Source: Microbacterium sp.
GTDB lineage: Bacteria; Actinomycetota; Actinomycetes; Actinomycetales; Microbacteriaceae
Direction: 5' to 3'
DNA: 64,000 bases
Assembly: GCF_047971895.1 (NCBI RefSeq)
Contig: NZ_JBKEAF010000001.1
Location: 10,495-74,494, forward strand
Part shown: positions 1-64,000 of the stretch, piece by piece
Position numbering within the stretch: position 1 is the first letter of the stretch
Layout of the letters: the number at the start of each line of letters is the position of its first letter
Position numbers and translations under genes: made by a program
The notes under the pieces: generated by a model
Seen by the model: the letters and a program-made list of their open reading frames with translations, nothing else
Told to the model about the DNA's origin: nothing
The model's database searches: none

Positions 1-2
1 TC

Positions 3-806
3 GTGCTCGACCCACAGCCGTCGGGTGCGCAGGACGTGCTGAGCGGCATCGTGCAGGCGCCGATCGTGGAGGAGCTCGCGAAGGGCCTCGGCCTGCTCAT
101 CATCCTGGCCACCGGTCGTCGTGCCTTCGACGGCCCGGTCGACGGGGTCGTGTACGGGGCGATGATCGGCGCTGGATTCGCGTTCACCGAGAACATCCAG
201 TACTTCGCGATCGCGTTCATCGAGGGCGGCCTGGCCCAGACCTCGACGACCTTCTTCATGCGCGGCATCCTCTCGCCGTTCGCGCACGTCATGTTCACCG
301 CGGTCACCGGCTTCGCTCTGGGACTGGCCGCCCGCCGCGGCGCCCGCGGCGCCGCGGCGCTGAGGCCGTGGCTGGCAGGACTGGCCGGTGCGATCATGCT
401 GCACGCGCTGTGGAACGGGTCGGCGCTGCTCGGCGACTTCTTCGCGCTCTACCTCACGCTGCAGGTGCCGCTGTTCCTTGGCTTCATCGTCGGCATCATC
501 GCCCTTCGCCGTGAAGAGGCCCGGCTCACGCGTGCACGCCTGAGCGACTACGCGGCTGCCGGCTGGTTCACGCCGCAGGAGGTCGAGATGCTGGCCACGC
601 CGGTTGGCCGGCGGACCGCGTTGGCCTGGGCGAAGACGCTGCGCGGCGACCGCACCGACATCATGCGGGCGTTCGTGCGCGACGCGACGGCGCTCGCCGC
701 CACGCGCCAGCGCGCACTGACCGGTCGTGACCCGCGTGCGGTGCAGGACGAGCACGCGTACCTCGAGCGGGCCGCCGCTGCCCGGGCGGCGCTGCTCGCA
801 CCGTGA
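3..806 (+). CDS. PrsW-family intramembrane metalloprotease (5' end outside window)
   Basis: The ORF is open to the window edge. The translation is multi-TM with EELAKG and HALWNGS motifs typical of the PrsW protease family. Confidence 0.7.
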   Translation: MLDPQPSGAQDVLSGIVQAPIVEELAKGLGLLIILATGRRAFDGPVDGVVYGAMIGAGFAFTENIQYFAIAFIEGGLAQTSTTFFMRGILSPFAHVMFTAVTGFALGLAARRGARGAAALRPWLAGLAGAIMLHALWNGSALLGDFFALYLTLQVPLFLGFIVGIIALRREEARLTRARLSDYAAAGWFTPQEVEMLATPVGRRTALAWAKTLRGDRTDIMRAFVRDATALAATRQRALTGRDPRAVQDEHAYLERAAAARAALLAP

Positions 807-1011
807 CCGAGGCGCAGTGCTCGCAGCAAGACTCAGCGCCCGGTGCCGCGGCGATGCCTGCGTGTCTCCCGAGCGCTGAGTTGATCTGTCCTCAGGTTGC
901 CGGGTCTGGCGACTTCTGTCAAGCATCCCGCCGGCACGTATTCGCGTCGGCGCGTTTCGCGGCACGCGTACCCGATTGACCCCGCCGGGCGCCCTCGGGT
1001 TGGATGGAGGC

Positions 1012-1377
1012 ATGACCGATCGCACAAAGCCCGAGATCGACGCCCCCGAGGGGCCCGCACCGTCCGAGCTCGTCATCCGCGACATCATCGTGGGTGACGG
1101 CACCGAGGCTCAGCCCGGCGACACCGTCACTGTCCACTACCTGGGCGTCGAATACGACACCGGCGAGGAGTTCGACTCGTCGTGGAGCCGGGGGGAGAGC
1201 ATCCAGTTCCCGCTGCGCGGCCTCATCCAGGGCTGGCAGGACGGCATCCCGGGCATGAAGGTCGGCGGCCGGCGCGAGCTCGTCATCCCGCCGCACCTGG
1301 CGTACGGGCCGGCCGGCGGGCACTTCCTCGGCGGCAAGACCCTGATCTTCATCATCGATCTGCTGGCGGTCGGCTGA
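1012..1377 (+). CDS. FKBP-type peptidyl-prolyl cis-trans isomerase
   Basis: The translation VHYLGVEYDTGEEFDSSW...GLIQGWQDGIPGMKVGGRRELVIPPHLAYG is a classic FKBP core. The start is uncertain: TTG 976, TTG 1000 or ATG 1012. Confidence 0.85.
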   Translation: MTDRTKPEIDAPEGPAPSELVIRDIIVGDGTEAQPGDTVTVHYLGVEYDTGEEFDSSWSRGESIQFPLRGLIQGWQDGIPGMKVGGRRELVIPPHLAYGPAGGHFLGGKTLIFIIDLLAVG

Positions 1378-1477
1378 AGAGAAACTTTCCATGCGCGGGA
1401 ATGGATCAGGCAGAAGTGCCGTTCTCCTTTCGTGAGCTTGTCGCTGACGCGACGACGAACCGACACGAAGGATCGAC

Positions 1478-2035
1478 ATGACCACCACCACGATCGACAT
1501 TCCCGGATACAAGGTCGGCACCTGGGTGCTCGACCCGTCACACAGCGAGGTCACCTTCAGCGTGCGCCACATGATGATCTCGAAGGTGCGCGGCACCTTC
1601 GGCGTCAAGAGCGCCACGATCGTCGCCGCTGAGAACCCGCTCGAGACCACGGTGACCGCGTCGGTGGACGTGACCTCGGTCGACACGAAGGACGAGGGCC
1701 GCGACAACCACCTGCGCTCGGCCGACTTCTTCGACATCGAGAACCATCCGACCATGGACTTCCGCTCCACCGGCGTGCGCATCGAGGACGGCGACTTCCT
1801 CGTCGACGGCGACCTCACGATCCGCGGCGTCACCAAGCCGGTCACGTTCGAGCTGGAGTTCGGCGGCTTCGGCACCGACCCGTGGGGCAACTACAAGGCC
1901 GGCGCGACGGCGACGACGATCATCAACCGCGAGGACTTCGGCCTCACCTGGAACACCGCGCTCGAGACGGGCGGTGTGCTCGTCGGCAAAGACGTCACGA
2001 TCTCGCTCGACCTGCAGGCGAACCTGCAGGCCTGA
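1478..2035 (+). CDS. YceI-family polyisoprenoid-binding protein
   Basis: 185 aa. The motifs WVLDPSHSEVTFSVRHMMISKVRGTF and LTIRGVTKPVTFE are typical of YceI. Confidence 0.85.
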   Translation: MTTTTIDIPGYKVGTWVLDPSHSEVTFSVRHMMISKVRGTFGVKSATIVAAENPLETTVTASVDVTSVDTKDEGRDNHLRSADFFDIENHPTMDFRSTGVRIEDGDFLVDGDLTIRGVTKPVTFELEFGGFGTDPWGNYKAGATATTIINREDFGLTWNTALETGGVLVGKDVTISLDLQANLQA

Positions 2036-2041
2036 ACCTGC

Positions 2042-2096
2042 GTGAGAGGGCGGGATGCTGCGGCAGCACGCCGTGGCATCCCCCACCCTCTCTCAC
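2042..2096. terminator. Imperfect hairpin between convergent YceI and MFS genes
   Basis: GTGAGAGGGCGGGATGC pairs imperfectly with GCATCCCCCACCCTCTCTCAC. The hairpin overlaps the MFS stop codon. Confidence 0.4.
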
Positions 2097-3400
2097 GGCA
2101 CGGGGTTCTCGGCGTCGTACTCGCGGAAGCGGGGGTGCAGGCGCACGAGCAGGCCGACGAGGCACACGATGACGATGCCGCCCAGCAGCGGCGGGAACCA
2201 CAGTGCCGCGAACGTCGCGAGCGTTCCCGAGTAGAGCGCTCCCAGTCGTGGCCCGCCCGTGACCACGACGGTGAAGATGCTCTGCAGCCGCCCGCGCACC
2301 GCATCTGGCACCGCCGACTGCATCATCGTCATGCGGTAGATCGCGCTGACGTTGTCGGCGGCGCCGACGAGGGCGAGGGTGAGGGCGGCCAGGCCGATGA
2401 GCACGTAGTTGGCATGGGTCTCGTCCACGATCGCGGGGGCGAACCAGCCGAGCTGGGCCGCGCCGAGCACGAGACCGAACAGCACGGTGGCCAGGCCGAA
2501 CACCTGGATCGCCCGTTCGATGCCGAGGCCCTGCCGGCGCACGCGCCCGATGGGACCCGAGAACAGGCTCGACAGGAAGGCGCCTGCGGCGATGGATGCC
2601 GTGAGCACACCGGTCGTGATCGCGCCGCCGCCCAGCAGCACGGCACCGATGGCGGGGAACAGTGCCAAGGGGTGCCCGAACGTCATCGCGATGATGTCGA
2701 GGATGTACTGCAGGCGGATGTTCGGCGCGCGGCGGAGGAACCGCAGTCCGTCGCGCAGCGACTCGAGCCCGGGGCGGACGATCTCGCCTTCGGGCCTGAT
2801 GCTCGGCAGCGTCCACAGCCCGAGGAACAGCGTCGACATGAGCAGCACGTCGATGCTGTACGTCCAGGCGTACCCGGCGACGGCGACCAGCACACCGGCC
2901 AGCGCGGGCCCTGCCATCACCATGATGCCGACGGTGATGCCGCTCAGCGCCGCGGCGGCCGGCAGCAGATCGCGGGGGATGAGCCGGGGCACGATCGCCG
3001 ACCGGGTCGTCATCACGATGGAGTTGGCCGCCGCGTTGATGACGCTCAGCACGTACAGCCACCACACCGTCTCGAGCTGTGCCCAGGCCAGCACCGCCAG
3101 CATGAGCGTCGACAGCAGCGTGACCGACGCCGACAGCAGTCCGACGATACGGCGATCGAACGCGTCGGCGAGCATGCCGCCGTACAGGCCGGCGACGATC
3201 ATCGGCACGAGTCCCGCGACGGCGATCATCGACACCGCGAACGTGTCGTGGGTGAGCTCGTAGACATGCAGCATGACGGCGACGATCGTCAGCTGGCCGC
3301 CCATGCCCGACAGCGTCGACCCGATCCACAGCCGGGTGAACGCGGGGGAGACCCGGAACGGCCGCAGGTCGATGAAGTGGTCGCGGCGCAGCCGCGCCAT
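2093..3400 (-). CDS. MFS transporter (EntS/enterobactin-exporter-like)
   Basis: 435 aa, about 12 TM segments. The N-terminus FRVSPAFTRLWIGSTLSGMGGQLTIVA is typical of this MFS subfamily. Confidence 0.85.
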   Translation of the reverse strand: MARLRRDHFIDLRPFRVSPAFTRLWIGSTLSGMGGQLTIVAVMLHVYELTHDTFAVSMIAVAGLVPMIVAGLYGGMLADAFDRRIVGLLSASVTLLSTLMLAVLAWAQLETVWWLYVLSVINAAANSIVMTTRSAIVPRLIPRDLLPAAAALSGITVGIMVMAGPALAGVLVAVAGYAWTYSIDVLLMSTLFLGLWTLPSIRPEGEIVRPGLESLRDGLRFLRRAPNIRLQYILDIIAMTFGHPLALFPAIGAVLLGGGAITTGVLTASIAAGAFLSSLFSGPIGRVRRQGLGIERAIQVFGLATVLFGLVLGAAQLGWFAPAIVDETHANYVLIGLAALTLALVGAADNVSAIYRMTMMQSAVPDAVRGRLQSIFTVVVTGGPRLGALYSGTLATFAALWFPPLLGGIVIVCLVGLLVRLHPRFREYDAENPVP

Positions 3401-3621
3401 CAGGAGTCGACCTCGATGCGCTTGACGCGTGCGGAGTGCCCGCCCACGATGCGCACGCGGCTCGGCGCGGTGCCGAAGTGCGCCGCCAGCGCACGGACGA
3501 CGCCGTCGTTGGCCGCGCCGTCGACGGCACGCTCGCGCACGAAGACGGTCAGGGCGTCGCCGGTCGTCTCGACCAGCGGCCCCTTGCGGCTCCCGGGCTT
3601 CACCCGCACCGTGTACTTCAC
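3400..3621 (-). CDS. DUF167 (YggU-family) protein
   Basis: 73 aa. The pattern VRVKPGSRKGPLVE...ERAVDGAANDGVVRALA...VGGHSARVKRIEV is typical of DUF167. Its stop overlaps the MFS start (ATGA on the minus strand). Confidence 0.75.
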   Translation of the reverse strand: MKYTVRVKPGSRKGPLVETTGDALTVFVRERAVDGAANDGVVRALAAHFGTAPSRVRIVGGHSARVKRIEVDS

Positions 3622-3773
3622 GTCATGAGGCTACCCGGACCGGCGTCGTCGGGTGTGCGCGGGCATCCTGCTGACTGGTAGACTTGTGCGGTTGCCGTTT
3701 GATCGGCCGCGGATAAAGAGAGCTCACGCAGCAGGCGTCGGGCACCGCGCAACGACGAGGAAGGGGATCACCT

Positions 3774-4043
3774 ATGGCATTGGAAGCAGACGTCAAGAAG
3801 GCGATCATCGAAGAGTACGCGACGCACCCCGGTGACACCGGATCCCCCGAGGTGCAGGTCGCAATGCTGACGCAGCGCATCAAGGACCTCACCGAGCACC
3901 TCAAGGAGCACAAGCACGACCACCACTCGCGTCGTGGTCTGTTCCTGCTCGTCGGTCAGCGCCGCCGTCTGCTCGGCTACCTCCAGGACATCGACATCGC
4001 GCGTTACCGCACGCTGATCGAGCGCCTGGGGCTGCGCCGCTGA
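3774..4043 (+). CDS. rpsO: 30S ribosomal protein S15
   Basis: 89 aa. The translation ...[51 protein letters not shown]... is canonical S15. Confidence 0.97.
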
Positions 4044-4071
4044 CGCGACCCGGCGTATATCGCACTTCTTC

Positions 4072-4104
4072 CGAAGGCCGTCCCACGGTGTGGGGCGGCC
4101 TTCG
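4072..4104 (+). terminator. rpsO terminator hairpin
   Basis: A 13-bp stem CGAAGGCCGTCCC / GGGGCGGCCTTCG (one G-T pair) with a 7-nt loop, 29 nt after the stop. There is no U-tract, which is common in high-GC actinobacteria. Confidence 0.55.
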
Positions 4105-4121
4105 CCGTGCCCGTGGCATCC

Positions 4122-4200
4122 CATCACCCCCATCACCCCCATCACCCCCATCACCCCCATCACCCTCCCCATCGCCACCACCCATCGCCACCACCCATCG
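4122..4200. repeat. Tandem microsatellite: CATCACCCC x5 then CATCGCCACCACC x2
   Basis: Read directly from the sequence. The 9-bp units start at 4122, 4131, 4140, 4149 and 4158 (the last is CATCACCCT). The 13-bp units are at 4170 and 4183. Confidence 0.95.
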
Positions 4201-4280
4201 AAAACTCCTGATCTGGTGACATCAGGATGTTTCGGGGACGGAACGTCCTGTGTCGGCCGGAACACCTGATCTGGGAAGCG
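4201..4280. repeat. Copy A of the AAAACTCCTGATC palindromic repeat element
   Basis: The first 13 nt are identical to copy B at 5503, and a CGTCCTGTG core is shared. There is an internal short hairpin AAAACTCCTGAT/ATCAGGATGTTT. Confidence 0.7.
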
Positions 4281-4297
4281 CCGATAGGGTCGGGAGC

Positions 4298-5458
4298 GTG
4301 CCCGAACGTCGCCTGCTGACCGTTGACCCGGCCGATTGGCGTGGGGTGCACGCGGCGCTGCGCGCGCGGCTGGACGGCGCTGGTGCTGCAGTGTTCCCAG
4401 TGAATGCGGCCGACGCGCCAGTCGAGGTGGGCGATGACATCGCGCTGGTGATCGAGACGTCGGGGTCGACCGGCGCACCCAAACGGGTCGCGCTGAGCGA
4501 GCGGGCGCTGCGGGCGAGCGCACAGGCGACGGATGCCGCGCTCGGCGGCGCGGGGCAGTGGCTGCTGTGCCTGTCGCCGGCCTTCGTCGCCGGCTCGCAG
4601 CTGCTTGTGCGCTCGGTGCTGTGCGGGACCGAGCCGATTGCCGGGCCGCTGCACGGGTTCGACGCACCCGGCTTCGCCGAGGCATCCGCCGCGATGACGC
4701 ATGCACGCCGCTACACCGCGCTGGTTCCCGCGCAGCTCGCTCGCCTGGTCGAGGCCGGGGAGTCGGATGCCGCGGTGCGCACCGCCACGGCGCGCTTCGA
4801 TGCCGTGCTCATCGGCGGGCAGGCGCTGCCGGCATCCGTCGCCGCCCGGGCGCTTGACCTCGGGTACCGCATCGTGCGCACCTACGGCTCGTCCGAGACC
4901 GCGACCGGCTGCGTCTACGACGGATACCCGATCGGCCAGACGCGGCTGCGCATCAGTGACGGCGTGCTCGAGATCAGTGGCCCCATGCTCGCCGACAGCT
5001 ATCTCGGCGACCCTGACGCCACGGCCGCTGCCTTCCGCATCGACGACGGCGTGCGCTGGTATCGCACCGGCGACCTCGCCGAGCTCCGTCCCGACGGCCG
5101 GCTGCGGGTGCTCGGCCGTGCCGACGACGTGATCATCTCTGGCGGCGTGAAGGTGGCGCTCGGGCGCGTCGAGGCGCTCGTGCGCGAGCTGCCCGGTCTG
5201 ACCGACGCGGTCGTGGTGGGTGCGCCCTCGGCACGGTGGGGTGAGGTGCCGGTCGTCGTCGTGGCGGGTGAGCCCGCGGCATCCCTCCCTCTGGAAGACG
5301 TGCGCACCCGCGTGGGCGCGGGGCTCGGCGCTGCTGCGCGCCCGGCATGCATCGTCACGATGCCGGAGCTGCCGCTGCTCGCAACAGGCAAGCCCGACCG
5401 TCGCTCCCTCGCCGCCCAGCTCGCGCCCGACGCCCCTGAGTACCCTGACGCCCCCTGA
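4298..5458 (+). CDS. AMP-dependent synthetase/ligase, MenE-like (o-succinylbenzoate-CoA ligase-like)
   Basis: The motifs TSGSTGAPKRV, YGSSET and GDL..DGRLRVLGRADDVIISGGVKV are the adenylate-forming signatures. The track start 4250 (GTG) lies inside repeat copy A, so GTG 4298 is preferred; the start remains uncertain. Confidence 0.7.
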   Translation: MPERRLLTVDPADWRGVHAALRARLDGAGAAVFPVNAADAPVEVGDDIALVIETSGSTGAPKRVALSERALRASAQATDAALGGAGQWLLCLSPAFVAGSQLLVRSVLCGTEPIAGPLHGFDAPGFAEASAAMTHARRYTALVPAQLARLVEAGESDAAVRTATARFDAVLIGGQALPASVAARALDLGYRIVRTYGSSETATGCVYDGYPIGQTRLRISDGVLEISGPMLADSYLGDPDATAAAFRIDDGVRWYRTGDLAELRPDGRLRVLGRADDVIISGGVKVALGRVEALVRELPGLTDAVVVGAPSARWGEVPVVVVAGEPAASLPLEDVRTRVGAGLGAAARPACIVTMPELPLLATGKPDRRSLAAQLAPDAPEYPDAP

Positions 5459-5497
5459 GCGCCCCCGCACGTCCTCTGAGCGCCCCCGCACGCCCTC
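5456..5497. repeat. 21-bp tandem duplication x2 containing the ligase stop codon
   Basis: TGAGCGCCCCCGCACGTCCTC followed by TGAGCGCCCCCGCACGCCCTC. Confidence 0.9.
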
Positions 5498-5502
5498 GCT
5501 CC

Positions 5503-5574
5503 AAAACTCCTGATCCGGCGCATTCAGGGCATGCGCGGCAATGATCGTCCTGTGCTCGTCAGATCAGGAGTTTT
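5503..5574. repeat. Copy B of the palindromic repeat element (13-bp perfect inverted arms)
   Basis: AAAACTCCTGATC (5503-5515) and GATCAGGAGTTTT (5562-5574) are separated by a 46-nt spacer. Confidence 0.85.
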
Positions 5575-5591
5575 CGGCGGTGGGGGTGGGG

Positions 5592-5660
5592 CACATCACG
5601 CGCCGACGGCAGGGCACATCACACGCGGGCGGTGGATCACATCACACGGCGGTGGCGCGG
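5592..5660. repeat. Degenerate 23-bp tandem repeat x3, each unit starting with CACATCAC
   Basis: CACATCAC occurs at 5592, 5615 and 5638, with exact 23-bp spacing. The third unit overlaps the oxygenase stop codon. Confidence 0.8.
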
Positions 5661-6655
5661 GCCGCGAGCAGGTCGGCATGCCAGCGCTCGGCGACGTCGG
5701 GGTGCGCGCGCAGGCGCGACTTCAGCGCGTTCTCTCCGTACAGTGCGTGGATCGGGTTCGCCGGGTCCTGCGTGACACCGGTCGCCTGAGCGGCGAGCTC
5801 GGCGGGCAGCTCGATGAGCGGCAGCCGCTGGTCGAGCGCGGGATTGAAGAAGAACGGCACCGAGATGCGGTCGTCGGGGAACCGCGGCGACACGACGCGG
5901 TGGTTGGTGGCCTTCAGGTAGCCCTGCGTAGCGTACTCGAGCAGTTCGCCGATGTTCACGACGAAGGCGCCGGGCACCGGTGGCGCATCCACCCATTCGT
6001 CGCCGCGCTGCACCTGCAGGCCGCCCTTGCCGGGCTCGATCCACAGCAGCGTGAGCACACCGGAGTCCTTGTGCGCACCGACGCCCTGCTGGGGCTCCGG
6101 CGCGGTCGACCCGGGGTAGCGCACGATCTTGATGAGCGTCGACGGCTCACCGAAGTGCTCGTCGAAGTACGACTCCGCCGCACCGAGCGACAGCGCCCAC
6201 GCACGCAGCAGTCTGCGCGCCACGCCGCTGAGGTGATCGTGCCACTCGGTCACGACCTGCTGCAGCTCTGGCTGCGCCGCCGGCCACAGGTTCGGGCCGA
6301 TGAGGCGGTGGAAATCGGGCCCGCCGACGACCACCTCGCGCTCGGGGCCGATATCGATCTGCTCGCGCCAGTCGACCTCGCCCTGCGTGCGCTCGCCGCC
6401 GGTACGGGTGTAGCCGCGGAAGTGCGGGCTCGTGACGTTCTCGATCGCGAGCTTGTCGGCCACGGGCAGGGCGAAGAAGTCGCGCGCGGCGCGGTGCAGG
6501 CGCCCTTCGAGTTCGGGCGTCACCCCCGTGCCGGTGAGATAGAAGAAGCCGACCTCGTGCGTCGCCCTGCGCAGGTCGTCGCAGAATGCGGCGGCAGCGA
6601 TGGGCCCGTCGTCGAGGCGGGACAGGTCGAGGATGGGAAGGTTCAGATCGGGCAT
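5642..6655 (-). CDS. 2-oxoglutarate/Fe(II)-dependent oxygenase (isopenicillin-N-synthase family)
   Basis: The N-terminus LPILDLSRL...EVGFFYLTGTGV and the motifs GAHKDSGVLTLL ... ATNHRV match the family (HxD...H facial triad context). The start is placed at MPDLNLP (6655) rather than the track start 6694. Confidence 0.8.
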   Translation of the reverse strand: MPDLNLPILDLSRLDDGPIAAAAFCDDLRRATHEVGFFYLTGTGVTPELEGRLHRAARDFFALPVADKLAIENVTSPHFRGYTRTGGERTQGEVDWREQIDIGPEREVVVGGPDFHRLIGPNLWPAAQPELQQVVTEWHDHLSGVARRLLRAWALSLGAAESYFDEHFGEPSTLIKIVRYPGSTAPEPQQGVGAHKDSGVLTLLWIEPGKGGLQVQRGDEWVDAPPVPGAFVVNIGELLEYATQGYLKATNHRVVSPRFPDDRISVPFFFNPALDQRLPLIELPAELAAQATGVTQDPANPIHALYGENALKSRLRAHPDVAERWHADLLAARATAV

Positions 6656-6905
6656 ACATCGACCGTAGGCGGATACGACGCCGCCCGGGCGCACTGTTGC
6701 GTCGTGTTAAGCGACCGCGTGATGTGATGGTGCGGCCGGCCGGAGGGGCGCGTGGCCTACCCGACCCGGGCATGCCCCGTGCGAGACGACCCCGCACCAG
6801 CTCGTGCGTGACATGGTGCAGCTGTTCGAGACCGCGCCCCAGGAATAACCTCGACATGGCTGCGTTTCACGAAGTATATTCACTCGCATAAACTACGGAG
6901 CGATC

Positions 6906-8132
6906 GTGAGCGACAACACCAGCTGGCCGGCCATGCAGTTCGGCATCTTCTCGGTGAGCGACATCACCCAGGACCCGACCACGGGGCGTACGCCCTCCGA
7001 GGCCGAGCGCATCCAGGCCACCTTGACCATCGCCACGCACGCCGAGGAGGTGGGGCTCGACGTCTTCGCCATCGGCGAGCATCACAATCCGCCGTTCTTC
7101 TCGTCGTCGCCGACCACGACGCTCGCCTACATCGCTGCGCAGACCGAGCGGCTCGTCGTCTCGACGGCCACGACGCTCATCACTACGAACGACCCGGTGA
7201 AGATCGCCGAGGACTTCGCGATGCTGCAGCACATCTCGGGCGGCCGCGCCGACGTCATGCTCGGCCGCGGCAACACCGGACCGGTGTACCCCTGGTTCGG
7301 CAAGGACATCCGCCAGGGTCTTCCACTGGCGATCGAAAACTACGCCCTGCTGCACAAGCTGTGGCGCGAAGACGTCGTGGACTGGGAGGGTACGTTCCGC
7401 ACACCCCTGCAAGGCTTCACCTCCACGCCGCGGCCGCTCGACGACGTGCCCCCGTTCGTGTGGCATGGCTCGATACGCACACCCGAGATCGCCGAGCAGG
7501 CCGCCTACTACGGCGACGGCTTCTTCGCGAACAACATCTTCTGGCCCGCGGAGCACTACCAGCGCCTCATCGAGCTGTACCGCCAGCGCTACGCCCACTA
7601 CGGGCACGGCGCTCCCGAACAGGCGATCGTGGGCCTGGGCGGTCAGGTGTTCTTGGCGGCGAAGTCACAGGACGCCATCGCGCAGTTCCGCCCCTATTTC
7701 GACGCCGCCCCGGTGTACGGACACGGCCCGTCCCTGGAGGACTTCACCGAGATGACGCCACTCACCGTCGGCTCACCGCAGCAGGTCATCGACCGCTACG
7801 CCGGCATGCGCGACCTGTTCGGCGACTACCAGCGCCAGCTGTTCCTCATGGACCACGCCGGCCTACCGCTCAAGACCGTGCTCGAGCAGCTCGACATTCT
7901 CGGGGGCGAGGTCGTGCCCGTGCTGCGCCGCGAGCTCGCGCAGAACCGGCCGACCGCCGTCCCGGACGCTCCGACTCACGCCGCGCTCGTGCGTGCCACG
8001 TACGGCGACGAGGCCCCCCGCCAGCCGCGCCCGAACGCCAACCGCGGAGACAACGTCACGGGCGGCTCGCCATACCAGGACACGCCGGCCCCCGCCGGTG
8101 CGGCCTTCGGCCTCGCACGGAAGGATGCCTGA
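6906..8132 (+). CDS. LLM-class FMN-dependent monooxygenase (CE1758-family-like)
   Basis: 408 aa. The translation MQFGIFSVSDITQDPTTGRTPSE...FAIGEHHNPPF...GGRADVMLGRGN is typical of the luciferase-like family. Confidence 0.85.
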   Translation: MSDNTSWPAMQFGIFSVSDITQDPTTGRTPSEAERIQATLTIATHAEEVGLDVFAIGEHHNPPFFSSSPTTTLAYIAAQTERLVVSTATTLITTNDPVKIAEDFAMLQHISGGRADVMLGRGNTGPVYPWFGKDIRQGLPLAIENYALLHKLWREDVVDWEGTFRTPLQGFTSTPRPLDDVPPFVWHGSIRTPEIAEQAAYYGDGFFANNIFWPAEHYQRLIELYRQRYAHYGHGAPEQAIVGLGGQVFLAAKSQDAIAQFRPYFDAAPVYGHGPSLEDFTEMTPLTVGSPQQVIDRYAGMRDLFGDYQRQLFLMDHAGLPLKTVLEQLDILGGEVVPVLRRELAQNRPTAVPDAPTHAALVRATYGDEAPRQPRPNANRGDNVTGGSPYQDTPAPAGAAFGLARKDA

Positions 8133-8459
8133 GATGACCGCGGCACACCGGTGCTCATCGGCGCCAACGCGGGCACACCGCGGCATTCCCTGGCGATCGA
8201 CTACGCGATCCGGCCGCTGTTCGCCTACGTGCATGCCGATGCCGTGTCCACTGGGGTGTTCGCGGCGTCGGCCGACTGGGGCGGCGCGGGCGATCAGGTC
8301 GCTCCGCTGGCCGACCGCATCGACAAGGGCGCCCGTGAACTTGCCGAGGCGATCGAGCGGCGCGGGGCGAAGGCATCTGTCGACCCGTTCGACCCCTCGT
8401 CGTACCTCGGCGAAGGCCGCTCGTTCGACCACCTGCTGGGCGGTTTCGCCGGAGAGTGA
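8133..8459 (+). pseudogene. Truncated NADPH-dependent FMN reductase (CE1759-like); only the C-terminal part remains
   Basis: The frame reads DDRGTPVLIGANAGTPRHSLAIDYAIRPLFAYVHADAVSTGVFAA immediately after the LLM stop codon. This matches the second half of FMN_red proteins. The N-terminal flavodoxin-like half, which carries the phosphate-binding loop, is absent. Confidence 0.6.
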
Positions 8460-8473
8460 GAGGCCTGCCTGCC

Positions 8474-8653
8474 TCAGCCGCTCTTGCGACGGAACTCGCG
8501 CCTGGTCGTGGGGGCGTGCGTGCCGTGCACGGCGGAGTCCCCGTCGAGATGCGCCTCGCCCTCGCGGTGCTGTGCGTTCTTCTTGTCCAGCGCCTCGCGG
8601 AACTTGCGCTTCATCTCATCCGATGCGCCGCCGGCAGTGTCGTCGGTGCTCAT
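8474..8653 (-). CDS. Small conserved actinobacterial protein (DUF5302-like), 59 aa
   Basis: This ORF is not in the track because it is under 60 aa. My own translation is MSTDDTAGGASDEMKRKFREALDKKNAQHREGEAHLDGDSAVHGTHAPTTRREFRRKSG. The KFREALDKK...RREFRRKSG pattern recalls DUF5302. Confidence 0.55.
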   Translation of the reverse strand: MSTDDTAGGASDEMKRKFREALDKKNAQHREGEAHLDGDSAVHGTHAPTTRREFRRKSG

Positions 8654-8897
8654 GGCCTCATCTTAGAGGGAGAAGCACTGTCCCCTGGTAGGATTGGTGA
8701 GGTTGCCCTCGGGCATCCGTTCAACCACATATGAGCACGGTGTTCACGTGCTCAGCGGAGCAGGCTGGCAGCTAGCTGGTCCCCTGTGGTGGGTTCCCCG
8801 TCGATCGTGCCGGGTGATCTTCTACTGGTGACCAGTGCTGGCGAATCCGCGGGTCCGCTCGCGCGCCGAGATCTGCCTGTTCCTGCTCCTTCGCAAT

Positions 8898-8924
8898 GCT
8901 CGCGCGTCAGACGGACGCGCGAGC
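8898..8924 (+). promoter_or_regulatory. Perfect 11-bp stem-loop in the pnp 5' leader
   Basis: GCTCGCGCGTC-AGACG-GACGCGCGAGC ends 24 nt before the pnp TTG start, just upstream of the AAGGAG RBS. Confidence 0.35.
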
Positions 8925-8947
8925 TAAAACAAAGAAGGAGAGACCTC

Positions 8948-11203
8948 TTGGAAGGTCCTGAAATCACGTTCGCCGAAGCCGTCCTCGACAACGGCCGCTT
9001 CGGCACCCGCACCGTCCGGTTCGAGACCGGACGCCTTGCCCAGCAGGCGCAGGGTGCCGTCGCCGCCTACCTCGACGAGGAGACGATGCTGCTGTCGGCC
9101 ACCAGCGCCGGCAAGCACCCTCGCGAGGGCTTCGACTTCTTCCCGCTGACGGTCGACGTCGAAGAGCGCTCGTACGCGGCCGGCAAGATCCCCGGCTCGT
9201 TCTTCCGCCGCGAGGGCCGCCCCTCGACCGAGGCCATCCTCGTGTGCCGGCTCATCGACCGCCCGCTGCGCCCGTCGTTCGTCGACGGCCTGCGCAACGA
9301 GGTGCAGATCGTCGTCACGGTGCTCTCGATCGCACCGGGTGAGTTCTACGACGCGCTCGCGATCAACGCGGCCTCGCTGTCGACGCAGATCTCCGGTCTG
9401 CCGTTCTCGGGCCCGATCGCCGGCGTTCGCCTGGCGCTCATGCCCGGCCACGGTGAGCACGGCGACCAGTGGATCGCCTTCCCGACGGTCGCGCAGCTCG
9501 AGGAGGCCGTGTTCGACCTCATCGTCGCCGGCCGGGTGCTGCCCGACGGCGACGTCGCGATCATGATGGTCGAGGCCGAGGCCACCGAAGGCAGCTGGAA
9601 CCTCATCAAGGGCGGCGCGACGAAGCCGTCCGAAGAGGTCGTCGCACAGGGTCTCGAAGCGGCCAAGCCCTTCATCAAGGAGCTCGTCGCGGCACAGAAC
9701 GTCGTGGCGAACACCGCGGCGAAGGAGATCAAGGAGTTCCCGGTCTTCCTCCCCTACAGCCCCGAGACCTACGAGTTCGTCGCCGCCCGCGCGTATGACA
9801 AGCTCGCCGCCGTCTACCAGATCGCCGAGAAGGTCGCCCGGCAGGACGCCGACGACGAGGTGAAGGATGCGGTCAGGGCCGAGCTCTCCGCCGCGATCGA
9901 GGCGGGCGAGCTCCCCGCCGCGGCAGCAGCGGAGTTCTCTGCGGCGTACAAGTCGGTGACGAAGAAGATCGTGCGCGGGCGCATCCTCACCGACGGTGTC
10001 CGCATGGACGGGCGCGGGCTCGCCGACATCCGCCCGCTCGACGCGGAGGTCGACGTGATCCCCCGCGTGCACGGATCGGCGATCTTCCAGCGCGGTGAGA
10101 CCCAGATCCTGGGCGTCTCCACGCTGAACATGCTCAAGATGGAGCAGCAGATCGACTCGCTGTCGCCGGTCACCCGCAAGCGGTACATGCACCACTACAA
10201 CTTCCCGCCGTACTCGACCGGTGAGACCGGCCGGGTGGGCAGCCCCAAGCGCCGCGAGATCGGCCACGGCTTCCTTGCCGAGCGCGCTCTCGTGCCGGTG
10301 CTGCCGTCGCGCGAGGAGTTCCCGTACGCGATCCGTCAGGTGTCCGAGGCACTCGGCTCCAACGGCTCGACGTCTATGGGCTCGGTGTGCGCATCGACCC
10401 TGTCGCTGCTGAACGCCGGTGTGCCGCTGCGCGCACCCGTCGCCGGCATCGCGATGGGCCTGGTCTCGGACGAGGTCGACGGTGAGACCCGCTACGCGGC
10501 GCTCACCGACATCCTCGGCGCGGAGGACGCCCTCGGCGACATGGACTTCAAGGTAGCCGGCACCAGCGAGTTCGTCACGGCGATCCAGCTCGATACGAAA
10601 CTCGACGGCATCCCGTCGTCGGTGCTCGCGGGTGCGCTGGAGCAGGCCAAGGACGCGCGACTGAAGATCCTCGATGTCATCGATGCGGCCATCGACAGCC
10701 CCGACGAGATGGCGCCCACCGCGCCGCGCGTCATCAGCGTGCAGATCCCGGTCGACAAGATCGGTGAGCTCATCGGGCCCAAGGGCAAGACGATCAACGC
10801 GATCCAGGATGAGACCGGTGCCGACATCTCCATCGAGGAGGACGGCACGGTGTACATCGGCGCGGTCGACGGTCCGTCTGCCGAGGCGGCTCGCGCGCAG
10901 GTGAACGCGATCGCCAATCCCACCAACCCGGAGGTCGGCGAGCAGTTCCTCGGCACGGTGGTGAAGATCGCCGCGTTCGGCGCGTTCATCTCGCTGCTGC
11001 CCGGCAAGGACGGACTGCTGCACATCAGCGAGATCCGCAAGCTCGCCGGTGGAAAGCGCGTGGAGAACGTCGAGGACGTGCTCAGCGTCGGCCAGAAGCA
11101 GCTCGTGCGCATCACCAAGGTCGACGACCGCGGCAAGCTCTCGCTTGAGCCCGTGCTCGACGAGTCGGCCGACGCCGCGGCAGAGGCTCCGACCGAGGGC
11201 TGA
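8948..11203 (+). CDS. pnp: Polyribonucleotide nucleotidyltransferase (PNPase)
   Basis: The translation ...[21 protein letters not shown]...[30 protein letters not shown]... shows two RNase PH domains plus KH and S1 domains. The start is placed at TTG 8948, which has an AAGGAG RBS. The track start 8786 adds a non-homologous extension. Confidence 0.95.
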
Positions 11204-11216
11204 GAAGCGGCCACAG

Positions 11217-11253
11217 ACGCCCGGTCGCCTCGCAGGGAGGGGTGACCGGGCGT
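11217..11253 (+). terminator. pnp terminator hairpin
   Basis: ACGCCCGGTC ... GACCGGGCGT forms a 10-bp stem, followed by a T-containing tail. Confidence 0.55.
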
Positions 11254-11405
11254 TCTGCGCGCTTTGTGATCGAAGCGTTATGCAATATTCGCCAACTGGC
11301 CGCGGGAACGGCCTGATCAGCCGCATCCCTGCCCTAGCCTTCTTGTAAGCGTCGGGGGCGACGCGAAGAGCGATCACGAGGCCCAGGCATCGTGAGAGGG
11401 GCGAC

Positions 11406-12473
11406 ATGCGTATCTTCGGCGTCGGTTCATCCGAAGCGGCACAGACGGCGATCGGCACGTCCACCGCGACGTCCGCGCCGACAGTGAGGACGCGCAGCAT
11501 CCACCCCTCGGCCCCGATCCCGGTGCAGGGCGCTCCGATCGGCGAAGCCCTGCGCGTTCCGCTCGGCGAAAGCGGCCTGAGCGTGTTCCCGTTGATCCTC
11601 GGCGGCGCCGAGTTCGGCTGGAACGTCGACATCGCAGCGAGCCACTCGATCCTCGATCGGTATCGCGCCTTCGGCGGCAACATCGTGCACACCGCCGACA
11701 GCCATGCGTCGGGTCGCAGCGAGCACATCATCGGCCGGTGGATCACCACACGGTCGGCGCGCGACGACATCGTGGTGGCGACCCGCGTGGCCGGCAGCGT
11801 CGACCACCCCGGGCTGGGGTCGGTGAACCTCGTGCGCGCCGTGGAGGCCTCGCTGCAGCGACTGGAGACCGACCGCATCGACCTGCTCTACCTCGACGGC
11901 GGCGCCGACCTGCGCACCCCGCTGGACGAGACTCTCGCGACAGCGGAGTGGCTCGTCGAGTCGGGCAAGGTGCGCGCCGTCGGCGCATTCGGCTTCACCC
12001 CCGAACGGCTGGTCGAAGCACGGATCCTGTCATCGGCCGGCTACCCGCACCTGACCGTGCTCGATGCGCCCTACAACGTGCTGCGCCGGAAGGACTTCGA
12101 GGGCGACCTGCGCCTGGTCGCGGGCGCTCAGGGGATGGCGGTGACGCCCTCGCACGCCCTGCAGCACGGGTTCCTCTCGGGTCGGTACCGCTCGCGCCCG
12201 CGCAAGGGCGACAACACCGGCGTGCGGCGAGCTCAGGCGGTCGGCAGCCTCAACCGCCGCGGCAACCGCATCTTGCGGGCACTGGATACCGTCGCCGGCG
12301 ACGTGGATGTTCCGCCTGCTGCGGTCGCGGTGGCGTGGCTGCTCGCGCAGAAGCCGGTCGTCGCGCCGATCGTGAACGTGTTCGCACCCGATCAGGTGGA
12401 TGAGCTCGTCCGCGGAATCGGTGTGCGCCTCAGCCGCGCACAGCTCTCGGAGTTGGCGCGCGCTGCCGAGTGA
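11406..12473 (+). CDS. Aldo/keto reductase
   Basis: The translation LGESGLSVFPLILGGAEFGW...GGNIVHTADSH...IDLLYLDG is AKR-family-like. The start is uncertain; GTG 11523 is an alternative. Confidence 0.75.
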   Translation: MRIFGVGSSEAAQTAIGTSTATSAPTVRTRSIHPSAPIPVQGAPIGEALRVPLGESGLSVFPLILGGAEFGWNVDIAASHSILDRYRAFGGNIVHTADSHASGRSEHIIGRWITTRSARDDIVVATRVAGSVDHPGLGSVNLVRAVEASLQRLETDRIDLLYLDGGADLRTPLDETLATAEWLVESGKVRAVGAFGFTPERLVEARILSSAGYPHLTVLDAPYNVLRRKDFEGDLRLVAGAQGMAVTPSHALQHGFLSGRYRSRPRKGDNTGVRRAQAVGSLNRRGNRILRALDTVAGDVDVPPAAVAVAWLLAQKPVVAPIVNVFAPDQVDELVRGIGVRLSRAQLSELARAAE

Positions 12474-12565
12474 CGACGGGCCGACGCCCGCAGGAGTGAC
12501 GTAGGGTGGATGAGGCGGCTCGGCCGCCGACCCGGACCTCTTGTCGCGAAAAGTGAGCCTGTGCA

Positions 12566-13168
12566 GTGACGCATTACCTCTACCTCGTGCGCCACGGTGA
12601 ACAGCAGGATGCCGAGCACGGTCTGCCCGACGGTCCGCTCTCGCCGAGAGGTCAGCGGCAAGCGGCGCTCGTCGCGGACCGGCTGTCGGGCGTTCCCCTC
12701 ACTTCGGTGTGGCACTCGCCGTTGCAGCGTGCCGCGCAGACGGCCGAGGTGCTCGCCGAGCGGCTGCCGGCCGTCGACCCGAAGCCGAGCGCCCTGCTCT
12801 TCGACTGCGTGCCCACCGGGATCACCCCCGACACGCCGAGCGCCTTCGAGCCGTTCTTCGGCTCGATCAGCGATGAGCAGATCGAGGCTGGCCACGCGCA
12901 GATGGCCGACGCCGTGGCAGAGTTCCTGGCACGCAAGCCCGGCGAGATGCACGACGTGCTGATCACGCACAACTTCGTGATCGCCTGGTTCGTCCGTGAG
13001 GTGCTGCAGACGCCGGAATGGCGCTGGATGACCCTCAACCAGGCCAACTGCGGGCTGACCGTCCTCGGGCAGAAGCCCGGCCGGCCCTGGACCCTGCTCA
13101 CGTTCAACGACATGGCGCATCTACCCGTCGAACTGCGCACCGGGCTGCCCGAGTCGCTGCCGTTCTGA
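12566..13168 (+). CDS. Histidine phosphatase family protein (phosphoglycerate-mutase-like)
   Basis: The N-terminus LYLVRHGEQ carries the RHG motif, and SPLQRAAQTAEVL follows. Confidence 0.8.
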   Translation: MTHYLYLVRHGEQQDAEHGLPDGPLSPRGQRQAALVADRLSGVPLTSVWHSPLQRAAQTAEVLAERLPAVDPKPSALLFDCVPTGITPDTPSAFEPFFGSISDEQIEAGHAQMADAVAEFLARKPGEMHDVLITHNFVIAWFVREVLQTPEWRWMTLNQANCGLTVLGQKPGRPWTLLTFNDMAHLPVELRTGLPESLPF

Positions 13169-13200
13169 GGTCGACCGGTGCCTTCGGTCGGCTGAATAGG

Positions 13201-13965
13201 ATGGATGACATGACGACGCGTGTGGCCATCGTGGGGGGTACGGGCAAGCTCGGTGCCATCATCCGCGCGGTCGTCGACGACACGGACGGCTTCGCGACGT
13301 CTGCGGTGCTGACCTCGCGCAGCGCGGTGGACGACATCGACGGCGCCGATCTCGTCATCGATGCGAGCGTCCCGGCGGTGAGCATGGATGTCATCCGCGC
13401 GGCGATCGACCGTGGTCAGAACCTCCTCGTCGGCACTTCCGGGTGGTCGCAGGAGCGCATCGCACTCGTGCGGCCGCTGGTCGAGGCCGCGGGAACGGGG
13501 GCCGTCTTCATCCCGAACTTCTCGCTGGGCTCGGTGCTCGGCACGGCCCTGGCCGCCGCCGCCGCACCATTCTTTCCCTCGGCGGAGATCGTTGAGGCAC
13601 ACCGGGAGACCAAGATCGACTCGCCCAGCGGCACCGCGGTGCGCACCGCTGAGCAGCTCGCCGCCGCGCGGGCGTCCACCGGGCCCGTGGAGGCCCCCTA
13701 CACCGATCAGCGGGCACGCGGGCAGCAGGTGGCGAGCGTGCCCGTGCACTCGCTGCGCCGCCCCGGCGTGATCGCCCGGCAGGAGGTCATCCTCGCCGGC
13801 CCCGGGGAGTCGCTGTCGATCGTGCACGATACGGTGGACCCGGTGCTGGCGTATGCCCCCGGCATCCGTATCGCCCTTTCGGCGGCGCGTGACGCGACGG
13901 GCGTCGTCGTGGGCCTGGACAGCCTGTTCGACATCGGTCTGCGGGGCGGGGCGACCGGCGCATGA
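13201..13965 (+). CDS. dapB: 4-hydroxy-tetrahydrodipicolinate reductase
   Basis: The motifs VAIVGGTGKLG, LLVGTSGW, PNFSLG and EAHRETKIDSPSGTA are DapB signatures. The start is ATG 13201 or 13210. Confidence 0.92.
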   Translation: MDDMTTRVAIVGGTGKLGAIIRAVVDDTDGFATSAVLTSRSAVDDIDGADLVIDASVPAVSMDVIRAAIDRGQNLLVGTSGWSQERIALVRPLVEAAGTGAVFIPNFSLGSVLGTALAAAAAPFFPSAEIVEAHRETKIDSPSGTAVRTAEQLAAARASTGPVEAPYTDQRARGQQVASVPVHSLRRPGVIARQEVILAGPGESLSIVHDTVDPVLAYAPGIRIALSAARDATGVVVGLDSLFDIGLRGGATGA

Positions 13966-14447
13966 ATCCGCGCATCGGCGTGGCCGTCATGGCCGCGGCC
14001 CTGCTGCTGTACATCGTGCTCGTCGCCCAGCGAGCCTACGTGCTGCTGGTCAGCGGCGATGTCGTCGCCGTCATGATGGGAGCGGCGCTCGTCGTGCTCC
14101 CACTGTTGGCCGTGTGGGGGCTCGGTCGCGAGCTGTGGTTCGGGTGGCGCGCCGAGCAGCTCGGCCGACGGATCGAGACGGAGGGCGCCCTGCCTACCGA
14201 AGAGTTCGACGTGCGCCCCAGCGGTCGCCCGTTGCGAGAACACGCCGACGCGCTGTTCCCCGCGTACCGCGCGGATGCCGAGGCGCACCCCGAGGACTGG
14301 CGGGCGTGGTACCGGCTGGCGCTCGTCTACGACGGTGCCGGTGACCGGCGACGCGCACGGGCGGCGGTGCGCACGGCGATCGCCCTGGAGTCGGTGGACC
14401 ACTGTGGCTCGATCGGCGGCAGGTGTCGGGCGGCCAGGCGAGAGTAG
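13962..14447 (+). CDS. Hypothetical membrane protein with TPR-like C-terminal part
   Basis: 161 aa with two N-terminal TM helices. It overlaps the dapB stop by 4 nt. The last ~20 codons look non-native; see the junction finding. Confidence 0.5.
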   Translation: MNPRIGVAVMAAALLLYIVLVAQRAYVLLVSGDVVAVMMGAALVVLPLLAVWGLGRELWFGWRAEQLGRRIETEGALPTEEFDVRPSGRPLREHADALFPAYRADAEAHPEDWRAWYRLALVYDGAGDRRRARAAVRTAIALESVDHCGSIGGRCRAARRE

Positions 14448-14625
14448 CTTCGAGTGTGACCTCGACTCCGGCCAGCACCTGTGATACCGGGCAGCCGGAT
14501 TCGGCCTCCTCGGCGATCAGCTCTTCTGGCGTCGTGACGAAATCAGAGCCCTCGCTGCGCGCCTTCCCGTTGTGGGCGTGGTTGTTTCCTTTACCCGCGG
14601 CCAGCAGAACCTCGCCTTCCACACG
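14437..14625 (-). pseudogene. OsmC-family peroxiredoxin remnant (C-terminal ~45 aa, no start and no stop)
   Basis: The minus-strand translation ...GSDFVTTPEELIAEEAESGCPVSQVLAGVEVTLEATLA resembles the E. coli OsmC C-terminus ...KAKAGCPVSQVLKAEITLDYQLKS. The upstream part is not OsmC-like, and the frame runs on without a stop into the neighbouring gene. Confidence 0.45.
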
Positions 14626-14773
14626 GCATGCTTCACCCCCGACGTACCTGAGACACCGAACCGCCCCACGCGTGCGAAGACGCTGAGGAACGTCGGCGTT
14701 GAACGGCGACGAGACCCGTGGTGTAGGGTGTGTAGACGGATATTTATGATGGGGGCTGGATTTGTCGAGACAA

Positions 14774-17700
14774 ATGAAGATCACGGGGTCGATCGCTGTG
14801 ACCGCACTGGTGCTATCGGGGGTCGGCCTGATGGCTGCTCCTGCCGCTGTGGCTGCGTCAGGAGCGGTGAGCGGGACGGTCTTCTATGATTACGACGGCG
14901 AGGGGGATTTCGACACAGGCAATCTACCCACGACCGGTATCGCGAATGATCGCGTTGCAGCGGGAATACTTGTCACCGCCTACGATGCGGCGGGAAATTC
15001 AGTGGGCTCTGCGACGACCACCAACACGGGGTCAGTCAACTATTCTATCTCGTTGGACTCTGCGGTGAGCGTTGGAGACCCGCTGCGTATCGAGTTCACG
15101 AAGATTCCGACAGGGTACGCAGACACCTTCTTTCCTACCGAAGGTGGAGAAAGCGGAACAAGCGTGCAGTTCGTCTCCGCGGGCGCGGAGAACGTCGATC
15201 TTGGCTTGTTCTCGCCGAACGAGTACAACACGGGGAACACTGCCCTCGCGATGTCCATGATCCTGCCGGGCACCCCGGGCGAATCCCTGCAGGGTAGCGA
15301 GCCCGCTATTTCTGCAATTCCTTGGACGGCACCCATCAATTATCCCGCCTGGTTGGGCCCTGGGTACGAAGACGGGTCTCCAGATCACGCATCACGGAAA
15401 ACCTATGCGACCTTCGATGAGGTTGGGTCGGTAGACACGGGTGTCTTCAATCCTGTCAACGGGTCGTTGTATGCTGCGGCAACGTACAAGCGTGGTGCTG
15501 GGCTAAAGGAAGATGCCTCGGGCCCTAAGTTGGGTGCTATTTATGAAGTGCCGAAGGCAATGGACCCGGCCACAGGTGCCCTGCTTGAGGGAGATTCGGT
15601 CACTGAATGGGTCGACGTCGTCACACTTGGAATAGACATCGGCCAAGGAGACATCCAAACCAACGCTGCTCGTGGGCTTGGAAACGGGACGACGGCTGGT
15701 GCCGACATCAATGCGTTCAAGAACGCAGGCAAGGTTGGTATCGGCGGAGTTGCCGTTGACGCCGCAGGCAAGACGCTCTACTTTGTCAATCTGAAAGACG
15801 AAAAGGTGTACGGGATTGACATAGCAACGAAGTCTCTGCTCAAGACCAGTTGGGCCACACCTGCTGCTTCTCGTGACACCCAGCGTCCCTACGCACTGCT
15901 CATCCGCAACCAGGAACTCTACGTGGGGTATGTAGACACCTCGGATTCTTCAGGTAAGCCATTCACGGCGATGAGCAACGAGCAGAAGGCCTACGTCGCA
16001 AAGGCTCTGCTTGACGACGCTGGCGGTGTCGGCTCGTTCGATGTGGTACTCGAGGCACCGCTGGGCTATGCGAAGGGTGATCCTCTCGACGGCTGGTGGA
16101 CGGGTTTCGATTCTCACCCAGAGACGATTCCTCTGAGGGACACCTATCCTCAGATCGTGCGGTGGAATAGCTGGACAGACGTATGGACCGACGGTACGGA
16201 TGCCGTAGCGTTTGAGCCGTCCAATCCTGCCGCCGGGTATGGGACGACCCCGTGGCCGTACGGGACCCAGACCTATCCTCAGGCCATGCTTACCAGTATT
16301 GCCATTGACAGCGACGGATATCTCACCCTCGGATTAAGGGACCGAACCACAACGCAGGGCGGCGTATACCAGGATCCAGCACTTGAGCATCCAGTCAAGA
16401 AGAACGAAGCTGGCGTGTTCTACAAATACGAGGCGGTGTCCTCGGGCGACATCCTCCTTGCGGCGCCCACGGCCGACGGCAGGTATGAGCTGGAGTCGAA
16501 CGGTGAAGTCGGCACTCGTGCGGCAAGCACTAAGGCATACAACCCGAGCAACGGGACAAACCCTGAGCGCAACCCGCAGGTCCCGACGGTGGGAGAAGGC
16601 CCCGGGGGCCGTGAATTCTACGATGACGCGATGTACCTTGACTTGCGCCCTACTAAGGACAACAGGCACCATGAGATTGGTCTCGGCGGCGTCCTGAGCC
16701 TCCCGGGCGTCAGTGAAGTCGCAGCGAGCGCCTACGACCCGTGGAGCCGTGTGTACGTGCAGGGTGTTGCCTGGTACCGCTCCACCGACGGAACCGCGAT
16801 ACGCGCATACGAGCAGAACGCCGCCGGGTCGAGTTTCGGGTTGAAGCAAGGGGAGATTCTCGGTTTTGGCAAGGGCGGCGCGTTGAATCTGCTCTCTACT
16901 ATGACGCGCGCAGCGCCCATCGAAATTGGAAACCGCACCTGGCTTGACGCCGATCAGGACGGCATTCAGGACGCGGACGAGCCAGCGATCAACGGCGTAA
17001 CGGTTTCGCTGTACGCGGCAGATGCGGCCGGCAAACCCACTGGATCCAAACTTGCCGACACGACGACGGCTACTCTGAACGGTGAGCCGGGCTCGTACAT
17101 TTTCTCGAGTGCCAAGACGGAACGACTTGAACCCAACAAGAACTACGTCGTGGTCTTTACCTACCCCACCACCGCCGATGAGGTCGCGCTCGGAGGCGCT
17201 GGAGCCGACAATCCGGACTACGAAGGCCTCACATGGAATCGTCTGTCGATCACCAAACCTAAACAAGGAGATTCACGGCTCATCGACTCGAACCCGAACC
17301 CCGAGACCGGTCAGGCCCCAGTCTCACTGGGTGATCCGGGGAGAAACGATCACACCATCGACGCCGGATTCATCTTCAGGACACCGAAGGTCACCATCGA
17401 AAAGGGCGACTCCGCTGACGGACAGAGCATCACGCACGATGCGGACACTGCGTCTGAAAGCCAAAACTATGAGCCCGGCGAAACTCGTACCATTGTGCTG
17501 GAAGTGACGAACACCGGCGATGAAGACCTGCGAGAGGTCGTTCTGGTAGATGACACCCTGGCGGGAGATGCCATCGTCAGCCTCGTCTGGACCATGCCCG
17601 ACGGTACGAAGACTGAAGCAGTGAAGAACGCTGATGGGAAGTTTGAGGCGCGCTGGGAAGCAACGTTCGGCAAGGGTGACGCTCGATGGGCTCCAGGAGC

Positions 17701-18508
17701 GGTCATCACCGGAGTAGCGTCGCTGACCATTGATCCTGAGCAACTACCGCACCTCAACAGTGTTTTGGTACGTGCTCGAGGCGCAGGCTCCGGCATTCTT
17801 GTCACTGATGAGGACCCGTACTATGCGGTCACGAGCGGAATCCAGGTCATCAAGTACGATGGCGAGTTGCCCGACCCGAAGGTGAAAGGCAGCGACGGAG
17901 CCTGGGTTGCACCCGGCAAGCCGCTCGTTGATAGTGCGCAGGATGCGAACACTACTGACAAGGCAGTGAAGTATGTTGCCGGTGAACCACAGAAGGTGCG
18001 CTGGGTGGTCACGAACATCGGCAATACGTGGCTGACCAACATGACGCTCGTGGATTCGACTAGCGTCGGTCCGAAGATCGGTGCGGACTGGACCGCTGAT
18101 CTCAGCGCGTTCGGTGGCCCCTCGGCGTACTCCTTCGTCGAGGAGGGGCCGTGGAGCGGACTGCTTCCCCCTGGTGCGTCGTTCTTCGCGCAGGGCTCAC
18201 TGACGATTGAGGCAGGCACGCATACCGACACCGTCACTGTGACCGGGCAGCCGATCGCTCCTGCTGTAGACGAGAAGGGAGTGCCGACAGGTAAGCCGAT
18301 GCTCGACGAGAACGGCAACCCGGTGCTCCTCACCGGCGATGATGGCGAACCGATCACTCTCACTGACGACGATCCGTTCAACGCGATCGTCATGATGCCT
18401 GACACCGGTGGTGGCACCATCGGGTTGGCAGCTGTTGTCATCGGAGCAGTTCTCCTTGCCGGAGGAGGTGTCCTGATGCTGCTTCGCCGCCGCAGGCAGG
18501 AAGCGTAG
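14774..18508 (+). CDS. Large cell-wall-anchored surface protein (SdrD/Cna-B-like and DUF11-like repeats, LPXTG-like MPDTG sorting signal)
   Basis: The signal peptide is [30 protein letters not shown]. There are two SdrD-B-like modules ([42 protein letters not shown]) and Ig-like repeats ([22 protein letters not shown]). The C-terminus is MPDTGG plus a hydrophobic helix plus RRRRQEA. Confidence 0.8.
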   Translation: [1244 protein letters not shown]

Positions 18509-18527
18509 CTCAGGGAGACTGCTGTAG

Positions 18528-18569
18528 CGCGACGAAGCAGGGTGTTCTCGGACGCCCCGCTTCGTCGCG
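18528..18569 (+). terminator. Hairpin after the surface-protein gene
   Basis: An 11-bp perfect stem CGCGACGAAGC / GCTTCGTCGCG with a 20-nt loop, followed by TT. Confidence 0.5.
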
Positions 18570-18598
18570 TTCCGGGCGCCGAGGAGGCAGAGAAAATT

Positions 18599-19906
18599 GT
18601 GAGACGTCTGCGATTGTCGCTGGTCGGGCTTGGAAGCGCCCTGGCCATCTTCGCCACCGGCCTCACAGGTTGCACCGCGGCGAAGGAAGACCTCGTTAGC
18701 GTCCCAGAAGACGTTGCGACGATTTCCGAGGCGGTTGACCGGGTAGCCGAGGGCGGCCTCGTGCTCGTCGGGCCAGGAACATACCCTGAACAAGTGCTGA
18801 TCGAGAAGAACGACGTCACGGTTCGAGGGCGGGATCGCAATACGGTCGTGATCGACGGCGAGGGAATGCGGCCCTATGGTGTGGTCGCCGTCGCTGACGG
18901 GGTCTCTGTGGAGAATCTGACGGTCACACAAGCGACCTTGTACGGGGTTCTCGTCACTGGACTTCATGATGAGAGCGGGCCTATTGCTCGAGGCGCACGT
19001 GGATACACCACTCTCGATGTGGAGGATTTCCCCCCGGTTCAGCGGTTTGCAATCGATCATGTCACGGCGTACAACAACGGGCTGTACGGACTCTATGCGT
19101 TCAACGCGCAGCACGGAACGATCACCGATTCCTACGCCTCGGGATCTGCTGACAGTGGCATATATGTAGGTCAGTGCGAGAAGTGCGACATTCTCGTGGC
19201 GGGGAATATTTCGGAAGCCAACGCGGTGGGGTTCGAGAACGCCAACGCTTCTGACTCTGTCACTGTGGCTGGGAATCGATTCACGATGAATCGAATCGGG
19301 GTCACTTTGATCTCCAGCTACCAGGAGGCACTGGCACCGCAGCGGCGAAACACCGTGATCGGAAACCTGATCTCGAACAACGCGAATCCAGATTCCCCAT
19401 CGCAAGCAGAGGGCATCTACGGAGTAGGTGTGGGGGTGAGCGGCGGTAGGGAGAACCTCTTCAAGTGGAACAGAATTTCTCAGAACCCTGTCGCTGGAGT
19501 GGTTCTCGATAACACAGAAGACTTCGCCCCGCTTGACAACCGCTTCACAGAAAACGTGTTCGACGCCAACGGCGTCAATGCCGCAATCGTTGCCGCGGAC
19601 CGTGCTCCTGCCTCTGGTAACTGCTTCGATACTCCTCCTGCATCGGTCTTGCCCGACGGTGCATTCAACGAATGCGAGGGCGACCCGGGTTTCGGTTCAC
19701 GACAGGAAGCCGTGCGATACGCCGCGCTCCCCGCAATCGAGGTGCCAGATGGCATCAGCTTCCTGCAGGTACCTCCGCCCCCGGCCCAACCGACGATGAA
19801 AGACCCGATGCGAGCGGCTCGGAAACTCCCCGCTCGTGTACCGCACCCCCCGCTCGAACAGTTCACCACCCCAGGTCAGTCGTTCCTTCAGGAGTGGTCA
19901 CGATGA
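18599..19906 (+). CDS. Right-handed parallel beta-helix (NosD/CASH-like) lipoprotein
   Basis: A GTG start follows a GAGGAGG RBS. The lipobox is ATGLTGC. Repeated beta-helix turns are visible: AYNNGLYGLYAFNAQHGTITDSYASGSADSGIYVG...VAGNISEANAVGFENANASDSVTVAGNRFTMNRIGV. Confidence 0.75.
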   Translation: MRRLRLSLVGLGSALAIFATGLTGCTAAKEDLVSVPEDVATISEAVDRVAEGGLVLVGPGTYPEQVLIEKNDVTVRGRDRNTVVIDGEGMRPYGVVAVADGVSVENLTVTQATLYGVLVTGLHDESGPIARGARGYTTLDVEDFPPVQRFAIDHVTAYNNGLYGLYAFNAQHGTITDSYASGSADSGIYVGQCEKCDILVAGNISEANAVGFENANASDSVTVAGNRFTMNRIGVTLISSYQEALAPQRRNTVIGNLISNNANPDSPSQAEGIYGVGVGVSGGRENLFKWNRISQNPVAGVVLDNTEDFAPLDNRFTENVFDANGVNAAIVAADRAPASGNCFDTPPASVLPDGAFNECEGDPGFGSRQEAVRYAALPAIEVPDGISFLQVPPPPAQPTMKDPMRAARKLPARVPHPPLEQFTTPGQSFLQEWSR

Positions 19907-20640
19907 TACGCGCTGTAGCGGTCGGCATGGCCGTTCTCCTGTTCTTGCTCTCCGGTTGTTCCGCTTCACAAGAATCTCGACCCGTGACGACGGAAGAAGC
20001 CCAGATCCTCGCCACCACACGATTCCACAACTTCAATGCTGGTGTGAGATCACTGCGGTTCGACGTCAGATCTCAGGGCAGGCAGCTTGCGTTCAGTGGC
20101 TGGTACGACTGGGTTGACCACGTCGGCTACGGACTGTTGAAGGGGCGGGCACAGGACCAACAAAGCGCGCTAGCGCTCCTGCTCTGGAACGCGACCTCGG
20201 TCGGCTCTCATCCTGTCGCGTCTACTGCGGCCTCTGCTCCGCTCCCGATCCCCGATGTCGAAAGCCTCGACACCGAATGGACGGGAACGCTGTTGGAGCC
20301 TGGAGAGTCAGGACTCGACACGATACTTGGAATGATGCCATTACTTGGACAAGATCGACCAGAGAATGCTCTCTTGGTGCAGCAGAACGGCGCCCGATTC
20401 GAAGGAACAGAAGAACTGAATGGGGCGACTGTTTCGGTCTTTTCTGTGCTTGCTGACAATGCGGAGACACGCGAGAGTGATAGCGCAGACAGTCAATCCA
20501 ACACACGACTATACGTCAATGAGCAAGGGCTCCTTATGCGACTAGGACTTCGCCTTGGAGATGGCGCCGAATGGACATTCATTGAGTTCGGCGAGGCTCC
20601 CGGTGTTGAGCTCGGCGACCCATTCGCGGAGTCGGGATGA
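19903..20640 (+). CDS. Lipoprotein of unknown function (possibly LolA/LppX-like fold)
   Basis: An ATGA overlap links it to the upstream gene. The signal and lipobox are MIRAVAVGMAVLLFLLSGC. I recognise no family motif. Confidence 0.6.
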   Translation: MIRAVAVGMAVLLFLLSGCSASQESRPVTTEEAQILATTRFHNFNAGVRSLRFDVRSQGRQLAFSGWYDWVDHVGYGLLKGRAQDQQSALALLLWNATSVGSHPVASTAASAPLPIPDVESLDTEWTGTLLEPGESGLDTILGMMPLLGQDRPENALLVQQNGARFEGTEELNGATVSVFSVLADNAETRESDSADSQSNTRLYVNEQGLLMRLGLRLGDGAEWTFIEFGEAPGVELGDPFAESG

Positions 20641-21836
20641 ACGAGAAGCCACGGCTGAATGCTTCTGACCCGGTTTCGAATCTGGGGCGACGTCGTTTCC
20701 TCTGGGGCTCCATCGCGGGTGCCGCTGGTACCGCCATCGCTGTCGTCGGTGGAAAACTAGCTGCAGAGTCGCGCGGCGACTCACCCCGCGACGCTGAGGG
20801 TGTTGCCCATGTTCCTGCTCACGGGCGCTACCAAGCCGGAATCGATAGACCCGAGACGCCGCAATCACACACACTCTTCACTGTGATAGATATTGGTGGC
20901 ATCACTGTCGCCGCCGAGGTCGAAAGCGTGATCGGGGCGCTGGGAAGGGCGATAGCGGCCCTCGCCGACCCGTCGCGAACCCCAAACTCGAACATGCCTG
21001 AAGGGCCAAGAGACATCACTGCCACCGTGGGGATAGGACCGAGACTTGTCTCACTCCTCAACCCGAGCCTACCGGGCGCGACCCCGCTGCCAGATTTTGT
21101 AGGAGATGAGGGGATGGTGCCTCTTTCGAACGGGGGCGACCTCGTTCTACAGCTGTGTGCATCAGACGGTGGCGCTCTCGATTCGGCGCAGCGAGAACTG
21201 ATGAGAGTAGTCGGTGGGACTCTGCGCTGGCAGCAGCGCGGCTTCCGCGGAGCGGGAACCGGTTCAATCGTTCGCAACCCACTCGGATTCCATGACGGCA
21301 TCATCGTGCCAACCGGGGAGGCAGAACTCTTCGAGAACGTGTGGATCCGTGACGGTCCAGCTGCGCACGGGACCATCATGGTCGTGCGGAGAATCCAACT
21401 TGACGTCGACGCATTCGAATCGCTTTCCATTCTGGAACAAGAACAAGTCATCGGTCGGGAGAAACTCAGCGGTGCGCCACTCTCGGGCGGGGTGCGTGAA
21501 GATGAAGCAGACCTCCTCGCTAAGACGCCCGACGGCGAATACCTGATACCGGCGAGGTCGCACGTCCGCGCAGCACACCCGTCCTTTACGGGGAGTGGGC
21601 TCATGCTACGACGTGGTTACGCCTACTCGAACTCTGATGCAAGCGGGGTCTCGCAGGGTCTGCTCTTCATCTGCTATCAGAACGATCCATCTGTTTTTAT
21701 CCGAACGCAGCAGAGGCTCGACGAGACGGACGCCCTCGCGGCGTTCTCCCAGGTGACGGCCTCCGGGATGTTCCTCGTTCTTCCAGGCGCCAGTACAGGC
21801 TCCGCTCTTGGCGAGGGCCTTCGCGCGACAGGATGA
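20637..21836 (+). CDS. Tat-exported DyP-type peroxidase (A-type, EfeB-like)
   Basis: An ATGA overlap links it to the upstream gene. The twin-arginine motif is GRRRFLWGS. HGRYQAGI, the GFHDG (GXXDG) motif, SHVRAAHP and GLLFICYQND are also present. Confidence 0.88.
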   Translation: MNEKPRLNASDPVSNLGRRRFLWGSIAGAAGTAIAVVGGKLAAESRGDSPRDAEGVAHVPAHGRYQAGIDRPETPQSHTLFTVIDIGGITVAAEVESVIGALGRAIAALADPSRTPNSNMPEGPRDITATVGIGPRLVSLLNPSLPGATPLPDFVGDEGMVPLSNGGDLVLQLCASDGGALDSAQRELMRVVGGTLRWQQRGFRGAGTGSIVRNPLGFHDGIIVPTGEAELFENVWIRDGPAAHGTIMVVRRIQLDVDAFESLSILEQEQVIGREKLSGAPLSGGVREDEADLLAKTPDGEYLIPARSHVRAAHPSFTGSGLMLRRGYAYSNSDASGVSQGLLFICYQNDPSVFIRTQQRLDETDALAAFSQVTASGMFLVLPGASTGSALGEGLRATG

Positions 21837-21949
21837 AGGGTCGCCCCTGCAGCATCGTGAGCCCCTGCGTGTCGGGGTTGGGTGAGTAGTCCGCCGGCTG
21901 GTCGCGGATCGGCGTCGAGGTCGCCGCTGTGACATCTGCATGACGTATC

Positions 21950-22768
21950 GTGGCACTCGTGACCACCGGCATTCCGACTCCGTACGAAGATCTGTTGCGG
22001 GACGTGCTTGGGCACGGAACACGCAAGGACGATCGCACCGGCACCGGGACCACGAGCGTCTTCGGCCGGCAGATCCGCTTCGATCTGGCCCAGGGCTTTC
22101 CGCTCATCACCACCAAGCGCGTGCATTTCAAGTCGTTGGCAATCGAACTGCTGTGGTTCCTGCGTGGCGAGTCGAACGTCTCGTGGCTGCAGGAGAACGG
22201 CGTCACGATCTGGGACGAATGGGCCGATGCTGCGGGAGAGCTCGGCCCCGTCTACGGCGTGCAGTGGCGCTCGTGGCCGACGCCCGACGGCGAACAGATC
22301 GACCAGATTGCGCAGGTCGTCGCGCAGATCCGCGCCAACCCCGACTCGCGGCGCCTTCTCGTGTCGGCCTGGAACCCCGCGGACATTCCCGACATGGCGC
22401 TGGCGCCCTGCCATGCGATGTTCCAGTTCTATGTCGCCGACGGGCGGCTGTCGTGCCAGCTGTACCAGCGCAGTGCCGACCTGTTCCTCGGCGTGCCCTT
22501 CAACATCGCGTCCTATGCGCTGCTGACCCTCATGATCGCGCAGCAGACCGGCCTGGAGCCGGGTGACTTCGTGTGGACCGGCGGGGATTGCCACATCTAC
22601 GACAATCACCTCGACCAGGTGCGCGCGCAGCTCACCCGCGACCCCTACCCATACCCGACGCTGCGCTTCGCGCGCCGGCCTGCGTCGATCTTCGACTACG
22701 CCTACGACGACTTCCTGATCGAGAACTACCACCACCACCCGACCATCCGCGGCCCGGTCGCGGTCTGA
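21950..22768 (+). CDS. thyA: Thymidylate synthase
   Basis: The motifs [23 protein letters not shown] and [21 protein letters not shown] are ThyA signatures. Confidence 0.95.
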
Positions 22769-23256
22769 TGATCGGACTCGTGTGGGCCCAGGCGCACGGC
22801 GGTGTCATCGGTGCCGACGGTGGCATACCGTGGCATGTTCCCGAAGATCTTGCGCACTTCAAGGCCGTGACCCTCGGTGCGCCGGTGGTCATGGGCCGGC
22901 GCACGTGGGACTCACTGCCCGTGCGGTTCCGCCCACTGCCGGGTCGACGCAACATCGTGGTGACCCGCCAGGCCGAGTGGACAGCGGACGGCGCGGAGCG
23001 CGCCGGGTCGCTGAGCGATTCCCTCGCGGCCGCCGGTGACGGCGACGTCTGGGTCATCGGCGGAGGAGTGCTCTTCGCCGAGGCCATCGAGGTCGCCGAC
23101 GTCCTCGAGGTGACCGAACTCGACCTCGCGGTCGACGGCGATGCGTTCGCGCCGACGACGGACGGCTGGGAGCCGGCGACCCGCGACCCGGTGGACGGAT
23201 GGCACGTCTCGCGCAGCGGCATCCGCTATCGCTTCCGCACCTATCGCCGGGCGTGA
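22768..23256 (+). CDS. folA: Dihydrofolate reductase
   Basis: The translation is [51 protein letters not shown]. The start overlaps the thyA stop (ATGA-type TGATG). Confidence 0.9.
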   Translation: MIGLVWAQAHGGVIGADGGIPWHVPEDLAHFKAVTLGAPVVMGRRTWDSLPVRFRPLPGRRNIVVTRQAEWTADGAERAGSLSDSLAAAGDGDVWVIGGGVLFAEAIEVADVLEVTELDLAVDGDAFAPTTDGWEPATRDPVDGWHVSRSGIRYRFRTYRRA

Positions 23257-23273
23257 CCCGGTAGCGTGTCGCT

Positions 23274-24056
23274 GTGCCCACCGCATTGATCACCGGTGCG
23301 AGCTCCGGCCTGGGCGCGGAGTTCGCCCGTCAGCTCGCTGCCCGAGGCGCCGACCTCGTGCTCGTGGCACGCGACCGGCGTGCGCTCCAATCCTTCGCCG
23401 TCGAGCTGCGCGAACACTTCGCCGTCCGCGTCGACCTCATCTTCGCCGACCTCACGGTGCCGCGCCAGCTCGCCGCCGTCGAGCGGCGCGTCGCCTCGGT
23501 GGAGCAGCCGATCGAGGTGCTCGTCAACAATGCCGGATTCGGGCTTCCGCTCACGTTCGAGCGCAACGAGATCGACGACGAGGTGACCCACCTGCGGTTG
23601 CATGTCGAAGCGCCTATGCGCATCATGCACGCCGCTCTGCCCTCGATGCTCGAACGCGGGCACGGTCGCATCATCAACGTCGCGTCGGTCGCTGCCTTCA
23701 TGCCGCGTTCGACATACGGCGCGGTCAAGCGGTGGGTCGTCAGCTTCAGCCGGTGGGCGAACGTGCACTACGGCTCCCTCGGCGTAACGGTGACCGCCGT
23801 GTGCCCCGGCTTCGTGCACACGAACTTTCATGAGCGCATGGGGCTGCCGCCTAGCAAGGAGGGCATCGCGTCGATGCTGTGGCTGGATGCCCCCTCTGTG
23901 GTGCGGCAGACGCTGCGCGCGGCCGCCCGAGGTCGCGGCGTGACGATCCCGTCCCTGCGATACAAGGCGATCGCCGCCGTGGTGCGAGTGCTGCCGGCAT
24001 CGCTCACCGCTCGTCTCGGTGAGACGGGTCGCCGACCCGATAGCCTGAGGCAATGA
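23274..24056 (+). CDS. SDR-family oxidoreductase
   Basis: The motifs TGASSGLG and NNAG and the SDR length (260 aa) fit the family. Confidence 0.8.
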   Translation: MPTALITGASSGLGAEFARQLAARGADLVLVARDRRALQSFAVELREHFAVRVDLIFADLTVPRQLAAVERRVASVEQPIEVLVNNAGFGLPLTFERNEIDDEVTHLRLHVEAPMRIMHAALPSMLERGHGRIINVASVAAFMPRSTYGAVKRWVVSFSRWANVHYGSLGVTVTAVCPGFVHTNFHERMGLPPSKEGIASMLWLDAPSVVRQTLRAAARGRGVTIPSLRYKAIAAVVRVLPASLTARLGETGRRPDSLRQ

Positions 24057-25030
24057 CGCACACGGGCAACCCCTTCGGACAGGTGCTCGTCGCGCTCGTC
24101 ACCCCGATGACGGCCGACGGCGAGGTCGACTGGTCCGCCGTCGAGAAGCACATGGACGACGTCATCGTCGCCGGTGCCGACGGCATCGTCGTGACGGGCA
24201 CCACCGGCGAGACCAGCACTCTCACCGATCCCGAGAAGCTGAAGCTCGTCGAGGTCGGCAAGTCGGTGTCGGCCGGTCGTGCCAGGATCATCACCGGTGG
24301 GGGGTCGAACGAGACGGCCCACGCGATCGAGCTGTACCGGGCGAGTGAGCGCGCCGGAGCGGACGGCATCATGATCGTCACGCCCTACTACAACAAGCCG
24401 ACCCAGGCCGGCATCCTCACCCACTTCCGGCTCGTCGCGGACGCCACCGATCTGCCCGTGATCCTGTACGACATCCCCGGGCGCACGGGTGTGCCGATCA
24501 TGTACGAGACCCTGCTGCGCCTGGCCAAGCATCCGAACATCCTCGCTGTGAAGGACGCCAAGGGCGACTTCAGCGAGGTGAGCCGTGTGCTGAACCAGAG
24601 CGACCTGATGTACTTCTCGGGCGACGACGCGAACGCTCTGCCGCATCTGTCGATCGGGGCCACCGGGCTCATCGGTGTGACCGCGAACATCGCCGCACAG
24701 CCGTACCGGACGATGGTGGACGCGGTCAACCGCGGCGACCTCGCTGCCGCGACGGCTGCGCACCGCGGCCTCGAGCCGCTCGTGCGCGCGGTCATGACGC
24801 ACGTGCCGGGAACGGTGAGCGCGAAGTACATCCTGCACGGGCTCGGGCGCATCTCCAGTCCCCGCGTGCGGTTGCCACTGGTCGGGCCCGAAGAGTGGGA
24901 GGCCGCGATCATCGAAGACGAGCTGACGCTCGTGACCGAGGTTCCCGGCGCCGACTTCTCGAACTTCAAACCAGACCGAAACGCCGCCGCCGGCGGCGCC
25001 CTGCCGAAGGTGCACGGAACCACGCGATGA
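24053..25030 (+). CDS. dapA: 4-hydroxy-tetrahydrodipicolinate synthase
   Basis: The motifs VALVTPM, GIVVTGTTGE, PYYNKP and LAVKDA are DapA signatures. Confidence 0.93.
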   Translation: MTHTGNPFGQVLVALVTPMTADGEVDWSAVEKHMDDVIVAGADGIVVTGTTGETSTLTDPEKLKLVEVGKSVSAGRARIITGGGSNETAHAIELYRASERAGADGIMIVTPYYNKPTQAGILTHFRLVADATDLPVILYDIPGRTGVPIMYETLLRLAKHPNILAVKDAKGDFSEVSRVLNQSDLMYFSGDDANALPHLSIGATGLIGVTANIAAQPYRTMVDAVNRGDLAAATAAHRGLEPLVRAVMTHVPGTVSAKYILHGLGRISSPRVRLPLVGPEEWEAAIIEDELTLVTEVPGADFSNFKPDRNAAAGGALPKVHGTTR

Positions 25031-26706
25031 CTCCGACCGACGTCCACACGCCGCTTGCGCTCGAGGCCGGCACGCTGCGCATCACCCCACTCGGCGGCCT
25101 CGGCGAGGTCGGACGCAACATGACGATCTTCGAGTACGAGGGCAAGCTGCTGGTCGTCGACTGCGGCGTGCTCTTCCCCGAGGAGCACCAACCCGGCGTC
25201 GACCTCATCCTGCCGGACTTCGAGCCCATCAAGGACCGTCTCGATGACATCGTCGCGATCGTGCTCACGCACGGGCACGAAGACCACATCGGCGCCGTGC
25301 CGTACCTGCTCAAGCTGAAGCCCGACATCCCGCTGGTGGGTTCGGGCCTGACGCTCGCGCTCATCGAGGCGAAGCTCAAAGAACACCGCATCAAGCCGTT
25401 CACGCTGCTGGTGTCGGAGGGCGCGCATGAGCGGCTGGGGCCGTTCGACTGCGAGTTCGTCGCCGTCAACCACTCGATCCCGGACGCCTTGGCCGTCGCG
25501 ATCCGCACGCCCGCGGGCCTCGTGCTGGCCACCGGCGACTTCAAGATGGATCAGCTGCCGCTCGACGACAGGCTCACCGATCTGCGCGCGTTCGCCCGGC
25601 TGGGGGAGGAAGGCGTCGACCTCTTCCTCGTCGACTCGACCAACGCCGACGTGCCTGGGTTCACCCCGCTCGAGCGCAGCATCGGTCCGGTGCTCGACCA
25701 GGTGATCGGCAAGGCGCCACGCCGGGTCATCGTGGCGAGCTTCTCGAGCCACGTGCACCGGGTGCAGCAGGTGCTGGATGCTGCGCATGCCCACGGCCGC
25801 CGCGTGGCGCTGCTGGGCCGCAGCATGGTGCGCAACATGACCATCGCCGAAGACCTGGGGTATCTGAAGGTGCCCGAGGGCGTGCTCATCGAGTACAAGA
25901 AGGCGAAGGACCTTCCCGACGACAAGATCGTCTATATGTCGACCGGGTCGCAGGGTGAGCCGATGGCGGTGCTCAGCCGCATGGCCAATCTCGACCACGC
26001 GATCGAGCCCGGGCCCGGCGACACAGTGATCCTCGCCTCGAGCCTCATCCCCGGCAACGAGAACGCCGTGTACCGGGTGATCGACGGGCTGACCAAGCTC
26101 GGTGCGAACGTCGTGCACAAGGGCAACGCGAAGGTGCACGTGTCGGGTCACGCGGCCGCGGGCGAGCTGCTGTACTGCTACAACATCCTGAAGCCGAAGA
26201 ACGTATTGCCGGTGCACGGCGAATACCGGCACCTCATGGCCAACGCGAAGCTCGCGCAGGACACCGGCATCGCCGCGGAGCGCACGATCCTCGGCGAGAA
26301 CGGCACCGTGGTCGATCTGCGCGACGGCCGTGCGGAGGTGGTCGGCCAGCTCGACCTCGGCTTCGTGTACGTCGACGGATCGACGGTGGGCGAGATCACC
26401 GACGCCGACCTCAAGGACCGCAGAATCCTCGGCGAAGAGGGCTTCATCTCGGTGATCGTGGTGGTGGATGCCTCGACCGGCGCCATCATCTCGGGCCCCG
26501 ACATCCACGCCCGTGGCTTCGCCGAGGACGACAGGGTGTTCGACAGCGTCAAACCGAAGATCGCGGCCGCCCTGGCGGAGGCCGCGCAGTCCGGTGTGCG
26601 CGATCCGCATGCGCTGTCGCAGGTGGTGCGCCGCACCATCGGCCGCTGGGTCAACCAGTCGCTGCGGCGGCGGCCGATGATCGTGCCGCTGGTGATCGAG
26701 GCGTAA
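25027..26706 (+). CDS. rnj: Ribonuclease J
   Basis: The translation LRITPLGGLGEVGRNMT...THGHEDHIG shows the metallo-beta-lactamase/beta-CASP signature. The start is ATG 25027, overlapping the dapA stop. Confidence 0.93.
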   Translation: MTPTDVHTPLALEAGTLRITPLGGLGEVGRNMTIFEYEGKLLVVDCGVLFPEEHQPGVDLILPDFEPIKDRLDDIVAIVLTHGHEDHIGAVPYLLKLKPDIPLVGSGLTLALIEAKLKEHRIKPFTLLVSEGAHERLGPFDCEFVAVNHSIPDALAVAIRTPAGLVLATGDFKMDQLPLDDRLTDLRAFARLGEEGVDLFLVDSTNADVPGFTPLERSIGPVLDQVIGKAPRRVIVASFSSHVHRVQQVLDAAHAHGRRVALLGRSMVRNMTIAEDLGYLKVPEGVLIEYKKAKDLPDDKIVYMSTGSQGEPMAVLSRMANLDHAIEPGPGDTVILASSLIPGNENAVYRVIDGLTKLGANVVHKGNAKVHVSGHAAAGELLYCYNILKPKNVLPVHGEYRHLMANAKLAQDTGIAAERTILGENGTVVDLRDGRAEVVGQLDLGFVYVDGSTVGEITDADLKDRRILGEEGFISVIVVVDASTGAIISGPDIHARGFAEDDRVFDSVKPKIAAALAEAAQSGVRDPHALSQVVRRTIGRWVNQSLRRRPMIVPLVIEA

Positions 26707-26781
26707 CGAGTTCACATCCATCACATCCGTCACGCCGCGTCGCTGCCGGGAAATGTCGGCCGTCGGTCGTAGCGTGGGGGC

Positions 26782-29463
26782 ATGGCCAGGAGCTCCAGCT
26801 CGACCAAGAGCACTCGCGCGCCCTCGAAATCGTCGTCCCGCGGTTCGGGGGGCTCGCGCAAGCCTGCGCCCGAGCCGAAGCGCTACGTCGACGAGGCGGA
26901 GCGGCCCCCGCTGGCCGTGCGCGCCTGGATGGGGCTCGCGCACGGCGTCGGCGGCATGTTCCGCGCCTTCGGGCCCGAGACGCTCGAGAAGGAACAGCGC
27001 CGCGACGGCTTCCCCTTCTTCATCGTGCTGCTGGCGATCGCGGGTGCGGTCGTCGAATGGTTCTTCATCGGCAACGACGTGGCCGCCACCATCAGCGCCT
27101 ACTCCGTCGGCGGGCTCATCGGGCGGGTCGCATTCGTGTTCCCCGTGTTGCTGCTGGCGCTCGCCGGGTGGCTGTTCCGGCATCCGTCGTCCGTCCACGA
27201 CAACGGCCGCGTCGGCATCGGCTTCGGCCTGTTCGTCGTCACCGTGGCCGGCTTCTGCCAGGTCGCCGGCGATCGGCCGGCGCCGAAGGACGGGCTGCCG
27301 GCGCTGAGCGAGGCCGGCGGGCTGTTCGGCTGGATGCTCGGCGAGCCGCTGGCGTGGCTGCTGACCGACATCGGTGCGTACGCCGTGCTCGCGCTGCTCG
27401 CCGTGCTGAGCGTGCTGATCCTCACCAAGACACCGCCGAACCGCATCGGCCGGCGCCTGGGCGACCTGTACGCGTGGATGTTCGGCGCAGAGCGGCGCGC
27501 CGAGCCGGAGACGACGGATGCCACGGCCGACGACGACGCGGACTCGTCGCTGCCCTGGTGGCGCCGCAACCGCACCGGGCGTGAGACCGACCCCGAGGGC
27601 GAGCTCGGCTCGCAGGACCTCACGGCCCTGCTGCCGCCCGGAACCGCACAGGGCGGGTTCGATCAGGCGATCGTCGAGGCCGACTCGGTGGCGCCGGATG
27701 CCGCCACCGAGGTGCTCACCGATGTGCGGGCGGCCGTGTCGTCGCTCGGTGTGCCTTCTGGCTCCACGTCGCTGCTGGACGATGTGCCCGAGGGGGACGA
27801 CACCGGCGACCTGCCGGGCCTGTCGGGACTGGGCATGTCGGGCTCGGGAGGCGCGCCGCCCGCACCGACGGCACCGTACCGGCTGCCGAACGCGAACACG
27901 CTGGCGGCGGGAACCCCGGCCCTGGCGAAGTCGGCGGCCAACGACGCCGTCGTGGCCGCCATCACGAGCGTGCTCGAGCAGTTCCAGATCGATGCCAAGG
28001 TCACGGGTTTCTCGCGCGGCCCGACGGTGACGCAGTACGAGATCGAGGTCGGCCCCGGCGTGAAGGTCGAGCGCATCACGGCGCTCACCAACAACATCGC
28101 CTATGCGGTCGCATCCAACGAAGTGCGCATCCTCGCACCGATCCCGGGAAAGAGCGCGATCGGCGTGGAGATCCCGAACAGCGACCGCGAGATCGTGACG
28201 CTGGGCGACGTGCTGCGCGCCCCGGCTGCGGCATCGGCGACGCATCCGATGACGATCGGCATCGGCAAGGACGTCGGCGGCGGGTACGTCGTGGCCAACC
28301 TCGCCAAGATGCCCCACCTGCTCGTGGCGGGCTCGACAGGCTCGGGCAAGTCGAGCTTCGTGAACTCGATGATCACGAGCCTGCTCATGCGCGCCAAGCC
28401 CGCCGATGTGCGCATGGTGCTCATCGACCCCAAGCGCGTCGAGCTGACCTCGTACGCGGGAGTGCCGCACCTGATCACCCCCATCATCACGAACCCCAAG
28501 AAGGCGGCCGAGGCGCTCCAGTGGGTCGTGAAGGAGATGGACATGCGGTACGACGACCTGGCGTCGTTCGGCTTCCGCCACATCGACGACTTCAACCGTG
28601 CGGTGATCGCCGGCGAGGTGAACCTTCCCGCCGGCAGCGAGCGCGTACTCAAGCCGTACCCGTACCTGCTCGTCGTCGTCGATGAGCTCGCCGACCTCAT
28701 GATGGTGGCCCCGCGCGACGTCGAGGACTCCATCGTGCGCATCACTCAGCTGGCGCGGGCCAGCGGCATCCATCTCGTCCTCGCCACCCAGCGGCCGTCG
28801 GTCGACGTCGTCACCGGTCTCATCAAGGCCAACGTGCCCTCCCGCCTCGCTTTCGCCGTCACGAGCGTCACCGACTCGCGTGTGATCCTCGACCAGCCCG
28901 GCGCCGATCGGCTCATCGGCCAGGGTGACGGGCTCTTCCTGCCGATGGGTGCCTCCAAGTCGCTGCGCGTGCAGGGTGCGTGGGTCAGCGAGGCCGAGAT
29001 CGAGAAGGTCGTGGCGCATGTCAAGCAGCAGGCGCTGCCCGACTACCGCGACGACGTCGAAGCGGTCGCCGAGAAGAAGGAGATCGACGCCGACATCGGT
29101 GACGACCTCGAACTGCTGCTCGCTGCCGCCGAACTCATCGTGTCGACCCAGTTCGGCTCGACCTCGATGCTGCAGCGCAAGCTGCGCGTCGGCTTCGCGA
29201 AGGCCGGCCGTCTCATGGATCTGCTGGAGTCGCGGGAGATCGTCGGCCCGTCCGAGGGGTCGAAGGCCCGCGATGTGCTGGTCACCGCCGAACAGCTGCC
29301 CGAGGTGCTCTCGCGCCTCCGGGGCGACGATGTGACGCCCCGTCCTTCTGCCGAACCGGCCGAGCCGTACGCGGGCGACCCCGTGCAGCAGCAGTTCGAC
29401 GGCTATCCGACGGAGCAGAGCGACGGAGACGAGGATGCCTGGGGGCTCACCGGCCGCGATTGA
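26782..29463 (+). CDS. ftsK: DNA translocase FtsK
   Basis: N-terminal TM helices, a Pro/Ala linker, the Walker A motif [17 protein letters not shown], and a C-terminal gamma domain ([21 protein letters not shown]) are all present. Confidence 0.93.
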
Positions 29464-29488
29464 TCGGCTGCGGCAGTAGGCTCGGCAC

Positions 29489-30061
29489 GTGGCCGTCCCT
29501 CGTCAGCTCCCGAACGCGATCACGATGGCGCGCATCCTGTGCGCACCCGTCTTCCTCTGGATGCTGCTGGCTGACGGGGGTGCGGACGGGCCGCTGCGCT
29601 GGTGGGCGGCGGTCCTGTTCATCGTCGCGATCGCGACCGACGGGGTGGACGGCGCGATCGCACGCCGCAACGACATCGTCAGCGACCTCGGAAAGCTGCT
29701 CGACCCCATCGCCGACAAGGTGCTCACCGGGTGCGCCTTCGTCGGGCTGTCGATCCTCGTCGAGCTGCCATGGTGGATCACGATCGTCGTGCTCGTGCGT
29801 GAGGTCGGCATCACGATCTACCGCTTCGTGGTCGTGAGCGACCATGTGCTGGCCGCGGCGTGGATGGGAAAGCTCAAGACCGTCGCGCAGGCGGCGGCCC
29901 TGTCGCTCGCGCTGCTTCCGCTGTGGACGATCGTGGGCGAGTGGATCTTCTGGGTCAACGGAGTCACGATGACGATCGCCGTCGTGCTCACCGTGGCCAG
30001 CGGCATCGACTACGTGGTGTCCGAGGTGCGCGGGGCGCGCTCGCACCGGGAGGCGCGGTGA
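29489..30061 (+). CDS. pgsA: CDP-diacylglycerol-glycerol-3-phosphate 3-phosphatidyltransferase
   Basis: The CDP-alcohol phosphotransferase motif DGVDGAIAR...G...DPIADK is present. Confidence 0.88.
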   Translation: MAVPRQLPNAITMARILCAPVFLWMLLADGGADGPLRWWAAVLFIVAIATDGVDGAIARRNDIVSDLGKLLDPIADKVLTGCAFVGLSILVELPWWITIVVLVREVGITIYRFVVVSDHVLAAAWMGKLKTVAQAAALSLALLPLWTIVGEWIFWVNGVTMTIAVVLTVASGIDYVVSEVRGARSHREAR

Positions 30062-30537
30062 ACGGTGCCGCCGCACTGCTGGATCGGCTGCGGGAGCGGG
30101 GACTGACCGTCGCGACCGCCGAGTCGCTGACCGGCGGGAGGGTCGTCGCCGCGCTCGTCGACGTGCCCGGGGCATCGACCGTCGTCAGGGGCGGCGTGGT
30201 CGCGTACGCGACCGACACCAAGCAGACGGTGCTCGGCGTCGATGCGGCACTTCTCGCCGCGCACGGAGCGGTGCACGACCAGGTCGCCCGCCAGTTGGCG
30301 GCCGGCGCCCGACGGGTGCTCGGCGCCGATGTCGGCATCTCGACCACCGGTGTCGCCGGGCCGGCCACGGCGGACCGGCAGCCTGTGGGCCGGGTGTTCA
30401 TCGGCATCGCGGCGCACGACGGCATCCAGGTCTTGTCTCTGCAGCTCGCCGGCGACCGCGAGCAGATACGGTCCGAGACTGTGACCCGGGCGATCGCGTT
30501 CGCCGAGGCGCTGGTGACCGGCCGACCGAGGAAATAG
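30058..30537 (+). CDS. CinA C-terminal domain / nicotinamide-nucleotide amidohydrolase (PncC-like)
   Basis: The motifs TVATAESLTGG, VVAY and ISTTGVAGP are present. The GTG start overlaps the pgsA stop. Confidence 0.85.
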   Translation: MNGAAALLDRLRERGLTVATAESLTGGRVVAALVDVPGASTVVRGGVVAYATDTKQTVLGVDAALLAAHGAVHDQVARQLAAGARRVLGADVGISTTGVAGPATADRQPVGRVFIGIAAHDGIQVLSLQLAGDREQIRSETVTRAIAFAEALVTGRPRK

Positions 30538-30668
30538 CGTGGATCTCGACGAGGTGAGAATCGGTGATTCTCAGCCGTCACCGAGCCGAACGGGTTAGAT
30601 TGGTTGAAACGGGTCGGGTACTGTTGTGCACCCGGAGAATGGACAGTTCGCGCGAGAGGGGGCCCACA

Positions 30669-30977
30669 ATGATCCTGGTTCGTCAAGAGATCGGGGATGT
30701 CCTGCGGGACCTCCGTCAGCAGAAGGGGCACACGCTGCGACAGGTCGCCGGTCGTGCCAGCGTCGCGCTCGGCTACCTCAGCGAGGTGGAGCGCGGTCAG
30801 AAGGAGGCATCGAGCGAGATCCTCGCGTCGGTCGCCGAAGCGCTCGACGTGCCGATCTCCACGATCATGCGCGAGGCGGGCGAGCGTATCGCGGTGCTCG
30901 AAGGCATCCAGCAGTTCCCCGACGTCGTGCCCGACGAGCTCGTCGCCTCGGTCGAGCTCGAGCCGTCGCTGCACTGA
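30669..30977 (+). CDS. XRE-family HTH regulator (ClgR-like by sequence and position)
   Basis: The translation is LRDLRQQKGHTLRQVAGRASVALGYLSEVERGQKEASSEIL. Its position between cinA and recA matches mycobacterial clgR. Confidence 0.72.
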   Translation: MILVRQEIGDVLRDLRQQKGHTLRQVAGRASVALGYLSEVERGQKEASSEILASVAEALDVPISTIMREAGERIAVLEGIQQFPDVVPDELVASVELEPSLH

Positions 30978-31202
30978 ATGCGGCGATCGGAGCTGCAGCG
31001 CGCCGTCGCACATGAGTTCGGCGCCCGCGGCGACGCGCTGATCGCCGATCTCACGTTGAGCACGCTCGGTCACCGGACGGCCGCAGAGGCGCTGGCCGAG
31101 GGGGAGCCCGCCGGCGAGATCTGGCTCGCCCTGTGCGAGGAGATGGATGTGCCGCTCTCGCGGCGCCACGGCGCAGGCAGGATCGAGCCCGGCCGACGCT
31201 GA
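30978..31202 (+). CDS. DUF3046 domain protein
   Basis: 74 aa. The translation [15 protein letters not shown]...[12 protein letters not shown]....[12 protein letters not shown] is a conserved recA-upstream small protein in actinobacteria. Confidence 0.7.
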
Positions 31203-31241
31203 ATCGTGCACGGCGAGTGCGCGCTCAGCGGCGTGTCGTTC

Positions 31242-31257
31242 TCGAACGTGTGTTCTA
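31242..31257. promoter_or_regulatory. LexA SOS box upstream of recA
   Basis: TCGAACGTGTGTTCTA matches the actinobacterial consensus TCGAAC-N4-GTTCGA at 11 of 12 positions. Confidence 0.6.
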
Positions 31258-31329
31258 GCTGGACGTAGGCTCCTCCACAAGAGATGTCGAAAGAGCTCTT
31301 TCCACAAAATGGGGGATCCGACGGCTGGA

Positions 31330-31351
31330 TGTCGGAAGCCCCTCGTAGCGT
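31330..31351 (+). promoter_or_regulatory. RecA-NDp-like (PafBC-type) promoter motif upstream of recA
   Basis: TGTCGGAA-N8-TAGCGT fits the reported tTGTCRgtg-N8-TAnnnT motif. It lies about 100 nt upstream of the recA ATG. Confidence 0.45.
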
Positions 31352-31452
31352 GGACAGCGTCATCGCACACCTCACGCCTTGTCGCGATCCGTCTTCGCCG
31401 AAGGGGACCGCGACAGCCTACAGGCGGCAAACCGCGACAGAAGGAGCACGCC

Positions 31453-32502
31453 ATGCCATCACCCGCCGACCGCGAGAAGGCCCTCGACTCGGCCCTCGCC
31501 CAGATCGACCGGCAGTTCGGGAAGGGCTCGGTCATGCGGCTCGGCTCCGACGAGCGCGCGCCCGTCGAGGTCATCCCCACCGGATCCATCGCCCTGGATG
31601 TGGCGCTCGGCGTGGGCGGACTGCCCCGAGGTCGCATCGTGGAAATCTACGGTCCGGAGTCGTCGGGTAAGACGACACTGACCCTCCACGCGATCGCCAA
31701 CGTGCAGCGCGCGGGCGGCATCGCCGCGTTCGTCGACGCGGAGCACGCACTCGACCCCGAATACGCCCAGAAGCTCGGCGTCGACATCGATCAGCTGCTG
31801 GTCTCGCAGCCCGACACGGGGGAGCAGGCGCTGGAGATCGCCGACATGCTCGTCCGCTCCGGGGCGATCGACCTCGTCGTCATCGACTCGGTGGCCGCGC
31901 TGGTGCCGAGGGCCGAGATCGAAGGCGAGATGGGCGACTCGCACGTCGGTCTGCAGGCACGCCTCATGTCGCAGGCCCTGCGCAAGCTCACCGGCGGTCT
32001 CAACCAGACCGGCACCACGATGATCTTCATCAATCAGCTGCGCGAGAAGATCGGCGTGTTCTTCGGCTCGCCCGAGACCACCGCCGGCGGCAAGGCGCTG
32101 AAGTTCTACGCGTCGGTGCGGCTCGACATCCGTCGCATCGAGACGCTGAAAGACGGCACCGATGCCGTGGGAAACCGCACGCGCGTGAAGGTCGTGAAGA
32201 ACAAGATGGCCCCGCCGTTCAAGCAGGCCGAGTTCGACATCCTCTACGGCACCGGAATCTCGCGTGAAGGGTCGCTCATCGACTTCGGCGTCGAGCACAC
32301 CATCGTGAAGAAGTCCGGTGCCTGGTACACGTACGAGGGCGAACAGCTCGGGCAGGGCAAGGAGAACGCCCGCAACTTCTTGATCAAGAACCCCGACATC
32401 GCGGCCGACATCGAGTCGAAGATCAAGGTCAAGCTCGGTATCGGCGTCGCACCGGCAGCCGTCGAGGTCGCCGACGAGCTGGCCGCGCGTCGGCCGGCCT
32501 GA
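31453..32502 (+). CDS. recA: Recombinase A
   Basis: The translation is [22 protein letters not shown]...[13 protein letters not shown]...[37 protein letters not shown]. An AAGGAG RBS precedes the start. Confidence 0.97.
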
Positions 32503-32503
32503 G

Positions 32504-33172
32504 ATGGTCGATGCCGTCGGGGATGACGGGGGCGTCGACTCCGACGTCGCCCCCGTCACCCCCCTGTTCGGTGCTTCCGCGCCCGTTGAGCGAGCCGACG
32601 GCGAGGCGAAACGCCCCGCATGGCACACGACCTGGAACGACGAGTCCGATCTCCACGCAGACGACGACCACGACGCGTGCAGCGCGAGCGAGTGGGAGAT
32701 CGCCGAGCGCACCCTCCTGAAGAAGCTCCGCACGCGGTCGCTGTCGGTGCGTGAGGCGCGGGCGGTCGTGGCGAAGCACTCGCTCGATGCTGATCAGGTC
32801 GAGGATGTGCTCGCCGCGTTCCTCGACCGCAAGTACCTCGACGACGTGGCGCTGGCCGGGCAGCTGGTGCACTCCAGTATCGAGCGCAAGGGGCACGGTC
32901 GCCAGGCGATCGCACAGGCACTCGCCCGTCGCGGTATTCCCCGAGAGGTGGCCGACGAGGCCCTCGCAGCTCTGCCCGACGACGACGCCGACCGGGCGTT
33001 GGACTTCGCCCGCTCGAAGGCGCGGTCGATGGGCGACATCCCTGCCGACACGGCGCTGCGACGACTTGTCGGGCAGCTGGCCCGTCGCGGTTATCCGGGG
33101 CCCGTCGCGATGACCGCGGCGAAGGCGGCGCTCGCCGACCCGTCGGCACGTTCGGGAGTGCGATTCCGCTGA
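32504..33172 (+). CDS. recX: Recombination regulator RecX
   Basis: It lies immediately after recA. RecX helical repeats are visible (LDRKYLDDVALAGQLV..., RRGIPREVADEAL). Confidence 0.85.
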   Translation: MVDAVGDDGGVDSDVAPVTPLFGASAPVERADGEAKRPAWHTTWNDESDLHADDDHDACSASEWEIAERTLLKKLRTRSLSVREARAVVAKHSLDADQVEDVLAAFLDRKYLDDVALAGQLVHSSIERKGHGRQAIAQALARRGIPREVADEALAALPDDDADRALDFARSKARSMGDIPADTALRRLVGQLARRGYPGPVAMTAAKAALADPSARSGVRFR

Positions 33173-33217
33173 CGCTCCCCGAATACGCTCGCGCGCCTTC
33201 TCCGCGGGCGAGCCTCG

Positions 33218-33223
33218 TACAAT
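33218..33223 (+). promoter_or_regulatory. Candidate -10 hexamer TACAAT for miaB
   Basis: A perfect TACAAT lies 9 nt before the miaB ATG, which would give a very short or absent leader. Confidence 0.3.
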
Positions 33224-33232
33224 GGGGGACGT

Positions 33233-34777
33233 ATGTCCGCTCCCCTCTCGACTCCCACGCACATCGCACCGTCGTCGGCCGCGCTCGCCGCCGACGGGCA
33301 GCACCGCACGTACGAGGTGCGCACGTTCGGCTGTCAGATGAACGTTCACGACTCCGAGCGGCTGTCGGGGTCGCTCGAAAGCGCGGGGTACGTGCGCGCC
33401 GACGCGGGTGACGAGGCCGACGTCGTCGTGATCAACACCTGCGCGGTGCGCGACAACGCCGCCGGAAAGCTCTACGGCACGCTCGGGCACCTGAAGTCGC
33501 GCAAGGACAAGCGGGAGGGCATGCAGATCGCTGTCGGCGGATGCCTTGCCCAGATGGACAGGGACGCCGTGCTCGACAAGGCCCCGTGGGTCGATGTCGT
33601 CTTCGGCACGCACAACATGGGATCGTTGCCGTCGCTGCTCGAGCGTGCGCGTCACAACGGCGAAGCCGAGCTCGAGATCCTCGAGTCGCTCGAGGTGTTT
33701 CCGTCGACTCTGCCGACCAAGCGCGACAGCGTGTACAGCGGCTGGGTGTCGATCTCGGTCGGCTGCAACAACACGTGCACGTTCTGCATCGTCCCGAGCC
33801 TGCGCGGGAAGGAGAAGGACCGGCGGCCAGGAGACATTCTGAACGAGATGCGCCTGCTCATCGAGGACGGCGCCATCGAGGTCACCCTGCTCGGGCAGAA
33901 TGTCAACAGCTACGGCGTCGAGTTCGGTGACCGTCAGGCATTCGGCAAGCTGTTGCGCGCCGCCGGCGAGATCGAGGGCCTGGAGCGCATCCGCTTCACG
34001 AGCCCGCACCCGGCCGCCTTCACCGACGACGTCATCGACGCGATGGCTGAGACGCCGGCCGTCATGCCGCAGCTGCACATGCCGCTGCAGTCCGGGTCCG
34101 ACCGCATCCTGAAGACGATGCGTCGGTCGTATCGCAATGCGAAGTTCCTCGGGATCCTCGACCGCGTGCGCGAGCGCATTCCGCACGCGGCGATCTCGAC
34201 CGACATCATCGTGGGCTTCCCCGGCGAGACCGACGAGGACTTCGAAGACACCCTGCGGGTCGTCGAGAAGGCGCGATTCGCCAGCGCCTTCACGTTCCAG
34301 TACTCCATCCGCGAGGGTACGCCGGCGGCGACGATGCCCGACCAGGTGCCCAAGGCCGTCGTACAGGAGCGCTACGAGCGGTTGGTCGCCCTGCAGGAGC
34401 GGATCTCGCTCGAGGAGAACCAGCGGCAGCTCGGTCGCGATGCCGAGGTGCTGGTGTCGACGGGCGAGGGCAAGAAGGATGCCGAGACCCATCGCCTCAC
34501 GGGACGCGCCGAAGACAATCGCCTCGTGCACTTCGAGGTGCCGGCCGGCTCGGAGACGCCACGGCCGGGTGATGTCGTGACGGTGCGGATCACGCATGCC
34601 GCGCCGTTCCACCTGCTCGCCGATGCACCCGGTGGCGCCCCGCTGCGCATCCGGCGCACGCGCGCGGGCGACGCCTGGGACCGGACGCAGACCGAGTCGT
34701 GCGCCGTGCCCGCACCGGGAGCAGCCGCGCCGCATCCGGTGTCTCTCGGCCTGCCGACGCTGCGCGTGGGCTCGTGA
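33233..34777 (+). CDS. miaB: tRNA (i6A37) methylthiotransferase MiaB
   Basis: The motifs [11 protein letters not shown] and the radical-SAM [11 protein letters not shown] are present, along with a TRAM domain. Confidence 0.93.
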
Positions 34778-34839
34778 CCGGCTCGCGCGGCATCGGGCAG
34801 CGTAACTGCGGCACCGTGCGGCATCCGCTGTACTGATCG

Positions 34840-35787
34840 GTGGCGCGCATGACGCAACCTGGCGGGGACGCGGTGACGCCCGGCCTCTGGGCCGTCGTCG
34901 GTGCGACCGGCACCGGAAAGACCGCGCTCTCGCTCGACCTCGCCGAGGCCATCGCCGCGCGCGGCGGGTCGGCCGAGATCGTCAACGCCGACGCGATGCA
35001 GCTGTATCGCGGCATGGACATCGGCACGGCGAAGCCGGCCGCGGCAGAGCACCGAGGCATCCCGCATCATCTCTTCGACGTGCTCGAGGTCACCGACGAA
35101 GCCGCCGTCGCCTGGTACCAGGGCATCGCACGCGACATCATCGGCGAGATCCACGCTCGCGGGGCCGAGGCGATCCTCGTCGGCGGGTCGGGGCTGTACG
35201 TGTCGAGCGTGCTTTTCGACTTCCGCTTCCCGCCGCGCGACCCGCAGGTGCGGGCAGCGCTGGAGGAAGAGCTCGAGCTCCACGGCCCGGGCGCGCTGTA
35301 CGACCGCCTGCGGGCGCTCGACCCGCGCACCGCGCACCGCGTCGACCCGCGCAACGGACGCCGTATCGTGCGGGCGCTGGAGGTGCTCGCGCAGGGCGCG
35401 GACACCCACGGTGCGGCACTGCCGGACGAGCCGGTGACGTGGCACGAAGCGACGCGCATCGTCGGCGTGCACGTGCCCCGGGATGAGCTCGTCGCCCGGT
35501 TGAACGCGCGCGCCGCGCTGATGTGGCGCGACGGCCTGCTCGACGAGGTCGCGGCGCTGCGCCCATTCGGCCTGGAGCAGGGGGTCACCGCGTCTCGCGC
35601 CATCGGCTACGCCCAGGCGCTCGCCCAGCTCGAAGGTGCCCTGACCGAGGCCGAGGCGATCGCCGAGACCCAGGCGTTGACCCGCCGCTACGCCCGCCGG
35701 CAGGTCTCGTGGTTCCGGCGCTACCGCGGCATCGAATGGGTCGAGCCCGGCATCGACGCGGCGAGCCTGGCAGACGCGGGAGCATGA
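34840..35787 (+). CDS. miaA: tRNA dimethylallyltransferase
   Basis: The P-loop [26 protein letters not shown] and HHL are MiaA signatures. Confidence 0.92.
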
Positions 35788-35968
35788 CCCCCGAAATATG
35801 CGCCTTCTCCGTCTCCGACACACCGGGGCTGGCTGTACTCTCTCGCCGCCGACCCGCATCGCCGCGGCGAAGGCATCGGCGCACGGCTCGCTCGGCTACG
35901 AGCCGTTCGAGGTGTGGACCGCGGGAAAACGCCTCATCGCGAACTGAGCCGCCGCGTAGGCTGGATGC

Positions 35969-36859
35969 ATGTCCCGCACCCTCCCGTTCAGCAAGGGCCA
36001 CGGCACCGGCAACGACTTCGTGATCGTTGCCGACGAGGACGGCCTGCTGCAGCTCAGCGACGACCAGGTTGAGGTGCTGTGCGACCGGCACTTCGGTATC
36101 GGCGCCGACGGGATGCTCCGGGTCGTCCGGTCGACGGCCATCGCCGCGGGCGAGGGACTGGACGCCGAGTGGTTCATGGACTATCGCAACGCGGACGGAT
36201 CGGCCGCGGAGATGTGCGGCAACGGCATCCGGGTCTTCCTGCACTACCTGCTCGAATCCGGCCGGCTCGCGCTCGCCGAGGGTGAGACCGTGCACATCGG
36301 CACGCGCAACGGTGCCCTGCCCATGCGGCGCACGCCTCGAGGCTACGAGGTCGACCTGGGGGTGTTCACGATCGAGCCGGGAGAGACGCTCGTGCGTGTG
36401 CGTGGCCTGCCGGTGCCGCGCCCGGGTCAGGGTGTCGACGTCGGGAACCCGCACGTCGTCGTGGCGCTGCCCACCGAGGAGGACCTGGCCGACCTCGATC
36501 TGACGGTCGTGCCGCACCTGCAGCCAACGCCTGCGCACGGCGCGAACGTCGAGTTCGTCGTGCCCTCCGATCCACTCGTGCGCGACGGCGTCGGGTCGAT
36601 TCGCATGCGGGTGTTCGAGCGAGGCGTCGGGGAGACCCTGAGCTGTGGCACGGGTGTCGCGGCGGCGGCGATCGCGGTGCGCGAGTGGGCGGGACCTTCG
36701 GCGCCGGAGCGCTGGGAGGTGACCGTGCCGGGCGGCACGCTGGGTGTGCGTGTGGCGCCGGTGGATGGCATCCCACATGTCTTCCTGTCGGGGCCGGCGA
36801 CGCTTGCGTTCTCGGGTGAGGTCGCCCTCGCCGAGCAACCGGCGCCCAGGTCACGCTGA
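35969..36859 (+). CDS. dapF: Diaminopimelate epimerase
   Basis: The motifs [16 protein letters not shown] and SCGTG include both catalytic Cys residues. Confidence 0.92.
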
Positions 36860-37495
36860 GGAGCCGCCGTACCGGCGCACCTTGAGCACCCGGTAGCCAC
36901 GGCCCGTGGCCGCCCGATGCACGCTGTAACCGTGCTCGAAGGTACCGGCCAGCCAGCGCTGCAGCGAGTCCGAGCCGAGGTTGCGCTGCACGACCAGCCA
37001 GGCGTCGCTGCGTTCGTCCAACCGCGGGATCCAGCGCTCCAACAGTCCGTGCAGCTCGTGCTTGCCGACGCGGATCGGCGGGTTCGAGCGAATCGTGCGG
37101 AAGACGATGTCGCCCGGCACCTCGTCTGGGAGCACCGCGTGGACGTTTTCGACGCCGATCGACGCCGCGTTGCGCCGCACCAGGTCGAGGGCCCGTTCGT
37201 TGACGTCGACGGCCCATACGGTGGCATGCGGCGACTGCAGTGCGAGGCTCAGCGCGATCGGGCCCCATCCGCATCCGAGGTCGAGGAGCTGACCGCCGGG
37301 GGGCGCCGCCGGGGCGTTCGCCAGCAGCACGCCGGTGCCCGCATCGAGGCGGTCGGGGCTGAAGACGCCGCCAGCGGTGGTCAGCTCCAGGTCGCGTCCA
37401 GCGAGGTTCAGCCGTACGGAGCGCAGCTTCTCGGGGCTGGCGGGGACGGCGGTGAAGTAGTGATCCCCGGGGACGGGGCCGACGTCGTTGGCCAT
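36851..37495 (-). CDS. Class I SAM-dependent methyltransferase (RsmC-like 16S rRNA G-N2 methyltransferase)
   Basis: The motifs [10 protein letters not shown] and SNPPIRVGK (NPPxH/R type) are present. Confidence 0.8.
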
Positions 37496-37546
37496 GGCCC
37501 CAGAGCCTAGCGGAGCGGCGACCGCAGGGGAGCGTAGAGTTTACGG

Positions 37547-39109
37547 ATGCCTACGGACAGTGAGGAAGGACCGACGGAGAAGACCGATGCGTCGTGCCAC
37601 GACATCGACGCAACCGACGCGGTCGAGCGCGTACTGGGGTGGGCGCAGCATTCGGAGGCCGGCCCGCGTGTCTTCGGTGCGGCGCTGGATGGCGACTCGG
37701 CGCCCGAGCGTTCGGAGGCCGACGGCGAGCAGTGGGACCGTGAGGAGCGCGCCGCCCTGCGCCGGGTCGCCGGGCTGTCCACCGAGCTCGAGGACGTCAC
37801 CGAGGTCGAGTACCGGCAGCTGCGGCTCGAGAACGTCGTCCTGGTCGGTGTCTACCCGCAGGGACAGCAGGTGGATGCCGAGAACTCGCTGCGCGAACTG
37901 GCGGCCCTCGCCGAGACCGCCGGCGCCGTCGTGCTCGACGGCGTGCTGCAGCGGCGGCCGCACCCCGACCCGGCGACCTACCTCGGCCGCGGCAAGACCG
38001 AGGAGCTGCGCGACCTCGTGGCCGCGCTCGGCGCCGACACGGCGATCGCCGACACCGAGCTCGCGCCGAGCCAGCGGCGTGCTCTGGAAGACGTCGTGAA
38101 GGTCAAGGTCATCGACCGCACGACGGTGATCCTCGACATCTTCAGCCAGCACGCGAAGAGCCGCGAGGGCAAGGCGCAGGTGGAGCTCGCCCAGCTCGAG
38201 TACCTGCTGCCCCGACTGCGCGGCTGGGGCGAGTCGATGAGCCGTCAGGCCGGCGGTCAGGTCGGTGCCGGTGGTGCAGGCATGGGCTCGCGCGGACCCG
38301 GTGAGACCAAGATCGAGCTCGACCGCCGGCGCATCCGCACCCGGATGGCGCAGCTGCGTCGGCAGATCAGGGACTTCGCCCCGGCACGCGCCGCCAAGCG
38401 CGAGGGGCGCAAGCGCAACACGATCCCGTCGGTGGCGATCGCCGGGTACACCAACGCGGGCAAGTCGAGCCTGCTCAACCGGCTCACCAGTGCCGGGGTG
38501 CTCGTCGAGAACGCGCTGTTCGCCACGCTCGATGCCACGGTGCGCCGCACCGAGACCGAGGATGGCCGCGTGTACACGCTCACCGACACCGTGGGCTTCG
38601 TGCGCAACCTCCCGCACCAGCTGGTCGAGGCCTTCCGTTCGACACTGGAGGAGGTCGCCGAGGCCGACGTGATCCTGCACGTCGTGGACGCGGCGCACCC
38701 CGACCCGGGGTCGCAGCTGGCGACGGTGCGCGACGTCATGGGCGAGGTGGGGGCCCGCAGCATCCCCGAGATCGTCGTCTTCCACAAGGCCGACCTCATC
38801 GACGACGACACGCGGCTCGTGCTGCAGGGGCTGGAGCCGAAGGCCCTGTTCGTCTCGTCTCGCACCGGTGAGGGCGTCGACCAGCTGCGCGCCGCGATCG
38901 AGGGCGTGCTCCCGCTTCCCGAGGTCGAGGTGCACGCACTGGTGCCTTACGACCGCGGCGACCTGGTGTCGGCCGTGCACGAGCACGGCCTGATCCTCGC
39001 GCAGGAGCACTCGGCGCAGGGCACGCTGCTGCACGCCCGCGTACCGCCGGTACTGGGCGGGCGCCTGGCCCCGTACGCGCTCGACAACGGCGAGGCTACC
39101 GCGGGCTGA
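37547..39109 (+). CDS. hflX: GTPase HflX
   Basis: The translation is IDRTTVILDIFSQHAKSREGKAQVELAQLEYLLPRLRG. The G1 motif GYTNAGKSS and DTVGF are present. Confidence 0.92.
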   Translation: MPTDSEEGPTEKTDASCHDIDATDAVERVLGWAQHSEAGPRVFGAALDGDSAPERSEADGEQWDREERAALRRVAGLSTELEDVTEVEYRQLRLENVVLVGVYPQGQQVDAENSLRELAALAETAGAVVLDGVLQRRPHPDPATYLGRGKTEELRDLVAALGADTAIADTELAPSQRRALEDVVKVKVIDRTTVILDIFSQHAKSREGKAQVELAQLEYLLPRLRGWGESMSRQAGGQVGAGGAGMGSRGPGETKIELDRRRIRTRMAQLRRQIRDFAPARAAKREGRKRNTIPSVAIAGYTNAGKSSLLNRLTSAGVLVENALFATLDATVRRTETEDGRVYTLTDTVGFVRNLPHQLVEAFRSTLEEVAEADVILHVVDAAHPDPGSQLATVRDVMGEVGARSIPEIVVFHKADLIDDDTRLVLQGLEPKALFVSSRTGEGVDQLRAAIEGVLPLPEVEVHALVPYDRGDLVSAVHEHGLILAQEHSAQGTLLHARVPPVLGGRLAPYALDNGEATAG

Positions 39110-41030
39110 GTTCGAGCGGCGGCACGCCGGGGGTCTCGAATCCGAGGATCGCACCCAGGAAGCCGAGCTCCGCCTCGAGTGATCGGATGAGTGTGTCGGC
39201 ACGCCGGAAGCCGTGCGCCTCGCCCTCGAACGCCAGGTACGCGTGGACGATGCCGCGCGCCGCGAGCGCGTCACGGACTGCTTCGGACTGCGCCGGCGGT
39301 ACGACCGCGTCGTCGAGCCCCTGCTCAATCAGCATGGGGGTGGTCAACCGGTCGAGGTGCGACAGCGGCGAGCGGTCGACATACACCGGCTCGGCCTCCG
39401 GCAGCGGCCCGACGAGACCGTCGAGGTAGCGCGCTTCGAAATCGTGCGTGTCGGCGGCCAGCGCGCGCAGATCGGCGACGCCGTACCGGCTGATGCCCGC
39501 GGCGAAGCGGTACGACGCGGTCAGCGCGCACAGCACCGTCCAGCCGCCGGCCGAGCCGCCGCGGATCGCCAGACGTGCGCCGTCGGCAAGGCCCCGATCG
39601 GCCAGTTCGGAGGCGGCGGCCACCACGTCGTCGCGGTCGACGATGCCCCACTGGCCGGTGAGCCGTTCGCGGTAGGCGCGGCCGTACCCGGTCGACCCGC
39701 CGTAGTTGACGTCGAGCACGCCGATCCCGCGGCTCGTGAAGTACGCGACATCGAGCGACGCCCCGCCTGACGCATTCGCGGTCGGTCCGCCGTGGGCCAG
39801 CACGAGGTAGGGCGGCAGCTCGCCCTCCGGCGCCGTGGCGTCGGGGTTCGTGGGCGGGTAGGCGAAGGCGTGCACCGGCCCGTGCGGGCCGTCCACCGTC
39901 ACGGCGCGCGCGGTCGGCAGCCACGCGGCATCCAGCTCTTCGTCGACGTTTCCGCGCACGAGCCGGGGCTGCGGGTCGTCGGCATCCAGATCGAATACCC
40001 ACAGCCCGCCGAAGGTGGCCGACCCCGCGCCGCGCAGCAGCACGAGCGAGTCGCGGGCATCCTCGATCAGCACACGCGAGGTGAGCGGAGACGGGATTCC
40101 GCGCACGACGCCCGCGACGGGATCGATGACGACCAGCTCGTCCGCCCCACGCGTGCGCACCGCGAGGATGCGCCCGTCGGCCAACGGCACGAACCAGCGG
40201 AGGCCGAGGTTCCACAGCGGCCCGCCGGTCTCGGCCTCGGCGGGAGCGAGGGCGAGGACATCCGTACCCGCCCAGCGATACAGGTTCCACCATCCGCTCC
40301 GGTCCGACGCCACCGTCAGCTCGCCGGGGCCGGTCCACTCGGGCTGCAGGACCGACTCCTCGGAGCCGCCGGTGATGGCCGACCATTCCGGCACTGCTCC
40401 GTCGACGAGGTCGCCCACGCGCAGCTCGGTGCCGTCCCACGGCATGCGCGGGTGGTCCCATGCGATCCACGCCAGCTGGGAGCCGTCGGGTGAGACCCGC
40501 GGGTAGGCGACGAAGTCGCTGCCGCCCACCACGACTCGCACCATCGCCGCATCGTCGGCGGCCGCCCCGTCCAGCGGCACCGCAACGATGTCGCGCGGCG
40601 GCACACGCGAGGCCGTGCCGTGGACCTCGCGCACCGTCCATACCTCGTCGCCGACGATCTGCAGGTCGCCGAAGCGCATGCCGGTGTCGGCGGGAGTGAG
40701 TGGATACGGCGGCTCGCCGGGGCGGAACGCCCACACCCGCTGATCGGTCTTTTCCACGAACGCCGACAGTCCATCGTCAGTGACCGCCCACGCCGCTCCA
40801 CCGTACTCGTGCACGCGGGAACGGGCGTCCCACGGGGCGGGCAGCAGTGTCTCGGGAACGCCGTCGACCGTCCGCCGGACGGCGGTGCGTCCGCCCTCGG
40901 CGGGAAGGCGCTCGAGCCACCAGATCTCGTCGCCGACGAAGCGTCCGGCCTCGATCGGATGCGACCCGGCGGCGACCGCGGCGGCCGAGATCGGTGACGG
41001 CCAACTGCCGTAGGGGAGTGTCTGAGGCAT
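39096..41030 (-). CDS. S9-family serine peptidase (prolyl oligopeptidase/dipeptidyl aminopeptidase-like)
   Basis: An N-terminal beta-propeller-like region is followed by the catalytic GGSAGG and the C-terminal motifs D..V and EGEAHGF. Confidence 0.85.
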   Translation of the reverse strand: MPQTLPYGSWPSPISAAAVAAGSHPIEAGRFVGDEIWWLERLPAEGGRTAVRRTVDGVPETLLPAPWDARSRVHEYGGAAWAVTDDGLSAFVEKTDQRVWAFRPGEPPYPLTPADTGMRFGDLQIVGDEVWTVREVHGTASRVPPRDIVAVPLDGAAADDAAMVRVVVGGSDFVAYPRVSPDGSQLAWIAWDHPRMPWDGTELRVGDLVDGAVPEWSAITGGSEESVLQPEWTGPGELTVASDRSGWWNLYRWAGTDVLALAPAEAETGGPLWNLGLRWFVPLADGRILAVRTRGADELVVIDPVAGVVRGIPSPLTSRVLIEDARDSLVLLRGAGSATFGGLWVFDLDADDPQPRLVRGNVDEELDAAWLPTARAVTVDGPHGPVHAFAYPPTNPDATAPEGELPPYLVLAHGGPTANASGGASLDVAYFTSRGIGVLDVNYGGSTGYGRAYRERLTGQWGIVDRDDVVAAASELADRGLADGARLAIRGGSAGGWTVLCALTASYRFAAGISRYGVADLRALAADTHDFEARYLDGLVGPLPEAEPVYVDRSPLSHLDRLTTPMLIEQGLDDAVVPPAQSEAVRDALAARGIVHAYLAFEGEAHGFRRADTLIRSLEAELGFLGAILGFETPGVPPLELSPR

Positions 41031-41056
41031 GTGCCCACGCTACCGGGCGTGCGTAC

Positions 41057-41080
41057 GAGGGATGCCGCGAGGCATCCCTC
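41057..41080. other. Perfect 10-bp hairpin with tetraloop
   Basis: GAGGGATGCC-GCGA-GGCATCCCTC lies 27 nt upstream of the peptidase start and downstream of the minus-strand membrane gene. Confidence 0.5.
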
Positions 41081-41260
41081 CCGCCATATACCTCTGTGCG
41101 TACGCATACTCGAAACAGTCCGGCTCGATGAAGGCGATCCCATGTCTGCTCTCGACGCTCGCATCCCGCACTCGTTCGAGCTGTACCCGGCACGCACGAC
41201 CGCGGGAATGGCGGCGGTGACCGCGACCGCGACCGCGTGACGATGCACGCTGTGGGCTGA

Positions 41261-42664
41261 TCAGGTCGAGGCCGGGACGGATGCCTCGGGCTCTCCGGCA
41301 TCCGACTCCGCCTCGTCGTCTTCGTCGGCCTCCGGCAGGGTCCCGCCCGCTTCGTCGGGGCGGCGCTGTACGAGCTCGCACAACCACCAGACCACGAGCC
41401 CGACGATCAGGATGAGGATCACGTCGCCGACGCCCAGAGGCTGCAGGAGCAGAAGCCACAGGGCCAGCAGCACACCGAGGATCACGCGGACGAGCACGCG
41501 CTGCGCGTACATCCACGCCCCGAAGCGGCCCGTGTCGACGCCGCGCTGGGCGAGGCCGCGGCGCAGCCCGGAGTTGACGGTGCCGATGCCGTGACGCAAC
41601 GATCGTGCCCCGTGTGAACGTCCGAAGCTCCATGCGAGCACCGCGACGATCAGGCCGAACACGGTGACCACGATCGCGGTGCGCGCCATGCCGTCGACGA
41701 TCTGCGTGTACATCGCCGTCAGAGCCCCGGGGGAGACGCCCAGCTGCGGCGCGATCGCGGTCAGCACCGTTCCCGCTGTCGTGAGCGTGATCGAGACGAT
41801 GCCGGCGCTCACGAACAGTCCGATCCCGGTGCCCAGCACCGCCGTACTGCGGCGGCGGGCCAGCAGTATGCCCGCGACGAAGAAGCCCAGTGCGAGAAGC
41901 GGCAGCCACCAGCCGGCGAGCACCGCCGTGTTGTAGACGATGGTCACGGTGACCAGCGCGTCGCTCTGCACGAGCACGATCGTGCGGTCGATCTCGGGGA
42001 TCAGCGCCGCGATGGCGATGCCCTGGTCGGTCAGCTGCCCCTTGACCTCGGCGATCAGCGGGCCGAGCTCGATGCCGACCTCCCCGGATCGGCTGATCGA
42101 CACGATGTCGCCGCCACCGGTGGCCGTGGCCACCAGGGTGCGGTGGCTGGCGCGCAACGCCGTGCGCCACGCGGCAGAGAACGCCTCCGATTCGACCAGG
42201 CGCGTGGTCACCGAGCCCACGAGGTTCCGCAGCCCCTGCGCTGCGGGCATGCGCAGCAGGTCGATCGCCGCGCCGGCGCGGGGCGGCAGGCCGAGCGACT
42301 GGATGCCGTCGAACAGATCGTCGGTGACCTGCTGGAAGTCGACCTGGGCCTCGATCGCCGTCAGTGCGCTGTCGATGATCATGGCCTGCACGTCGGGATC
42401 ATCGGCCAGCGGTGCGAACGTGTCGACGAACTGCGTCTCGTCGACCAGCTGCACTCGCGCCCACGAGCCGACGATAGACACGGGGACGAGGATCGCCGCG
42501 ATCACGATGCACAGCGCCGACAGCACCGCACGCCAGCGACCGCCTTGCGCCGACACCTCCGCCGCGCCGTCGACGCGCTCACGAAGGCGGGCGTTCTCGG
42601 CCTCGAGGGCGGCGAGACGTGCTTCGACGTCGGCGGTCTGCGGGCTCACGGCGTCAAGGCTCAT
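41261..42664 (-). CDS. Hypothetical integral membrane protein with N-terminal coiled-coil
   Basis: 467 aa. The N-terminus EARLAALEAENARLRERV is followed by several TM helices. I recognise no family. Confidence 0.6.
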   Translation of the reverse strand: MSLDAVSPQTADVEARLAALEAENARLRERVDGAAEVSAQGGRWRAVLSALCIVIAAILVPVSIVGSWARVQLVDETQFVDTFAPLADDPDVQAMIIDSALTAIEAQVDFQQVTDDLFDGIQSLGLPPRAGAAIDLLRMPAAQGLRNLVGSVTTRLVESEAFSAAWRTALRASHRTLVATATGGGDIVSISRSGEVGIELGPLIAEVKGQLTDQGIAIAALIPEIDRTIVLVQSDALVTVTIVYNTAVLAGWWLPLLALGFFVAGILLARRRSTAVLGTGIGLFVSAGIVSITLTTAGTVLTAIAPQLGVSPGALTAMYTQIVDGMARTAIVVTVFGLIVAVLAWSFGRSHGARSLRHGIGTVNSGLRRGLAQRGVDTGRFGAWMYAQRVLVRVILGVLLALWLLLLQPLGVGDVILILIVGLVVWWLCELVQRRPDEAGGTLPEADEDDEAESDAGEPEASVPAST

Positions 42665-42679
42665 ACCCCTCTTATATCG

Positions 42680-43372
42680 CTAAACCGCACGCAGCACCGC
42701 AACGACCTTGCCGAGCACGACGGCGTCATCGCCGAGGATCGGTTCGAACGCGCTGTTGCGGGGGAGCAGCCACGTGTGCCCGTCCCGTTGCCGGAACGTC
42801 TTGACTGTCGCCTCGCCGTCGAGCATGGCCGCGACGATGTCGCCGTTGTCGGCGGTGGGCTGGGTGCGCACGACGACCCAGTCACCGTCGCAGATGGCGG
42901 CGTCGATCATCGACTCGCCGTTCACCTTCAGCATGAACAGCTCGCCCTTGCCGACCAGCTGGCGCGGCAGGGGGAAGATCTCCTCCACCTGCTGCTCGGC
43001 GGTGATCGGCACGCCCGCGGCAATCTGGCCGACCAGCGGGACGAGTGCGGCATCGCCGACGGCGGGACCCTCGTCGTCGGGGTTCTCCGCCGCCGAGCCG
43101 GGGAGGTCGATGAGCACCTCGAGCGCGCGCGTCTTGCCGGCGTCGCGGCGCAGGTAGCCGCTCAGCTCGAGCTGGTTCAGCTGGTGCGTGACGCTGGACA
43201 GCGACTTGAGCCCGACGGCGTCGCCGATCTCGCGCATGCTGGGCGGGTATCCATATCGGGCGATCGAGCGCTGAATGACCTCGAGGATCGCCATCTGCTT
43301 ATCGCTGAGGCTCTTGCGCCGGCGTGTCTGCGGCTTCTCGTGGCGGGCCGGATGGCTCTGCGGGTCGCTCAT
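42680..43372 (-). CDS. lexA: LexA repressor
   Basis: The translation is [48 protein letters not shown]...[19 protein letters not shown]...ATVKTF. The start is ATG 43372; the track ORF is over-extended. Confidence 0.93.
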
Positions 43373-43433
43373 CTGCAGTGCTCCTGTCTGCGTTGCTCTT
43401 CGAATGTCGGAGGTCGGTGATGGGGTATCCCTG

Positions 43434-43449
43434 TCGAAACGGTATCCGA
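43434..43449. promoter_or_regulatory. Weak SOS-box candidate upstream of lexA
   Basis: TCGAAACGGTATCCGA matches TCGAAC-N4-GTTCGA at 9 of 12 positions. Confidence 0.3.
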
Positions 43450-43628
43450 TCCTCCCGACCTGCAGCGGCGGCACGCCGCACTTTGTTTGGGAAACCCGGT
43501 GCGTATCGAGAAGCACTTGACGGCATTCAAGATTAGAACATAGATTTAGTACAGAGATTCGCTCTAGGCTCTTGTGACCGAGATTCGGGAGCGAACCTCT
43601 CACCGACGGAAGGAACGCGAGGCCCGCC

Positions 43629-44012
43629 ATGAGCAGCGTCACGATCGCAGCATCCCCTCTTCTCCACCACGCAGCGCCGGTGCGCACGCGGCTGCGGGCG
43701 ACGGCTCGCGGTCGACGCGTGCTGTCGGCCCTCATGGCGGTCCCGGCCATCGTCGTCGTCACCGTCGTGCTGTGCGCGGCCGTCTTCGCCGGTGGATCGG
43801 CGCTCGCGTCCGACGATGGCGGAGCGCCGTCCGGATCCTTCGCCAGCGTCACCGTGCAGTCCGGCGACTCGCTGTGGTCGATCGCGTCCGATGTCGCTCC
43901 GACGGCCGATCCGCGCGATGTCGTGGACGGCATCGTCCGGCTCAATGCACTCGAGGGCGGAGCGATCCACCCCGGTCAGCAGCTGGCGCTGCCGCTCGAG
44001 TACGCGCCGTAG
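43629..44012 (+). CDS. LysM domain membrane protein
   Basis: A TM helix is followed by [16 protein letters not shown]........IVRLNAL....[10 protein letters not shown], which is a LysM domain. It is divergent from lexA, as in many actinobacteria. Confidence 0.75.
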
Positions 44013-44032
44013 CGCGGCCCGATCGGCCTAGC

Positions 44033-45127
44033 ATGGGCAGAGTGACAGGTTCCCTCGATGATCTTCCCCTCCGCGACGATCTGCGCGGCCTGGCTCCGTA
44101 CGGAGCCCCGCAGGCCATGCTGCCGGTCACCCTGAACGTCAACGAGAACACCCACCCGGTGCCGCAGGAGGTGGCCGACGACATCCTCGACGCGCTGGCG
44201 CACGCGCTGCGCGATGTGAACCGCTACCCGGATCGCGAGTTCACGGCGCTGCGGGAGGGTTTCGCGGCCTACCTCGGTCACGGGCTGGCCCGCGATCAGA
44301 TCTGGGCGGGCAACGGGTCGAACGAGGTGCTGCAGCACCTGCTGCAGACGTTTGCCGGTCCCGGTCGCACAGCGTTCGGATTCGCGCCGACCTATTCGAT
44401 GTACCCGCTGCTCACGCGGGGAACGGGGGCGACGTGGCTGTCGGGCACGCGCCAGACCGACTTCACGATCACCGCCGACAACGCCGCGGCGCAGGTGGCG
44501 GCGGCTGACCCCGATGTCGTCTTCCTGTGCGCACCCAACAACCCCACGGGAACGCCCCTGCCGCTGGAGGTCGTCGCGGCCGTGTACGAGGCGGCCCGCG
44601 GCATCGTCATCGTGGACGAGGCGTACCAGGAGTTCGCTCCGCGCGACGAGCGCTCGGCGCTCGCACTCCTGCCCGATCGGCCGCGGCTGGTCGTCTCGCG
44701 CACCATGAGCAAGGCGTTCGCCTTCGCCGGTGCGCGGGTCGGCTACCTCGCTGCCGACCCCGTGCTCATCGACGCCCTGCGGCTGGTGCGCCTGCCCTAT
44801 CACCTGAGCGCGCTGACGCAGGCCGCAGCGACCGCGGCGCTGCGGCACGCGGACGTCATGCTGAGCATGGTCGACGAGATCGTCGCGCAGCGCGACCGCA
44901 TCTCGGCGACGCTGCCGGCCCTCGGGTTCGCCCCGTACGAGTCATGGTCCAACTTCGTCCTCTTCGGCGGCGTGGGAGACCCGGCGGCGGTGTGGCAGGC
45001 GCTGTACGACAGCGGTGTGCTCATCCGCGACATCGGCCTGCCGGGCCACCTGCGCGTGACGGCCGGCACCGAGGCCGAGACCACGGCGTTCCTCGAGGCC
45101 CTGGCCTCGGTAGGATCGGCCTCATGA
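44033..45127 (+). CDS. hisC: Histidinol-phosphate aminotransferase
   Basis: The motifs [17 protein letters not shown] and [17 protein letters not shown] (PLP Lys) are HisC signatures. Confidence 0.92.
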
Positions 45128-45729
45128 CGAGCGTCCGCACCGCCACCCGTCGCCGCGCGACCAGCGAGTCCTCCGTCGAACTCGACATCGACCTCGACGG
45201 CACGGGCAAGAGCAGCATCCACACGACGGTGCCGTTCTTCGACCACATGCTCACCGCGTTTGCGAAGCACTCGCTCACCGATCTCAGCGTCCGCGCGTCG
45301 GGCGACACCGACATCGACGTGCACCACACGGTCGAAGACGTGTCGATCGTGCTGGGTCAGGCCATCAGCGACGCGCTCGGCGACAAGGCGGGGATCTCGC
45401 GCTACGGCGACGCTCTCGTGCCCCTCGACGAGGCCCTCGCGCAGGCTGTGGTCGACATCTCCGGGCGCCCGTATCTGGTCCACTCGGGGGAGCCGGCCGG
45501 GTTCGAGCACCACCTCATCGGCGGCCACTTCACCGGGTCCATGGTGCGGCACTGCTTCGAGGCCATCGCCTTCAACGCGGGACTGACCGTGCACGTCACA
45601 CTGCTGGCGGGGCGCGACCCGCACCACATCGCTGAGGCAGAGTTCAAGGCGTTCGCGCGCGCGTTCCGCCAGGCCAAGGCGATCGACCCGCTCGTGGAGG
45701 GCGTGCCCAGCACGAAGGGCGCGCTGTGA
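45124..45729 (+). CDS. hisB: Imidazoleglycerol-phosphate dehydratase
   Basis: The motifs [17 protein letters not shown] and [14 protein letters not shown] are HisB signatures. Confidence 0.93.
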
Positions 45730-46379
45730 CGGCGGGCACACCGCTCGTCGCCGTCCTCGACTACGGGTCCGGAAACGTGCACTCCGCCGTCAAAGCGCTG
45801 TCGGCGGCCGGTGCCGACGCACGGTTGAGCTCTGACCCCCAGCTGATCCTCGACGCCGACGGGTTGTTCGTCCCCGGGGTGGGTGCCTTCCGCGCCGTCA
45901 TGGACGCCTTGCGCGCCAGTCGCGGCGATGAGCTCATCGACCGTCGCCTGGCGGGGGATCGTCCGGTGCTCGGTGTGTGCGTCGGCATGCAGGTGCTGTT
46001 CGAGCTGGGTGTCGAGCGCGGCGTCGACGCTCCCGGGCTGGGGGAGTGGCCCGGTGTCGTCACAGAGCTCGACGCCCCGGTGCTGCCGCACATCGGCTGG
46101 AACACGGTGCGGCCGGGCGAGGGGTCTCGGCTGTTCGACGGCATCGAGCACGAGCGCTTCTATTTCGTGCACTCGTTCGCGGCGCAGCAGTGGCTGCTCG
46201 ACGCGCAGCCGCCGTTTCCGTCGCCCGTGCTGACCTGGAGCACGCACGGCTCGCCGTTCCTCGCCGCCGTGGAGAACGGGCCGCTGGCCGCGACGCAGTT
46301 CCATCCGGAGAAGTCCGGAGTCGCCGGCATCCGTCTGCTCGCCAATTGGATCGCCGGCCTGGCCACGGCTAGCATCTGA
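45726..46379 (+). CDS. hisH: Imidazole glycerol phosphate synthase, glutaminase subunit
   Basis: The motifs [16 protein letters not shown] and FHPEKS are HisH signatures. Confidence 0.93.
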
Positions 46380-46384
46380 CCCTG

Positions 46385-47131
46385 ATGAGCGATTTCAGCG
46401 CAACCCCCGAACTGGTCCTGCTTCCCGCCGTCGATGTCGCGGGCGGCAAGGCCGTGCGACTGACCCAGGGGGAGGCCGGCAGCGAGACGCACTACGGCGA
46501 CCCCGTCGACGCCGCCCTGGAATGGGCTCGGCAGGGAGCCGAGTGGATACACCTCGTCGACCTCGACGCCGCATTCGGCCGCGGCGCGAACACGGCCGTC
46601 CTGCGCAAGGTGGTCAAGCACGTGCGCGGCGTCAAGGTCGAGCTGTCGGGCGGGATCCGCGATGATCAGACGCTGGATGCGGCGCTGGAGAGCGGCGCGG
46701 CGCGCATCAACCTCGGCACGGCCGCACTGGAGAACCCCGAGTGGGCGGCGGCGGTGATCGGCCGCTACGGCGACGCGATCGCGGTCGGCCTCGACGTGCG
46801 CGGCACGACGCTCGCCGCACGCGGATGGACGCGCGACGGCGGCGACCTGTGGACGGTGCTCGAACGGCTCGAGGCCGCCGGCTGCACGCGCTACGTCGTC
46901 ACCGACGTGACCAAGGACGGCACCCTGCGCGGCCCGAACCTCGACCTGCTGCGCGAGGTCACGGCGCGCACGGCGAGGCCCGTCGTCGCCTCGGGCGGCA
47001 TCGCGACCCTCGACGACATCGCGGCGCTGCGCGCGCTGGTGCCGCTGGGCGTGGAGGGAGCCATCGTCGGCAAGGCTCTCTACTCGGGTGTCTTCACACT
47101 GACCGAGGCGCTCGATGTCGCCGGCGGCTGA
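46385..47131 (+). CDS. priA: Bifunctional HisA/TrpF isomerase (PriA-type)
   Basis: The motifs LLPAVDV..GKAVRL, LSGGIRD and VVASGGI are present. Actinobacterial hisA is the dual-substrate PriA (established knowledge). Confidence 0.88.
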
Positions 47132-47888
47132 GCCGAATCGCGGCGACTCGGCGGGCGTGCCCTGGGAGGGGCGCGCCTTCCGCGAGAACCCGCACTCGGG
47201 CGACGACGGCTCGGCCGATCCCGCGCTGCTGGCGGCGCTGTCGGCCTTCCACTCCGGGCAGGGCGATCTGGTGGCCGTCGTCGACTCGTACCGGTCGGCC
47301 CGACTGCTCATCCCGCTCGTGGCCGAGGCGGGCGACGAGGGGATCGCGCCCTCGGGATTGACGGTCGACAAGACGCAGGAGCTGTCGATCGTGACGGTCG
47401 CCGCGCCCGACGGGCGCAAGGTGCTTCCGGTGTTCACCTCGGTGACGGCGATGGGGCGATGGGATGCCTCGGCCCGGCCGATCCCGGTGCCCGGCCGTCA
47501 CACGGCGCTGGCCGCCGCCGACGACCAGACCGATCTGATCGTGATCGACCCCGCTTCCGAGACCGAGCTGGTGCTGCGCCGTCCGGCCGTGTGGGCGATC
47601 GCGCAGGACGTCTCGTGGGAGCCGAGCTTCGTCTCGTCCGACGTGTTCACCGGCCTGCAGGAGAGCATCGGTCAGGAGCCGGCGGTGATCGACCTCTCCG
47701 TCGCGGCGGGCGATCCGTCGGGACGGCTGAGCGGCCCCGAACTGCTGGTGCGGCTCGAGCTCATGCCGGGGCTCGATCGCGCGGAGCTCGACGCGGTGCT
47801 CGCGCGGCTCGCGAAGCGGTGGGCAGCCGACGACCGCATCGCCACACTCGTCGACTCACTGAACGTCAGCCTGCAGCGCGGTGAGTGA
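47115..47888 (+). CDS. SseB-family protein
   Basis: 257 aa. The region ADPALLAAL... [10 protein letters not shown] .. [24 protein letters not shown] resembles the SseB N-terminal domain. Confidence 0.65.
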
Positions 47889-47896
47889 CAGCCCCG

Positions 47897-48295
47897 TCAG
47901 GTGACAGGCCCGGTCCACTTCTCGCCCGGGCCCTGGCCGATCGGATCGGGCAGGACGGATGCTTCGCGGAACGCGAGCTGCAACGATCGCAGTCCGTCGC
48001 GCAGCGGTGCCGCGTGCGCACTGCTGATCTCGGGGGCGCCGGCGGTGATGAGGCCGGCTAGCGCGTTGATGAGCTTGCGTGCCTCATCGAGGTCACGCTG
48101 AGCCTCCGGGGCGTCGGCCAGCCCGAGCTTGACCGCCGCCGCGCTCATCAGGTGGACGCACGTCGTCGTGATCACCTCGACCGCCGGCACGTCCGCGATG
48201 TCGCGCGATGCCGACGCGGCGACACGCTCGCGCTCGTCCCACTGCTCCAGACGGGTATCGTCGGTGCTGTTGTCGGCGGGAGGAATCGTGGTCAC
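47897..48295 (-). CDS. DUF1844 domain protein
   Basis: The translation is [21 protein letters not shown]...[16 protein letters not shown]...[16 protein letters not shown]. It is conserved upstream of infC in actinobacteria. The start is GTG 48295; the track ORF is over-extended. Confidence 0.65.
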
Positions 48296-48517
48296 GGCGC
48301 GCTTTCTGCTAGACTTGCGCGGGCTCCGGGGCGTTCTGCTCCGGAAACGAAAGAGGATCACATCCCACCCGCGCTTGCCGCTCCAGGCTACCGGGTTCCG
48401 CGCTCCGCCCCGATCGAAGGATCCGGGGTCGTTCGGGTGCGAAGCACGCCGCTCACGCGCCGTGCGGGTGGGCCGCGGTTCTCTTCCCGCCGTCACCCGC
48501 ACGAACAGGAGTTCCGC

Positions 48518-49120
48518 ATCAGCGATCCCCGCACCAATGAGCGCATCCGCGTCCCCGAAGTCCGACTCGTCGGACCCAACGGGGAACAGGTCGGCGTCGT
48601 CCGCATCGAGGCGGCGCTGCGTCTGGCGCAGGATGCCGACCTCGACCTGGTCGAGGTGGCCCCCAACTCGAAGCCTCCCGTCGTCAAGATCATGGACTAC
48701 GGGAAGTTCAAGTACGAGGCTGCGCAGAAGGCCAAGGAGGCCCGGCGCAATCAGGCGAACACCATCCTCAAAGAGGTCCGGTTCCGCCTGAAGATCGAGG
48801 CGCACGACTACACGACCAAGCTCAAGCGCGCCGAGGGCTTCCTCAAGGCGGGCGACAAGGTCAAGGCCATGATCCTGTTCCGGGGCCGCGAGCAGTCGCG
48901 TCCTGAACAGGGCGTGCGTCTGCTGAAGAAGTTCGCCGAGGATGTCGCCGAGTTCGGAACCGTCGAGTCGAACCCGACGATCGACGGCCGCAACATGGTG
49001 ATGGTCATCGCCCCGCACAAGAACAAGTCCGAAGTGAAGACGGAGCAGAACGCGCAGCGTGCTGCCAACAAGGAGGCCGCACGCTCTGCGCGTGCCGCCG
49101 GAAGTACAACGAAGGAATAG
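48518..49120 (+). CDS. infC: Translation initiation factor IF-3 (non-ATG start, probably ATC)
   Basis: The translation is [27 protein letters not shown]...[11 protein letters not shown]...[14 protein letters not shown]. An AGGAG RBS lies 6 nt before ATC 48518. No ATG or GTG is available at the homologous N-terminus. Confidence 0.85.
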
Positions 49121-49125
49121 AAGAG

Positions 49126-49320
49126 ATGCCGAAGCAGAAGACCCACTCGGGTGCCAAGAAGCGTTTCAAGGTCACCGGCAGCGGCAAGATCATGAAGCAG
49201 CAGGCGAACCTGCGCCACAACTTCGAGGGCAAGCCGACCAAGCGCACGCGCCGTCTGTCCGCCGACAAGGTGCTGGCTCCCGGCGACGCCAAGGTCGCCA
49301 AGAAGCTCCTCGGTCACTGA
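49126..49320 (+). CDS. rpmI: 50S ribosomal protein L35
   Basis: [28 protein letters not shown]. Confidence 0.95.
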
Positions 49321-49350
49321 GCGCACTCGCAGGAATAGGAACGAAACGAA

Positions 49351-49737
49351 ATGGCTAGAGTCAAGCGGGCGGTCAACGCCCAGAAGAAGCGTCGCGTCAT
49401 CCTCGAGCGCGCCTCGGGTTACCGGGGTCAGCGTTCGCGTCTGTACCGCAAGGCGAAGGAGCAGGTCACCCACTCGCTCGTCTACGCGTACCGCGACCGT
49501 CGTAAGCGCAAGGGCGACTTCCGCCGTCTGTGGATCCAGCGCATCAATGCGGCCAGCCGCCAGAACGGCCTCACGTACAACCGGTTCATCCAGGGGCTCG
49601 GTCTCGCCGGGGTCCAGGTAGACCGTCGTATGCTCGCCGAGCTCGCGGTGAACGAGCCGAAGGCGTTCGCCTCGCTCGTCGAGACCGCCAAGAAGGCGCT
49701 GCCGGCCGACACCAACGCGCCGAAGAGCGCCGCGTAG
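49351..49737 (+). CDS. rplT: 50S ribosomal protein L20
   Basis: [39 protein letters not shown]. Confidence 0.96.
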
Positions 49738-49823
49738 GTCGGCACACGCAAGCAACGGGCGCTCTCCCTCGGGAGGGTGCCCGTTCTCGTGTTGGGGCCC
49801 CGTCGTTCCCATAGACTGGGCGC

Positions 49824-50627
49824 GTGCTGGAGAACCCCCGTTCGCCGCGCGTGCGCGCGGTGGCCAAGCTCGCCAAACGTAGCGCCCGCAAGGAGTCCGG
49901 CCGCTACCTGCTCGAGGGGCCGCAGGCCGTCCGCGAAGCGCTGAAGTTCGCGCCCGACGCGGTCGAGGAGCTGTATGCGACGCCCACGGCCATGGAGAAG
50001 CATCCCGATGTCCGCGACGGTGCGCGCGCCGCCGGAGTCGATGTGCAGTTCGCCGACGAGACCGTCATCGAGGCGATAGCCGACACCGTGACGCCGCAGG
50101 GCGTGGTCGCGGTGGCCCGGCAGACGCCGACGTCGGTGCGCGACGTATTCGCGGCATCCCCCCGACTGATCGTCGTGTGCGAAGAGGTGCGCGATCCCGG
50201 AAATCTGGGCACCATCATCCGGGCCGCCGATGCGGCCGGGGCCGATGCCGTCGTGCTCACCGGCCGCACGGTCGACCCGTTCAATCCGAAGGTCGTGCGG
50301 GCGACGACCGGCTCGCTGTTCCACCTGCCCGTCGCGCTCGGCGGTGCGCTGGCCGACGTGGTCGAGCGGGTGCGCGGCGCAGGGCTGCAACTGCTGGCCG
50401 CCGACATCGACGGTGCCGATCTGCTGGTCGCGCGCGCCGAGGGCCTGCTGGCCGCACCGACGGCGTGGCTGTTCGGGAACGAGGCGCGCGGGCTCGACGA
50501 GGCATCCCTCGCCCTCGCCGACCGCGCTCTGCGCCTGCCGATCTTCGGGCGGGCCGAGTCGCTCAACCTCGCGACGGCTGCCAGCGTGTGCCTGTACGAA
50601 AGCGCGTTTGCCCAGCGTGCGCACTGA
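49824..50627 (+). CDS. TrmH/SpoU-family RNA 2'-O-methyltransferase
   Basis: The motifs VRDPGNLGTIIR, FGNEARGL, IPI.GRAESLN and LA.AA are SpoU signatures. Confidence 0.85.
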   Translation: MLENPRSPRVRAVAKLAKRSARKESGRYLLEGPQAVREALKFAPDAVEELYATPTAMEKHPDVRDGARAAGVDVQFADETVIEAIADTVTPQGVVAVARQTPTSVRDVFAASPRLIVVCEEVRDPGNLGTIIRAADAAGADAVVLTGRTVDPFNPKVVRATTGSLFHLPVALGGALADVVERVRGAGLQLLAADIDGADLLVARAEGLLAAPTAWLFGNEARGLDEASLALADRALRLPIFGRAESLNLATAASVCLYESAFAQRAH

Positions 50628-50651
50628 TCTGCCCAGCGTGCGCACTGACTC
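50610..50651. repeat. 21-bp tandem duplication x2 containing the methyltransferase stop codon
   Basis: GCCCAGCGTGCGCACTGATCT followed by GCCCAGCGTGCGCACTGACTC. Confidence 0.9.
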
Positions 50652-50723
50652 GCCGGTCACAGATCGGTAAAGGTCGGCGCGAAACACACGGTGGCGGGTA
50701 CACGACTGCCTAGGGTGTCATCT

Positions 50724-51518
50724 ATGACGACCTCGGACGGCAGCATCGCCCCGACGACTTCGAACATCTCTGTGCGCCGCGGCGATCCCCTCGTGGTGAT
50801 CGACCACGTGCAGAAGTACTACGGCGACTTCCAGGCACTGGAGGACATCGATCTGACGGTGCACCAGGGTGAGGTGGTGGTGGTGATCGGCCCCTCCGGC
50901 TCCGGCAAGTCGACCCTGTGCCGCACCATCAACCGCCTCGAGACGATCACCAGCGGCACGATCACGATCGACGGGAAGCAGCTTCCCAAAGAGGGCAAGG
51001 CGCTGGCAGCCCTGCGCGCGGACGTCGGCATGGTGTTCCAGTCGTTCAACCTCTTCTCGCACCTCTCGATCCTCGAGAACGTCACGCTCGGGCCGATCAA
51101 GGTCAAGGGCATGAAGAAGGCCGATGCCGAGCGCGAGGCGAAGGTGCTGCTCGACAGGGTCGGGGTCGGCCAGCAGGCAGCGAAGCTGCCCGCCCAGCTG
51201 TCCGGAGGCCAGCAGCAGCGTGTGGCGATCGCACGCGCGTTGGCGATGACCCCCAAGGTGATGCTCTTCGACGAGCCGACCAGCGCCCTGGACCCCGAGA
51301 TGATCAACGAGGTGCTCGACGTCATGATCGAGCTGGCCCAGGAGGGGATGACGATGATCGTCGTCACCCACGAGATGGGATTCGCACGGAAGGCTGCGGA
51401 CCGCGTCGTGTTCATGGCGGACGGCCGCATCGTCGAGGAGGACACCCCGAATGAGTTCTTTACGAATCCGAAGAGCGCGAGGGCGAAGGACTTCCTGTCC
51501 AAGCTCTTGACGAACTGA
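50724..51518 (+). CDS. gluA: Amino-acid (glutamate-type) ABC transporter ATP-binding protein
   Basis: The Walker A motif [24 protein letters not shown] and [10 protein letters not shown] are present. The gene order matches the C. glutamicum gluABCD operon. Confidence 0.85.
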
Positions 51519-51576
51519 TCGGTCGGCCGCCGGCCGTTCACGGCAAGATCCCCCACCCACAGTAGAAGGAGAAGAC

Positions 51577-52461
51577 ATGCGACGCATACGCGTTACCGGC
51601 ACACTTGCGATTGCCGCGGCTTCGCTCATGGTATTGACCGCCTGCGGCGGAAGCACCGATGGCAGCTCCGGCGGCGACGTGCCGCCGTCGGCCGAAGACG
51701 TCGCCCTCGAAGGCAGCCCCACGTTCGATGCCATGCAGGCACGAGGCGGCGTCATCATCGGCGTGAAGGAAGACCAGCCCGGTCTCGGCTACCTCGACGT
51801 CACGACCAACGAGCGCGCCGGCTTCGACGTCGACATCGCTCGCTGGATCGCCGCCGAACTCGGCTTCGGCGAAGACCAGATCGAGTACCAGCCGATTGCA
51901 TCGGCGAACCGCGAGCAGGCGATCGTGAACGGTCAGATCGACTACTACGTCGGCACCTACTCGATCACCGACAAGCGCAAGGATGAGATCGACTTCGCCG
52001 GGCCGTACTTCATCAGCGGCCAGGGCTTCCTCGTGAACGTCGACAGCGAGATCACCGATGTCACCGATGTCAGTGACTTCAACGGACTGACGGTCTGCTC
52101 GGCAACCGGTTCGACGCCGATCCAGAACATCAAGGACAACTTCCCCGAGATCGACACGCAGGAGTACGACATCTACTCAGCCTGCGTGCAGGATCTCATC
52201 GACGGCAAGGTCGATGCGGTCACCACCGACCAGGCGATCCTCATCGGGTACGCCGCGCAGTATCCCGACGAGGTGAAGGTCGTCGGTGGCCTGTTCACCG
52301 AAGAGCGCTACGGCGTGGGCCTGGCCAAGGGCGATGATGTCTTCCGCAACTTCATCAACGACCTGTTCGAAAACGGCAACGCCACCTGGCAGGAGATCTT
52401 CGACGCCAACCTCGGTGACTCGGGGATCGTCGTCGAGCAGCCTGCGGTCGACCGTTACTGA
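51577..52461 (+). CDS. gluB: Glutamate ABC transporter substrate-binding lipoprotein
   Basis: The lipobox is LTAC. SBP_bac_3-like motifs are present: GVKEDQPGLGY, DVDIA and VTTDQAIL. Confidence 0.82.
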   Translation: MRRIRVTGTLAIAAASLMVLTACGGSTDGSSGGDVPPSAEDVALEGSPTFDAMQARGGVIIGVKEDQPGLGYLDVTTNERAGFDVDIARWIAAELGFGEDQIEYQPIASANREQAIVNGQIDYYVGTYSITDKRKDEIDFAGPYFISGQGFLVNVDSEITDVTDVSDFNGLTVCSATGSTPIQNIKDNFPEIDTQEYDIYSACVQDLIDGKVDAVTTDQAILIGYAAQYPDEVKVVGGLFTEERYGVGLAKGDDVFRNFINDLFENGNATWQEIFDANLGDSGIVVEQPAVDRY

Positions 52462-52532
52462 GTGATGCGCCGGGGCGGGCCGCACCGCCCGCCCCGGCAC
52501 ATCCTCTCCCTCATCCCGAAAGGACGCGTGAC

Positions 52533-53189
52533 GTGGACGCTCTGCTGGGCAACATGGACCTGTGGCTGGAGGCGCTGGGCAACACGCTGCTCGTCTTCTT
52601 CGTCGGCGGGGCCATCGCGCTGGTTCTCGGGCTCCTCGTCGGAGCCATGCGCGTCTCGCCGGTGCCTGTCGCCAGGGCCGTCGGCACTGTGTATGTGAAC
52701 CTCGTCCGCAATACCCCGTTGACGCTGGTCTTCTTCTTCTTCGTCTTCGGCTATCCGCAGCTCGGCTTACCGCCGCTGAACAATCTGGTGCTGGGCATTC
52801 TCGCGATCGGCATCTACACGGCGACGTATGTGGCAGAGGTCCTTCGCGCCGGCATCAACACCGTGCCCGTCGGGCAGGCCGAGGCCGCCCGTGCGATCGG
52901 CCTGCCGTTCGGTCAGGTCATGAGCCTGGTCGTGCTGCCGCAGGCGTTCCGGTCGGTGCTGCCGCCCATGATGAGCGTGTTCATCGCACTGCTGAAGAAT
53001 ACGACTGTCGCCGCCGGGTTCTCCATCTTCGAGCTCGCCTCGGTGCGCGCGACCGTCAGCGAATCGGTGGCGCGTCCCGGCGGTGCGATGGAGGTTCTGC
53101 TCTGGGTCGCCGCGATCTTCGTCGTCCTCGTCCTGCTGATGGCATGGGTGCAGAACAGACTCGAGAAGCGCTGGAGGGTGGCGCGATGA
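52533..53189 (+). CDS. gluC: Amino-acid ABC transporter permease
   Basis: The EAA-type loop is AGINTVPVGQAEAARAIGL. Five TM helices are predicted. Confidence 0.82.
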   Translation: MDALLGNMDLWLEALGNTLLVFFVGGAIALVLGLLVGAMRVSPVPVARAVGTVYVNLVRNTPLTLVFFFFVFGYPQLGLPPLNNLVLGILAIGIYTATYVAEVLRAGINTVPVGQAEAARAIGLPFGQVMSLVVLPQAFRSVLPPMMSVFIALLKNTTVAAGFSIFELASVRATVSESVARPGGAMEVLLWVAAIFVVLVLLMAWVQNRLEKRWRVAR

Positions 53190-54103
53190 CTTCCGTCCTG
53201 TATGACCTCCCGGGGCCCCGGGCCGTTCTGCGAAACCGGCTGCTCGGCGTGCTGACCGTCATCGTGGTCGGCGCCGCCATCGCCTTCCTCGGGTATCGGC
53301 TGGCGGTGACCGGGCAGTTCAGTGCGGCGAAGTGGCAGATCTTCGCATCCCCGAACGTCTGGCTCCGTGTCGCGGAGGCTCTCGGTGCGACCCTGGCGGC
53401 ATTCGTGGTCGCTGCGATCGGCAGTCTGATCCTCGGTGTGATCCTGGCGGTCGGGCGCCTCTCCGACCATCGCTGGGTGCGCCTCCCGGTGACCGCAATC
53501 GTCGAGGTGCTTCGCGCCGTGCCGGTGCTGGTCATGATGATGCTGCTCTTCTACGGGATCCCGACCGCCTTCGGAATCAAGATGGCATCGTACTGGGCGG
53601 TCGTCATCGCTCTCATCGCGTACAACGGGTCCGTGCTCGCAGAAGCGTTCCGCGCCGGTATCGAGGCGCTGCCGCGAGGCCAGAAGGAGGCCGGGTACGC
53701 GATCGGCCTGCGCAAGAACGGCGTGATGCGGCTCATCCTCTTCCCCCAGGCCGTGCGGGCGATGCTGCCGGTGATCATCTCGCAGCTGGTGGTGACCATG
53801 AAGGACACGGCGCTCGGGTTCATCATCACCTATCCGGAACTGCTGTACACGGCCAAGCTGCTGTCGAGTCAGCAAGGGCGGCCGATCCTGCAGTCCGCGT
53901 TCGTCATCGGCGGCATCTACATCGTCATGTGTCTGATCCTCGCGGGGCTGGCGAAGTGGGCAGAGGTGCGCACGCGCCGCTCGCCGCGCGCGATCGCCGC
54001 GCAGGAGGCGGTTGCACCCCTGTTGAAGGACGGCACCGAGACCGAGGTCATTGTCACGCAGCGCACGCGGCGTGGACAAGACACCGAGGACTACGGCGAC
54101 TGA
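53186..54103 (+). CDS. gluD: Amino-acid ABC transporter permease
   Basis: The translation is AFRAGIEALPRGQKEAGYAIGL. The start ATG 53186 overlaps the gluC stop. Confidence 0.82.
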   Translation: MTSVLYDLPGPRAVLRNRLLGVLTVIVVGAAIAFLGYRLAVTGQFSAAKWQIFASPNVWLRVAEALGATLAAFVVAAIGSLILGVILAVGRLSDHRWVRLPVTAIVEVLRAVPVLVMMMLLFYGIPTAFGIKMASYWAVVIALIAYNGSVLAEAFRAGIEALPRGQKEAGYAIGLRKNGVMRLILFPQAVRAMLPVIISQLVVTMKDTALGFIITYPELLYTAKLLSSQQGRPILQSAFVIGGIYIVMCLILAGLAKWAEVRTRRSPRAIAAQEAVAPLLKDGTETEVIVTQRTRRGQDTEDYGD

Positions 54104-54145
54104 ACGCGGCGGAGGCGAGCCAAGTCCTCGGTAGACTCGACTCTC

Positions 54146-55186
54146 GTGTCCGACGCCACTGAAATCACCCCCGACGCCGTCGCTGCGGCCGTTGACGCCG
54201 CACTCGCGGCGATCACCGCAGCATCGACGACCGCCGAGCTGAAAGCCGCCCGCGCGGCGCACGCTGCGGAAGGCTCGCCCCTGGCGCAGCTCAACGCCCA
54301 ACTGCGCACGGTACCGAACGAGCGCAAAGCCGAGTTCGGCAAGCTGGTCGGCCAGGCGCGCGGTCGCGTCACGCAGGCGTTGGCGGCCCGCGAGGCCGAG
54401 GTGCTGGCGGCCGAGACCGCGGCGCGGCTCGAAGAAGAGCGCGTGGATGTCACGGCGCTCGCCGCACACGCCCGCATCGGAGCGCGGCATCCGCTCACCC
54501 TCCTGCAGGAGGAGATCGGCGACATCTTCGTCGGCATGGGGTGGGAGATCGCCGAGGGCCCCGAGCTCGAGCACGAGTGGTTCAACTTCGACGCGTTGAA
54601 CTTCGACGTCGACCATCCGGCCCGGCAGATGCAGGACACGTTCTTCGTCGATCCCGTCGACCGGCATCTCGTCATGCGCACGCACACGAGCCCCGTGCAG
54701 ATGCGGTCGATGCTCGAGCACGACCTGCCCATCTACGTCGTCTGCCCGGGACGGGTGTACCGCACCGACGAGTTCGACGCGACGCACCTGCCGGTGTTCA
54801 GCCAGGTCGAGGGGCTGGTCATCGACAGGGGCATCACGATGGCGCACCTGCGCGGCACGCTCGACCACGTCGCGCGCGTGCTGTTCGGGCCCGAGGCGAA
54901 GACGCGGTTCCGCGCCAACTACTTTCCGTTCACCGAGCCGAGCGCCGAGCTCGACCTGTGGCATCCCACCTTCAAGGGGGGCGCGCGCTGGATCGAGTGG
55001 GGCGGCTGCGGCATGGTCAACCCCAACGTGCTACGGGCGGCGGGGATCGACCCCGAGGAGTACTCGGGCTTCGCGTTCGGCATGGGCATCGAGCGCACGC
55101 TCATGTTCCGGTCGGACGTGCAGGACATGCGCGACATGGCCGAAGGCGACGTGCGCTTCAGCGAGCAGTTCGGGATGGTGGTCTGA
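54146..55186 (+). CDS. pheS: Phenylalanine-tRNA ligase alpha subunit
   Basis: The motifs [32 protein letters not shown] and [10 protein letters not shown] are PheS signatures. Confidence 0.96.
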
Positions 55187-57714
55187 TGCGCGTCCCGCTC
55201 TCCTGGTTGCGTGAGTACGTCGACGTCCCCGCCGAGGCGACGCCCGACGACGTCCTCGCGGCGCTCGTGTCGGTCGGTTTCGAAGAGGAGGACGTGCACC
55301 GCTTCGAGCTGCGGGGCCCGATCGTCGTGGGCGAGGTGCTCGAGTTCGTCGACGAGCCGCAGTCCAACGGCAAGACCATCCGCTGGTGCCAGGTCGACGT
55401 CAGCGAAGCGCACGGCGGTGTGCGCGGAATCGTGTGCGGTGCACACAACTTCTTCGCCGGCGACAAGGTCGTGGTCACCCTTCCCGGCGCCGTGCTGCCC
55501 GGCCCGTTCCCGATCGCGGCCCGCAAGACGTACGGGCATGTCTCCGACGGCATGATCGCGTCGGCGAAGGAGCTCGGCCTCGGCGACGAGCACGATGGCA
55601 TCCTGCGCCTGGTCGCGCTCGGCATCGATGCACCCGTGGGCACCGATGCCATCTCGCTGCTCGGCCTCGACGATGTCGCCATCGAGATCAACGTCACGCC
55701 CGACCGCGGCTACGCCCTGTCGTTGCGGGGCGTGGCGCGCGAGTACGCGCACGCCACCGGTGCCGCGTTCCGCGACCCGGGCGGCAAGGCGTGGGGCGAG
55801 GTCAACCTCACCGACGAGGGTGCGTTCGCCGTGCAGGTCGTCGACGACGCACCGATCCGCGGCAGGGCCGGGGCCTCGGAGTTCGTGGCGCGCATCGTAC
55901 GAGACGTCGACCCCACCAAGCCCACCCCGCCGTTCATGGTGGCCCGGCTGGCACTGGCCGGCATCCGTCCGCTCGGCATCCTCATCGACATCACGAACTA
56001 CGTCATGCTCGAGCTCGGCCAGCCGATCCACGGCTACGACCTCGACCGTCTGCAAGGCGGCATCACGGTGCGGCGCGCCCGTCCCGGCGAGACGCTCGAG
56101 ACGCTCGACGGCAAGGAGCGCACGCTGCATGCCGAAGACCTGCTGATCACCGACGAGTCCGGCCCGATCGGGCTGGCCGGCGTGATGGGCGGCGGCACGA
56201 CGGAGATGACGGATGCCACCCGCAACGTGCTCGTGGAGGCGGCGACGTTCGACCCCGTCTCGATCGCGCGCAGTGCGCGCCGGCACAAGCTGCCGAGCGA
56301 AGCATCCCGCCGGTTCGAGCGCGGCATCGATCCGGCGATCCCGTTCGTGGCGGCGGCCCGTGTCGCTGAGCTCATGGCGGAGTATGCGGGCGGCACGGAC
56401 ACGCGTGCGGGCGGCGCGCTCATGGCCAGCTCTTCGATCGCGGTGGTCGAGCTGCCCTTCGGGTTCGTGCCGGGGCTGATCGGCGTCGACTACTCGCCCG
56501 ACGAGATCGTCGCGGCGCTGGAGATGATCGGATGCCGAGTCTCGGCGCGTGACGACGAGTGGGCCGTGAGCCCGCCCACGTGGCGACCCGACCTCACCGA
56601 CAAGTGGACGCTCGCCGAGGAGGTCGCCCGCATCGAGGGGTACGACCGCATCCCGTCGGTGCTGCCGGTGCCGCCCTCGGGTCGTGGACTGACCCCCGAT
56701 CAGCGTGGCCGGCGTCGGGTGTCGAACGCGCTCGCCGCCGCCGGTTACGTCGAGACGCCGTCGTTCCCGTTCACCGCCACCGAGCAGAACGATCTGCTCG
56801 GGTCGGCGTCGGGGGAGCGGTTGCCGAGCGTCAAGCTGGCCAACCCACTCGACGGGCAGGCGTCGTTCCTGCGCCGGTCGCTCGTCCCGGGGCTGTTGCA
56901 GGTGGCGCACCGCAACCTCTCGCGCGGCTTCACAGACCTCGCGATCTTCGAGACCGGTGTGGTGTTCCTGCCCGAGTCGGGCATCCGCTACGGCACCGAC
57001 GCCGTACCGCCCCTGGCGGTGCGCCCCGATGCCGCCACGCTCGCCGAGCTGGACGCCTCGATCCCGCCGCAGCGCCGCCACGTCGCCGTTCTGATGACCG
57101 GTGCGCGCGTCGCGAAGCAGCCGGGACAGGCCGCGCTGCCGGTCGAGCTGGCAGACGCGCTGGACGCCGTGCGGTCGATCGCCGCCGCGGCCGGCGTGAC
57201 GATCGACGTGCGCCAGGGAGAGCGCGCCGCGTTGCACCCCGGGCGCACCGGCATCCTGACCGTCGGCGGGGCGTCGACGGACTCGGCGGAGGTCGTCGGG
57301 TACGTGGGCGAGCTGCTGCCGTCGGTGGCCGAGGCATCCGATCTGCCCGGTCGCGTCATCGTCGCCGAGCTCGATCTCGACCTGCTGCTCTCGCTCGCCG
57401 GCGAGCGAGTCGTCGCCGCGTCGCTGTCGGGCTATCCCGCGGCGACACAGGACGTGTCGCTCGTCGTCGGTGCCGAAGTCCCGGCCGCAGACGTGCGCGC
57501 GGCGCTCGTAGCGGGGGCGGGCGATCTGCTCGAGTCGCTGCGCCTGGTCGACGACTACCGCGGTGCGGGGGTCGTGGAGGGCACGAAGAGCCTGACCTTC
57601 GCGCTGCTGTTCCGGTCGTCCGACCGTACGCTCACGGCCGCCGAGGCGACCGATGCGAAGCTCGCCGGGGTCGCCGTGGCCGAGGATCGCTTCGGGGCGA
57701 AGCTGCGCGACTGA
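55186..57714 (+). CDS. pheT: Phenylalanine-tRNA ligase beta subunit
   Basis: The N-terminus is [14 protein letters not shown] tRNA-binding domain (KTIRWCQVD) and B3/4, B5 and FDX-ACB domains follow. The start overlaps the pheS stop. Confidence 0.95.
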
Positions 57715-57767
57715 CGTCGCCCGCCTCGCCGCAATCGAGCCGCTGTTCAGGCCATAAGGTGGAAAGC

Positions 57768-58829
57768 ATGACCTATTCGGTCGCCGTCTCCGGTGCATCC
57801 GGCTATGCGGGCGGCGAGATCCTGCGCTTGCTCGCGTCGCATCCCGACGTCGAGATCCGCACGGTGACCGCGCACGCCAACGCCGGCCAGCCGCTGGTCG
57901 ACCACCAGCCCCAGCTGCGCTCGCTCGCGCATCTCACCCTGCGTGAGACGACGCCCGAGACGCTGGCAGGGCACGACGTTGTGTTCCTGGCACTTCCCCA
58001 CGGCCAGTCCGGTCAGTACACCGAAGCACTGGGCGATACCCCGCTGGTCATCGATGCGGGCGCGGATCACCGGCTGGAGTCGGTCGCCGACTGGGACAGC
58101 TTCTACGGTGGCCGCTTCCACGAGCCGTGGGTCTACGGCGTGCCCGAGCTGCCGGTCGCCGGCGGCACCCAGCGGCAGCGTCTGGTGGGCGCCTCGCGCA
58201 TCGCCGCCCCCGGCTGCAACGCGTCGACGGTAAGCCTCAGCCTGGCCCCCGGCGTGGCGTCCGGCGTCATCGACCCGTCCGACATCGTGAGCGTGCTCGC
58301 CGTCGGCCCTTCCGGTGCAGGCAAGAGCCTCAGGTCGAACCTGCTCGGCAGCGAGATCCTGGGCAGCGCCAACCCGTACGCCGTCGGCGGCGTGCACCGG
58401 CACATCCCGGAGATCCGGCAGGCGCTCGTCAATGCCGGCAGCTCGACAGGCTCGGGGAGCGGGGGCATCCGCATCTCCTTCACTCCCGTCCTCGTGCCGA
58501 TGGCCCGCGGGATCCTGGCGACCTCCACGGCGCCCATCGTCGCCGGTGCCACCGATGCCGACATCCGCGACGCGTGGACGGCTGCCTATGGCGACGAGAC
58601 CTTCGTGCAGCTGCTGCCCGAGGGTCGGTTCCCGCGCACCGCCGATGTGCTCGGCGCCAACACGTGCCTGCTCGGGCTCGCGATCGACCGCCCCGCGAAC
58701 CGCGTCGTCGTCGTCGCGGCGGTCGACAATCTCACCAAGGGCACGGCGGGCGCCGCGATCCAGTCCATGAACATCGCGCTGGGCCTCCCCGAGGGTCGCG
58801 CACTCACCGTGAACGGAGTGGCGCCATGA
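57768..58829 (+). CDS. argC: N-acetyl-gamma-glutamyl-phosphate reductase
   Basis: The motifs [18 protein letters not shown] (catalytic Cys) and DNLTKGTAG are ArgC signatures. Confidence 0.94.
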
Positions 58830-60010
58830 GCGTGGTCGAGGGAGGCGGAGGGCCCGGGGTCACCACACCGCGGGGCTTCGAGGCCGCCGGGGTCGCTGCG
58901 GGGCTCAAGTCGACGGGCCGTGCCGATATCGCCGTCGTCGTCAACCGCGGGCCGCTCAAGGTCGGCGCGGCGGTCTTCACGGGCAACCGCGCGAAGGCGA
59001 ACCCGATCCTGTGGTCGCAGCAGGCGATCGAGGACGGCGTCGTCGAGGCGATCGTGCTCAACTCGGGCGGCGCCAACTGTTTCACCGGTGCATTCGGTTT
59101 CCAGACCACGCACCACACGGCCGAGAAGGCGGCTGAGCTGCTCGGCGTGAGTTCCGGTGACGTGCTCGTGTGCTCGACGGGGCTCATCGGCACGGGCGAC
59201 GAGGTGTTCCGCGCCAAGGTGCTCGACGGCACCGAGCGGGCGATCGCGCAGCTCTCGGACCAGGGCGGGCCCGCCGCGGCCGAGGCCATCATGACGACGG
59301 ACAGCGTCGCGAAGACGAGCGCGTGCCACCGGGACGGCTGGCAGATCGGCGCGATGGCGAAGGGTGCAGGGATGCTGGCCCCGGGCCTTGCCACGATGCT
59401 CGTGGTGATCACGACCGACGCGGTGCTGACCGCTCAGCAGGCCGACGCGCACCTGCGCGCCGCGACCCGTGTGAGCTTCGATCGGCTCGACTCCGATGGC
59501 TGCATGTCGACGAACGACCAGGTCACCCTCATGGTCAGCGGAGCGAGCGGCGTCGCCCCCGACGCCGACGCGTTCCGGTCCGCGCTCATCGACGTGTGCA
59601 CCGACCTCGCTGTGAAACTGCAGGCCGACGCCGAGGGCGCCAGCCACTCGATCGACGTCCAGGTGATTCGCGCAGACACCGAGGACGACGCCGTCGAGGT
59701 CGGGCGCGCCGTCGCCCGCAACAACCTCTTCAAGGCTGCGATCTTCGGCAACGACCCCAATTGGGGCCGCGTGCTCGCAGCGATCGGCACGACCTCGGCG
59801 CGGTTCGACCCCTACGCGGTCGACGTCGAGATGAACGGGGTGCGCGTCTGCTCGGACGGCGGCCCCGACCGGCCGCGCGAGGAGGTCGACCTCTCTCCGG
59901 CGCAGACGCATGTGCTGATCGATCTCAAGGTGGGCGAGGCATCCGCGATCATCTATACCAACGACCTCACCCACGACTACGTCCACGAGAACAGCGCCTA
60001 CGCCTCATGA
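58826..60010 (+). CDS. argJ: Bifunctional ornithine acetyltransferase/N-acetylglutamate synthase
   Basis: The motifs [32 protein letters not shown] (autoprocessing site) and NSAYAS are ArgJ signatures. Confidence 0.94.
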
Positions 60011-60908
60011 CCGAGATCGACCTGCAGGACACCGACCCCGCGGAGGCCTCCGTCAAGGCGGAGACCCTGATCGAGTCGCTGCCGTGGCTGCGGCGCTTCC
60101 GCGACCAGATCGTCGTGGTCAAGTACGGCGGCAACGCGATGGTCAGCGACGAGCTGCAGGACGCCTTCGCTGCCGACATCGCCTACCTGCGCTACGCCGG
60201 CGTCAAACCCGTCGTCGTGCACGGCGGGGGGCCGCAGATCTCCACGATGCTCGACAGGCTCTCCATCCCCAGCGAGTTCAAGGGCGGCTACCGCGTGACC
60301 AGCACCGAAGCGATCTCGGTCGTGCGCATGGTGCTGACCGGGCAGGTCAACCCGCAGCTGGTCACCAAGATCAACACGCACGGTCCGCTGGCCACGGGGC
60401 TGTCCGGCGAGGATGCGGGGCTCTTCGGCGGTCGCCGCCGCGAGGTCGTCGTCGACGGCACCCCGCACGACCTGGGCCGGGTCGGCGACGTCGTGCAGGT
60501 CGACCCGCGGGCCGTGCTCGATCACGTCTCGGCAGGCCGCATCCCGGTCGTCTCCAGCATCGCGCCCGACCTCGATCACCCCGGGCATACGCTCAACGTC
60601 AACGCCGACGCCGCCGCCGCGGCGCTCGCGGTGGCGCTGAAGGCCGTCAAGCTCGTGATCCTCACCGACGTCCCCGGGCTGTACGCGAACTGGCCCAACC
60701 GCGACTCCCTCGTCTCTCACCTCACCTCCACCGAGCTGCGTGCGATGCTGCCGCGACTCGAGTCGGGCATGATCCCCAAGATGCGGGCATGCCTCGACGC
60801 GGTGGACGGCGGCGTCGAGACCGCCGCGATCATCGACGGGCGTGTGCCGCACTCGGTGCTCGTGGAGATCTTCACCCAGAAGGGAATCGGAACCGAGGTG
60901 GTCTCACA

Positions 60909-60912
<4 letters not shown>
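60007..60912 (+). CDS. argB: Acetylglutamate kinase
   Basis: The motifs [18 protein letters not shown] and NVNADAAA are ArgB signatures. Confidence 0.94.

Positions 60913-64000
<3,088 letters not shown>

Follow-up and report, generated by a model that had tools for sequence, protein, structure and literature searches.

In the amelioration framework of Lawrence and Ochman, acquired gene clusters of atypical composition that carry no mobility genes are known as 'genomic islets'. Among the exported peroxidases, DtpA of Streptomyces (SCO3963 / SLI_4211) is a Tat-dependent DyP required for the maturation of GlxA (PMC4736821). Here we analyzed a 64-kb stretch of DNA (the window) from a Microbacterium metagenome-assembled genome (MAG), in which a low-GC block of four genes lies between a gene adjoining dapB and thyA. 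Like genomic islets, the block is set off by its GC, GC3 and k-mer signature, is absent from the syntenic site of relatives, holds intact cargo and has disrupted native neighbours. Unlike other islets, it is small (7 kb) and lacks an integrase, a tRNA target and direct repeats, native genes were replaced with no clean insertion, and the donor probably came from the same phylum as the host. Our reading, to which we give a probability of about 0.82, is that a four-gene segment of ~7.15 kb was horizontally acquired from a lower-GC actinobacterium and replaced native genes, likely without a mobile-element enzyme, the debris decaying afterwards. The features on which the analysis turns are these:

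13962..14447, plus strand: native gene adjoining dapB, 161-aa membrane/TPR-like product (weak Pfam TPR match only; orthologues 45-74% identical)
14437..14673, minus strand: OsmC pseudogene remnant in native DNA of about 64% GC (tblastn and alignment)
14674..14773, no strand: left junction and region upstream of cargo gene 1 (fine-scale GC; no similarity to any relative)
14774..18508, plus strand: cargo gene 1, 1244-aa wall-anchored surface protein (Pfam, TIGR01167, AF2/Foldseek)
18523..18574, plus strand: GC-rich hairpin in the gap between genes 1 and 2 (repeat search; RNA fold -46.2 kcal/mol, z = -3.4)
18599..19906, plus strand: cargo gene 2, NosD-like right-handed beta-helix lipoprotein (PF13229, PF05048; lipobox LTGC)
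19903..20640, plus strand: cargo gene 3, 245-aa lipoprotein with a LolA/LprG-type predicted fold (lipobox LSGC; AF2/Foldseek)
20637..21836, plus strand: cargo gene 4, Tat-exported A-type DyP haem peroxidase (PF04261 and PF20628; RRRFL, GFHDG)
21837..21949, no strand: right junction, host-like region upstream of thyA (GC 0.673)
21950..22768, plus strand: thyA, native flank (PF00303, E = 1e-123; 74-89% identity to 80 loci)

Composition and setting of the block

The block (14700-21840) has a G+C content of 59.7% against 69.5% elsewhere in the 64-kb window, and its z score relative to 171 non-overlapping 7.1-kb windows (0.6946 ± 0.0118, minimum 0.666) is -8.3. G+C was below 0.63 in all 14 of the 1-kb windows starting between 14501 and 21001 and nowhere else in the stretch. 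GC3 values were 0.67 for the surface protein (Surf), 0.66 for the NosD-like protein, 0.59 for the lipoprotein and 0.635 for the DyP, against 0.89 for dapB, 0.88 for the 161-aa gene, 0.88 for thyA and 0.84 for folA; a crude gene call gave 0.78-0.94 for all non-block genes of the window. The deficit of ~25 points is uniform over the four cargo genes. Codons ending in A or T make up 34.5% of the block and 10.3% of 13 host genes (chi2 = 641). The tetranucleotide L1 distance is 0.44 in the block against 0.169 ± 0.035 outside, and the correlation of GC-normalised tetranucleotide usage is 0.70 against 0.909 ± 0.037. Composition, codon usage and oligonucleotide signature are all unlike those of the host. 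An earlier note on this DNA had described a lower-GC block of ~7 kb, had proposed windowed analyses of GC, GC3 and tetranucleotides as the check, and held that a missing step in GC3 or k-mer signature would speak against its reading; the step is sharp in all three. Among the codons that it listed as common in the block, AAA, ATA and GAA are indeed enriched, but TTA occurs only twice.

The same note placed the block between the dapB-adjacent gene and thyA within a core backbone, and Pfam agrees, finding PNPase, dapB, thyA, dapA, RNase J, FtsK, recA and miaB; folA, 3' of thyA, was assigned by homology to the folA of relatives. At the left edge, GC drops from 0.64 (14617-14700) to 0.53 (14701-14773), and the foreign DNA starts less than about 100 bp ahead of cargo gene 1, an edge located to within about 100 bp with no donor sequence there. 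At the right edge, blastn similarity between the window and the closest copy of the module (contig L082, described below) stops at 21826, ~10 bp before the DyP stop codon, beyond which the tails differ; similarity to relatives restarts at ~21945, at thyA. By eye, a short match between the two (ATGAAG) can be seen across the DyP stop codon itself.

Replacement of native genes and route of entry

We compared 80 related thyA loci from Microbacterium, Agromyces, Leifsonia and other genera. Block genes lay between dapB and thyA at none of them, and the block DNA was likewise absent; even the nearest relative has a ThyA identity of only 88-89%. The earlier note had named as evidence against acquisition an identical placement and composition of the block in related genera; no locus of the set showed this. 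An empty site in a near strain was not seen either, the closest available genomes having no more than 88-89% identity in ThyA and about 80% in DapB, so the timing of the acquisition is loose. Relatives carry at this site a minus-strand set comprising, in full or as subsets, genes for an epimerase/DUF1731 protein, OsmC, a DUF4395 protein and a thioredoxin-like protein. Part or all of this set was found in about 50 of the 59 loci with dapB and the 161-aa gene upstream of thyA, and it spans Microbacterium, Agromyces and Leifsonia. The gene content of the interval differs between Microbacterium species and seems to have changed repeatedly at this site in the genus.

The sole survivors of the minus-strand set in the window are fragments of OsmC. 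In tblastn searches with the OsmC of one relative (L002), residues 113-141 aligned at 14523-14437 (72%) and residues 20-54 at 14616-14512 (66%). The remnant has neither start nor stop codon and has suffered a 62-codon in-frame internal deletion with loss of the HASCF cysteine region; PF02566 matches the intact orthologue, whereas the remnant matches nothing. The neighbouring 161-aa gene has an altered 3' end (about 14395-14447). Behind the conserved 'ALE' come 17 residues, where the orthologues of relatives have 3-9 past the corresponding conserved 'A-I-x-L-E' position, and the lengthened C-terminus continues into sequence antisense to the OsmC remnant. Both the remnant and the altered 3' end had been reported at the left junction in the earlier note, and tblastn, alignment and C-terminal comparison show that both are real. 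Because a gutted OsmC pseudogene is all that the window retains of the native set, the event was a replacement and not a simple insertion; the native genes between dapB and thyA have been replaced by the block.

We propose that the segment, from about 14700 to 21836, entered an ancestor of the host Microbacterium by horizontal transfer and overwrote the promoter-proximal part of the minus-strand set, that is, the genes for the DUF4395 and thioredoxin-like proteins. It would most likely have come in by illegitimate or homology-facilitated illegitimate recombination, with no dedicated mobile-element enzyme. The stranded downstream genes would then have decayed, OsmC to a pseudogene with its internal deletion, while the epimerase gene would have been lost in a deletion that reached into the 3' end of the 161-aa gene. 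Insertion first and decay later is the most economical reading, within which we infer the order of the deletions.

A different route, which we consider unlikely though not far-fetched, is ordinary homologous recombination, in which a related Microbacterium already carrying the block between dapB and thyA donated it through crossovers in the conserved flanks, the illegitimate event having taken place earlier in another lineage. Anchors could be provided by the flanking housekeeping genes, which are highly conserved, the gene content of the interval varies among Microbacterium species, and at least two strain variants with the block occur in the same sequencing run (SRR30067253), one contig (L081) differing from the window by 2 SNPs in 3334 bp. 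Against it, the block is missing from the locus in all 80 species-level relatives, and the debris of native genes lies directly at the junction in the host genome. Moreover, for dapB, the 161-aa gene and thyA, GC3 is typical of the host and the nearest relatives agree (the L001-L013 group).

We also looked for the marks of mobile elements. In the ORFs of the block, Pfam and NCBIfam detected nothing but cargo domains, with no integrase, transposase or mobility gene; ARAGORN found neither tRNA nor tmRNA genes anywhere in the 64 kb, and Rfam was also empty; the repeat search for att-type flanking repeats returned only two-copy matches of 15-22 nt with 73-100% identity, a chance level, none of them at both edges. 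No plasmid DNA match to the block was found. The three hallmarks of a classical genomic island or integrative element, namely a recombinase, a tRNA/tmRNA site and flanking direct repeats, are therefore all missing, just as the earlier note had reported for integrase, transposase, tRNA target and clean direct repeats. A decayed integrase-mediated element (genomic island, ICE or prophage) that has lost its mobility genes and attachment repeats would account for foreign composition inside a conserved backbone and for deletions at one edge. We regard it as quite improbable: no phage gene is present in the 64 kb either, the foreign ends (less than ~100 bp 5' of gene 1 and ~10 bp before the last stop codon) leave no room for element debris, and the debris that was found is native (OsmC) and not derived from an element. 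The earlier note had suggested horizontal acquisition by illegitimate recombination or an old, decayed island. Acquisition is upheld by composition and by absence in relatives, and illegitimate recombination would fit the missing mobility signatures; we do not favour a decayed island, as the foreign DNA stops on either side at the limits of the four cargo genes, all of them intact.

The module in other genomes and its probable donor

The same four-gene module occurs in more than 30 other actinobacterial loci, from Microbacteriaceae to a Streptomyces megaplasmid, with conserved gene content and order and each time at the GC of its own host. In L084-L088 and L090-L118 its GC is that of the flanks, to within 0.01-0.03 where there are several kb of flank, and up to about 0.05 off, usually higher, on short contigs. 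GC3 reaches about 0.93-0.95, the host level, in M. album (L084) and in L085, and overall GC is at flank level in the other ~30. Low GC is hence not intrinsic to the module, because more than 30 other loci show host GC. The closest copy was found on the taxonomically unassigned contigs L082 and L083 (runs SRR30067253 and SRR30067254), with 79.7% DNA identity and amino acid identities of 84% for NosD, 74% for the lipoprotein and 76% for the DyP; its GC is 56% and its GC3 0.50-0.56. The first of these runs yielded the donor-like copy of the L082 type together with L081 and L089. The BLAST check of taxonomic best hits that the earlier note had proposed gave this one close relative on 56%-GC contigs and otherwise Actinomycetota, mostly Microbacteriaceae, with only 35-57% identity for the named best matches; the next-best DyP after that of L082 is from M. 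album (57% identical). In a neighbour-joining tree without support values, the DyPs of the window and of L082 sit together on a long branch of their own, apart from the Microbacterium cluster; any phylogenetic incongruence would come from this one tree and from composition, with the best named homologues in the host's own family.

Since the named matches are actinobacterial and the close copy lies on 56%-GC contigs, the donor would be an actinobacterium of lower GC (at most 60%) and not a member of a distant phylum; we infer both its identity and the direction of transfer from such comparisons. It was probably of the host's phylum and perhaps of its order. An ancestral block, with an odd composition due to expression-linked codon usage or local mutation bias and lost in all sampled relatives, would agree with the best named cargo homologues being in Microbacterium and other Microbacteriaceae. 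This is very improbable, as the interval of relatives is not empty and holds a different conserved set of which a remnant survives in the window, the module has host-level GC3 or GC elsewhere against the uniform GC3 deficit here, and the closest homologue lies in 56%-GC DNA. A chimeric contig of Microbacterium and lower-GC DNA produced in assembly or binning, to which the MAG source and the second, lower-GC version of the module in the same run might point, is scarcely credible because it needs two precise joins restoring synteny on both sides and because independent Logan contigs from SRR30067253 cross both the left junction (L089, 100% identity over 13518-14910, 1393 bp) and the right one (L081, 99.94% over 19141-22474).

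The cargo compared with known envelope systems

The cargo is intact, and its arrangement suggests that it is probably expressed as two units, gene 1 alone and a translationally coupled NosD-like/lipoprotein/DyP operon, which the hairpin at 18523..18574 probably separates. All four products are predicted to act outside the cytoplasmic membrane. The export signals that the earlier note had seen on each of them are readable in the translations: Sec and LPXTG-type signals in Surf, LTGC, LSGC and RRRFL.

The ORF of gene 1 opens at 14762 and its likely start is the ATG at 14774. Its product consists, in order, of a Sec signal peptide, an N-terminal stretch (an SdrD-B-like motif is seen there by eye, without Pfam match), a beta-propeller (residues ~150-720), an SdrD_B domain, DUF7507 repeats and a sorting signal. 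Pfam matched PF17210 (SdrD_B domain) and PF24346, and the C-terminus shows MPDTG, a variant of LPXTG at its first position, followed by a transmembrane segment and RRRRQEA. It qualifies as a sortase-anchored surface protein, with a score of 18.4 over the 15.9 cutoff of the TIGR01167 LPXTG anchor model. The AF2 model (pLDDT 72, pTM 0.84) matched beta-propellers in Foldseek, where all cargo matches are at the level of the general fold only (TM 0.3-0.55). Like the staphylococcal SdrD adhesins of MSCRAMM type, gene 1 combines SdrD B-like (Cna-B type) domains with an LPXTG-type anchor, but it lacks the Ser-Asp repeats and the A-domain, has a central beta-propeller of ~570 residues and DUF7507 repeats instead, and scores far under the MSCRAMM model cutoffs.

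Gene 2 likely starts at the GTG at 18599, preceded by a GAGGAGG ribosome-binding site, in an ORF opening at 18542. It resembles NosD, the N2O reductase maturation protein, in its right-handed parallel beta-helix and in matching PF05048 and TIGR04247. However, the TIGR04247 score is 47.8, well short of the cutoff of 300, its neighbours are a lipoprotein and a DyP in place of nosF, nosY, nosL and nosZ, and its product is a lipoprotein anchored in a Gram-positive envelope. Gene 3 overlaps both neighbours by ATGA start/stop sequences (19903 and 20637) and matched no family in Pfam or NCBIfam; it belongs to a family of at least 607 representative relatives without a Pfam model. Its AF2 model (pLDDT 75) best matched LprG, VioE and LolA (E = 1e-6, TM 0.42-0.55). 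With the lipid-binding lipoproteins LprG, LppX and LolA it shares an N-terminal lipobox and, through LprG as top match, a predicted fold; yet at 11-14% identity it has no sequence similarity to them and forms a separate family.

Gene 4 belongs to the Dyp-type superfamily (PF20628, 120.6 bits; PF04261, 26.6 bits; TIGR01413, 170.5 over a cutoff of 100.5). Its translation reads GFHDG, SHVRAAHP and LRRGYAY, which we take to provide the GXXDG motif, the proximal His and the distal Arg with their catalytic roles. Our best guess for the function of the module is that the haem peroxidase, the two membrane-tethered lipoproteins and the wall-anchored beta-propeller protein handle an extracellular or envelope substrate; one possibility is that a hydrophobic or tetrapyrrole ligand is captured at the cell surface and then oxidised.

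The transfer itself is well supported but ordinary, a clean textbook case in which a functional cluster would have gained entry to the most conserved region of an actinobacterial chromosome with no help from mobile-element machinery, overwriting native genes linked to stress (OsmC, thioredoxin-like). Of more use is the module, a genetic handle on Tat-exported A-type DyPs outside EfeUOB, although neither finding should greatly surprise a specialist. We tentatively suggest that the cargo represents an actinobacterial cell-envelope system that is widely conserved, has not been described before and moves as a unit, possibly with a new A-type DyP role distinct from EfeUOB and DtpA/GlxA. As regards DtpA, the solved structures closest to gene 4 by sequence are SCO3963 (4gt2, E = 6.5e-44) and DtpA (5mjh, 2.2e-42), and gene 4 is likewise predicted to be an extracytoplasmic Tat substrate. 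Unlike in the DtpA/GlxA system, no Sco, ECuC or CopCD-type copper-trafficking genes adjoin the block and no GlxA-type oxidase was detected, the gene 1 propeller having no copper-oxidase family match in Pfam or Foldseek. As regards EfeUOB / YwbLMN iron uptake, gene 4 shares with EfeB the Tat signal and the A-type DyP fold, EfeB/YcdB structures are among its PDB matches, and the EfeB equivalog TIGR01412 is its top NCBIfam match, although at 213 against a cutoff of 428. Neither the block nor any of the related modules, more than 30 in number, contains an FTR1 (EfeU) or EfeO-type (M75/cupredoxin) gene; where EfeB has those partners, the DyP described here is accompanied by a beta-helix lipoprotein, a lipoprotein of predicted LolA/LprG fold and a propeller surface protein.

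A low-GC block of four genes and its junctions

The segment at 14700-21840 of the window has a G+C content of 59.7%, whereas the other 56.9 kb has 69.5%. It carries four cargo genes, all intact and on the + strand, between a 161-aa gene beside dapB and thyA:

14774-18508, +: gene 1, surface protein of 1244 aa with a Sec signal peptide and an LPXTG-type anchor
18523-18574: hairpin between genes 1 and 2 (-46 kcal/mol, z = -3.4)
18599-19906, +: gene 2, NosD-like right-handed beta-helix lipoprotein, lipobox LTGC
19903-20640, +: gene 3, lipoprotein of 245 aa, lipobox LSGC
20637-21836, +: gene 4, A-type DyP peroxidase with a Tat signal (RRRFL) and a GFHDG motif

All fourteen 1-kb windows starting at 14501-21001, and no other 1-kb window of the 64 kb, fall below 63% GC. 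The GC content of the block lies 8.3 sd under the mean of 171 windows of the same length (7.1 kb), none of which overlaps it (mean 0.6946, sd 0.0118, minimum 0.666). Third codon positions show the largest compositional step, with GC3 values of 0.67, 0.66, 0.59 and 0.635 in the four block genes, in order, against 0.89 in dapB, 0.88 in the 161-aa gene, 0.88 in thyA and 0.84 in folA; each non-block gene of the window has 0.78-0.94 according to a crude gene call. Codons ending in A or T account for 34.5% of those in the block versus 10.3% in 13 host genes (chi2 = 641). The tetranucleotide L1 distance is 0.44 within the block and 0.169 +/- 0.035 elsewhere, and the correlation with the host profile, normalised for base composition, is 0.70 versus 0.909 +/- 0.037. 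GC, GC3 and tetranucleotide usage all show a step at the block, as an earlier note made from the sequence alone had anticipated, and the limits it gave proved right to ~50 bp at either end, judged by GC and by comparison with a donor-like contig. Three of the codons that it described as common in the block (AAA, ATA and GAA) are enriched, but TTA occurs only twice. A second island was considered at 48.5-52.5 kb, where GC dips more mildly (0.635-0.66), and rejected on its host-like GC3 of 0.78-0.90. GC1 and GC2 are low and GC3 is normal at 48500-52500; the dip reflects protein composition and gives no sign of foreign DNA.

The window lies on an 80,870-bp contig of an NCBI Microbacterium sp. MAG with locus tags ACK5IN_.... 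Since the source is a MAG, the junctions were tested against Logan contigs of run SRR30067253, the product of a different assembly pipeline. A contig of 1393 bp (L089) is 100% identical to 13518-14910, across the left junction, and one of 3334 bp (L081) shows 99.94% identity to 19141-22474, across the right junction into thyA. The block is no assembly artefact of the MAG contig. At the left edge GC falls from 0.64 to 0.53 at ~14700, and the foreign DNA begins less than ~100 bp before the first cargo gene. On the right, similarity to L082, a related Logan contig, stops at 21826, ~10 bp short of the stop codon of the last cargo gene (21836); a short ATGAAG match, found by eye, spans the DyP stop, and downstream of that match the window and L082 are unrelated. 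Past this stop the window returns to 67% GC, and the spacer before thyA measures 113 bp, about the native length between the thioredoxin gene and thyA (118 bp in L002, one of the thyA loci of relatives).

A classical integrase-mediated island is defined by a recombinase, a tRNA target and att repeats, and none of the three was found. No block ORF has an integrase, transposase or phage domain by Pfam or NCBIfam, the window is free of tRNA and tmRNA genes, an Rfam scan of the whole window gave no family, and short repeats at the block edges occur at chance level only; the earlier note had likewise seen no integrase, transposase, tRNA target or clean direct repeats. A 20-nt imperfect inverted repeat (14051-14070 / 21910-21929) has both of its arms in native DNA and was taken as chance. 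A conventional plasmid origin is unsupported because the block DNA has no match among PLSDB plasmids and a protein search placed the module on one plasmid only, a megaplasmid of S. clavuligerus. By composition and by comparison with relatives, the block is a standard acquired islet without mobility genes.

Replacement of a native gene set between dapB and thyA

The surroundings of the block are as follows:

8786-11203: PNPase (Pfam)
between PNPase and dapB: aldo/keto reductase (Pfam)
13216-13965: dapB (Pfam)
13962-14447: 161-aa membrane/TPR-like gene
21950-22768: thyA (Pfam)
next to thyA: folA, named by homology to the folA of relatives, with no Pfam basis
beyond thyA and folA: SDR, dapA, RNase J, FtsK, pgsA, recA and miaB (Pfam)

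Pfam, and for folA homology to relatives, thus bears out the housekeeping backbone that the earlier note had described. Among species representatives, the closest are M. jejuense, M. gallinarum and several other Microbacterium (ThyA 86-89%, DapB 76-81% identity); an exact look-up of the window ThyA gave no record. We compared 80 thyA loci with 10-kb flanks, taken from species-representative genomes. None of the 80 has a block gene within the dapB-thyA interval, which the earlier note had proposed to inspect, and the block DNA has no match in any of them. The sole match to a block protein is a DyP of 34% identity in one locus (L056), ~8 kb upstream of thyA and beyond dapB. The arrangement of the window, with dapB and the 161-aa gene upstream of thyA, recurs in 59 of the 80 loci, and in ~50 of these 59 the interval is filled by part or all of a native minus-strand set, carried by Microbacterium, Agromyces, Leifsonia, Cryobacterium-like MAGs and others. 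In L002 this set comprises:

7380-8306, minus: NAD-epimerase/DUF1731 protein
8299-8724, minus: OsmC
8841-9452, minus: DUF4395 membrane protein
9439-9882, minus: thioredoxin-like protein

The epimerase or the DUF4395 gene is missing from the set in some clades. In other Microbacterium species the interval holds unrelated accessory genes with host-like GC (L011, 2168-7990; L018, 6221-8981; L022, 2712-7881; L025, 2833-7976; L023, 5237-7852; L030, 3945-5204), namely FtsX/MacB and ABC-2 transporters, regulators of the BTAD and PucR types and a Zn-alcohol dehydrogenase. Gene content in the interval thus seems to have changed repeatedly in Microbacterium.

Of the native set, the epimerase, DUF4395 and thioredoxin-like genes are all absent from the window. 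OsmC survives only as two in-frame fragments, residues 20-54 at 14616-14512 and 113-141 at 14523-14437; in the alignment a 62-codon internal deletion takes out the conserved HASCF cysteine region, and both the start codon, in a degenerate N-terminus, and the stop codon are missing. The orthologues of the 161-aa protein in relatives stop 3-9 residues past a conserved C-terminal A-I-x-L-E, and the window protein continues for 17 residues beyond its ALE, so that its end reads antisense to the OsmC remnant. This altered 3' end would fit a deletion that took the epimerase gene together with the original stop codon. Because the flanking genes of the window are closest to an epimerase-bearing clade and the epimerase also occurs in outgroup genera, its absence is most simply a loss. 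The missing gene set, the OsmC debris and the altered end of the 161-aa gene argue that native DNA was replaced, with further decay on the left side, and that there was no clean insertion. The horizontal acquisition proposed in the earlier note is therefore supported, by composition and by absence from relatives, in the form of a replacement.

We infer that the most economical history has three steps. Foreign DNA with only the four genes would have recombined into the thioredoxin/DUF4395 region with no site-specific recombinase, and would have taken out both genes and with them the part of the minus-strand set nearest its promoter. The stranded OsmC and epimerase genes would then have decayed through deletions, one of which would have trimmed the 3' end of the adjoining 161-aa gene. 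It seems improbable that the same history took place in another Microbacterium and that the block then entered this lineage by homologous recombination via the conserved flanks.

Close relatives of the cargo were found only on two short Logan contigs of runs SRR30067253 and SRR30067254, L082 and L083. These contigs show 79.7% DNA identity to 19141-21826 of the window, and 84, 74 and 76% amino acid identity for the NosD-like protein, the lipoprotein and the DyP, and they are lower still in GC (56% overall, GC3 0.50-0.56). The next-best DyP, from M. album, has 57% identity, and the best surface-protein matches 43%. When named DyPs were placed in a neighbour-joining tree, those of the window and of L082 took a long branch of their own, outside the cluster with most Microbacterium sequences. 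These results suggest a donor among lower-GC Actinomycetota, kin to the organism behind L082; with their intermediate GC3 (0.59-0.67), the window genes could have been partly ameliorated or could come from a somewhat GC-richer donor. Two types of the module are present in run SRR30067253, that of the window (L081) and an 80%-identical one of 56% GC (L082), and run SRR30067254 contains the 56%-GC type too (L083). The starts of L081 and L082 are both homologous to window 19141, and L082 and L083 end ~55 bp past the DyP stop, which suggests assembly-graph branch points common to both module versions.

The four-gene module, its products and known systems

The four genes also occur together in M. 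album (L084), in the metagenome contigs L085, L086 and L087, on the S. clavuligerus megaplasmid pCLA1 (L088) and in most of 29 JGI metagenome loci (L090-L118); the module is present in more than 30 actinobacterial loci. The order NosD-like protein, lipoprotein, DyP is near-invariant, and the surface-protein gene adjoins it in varying orientation. The module is flanked by PRK and acyl-CoA dehydrogenase in M. album and stands directly beside the rpsJ-rplC ribosomal protein operon in L086 (18125-19095) and, at homologous positions, in L106 and L108; these three loci represent one lineage of 60-68% GC, and rpsJ-rplC is another core-genome neighbourhood. A LuxR/MalT-type regulator adjoins the module in L084-L086 (Pfam) and in L097 and L108 (by clustering). 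Where several kb of flank exist, module GC lies within 0.01-0.03 of the flank; on short contigs the difference reaches ~0.05, with the module usually higher. In the ~72%-GC hosts L084 and L085 its GC3 is ~0.93-0.95. Only in the window does the module lie 10 GC points under its flanks, and low GC is no property of these genes, because module GC matches the flank in all other loci.

As the earlier note had stated, all four proteins carry export signals: a Sec signal with a sorting signal, two lipoboxes and a Tat motif. The surface protein (1225 aa in NCBI's version, for which an exact look-up gave no record) has one SdrD B-like domain by Pfam (aa 721-816), an SdrD-B-like motif (FYDYDGEGDFD) seen by eye only in its N-terminal part (~35-150), DUF7507 repeats and, at the C-terminus, a sorting signal of MPDTG, TM and RRRR that scores above the TIGR01167 cutoff. 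The model of its central ~570 residues is a beta-propeller (pLDDT 72, pTM 0.84), for which Foldseek gave generic matches only (BtuG, YVTN, lactonases, LRP6; TM 0.3-0.5); a PDB sequence search matched the SdrD B domain only. A GlxA-type copper radical oxidase, considered by analogy with DtpA, was rejected, as the propeller has no Pfam match and only generic structural ones. The 245-aa lipoprotein has no Pfam or NCBIfam match, and a PDB sequence search gave nothing for it or for the NosD-like protein; its model (pLDDT 75) suggests a LolA/LprG/VioE-type fold (E = 1e-6, TM 0.42-0.55). A profile search placed 607 representative clusters in its family at E <= 1e-3 and 199 at E <= 1e-30. Some members are proteins of 480-700 aa with 2-4 tandem domain copies. 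A 218-aa homologue (P0164, in the cluster of P0159) lies on a 48-kb contig of an NCBI MAG labelled Brevundimonas sp., which could be mis-binning or a cross-phylum occurrence. The nearest solved structures to the DyP are SCO3963 and DtpA, and its score against the EfeB equivalog model is far under the cutoff.

A GAGGAGG ribosome-binding site precedes the GTG at 18599, and ATGA overlaps join genes 2-4, which suggests that they are translationally coupled. The hairpin at 18523-18574 is very stable and GC-rich, with no U-run after it, and may be a terminator, an attenuator or an mRNA-stability element. A sigma-70 promoter scan gave no sites, and a terminator scan gave fewer than chance.

The sequence signals make the cargo products extracytoplasmic, one wall-anchored, two lipid-anchored and one Tat-exported with its cofactor, and the conserved co-occurrence of the genes argues that the four work together. 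Our best guess is a surface peroxidase system acting on an extracellular or envelope substrate, in which the LolA/LprG-fold lipoprotein would handle a hydrophobic ligand. Because the top propeller match is the corrinoid-binding BtuG, tetrapyrrole or haem handling can be raised as a speculative possibility.

Among known systems, the module is not EfeUOB, as EfeU and EfeO are absent, nor the Streptomyces sco/DtpA operon, as it has no copper-trafficking genes; the Nos system was also rejected. Literature searches on a DyP + NosD cluster, on DyP context with beta-helix or lipoprotein partners and on run SRR30067253 gave nothing of relevance except the DtpA paper. As a transfer the event is ordinary, and the conserved DyP module is the part worth attention. 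Its proteins, taken singly, fall in known superfamilies (DyP, beta-helix, Cna-B/SdrD_B, LPXTG). Neither the combination of the four genes nor the lipoprotein family appears to have been described in the searchable literature.
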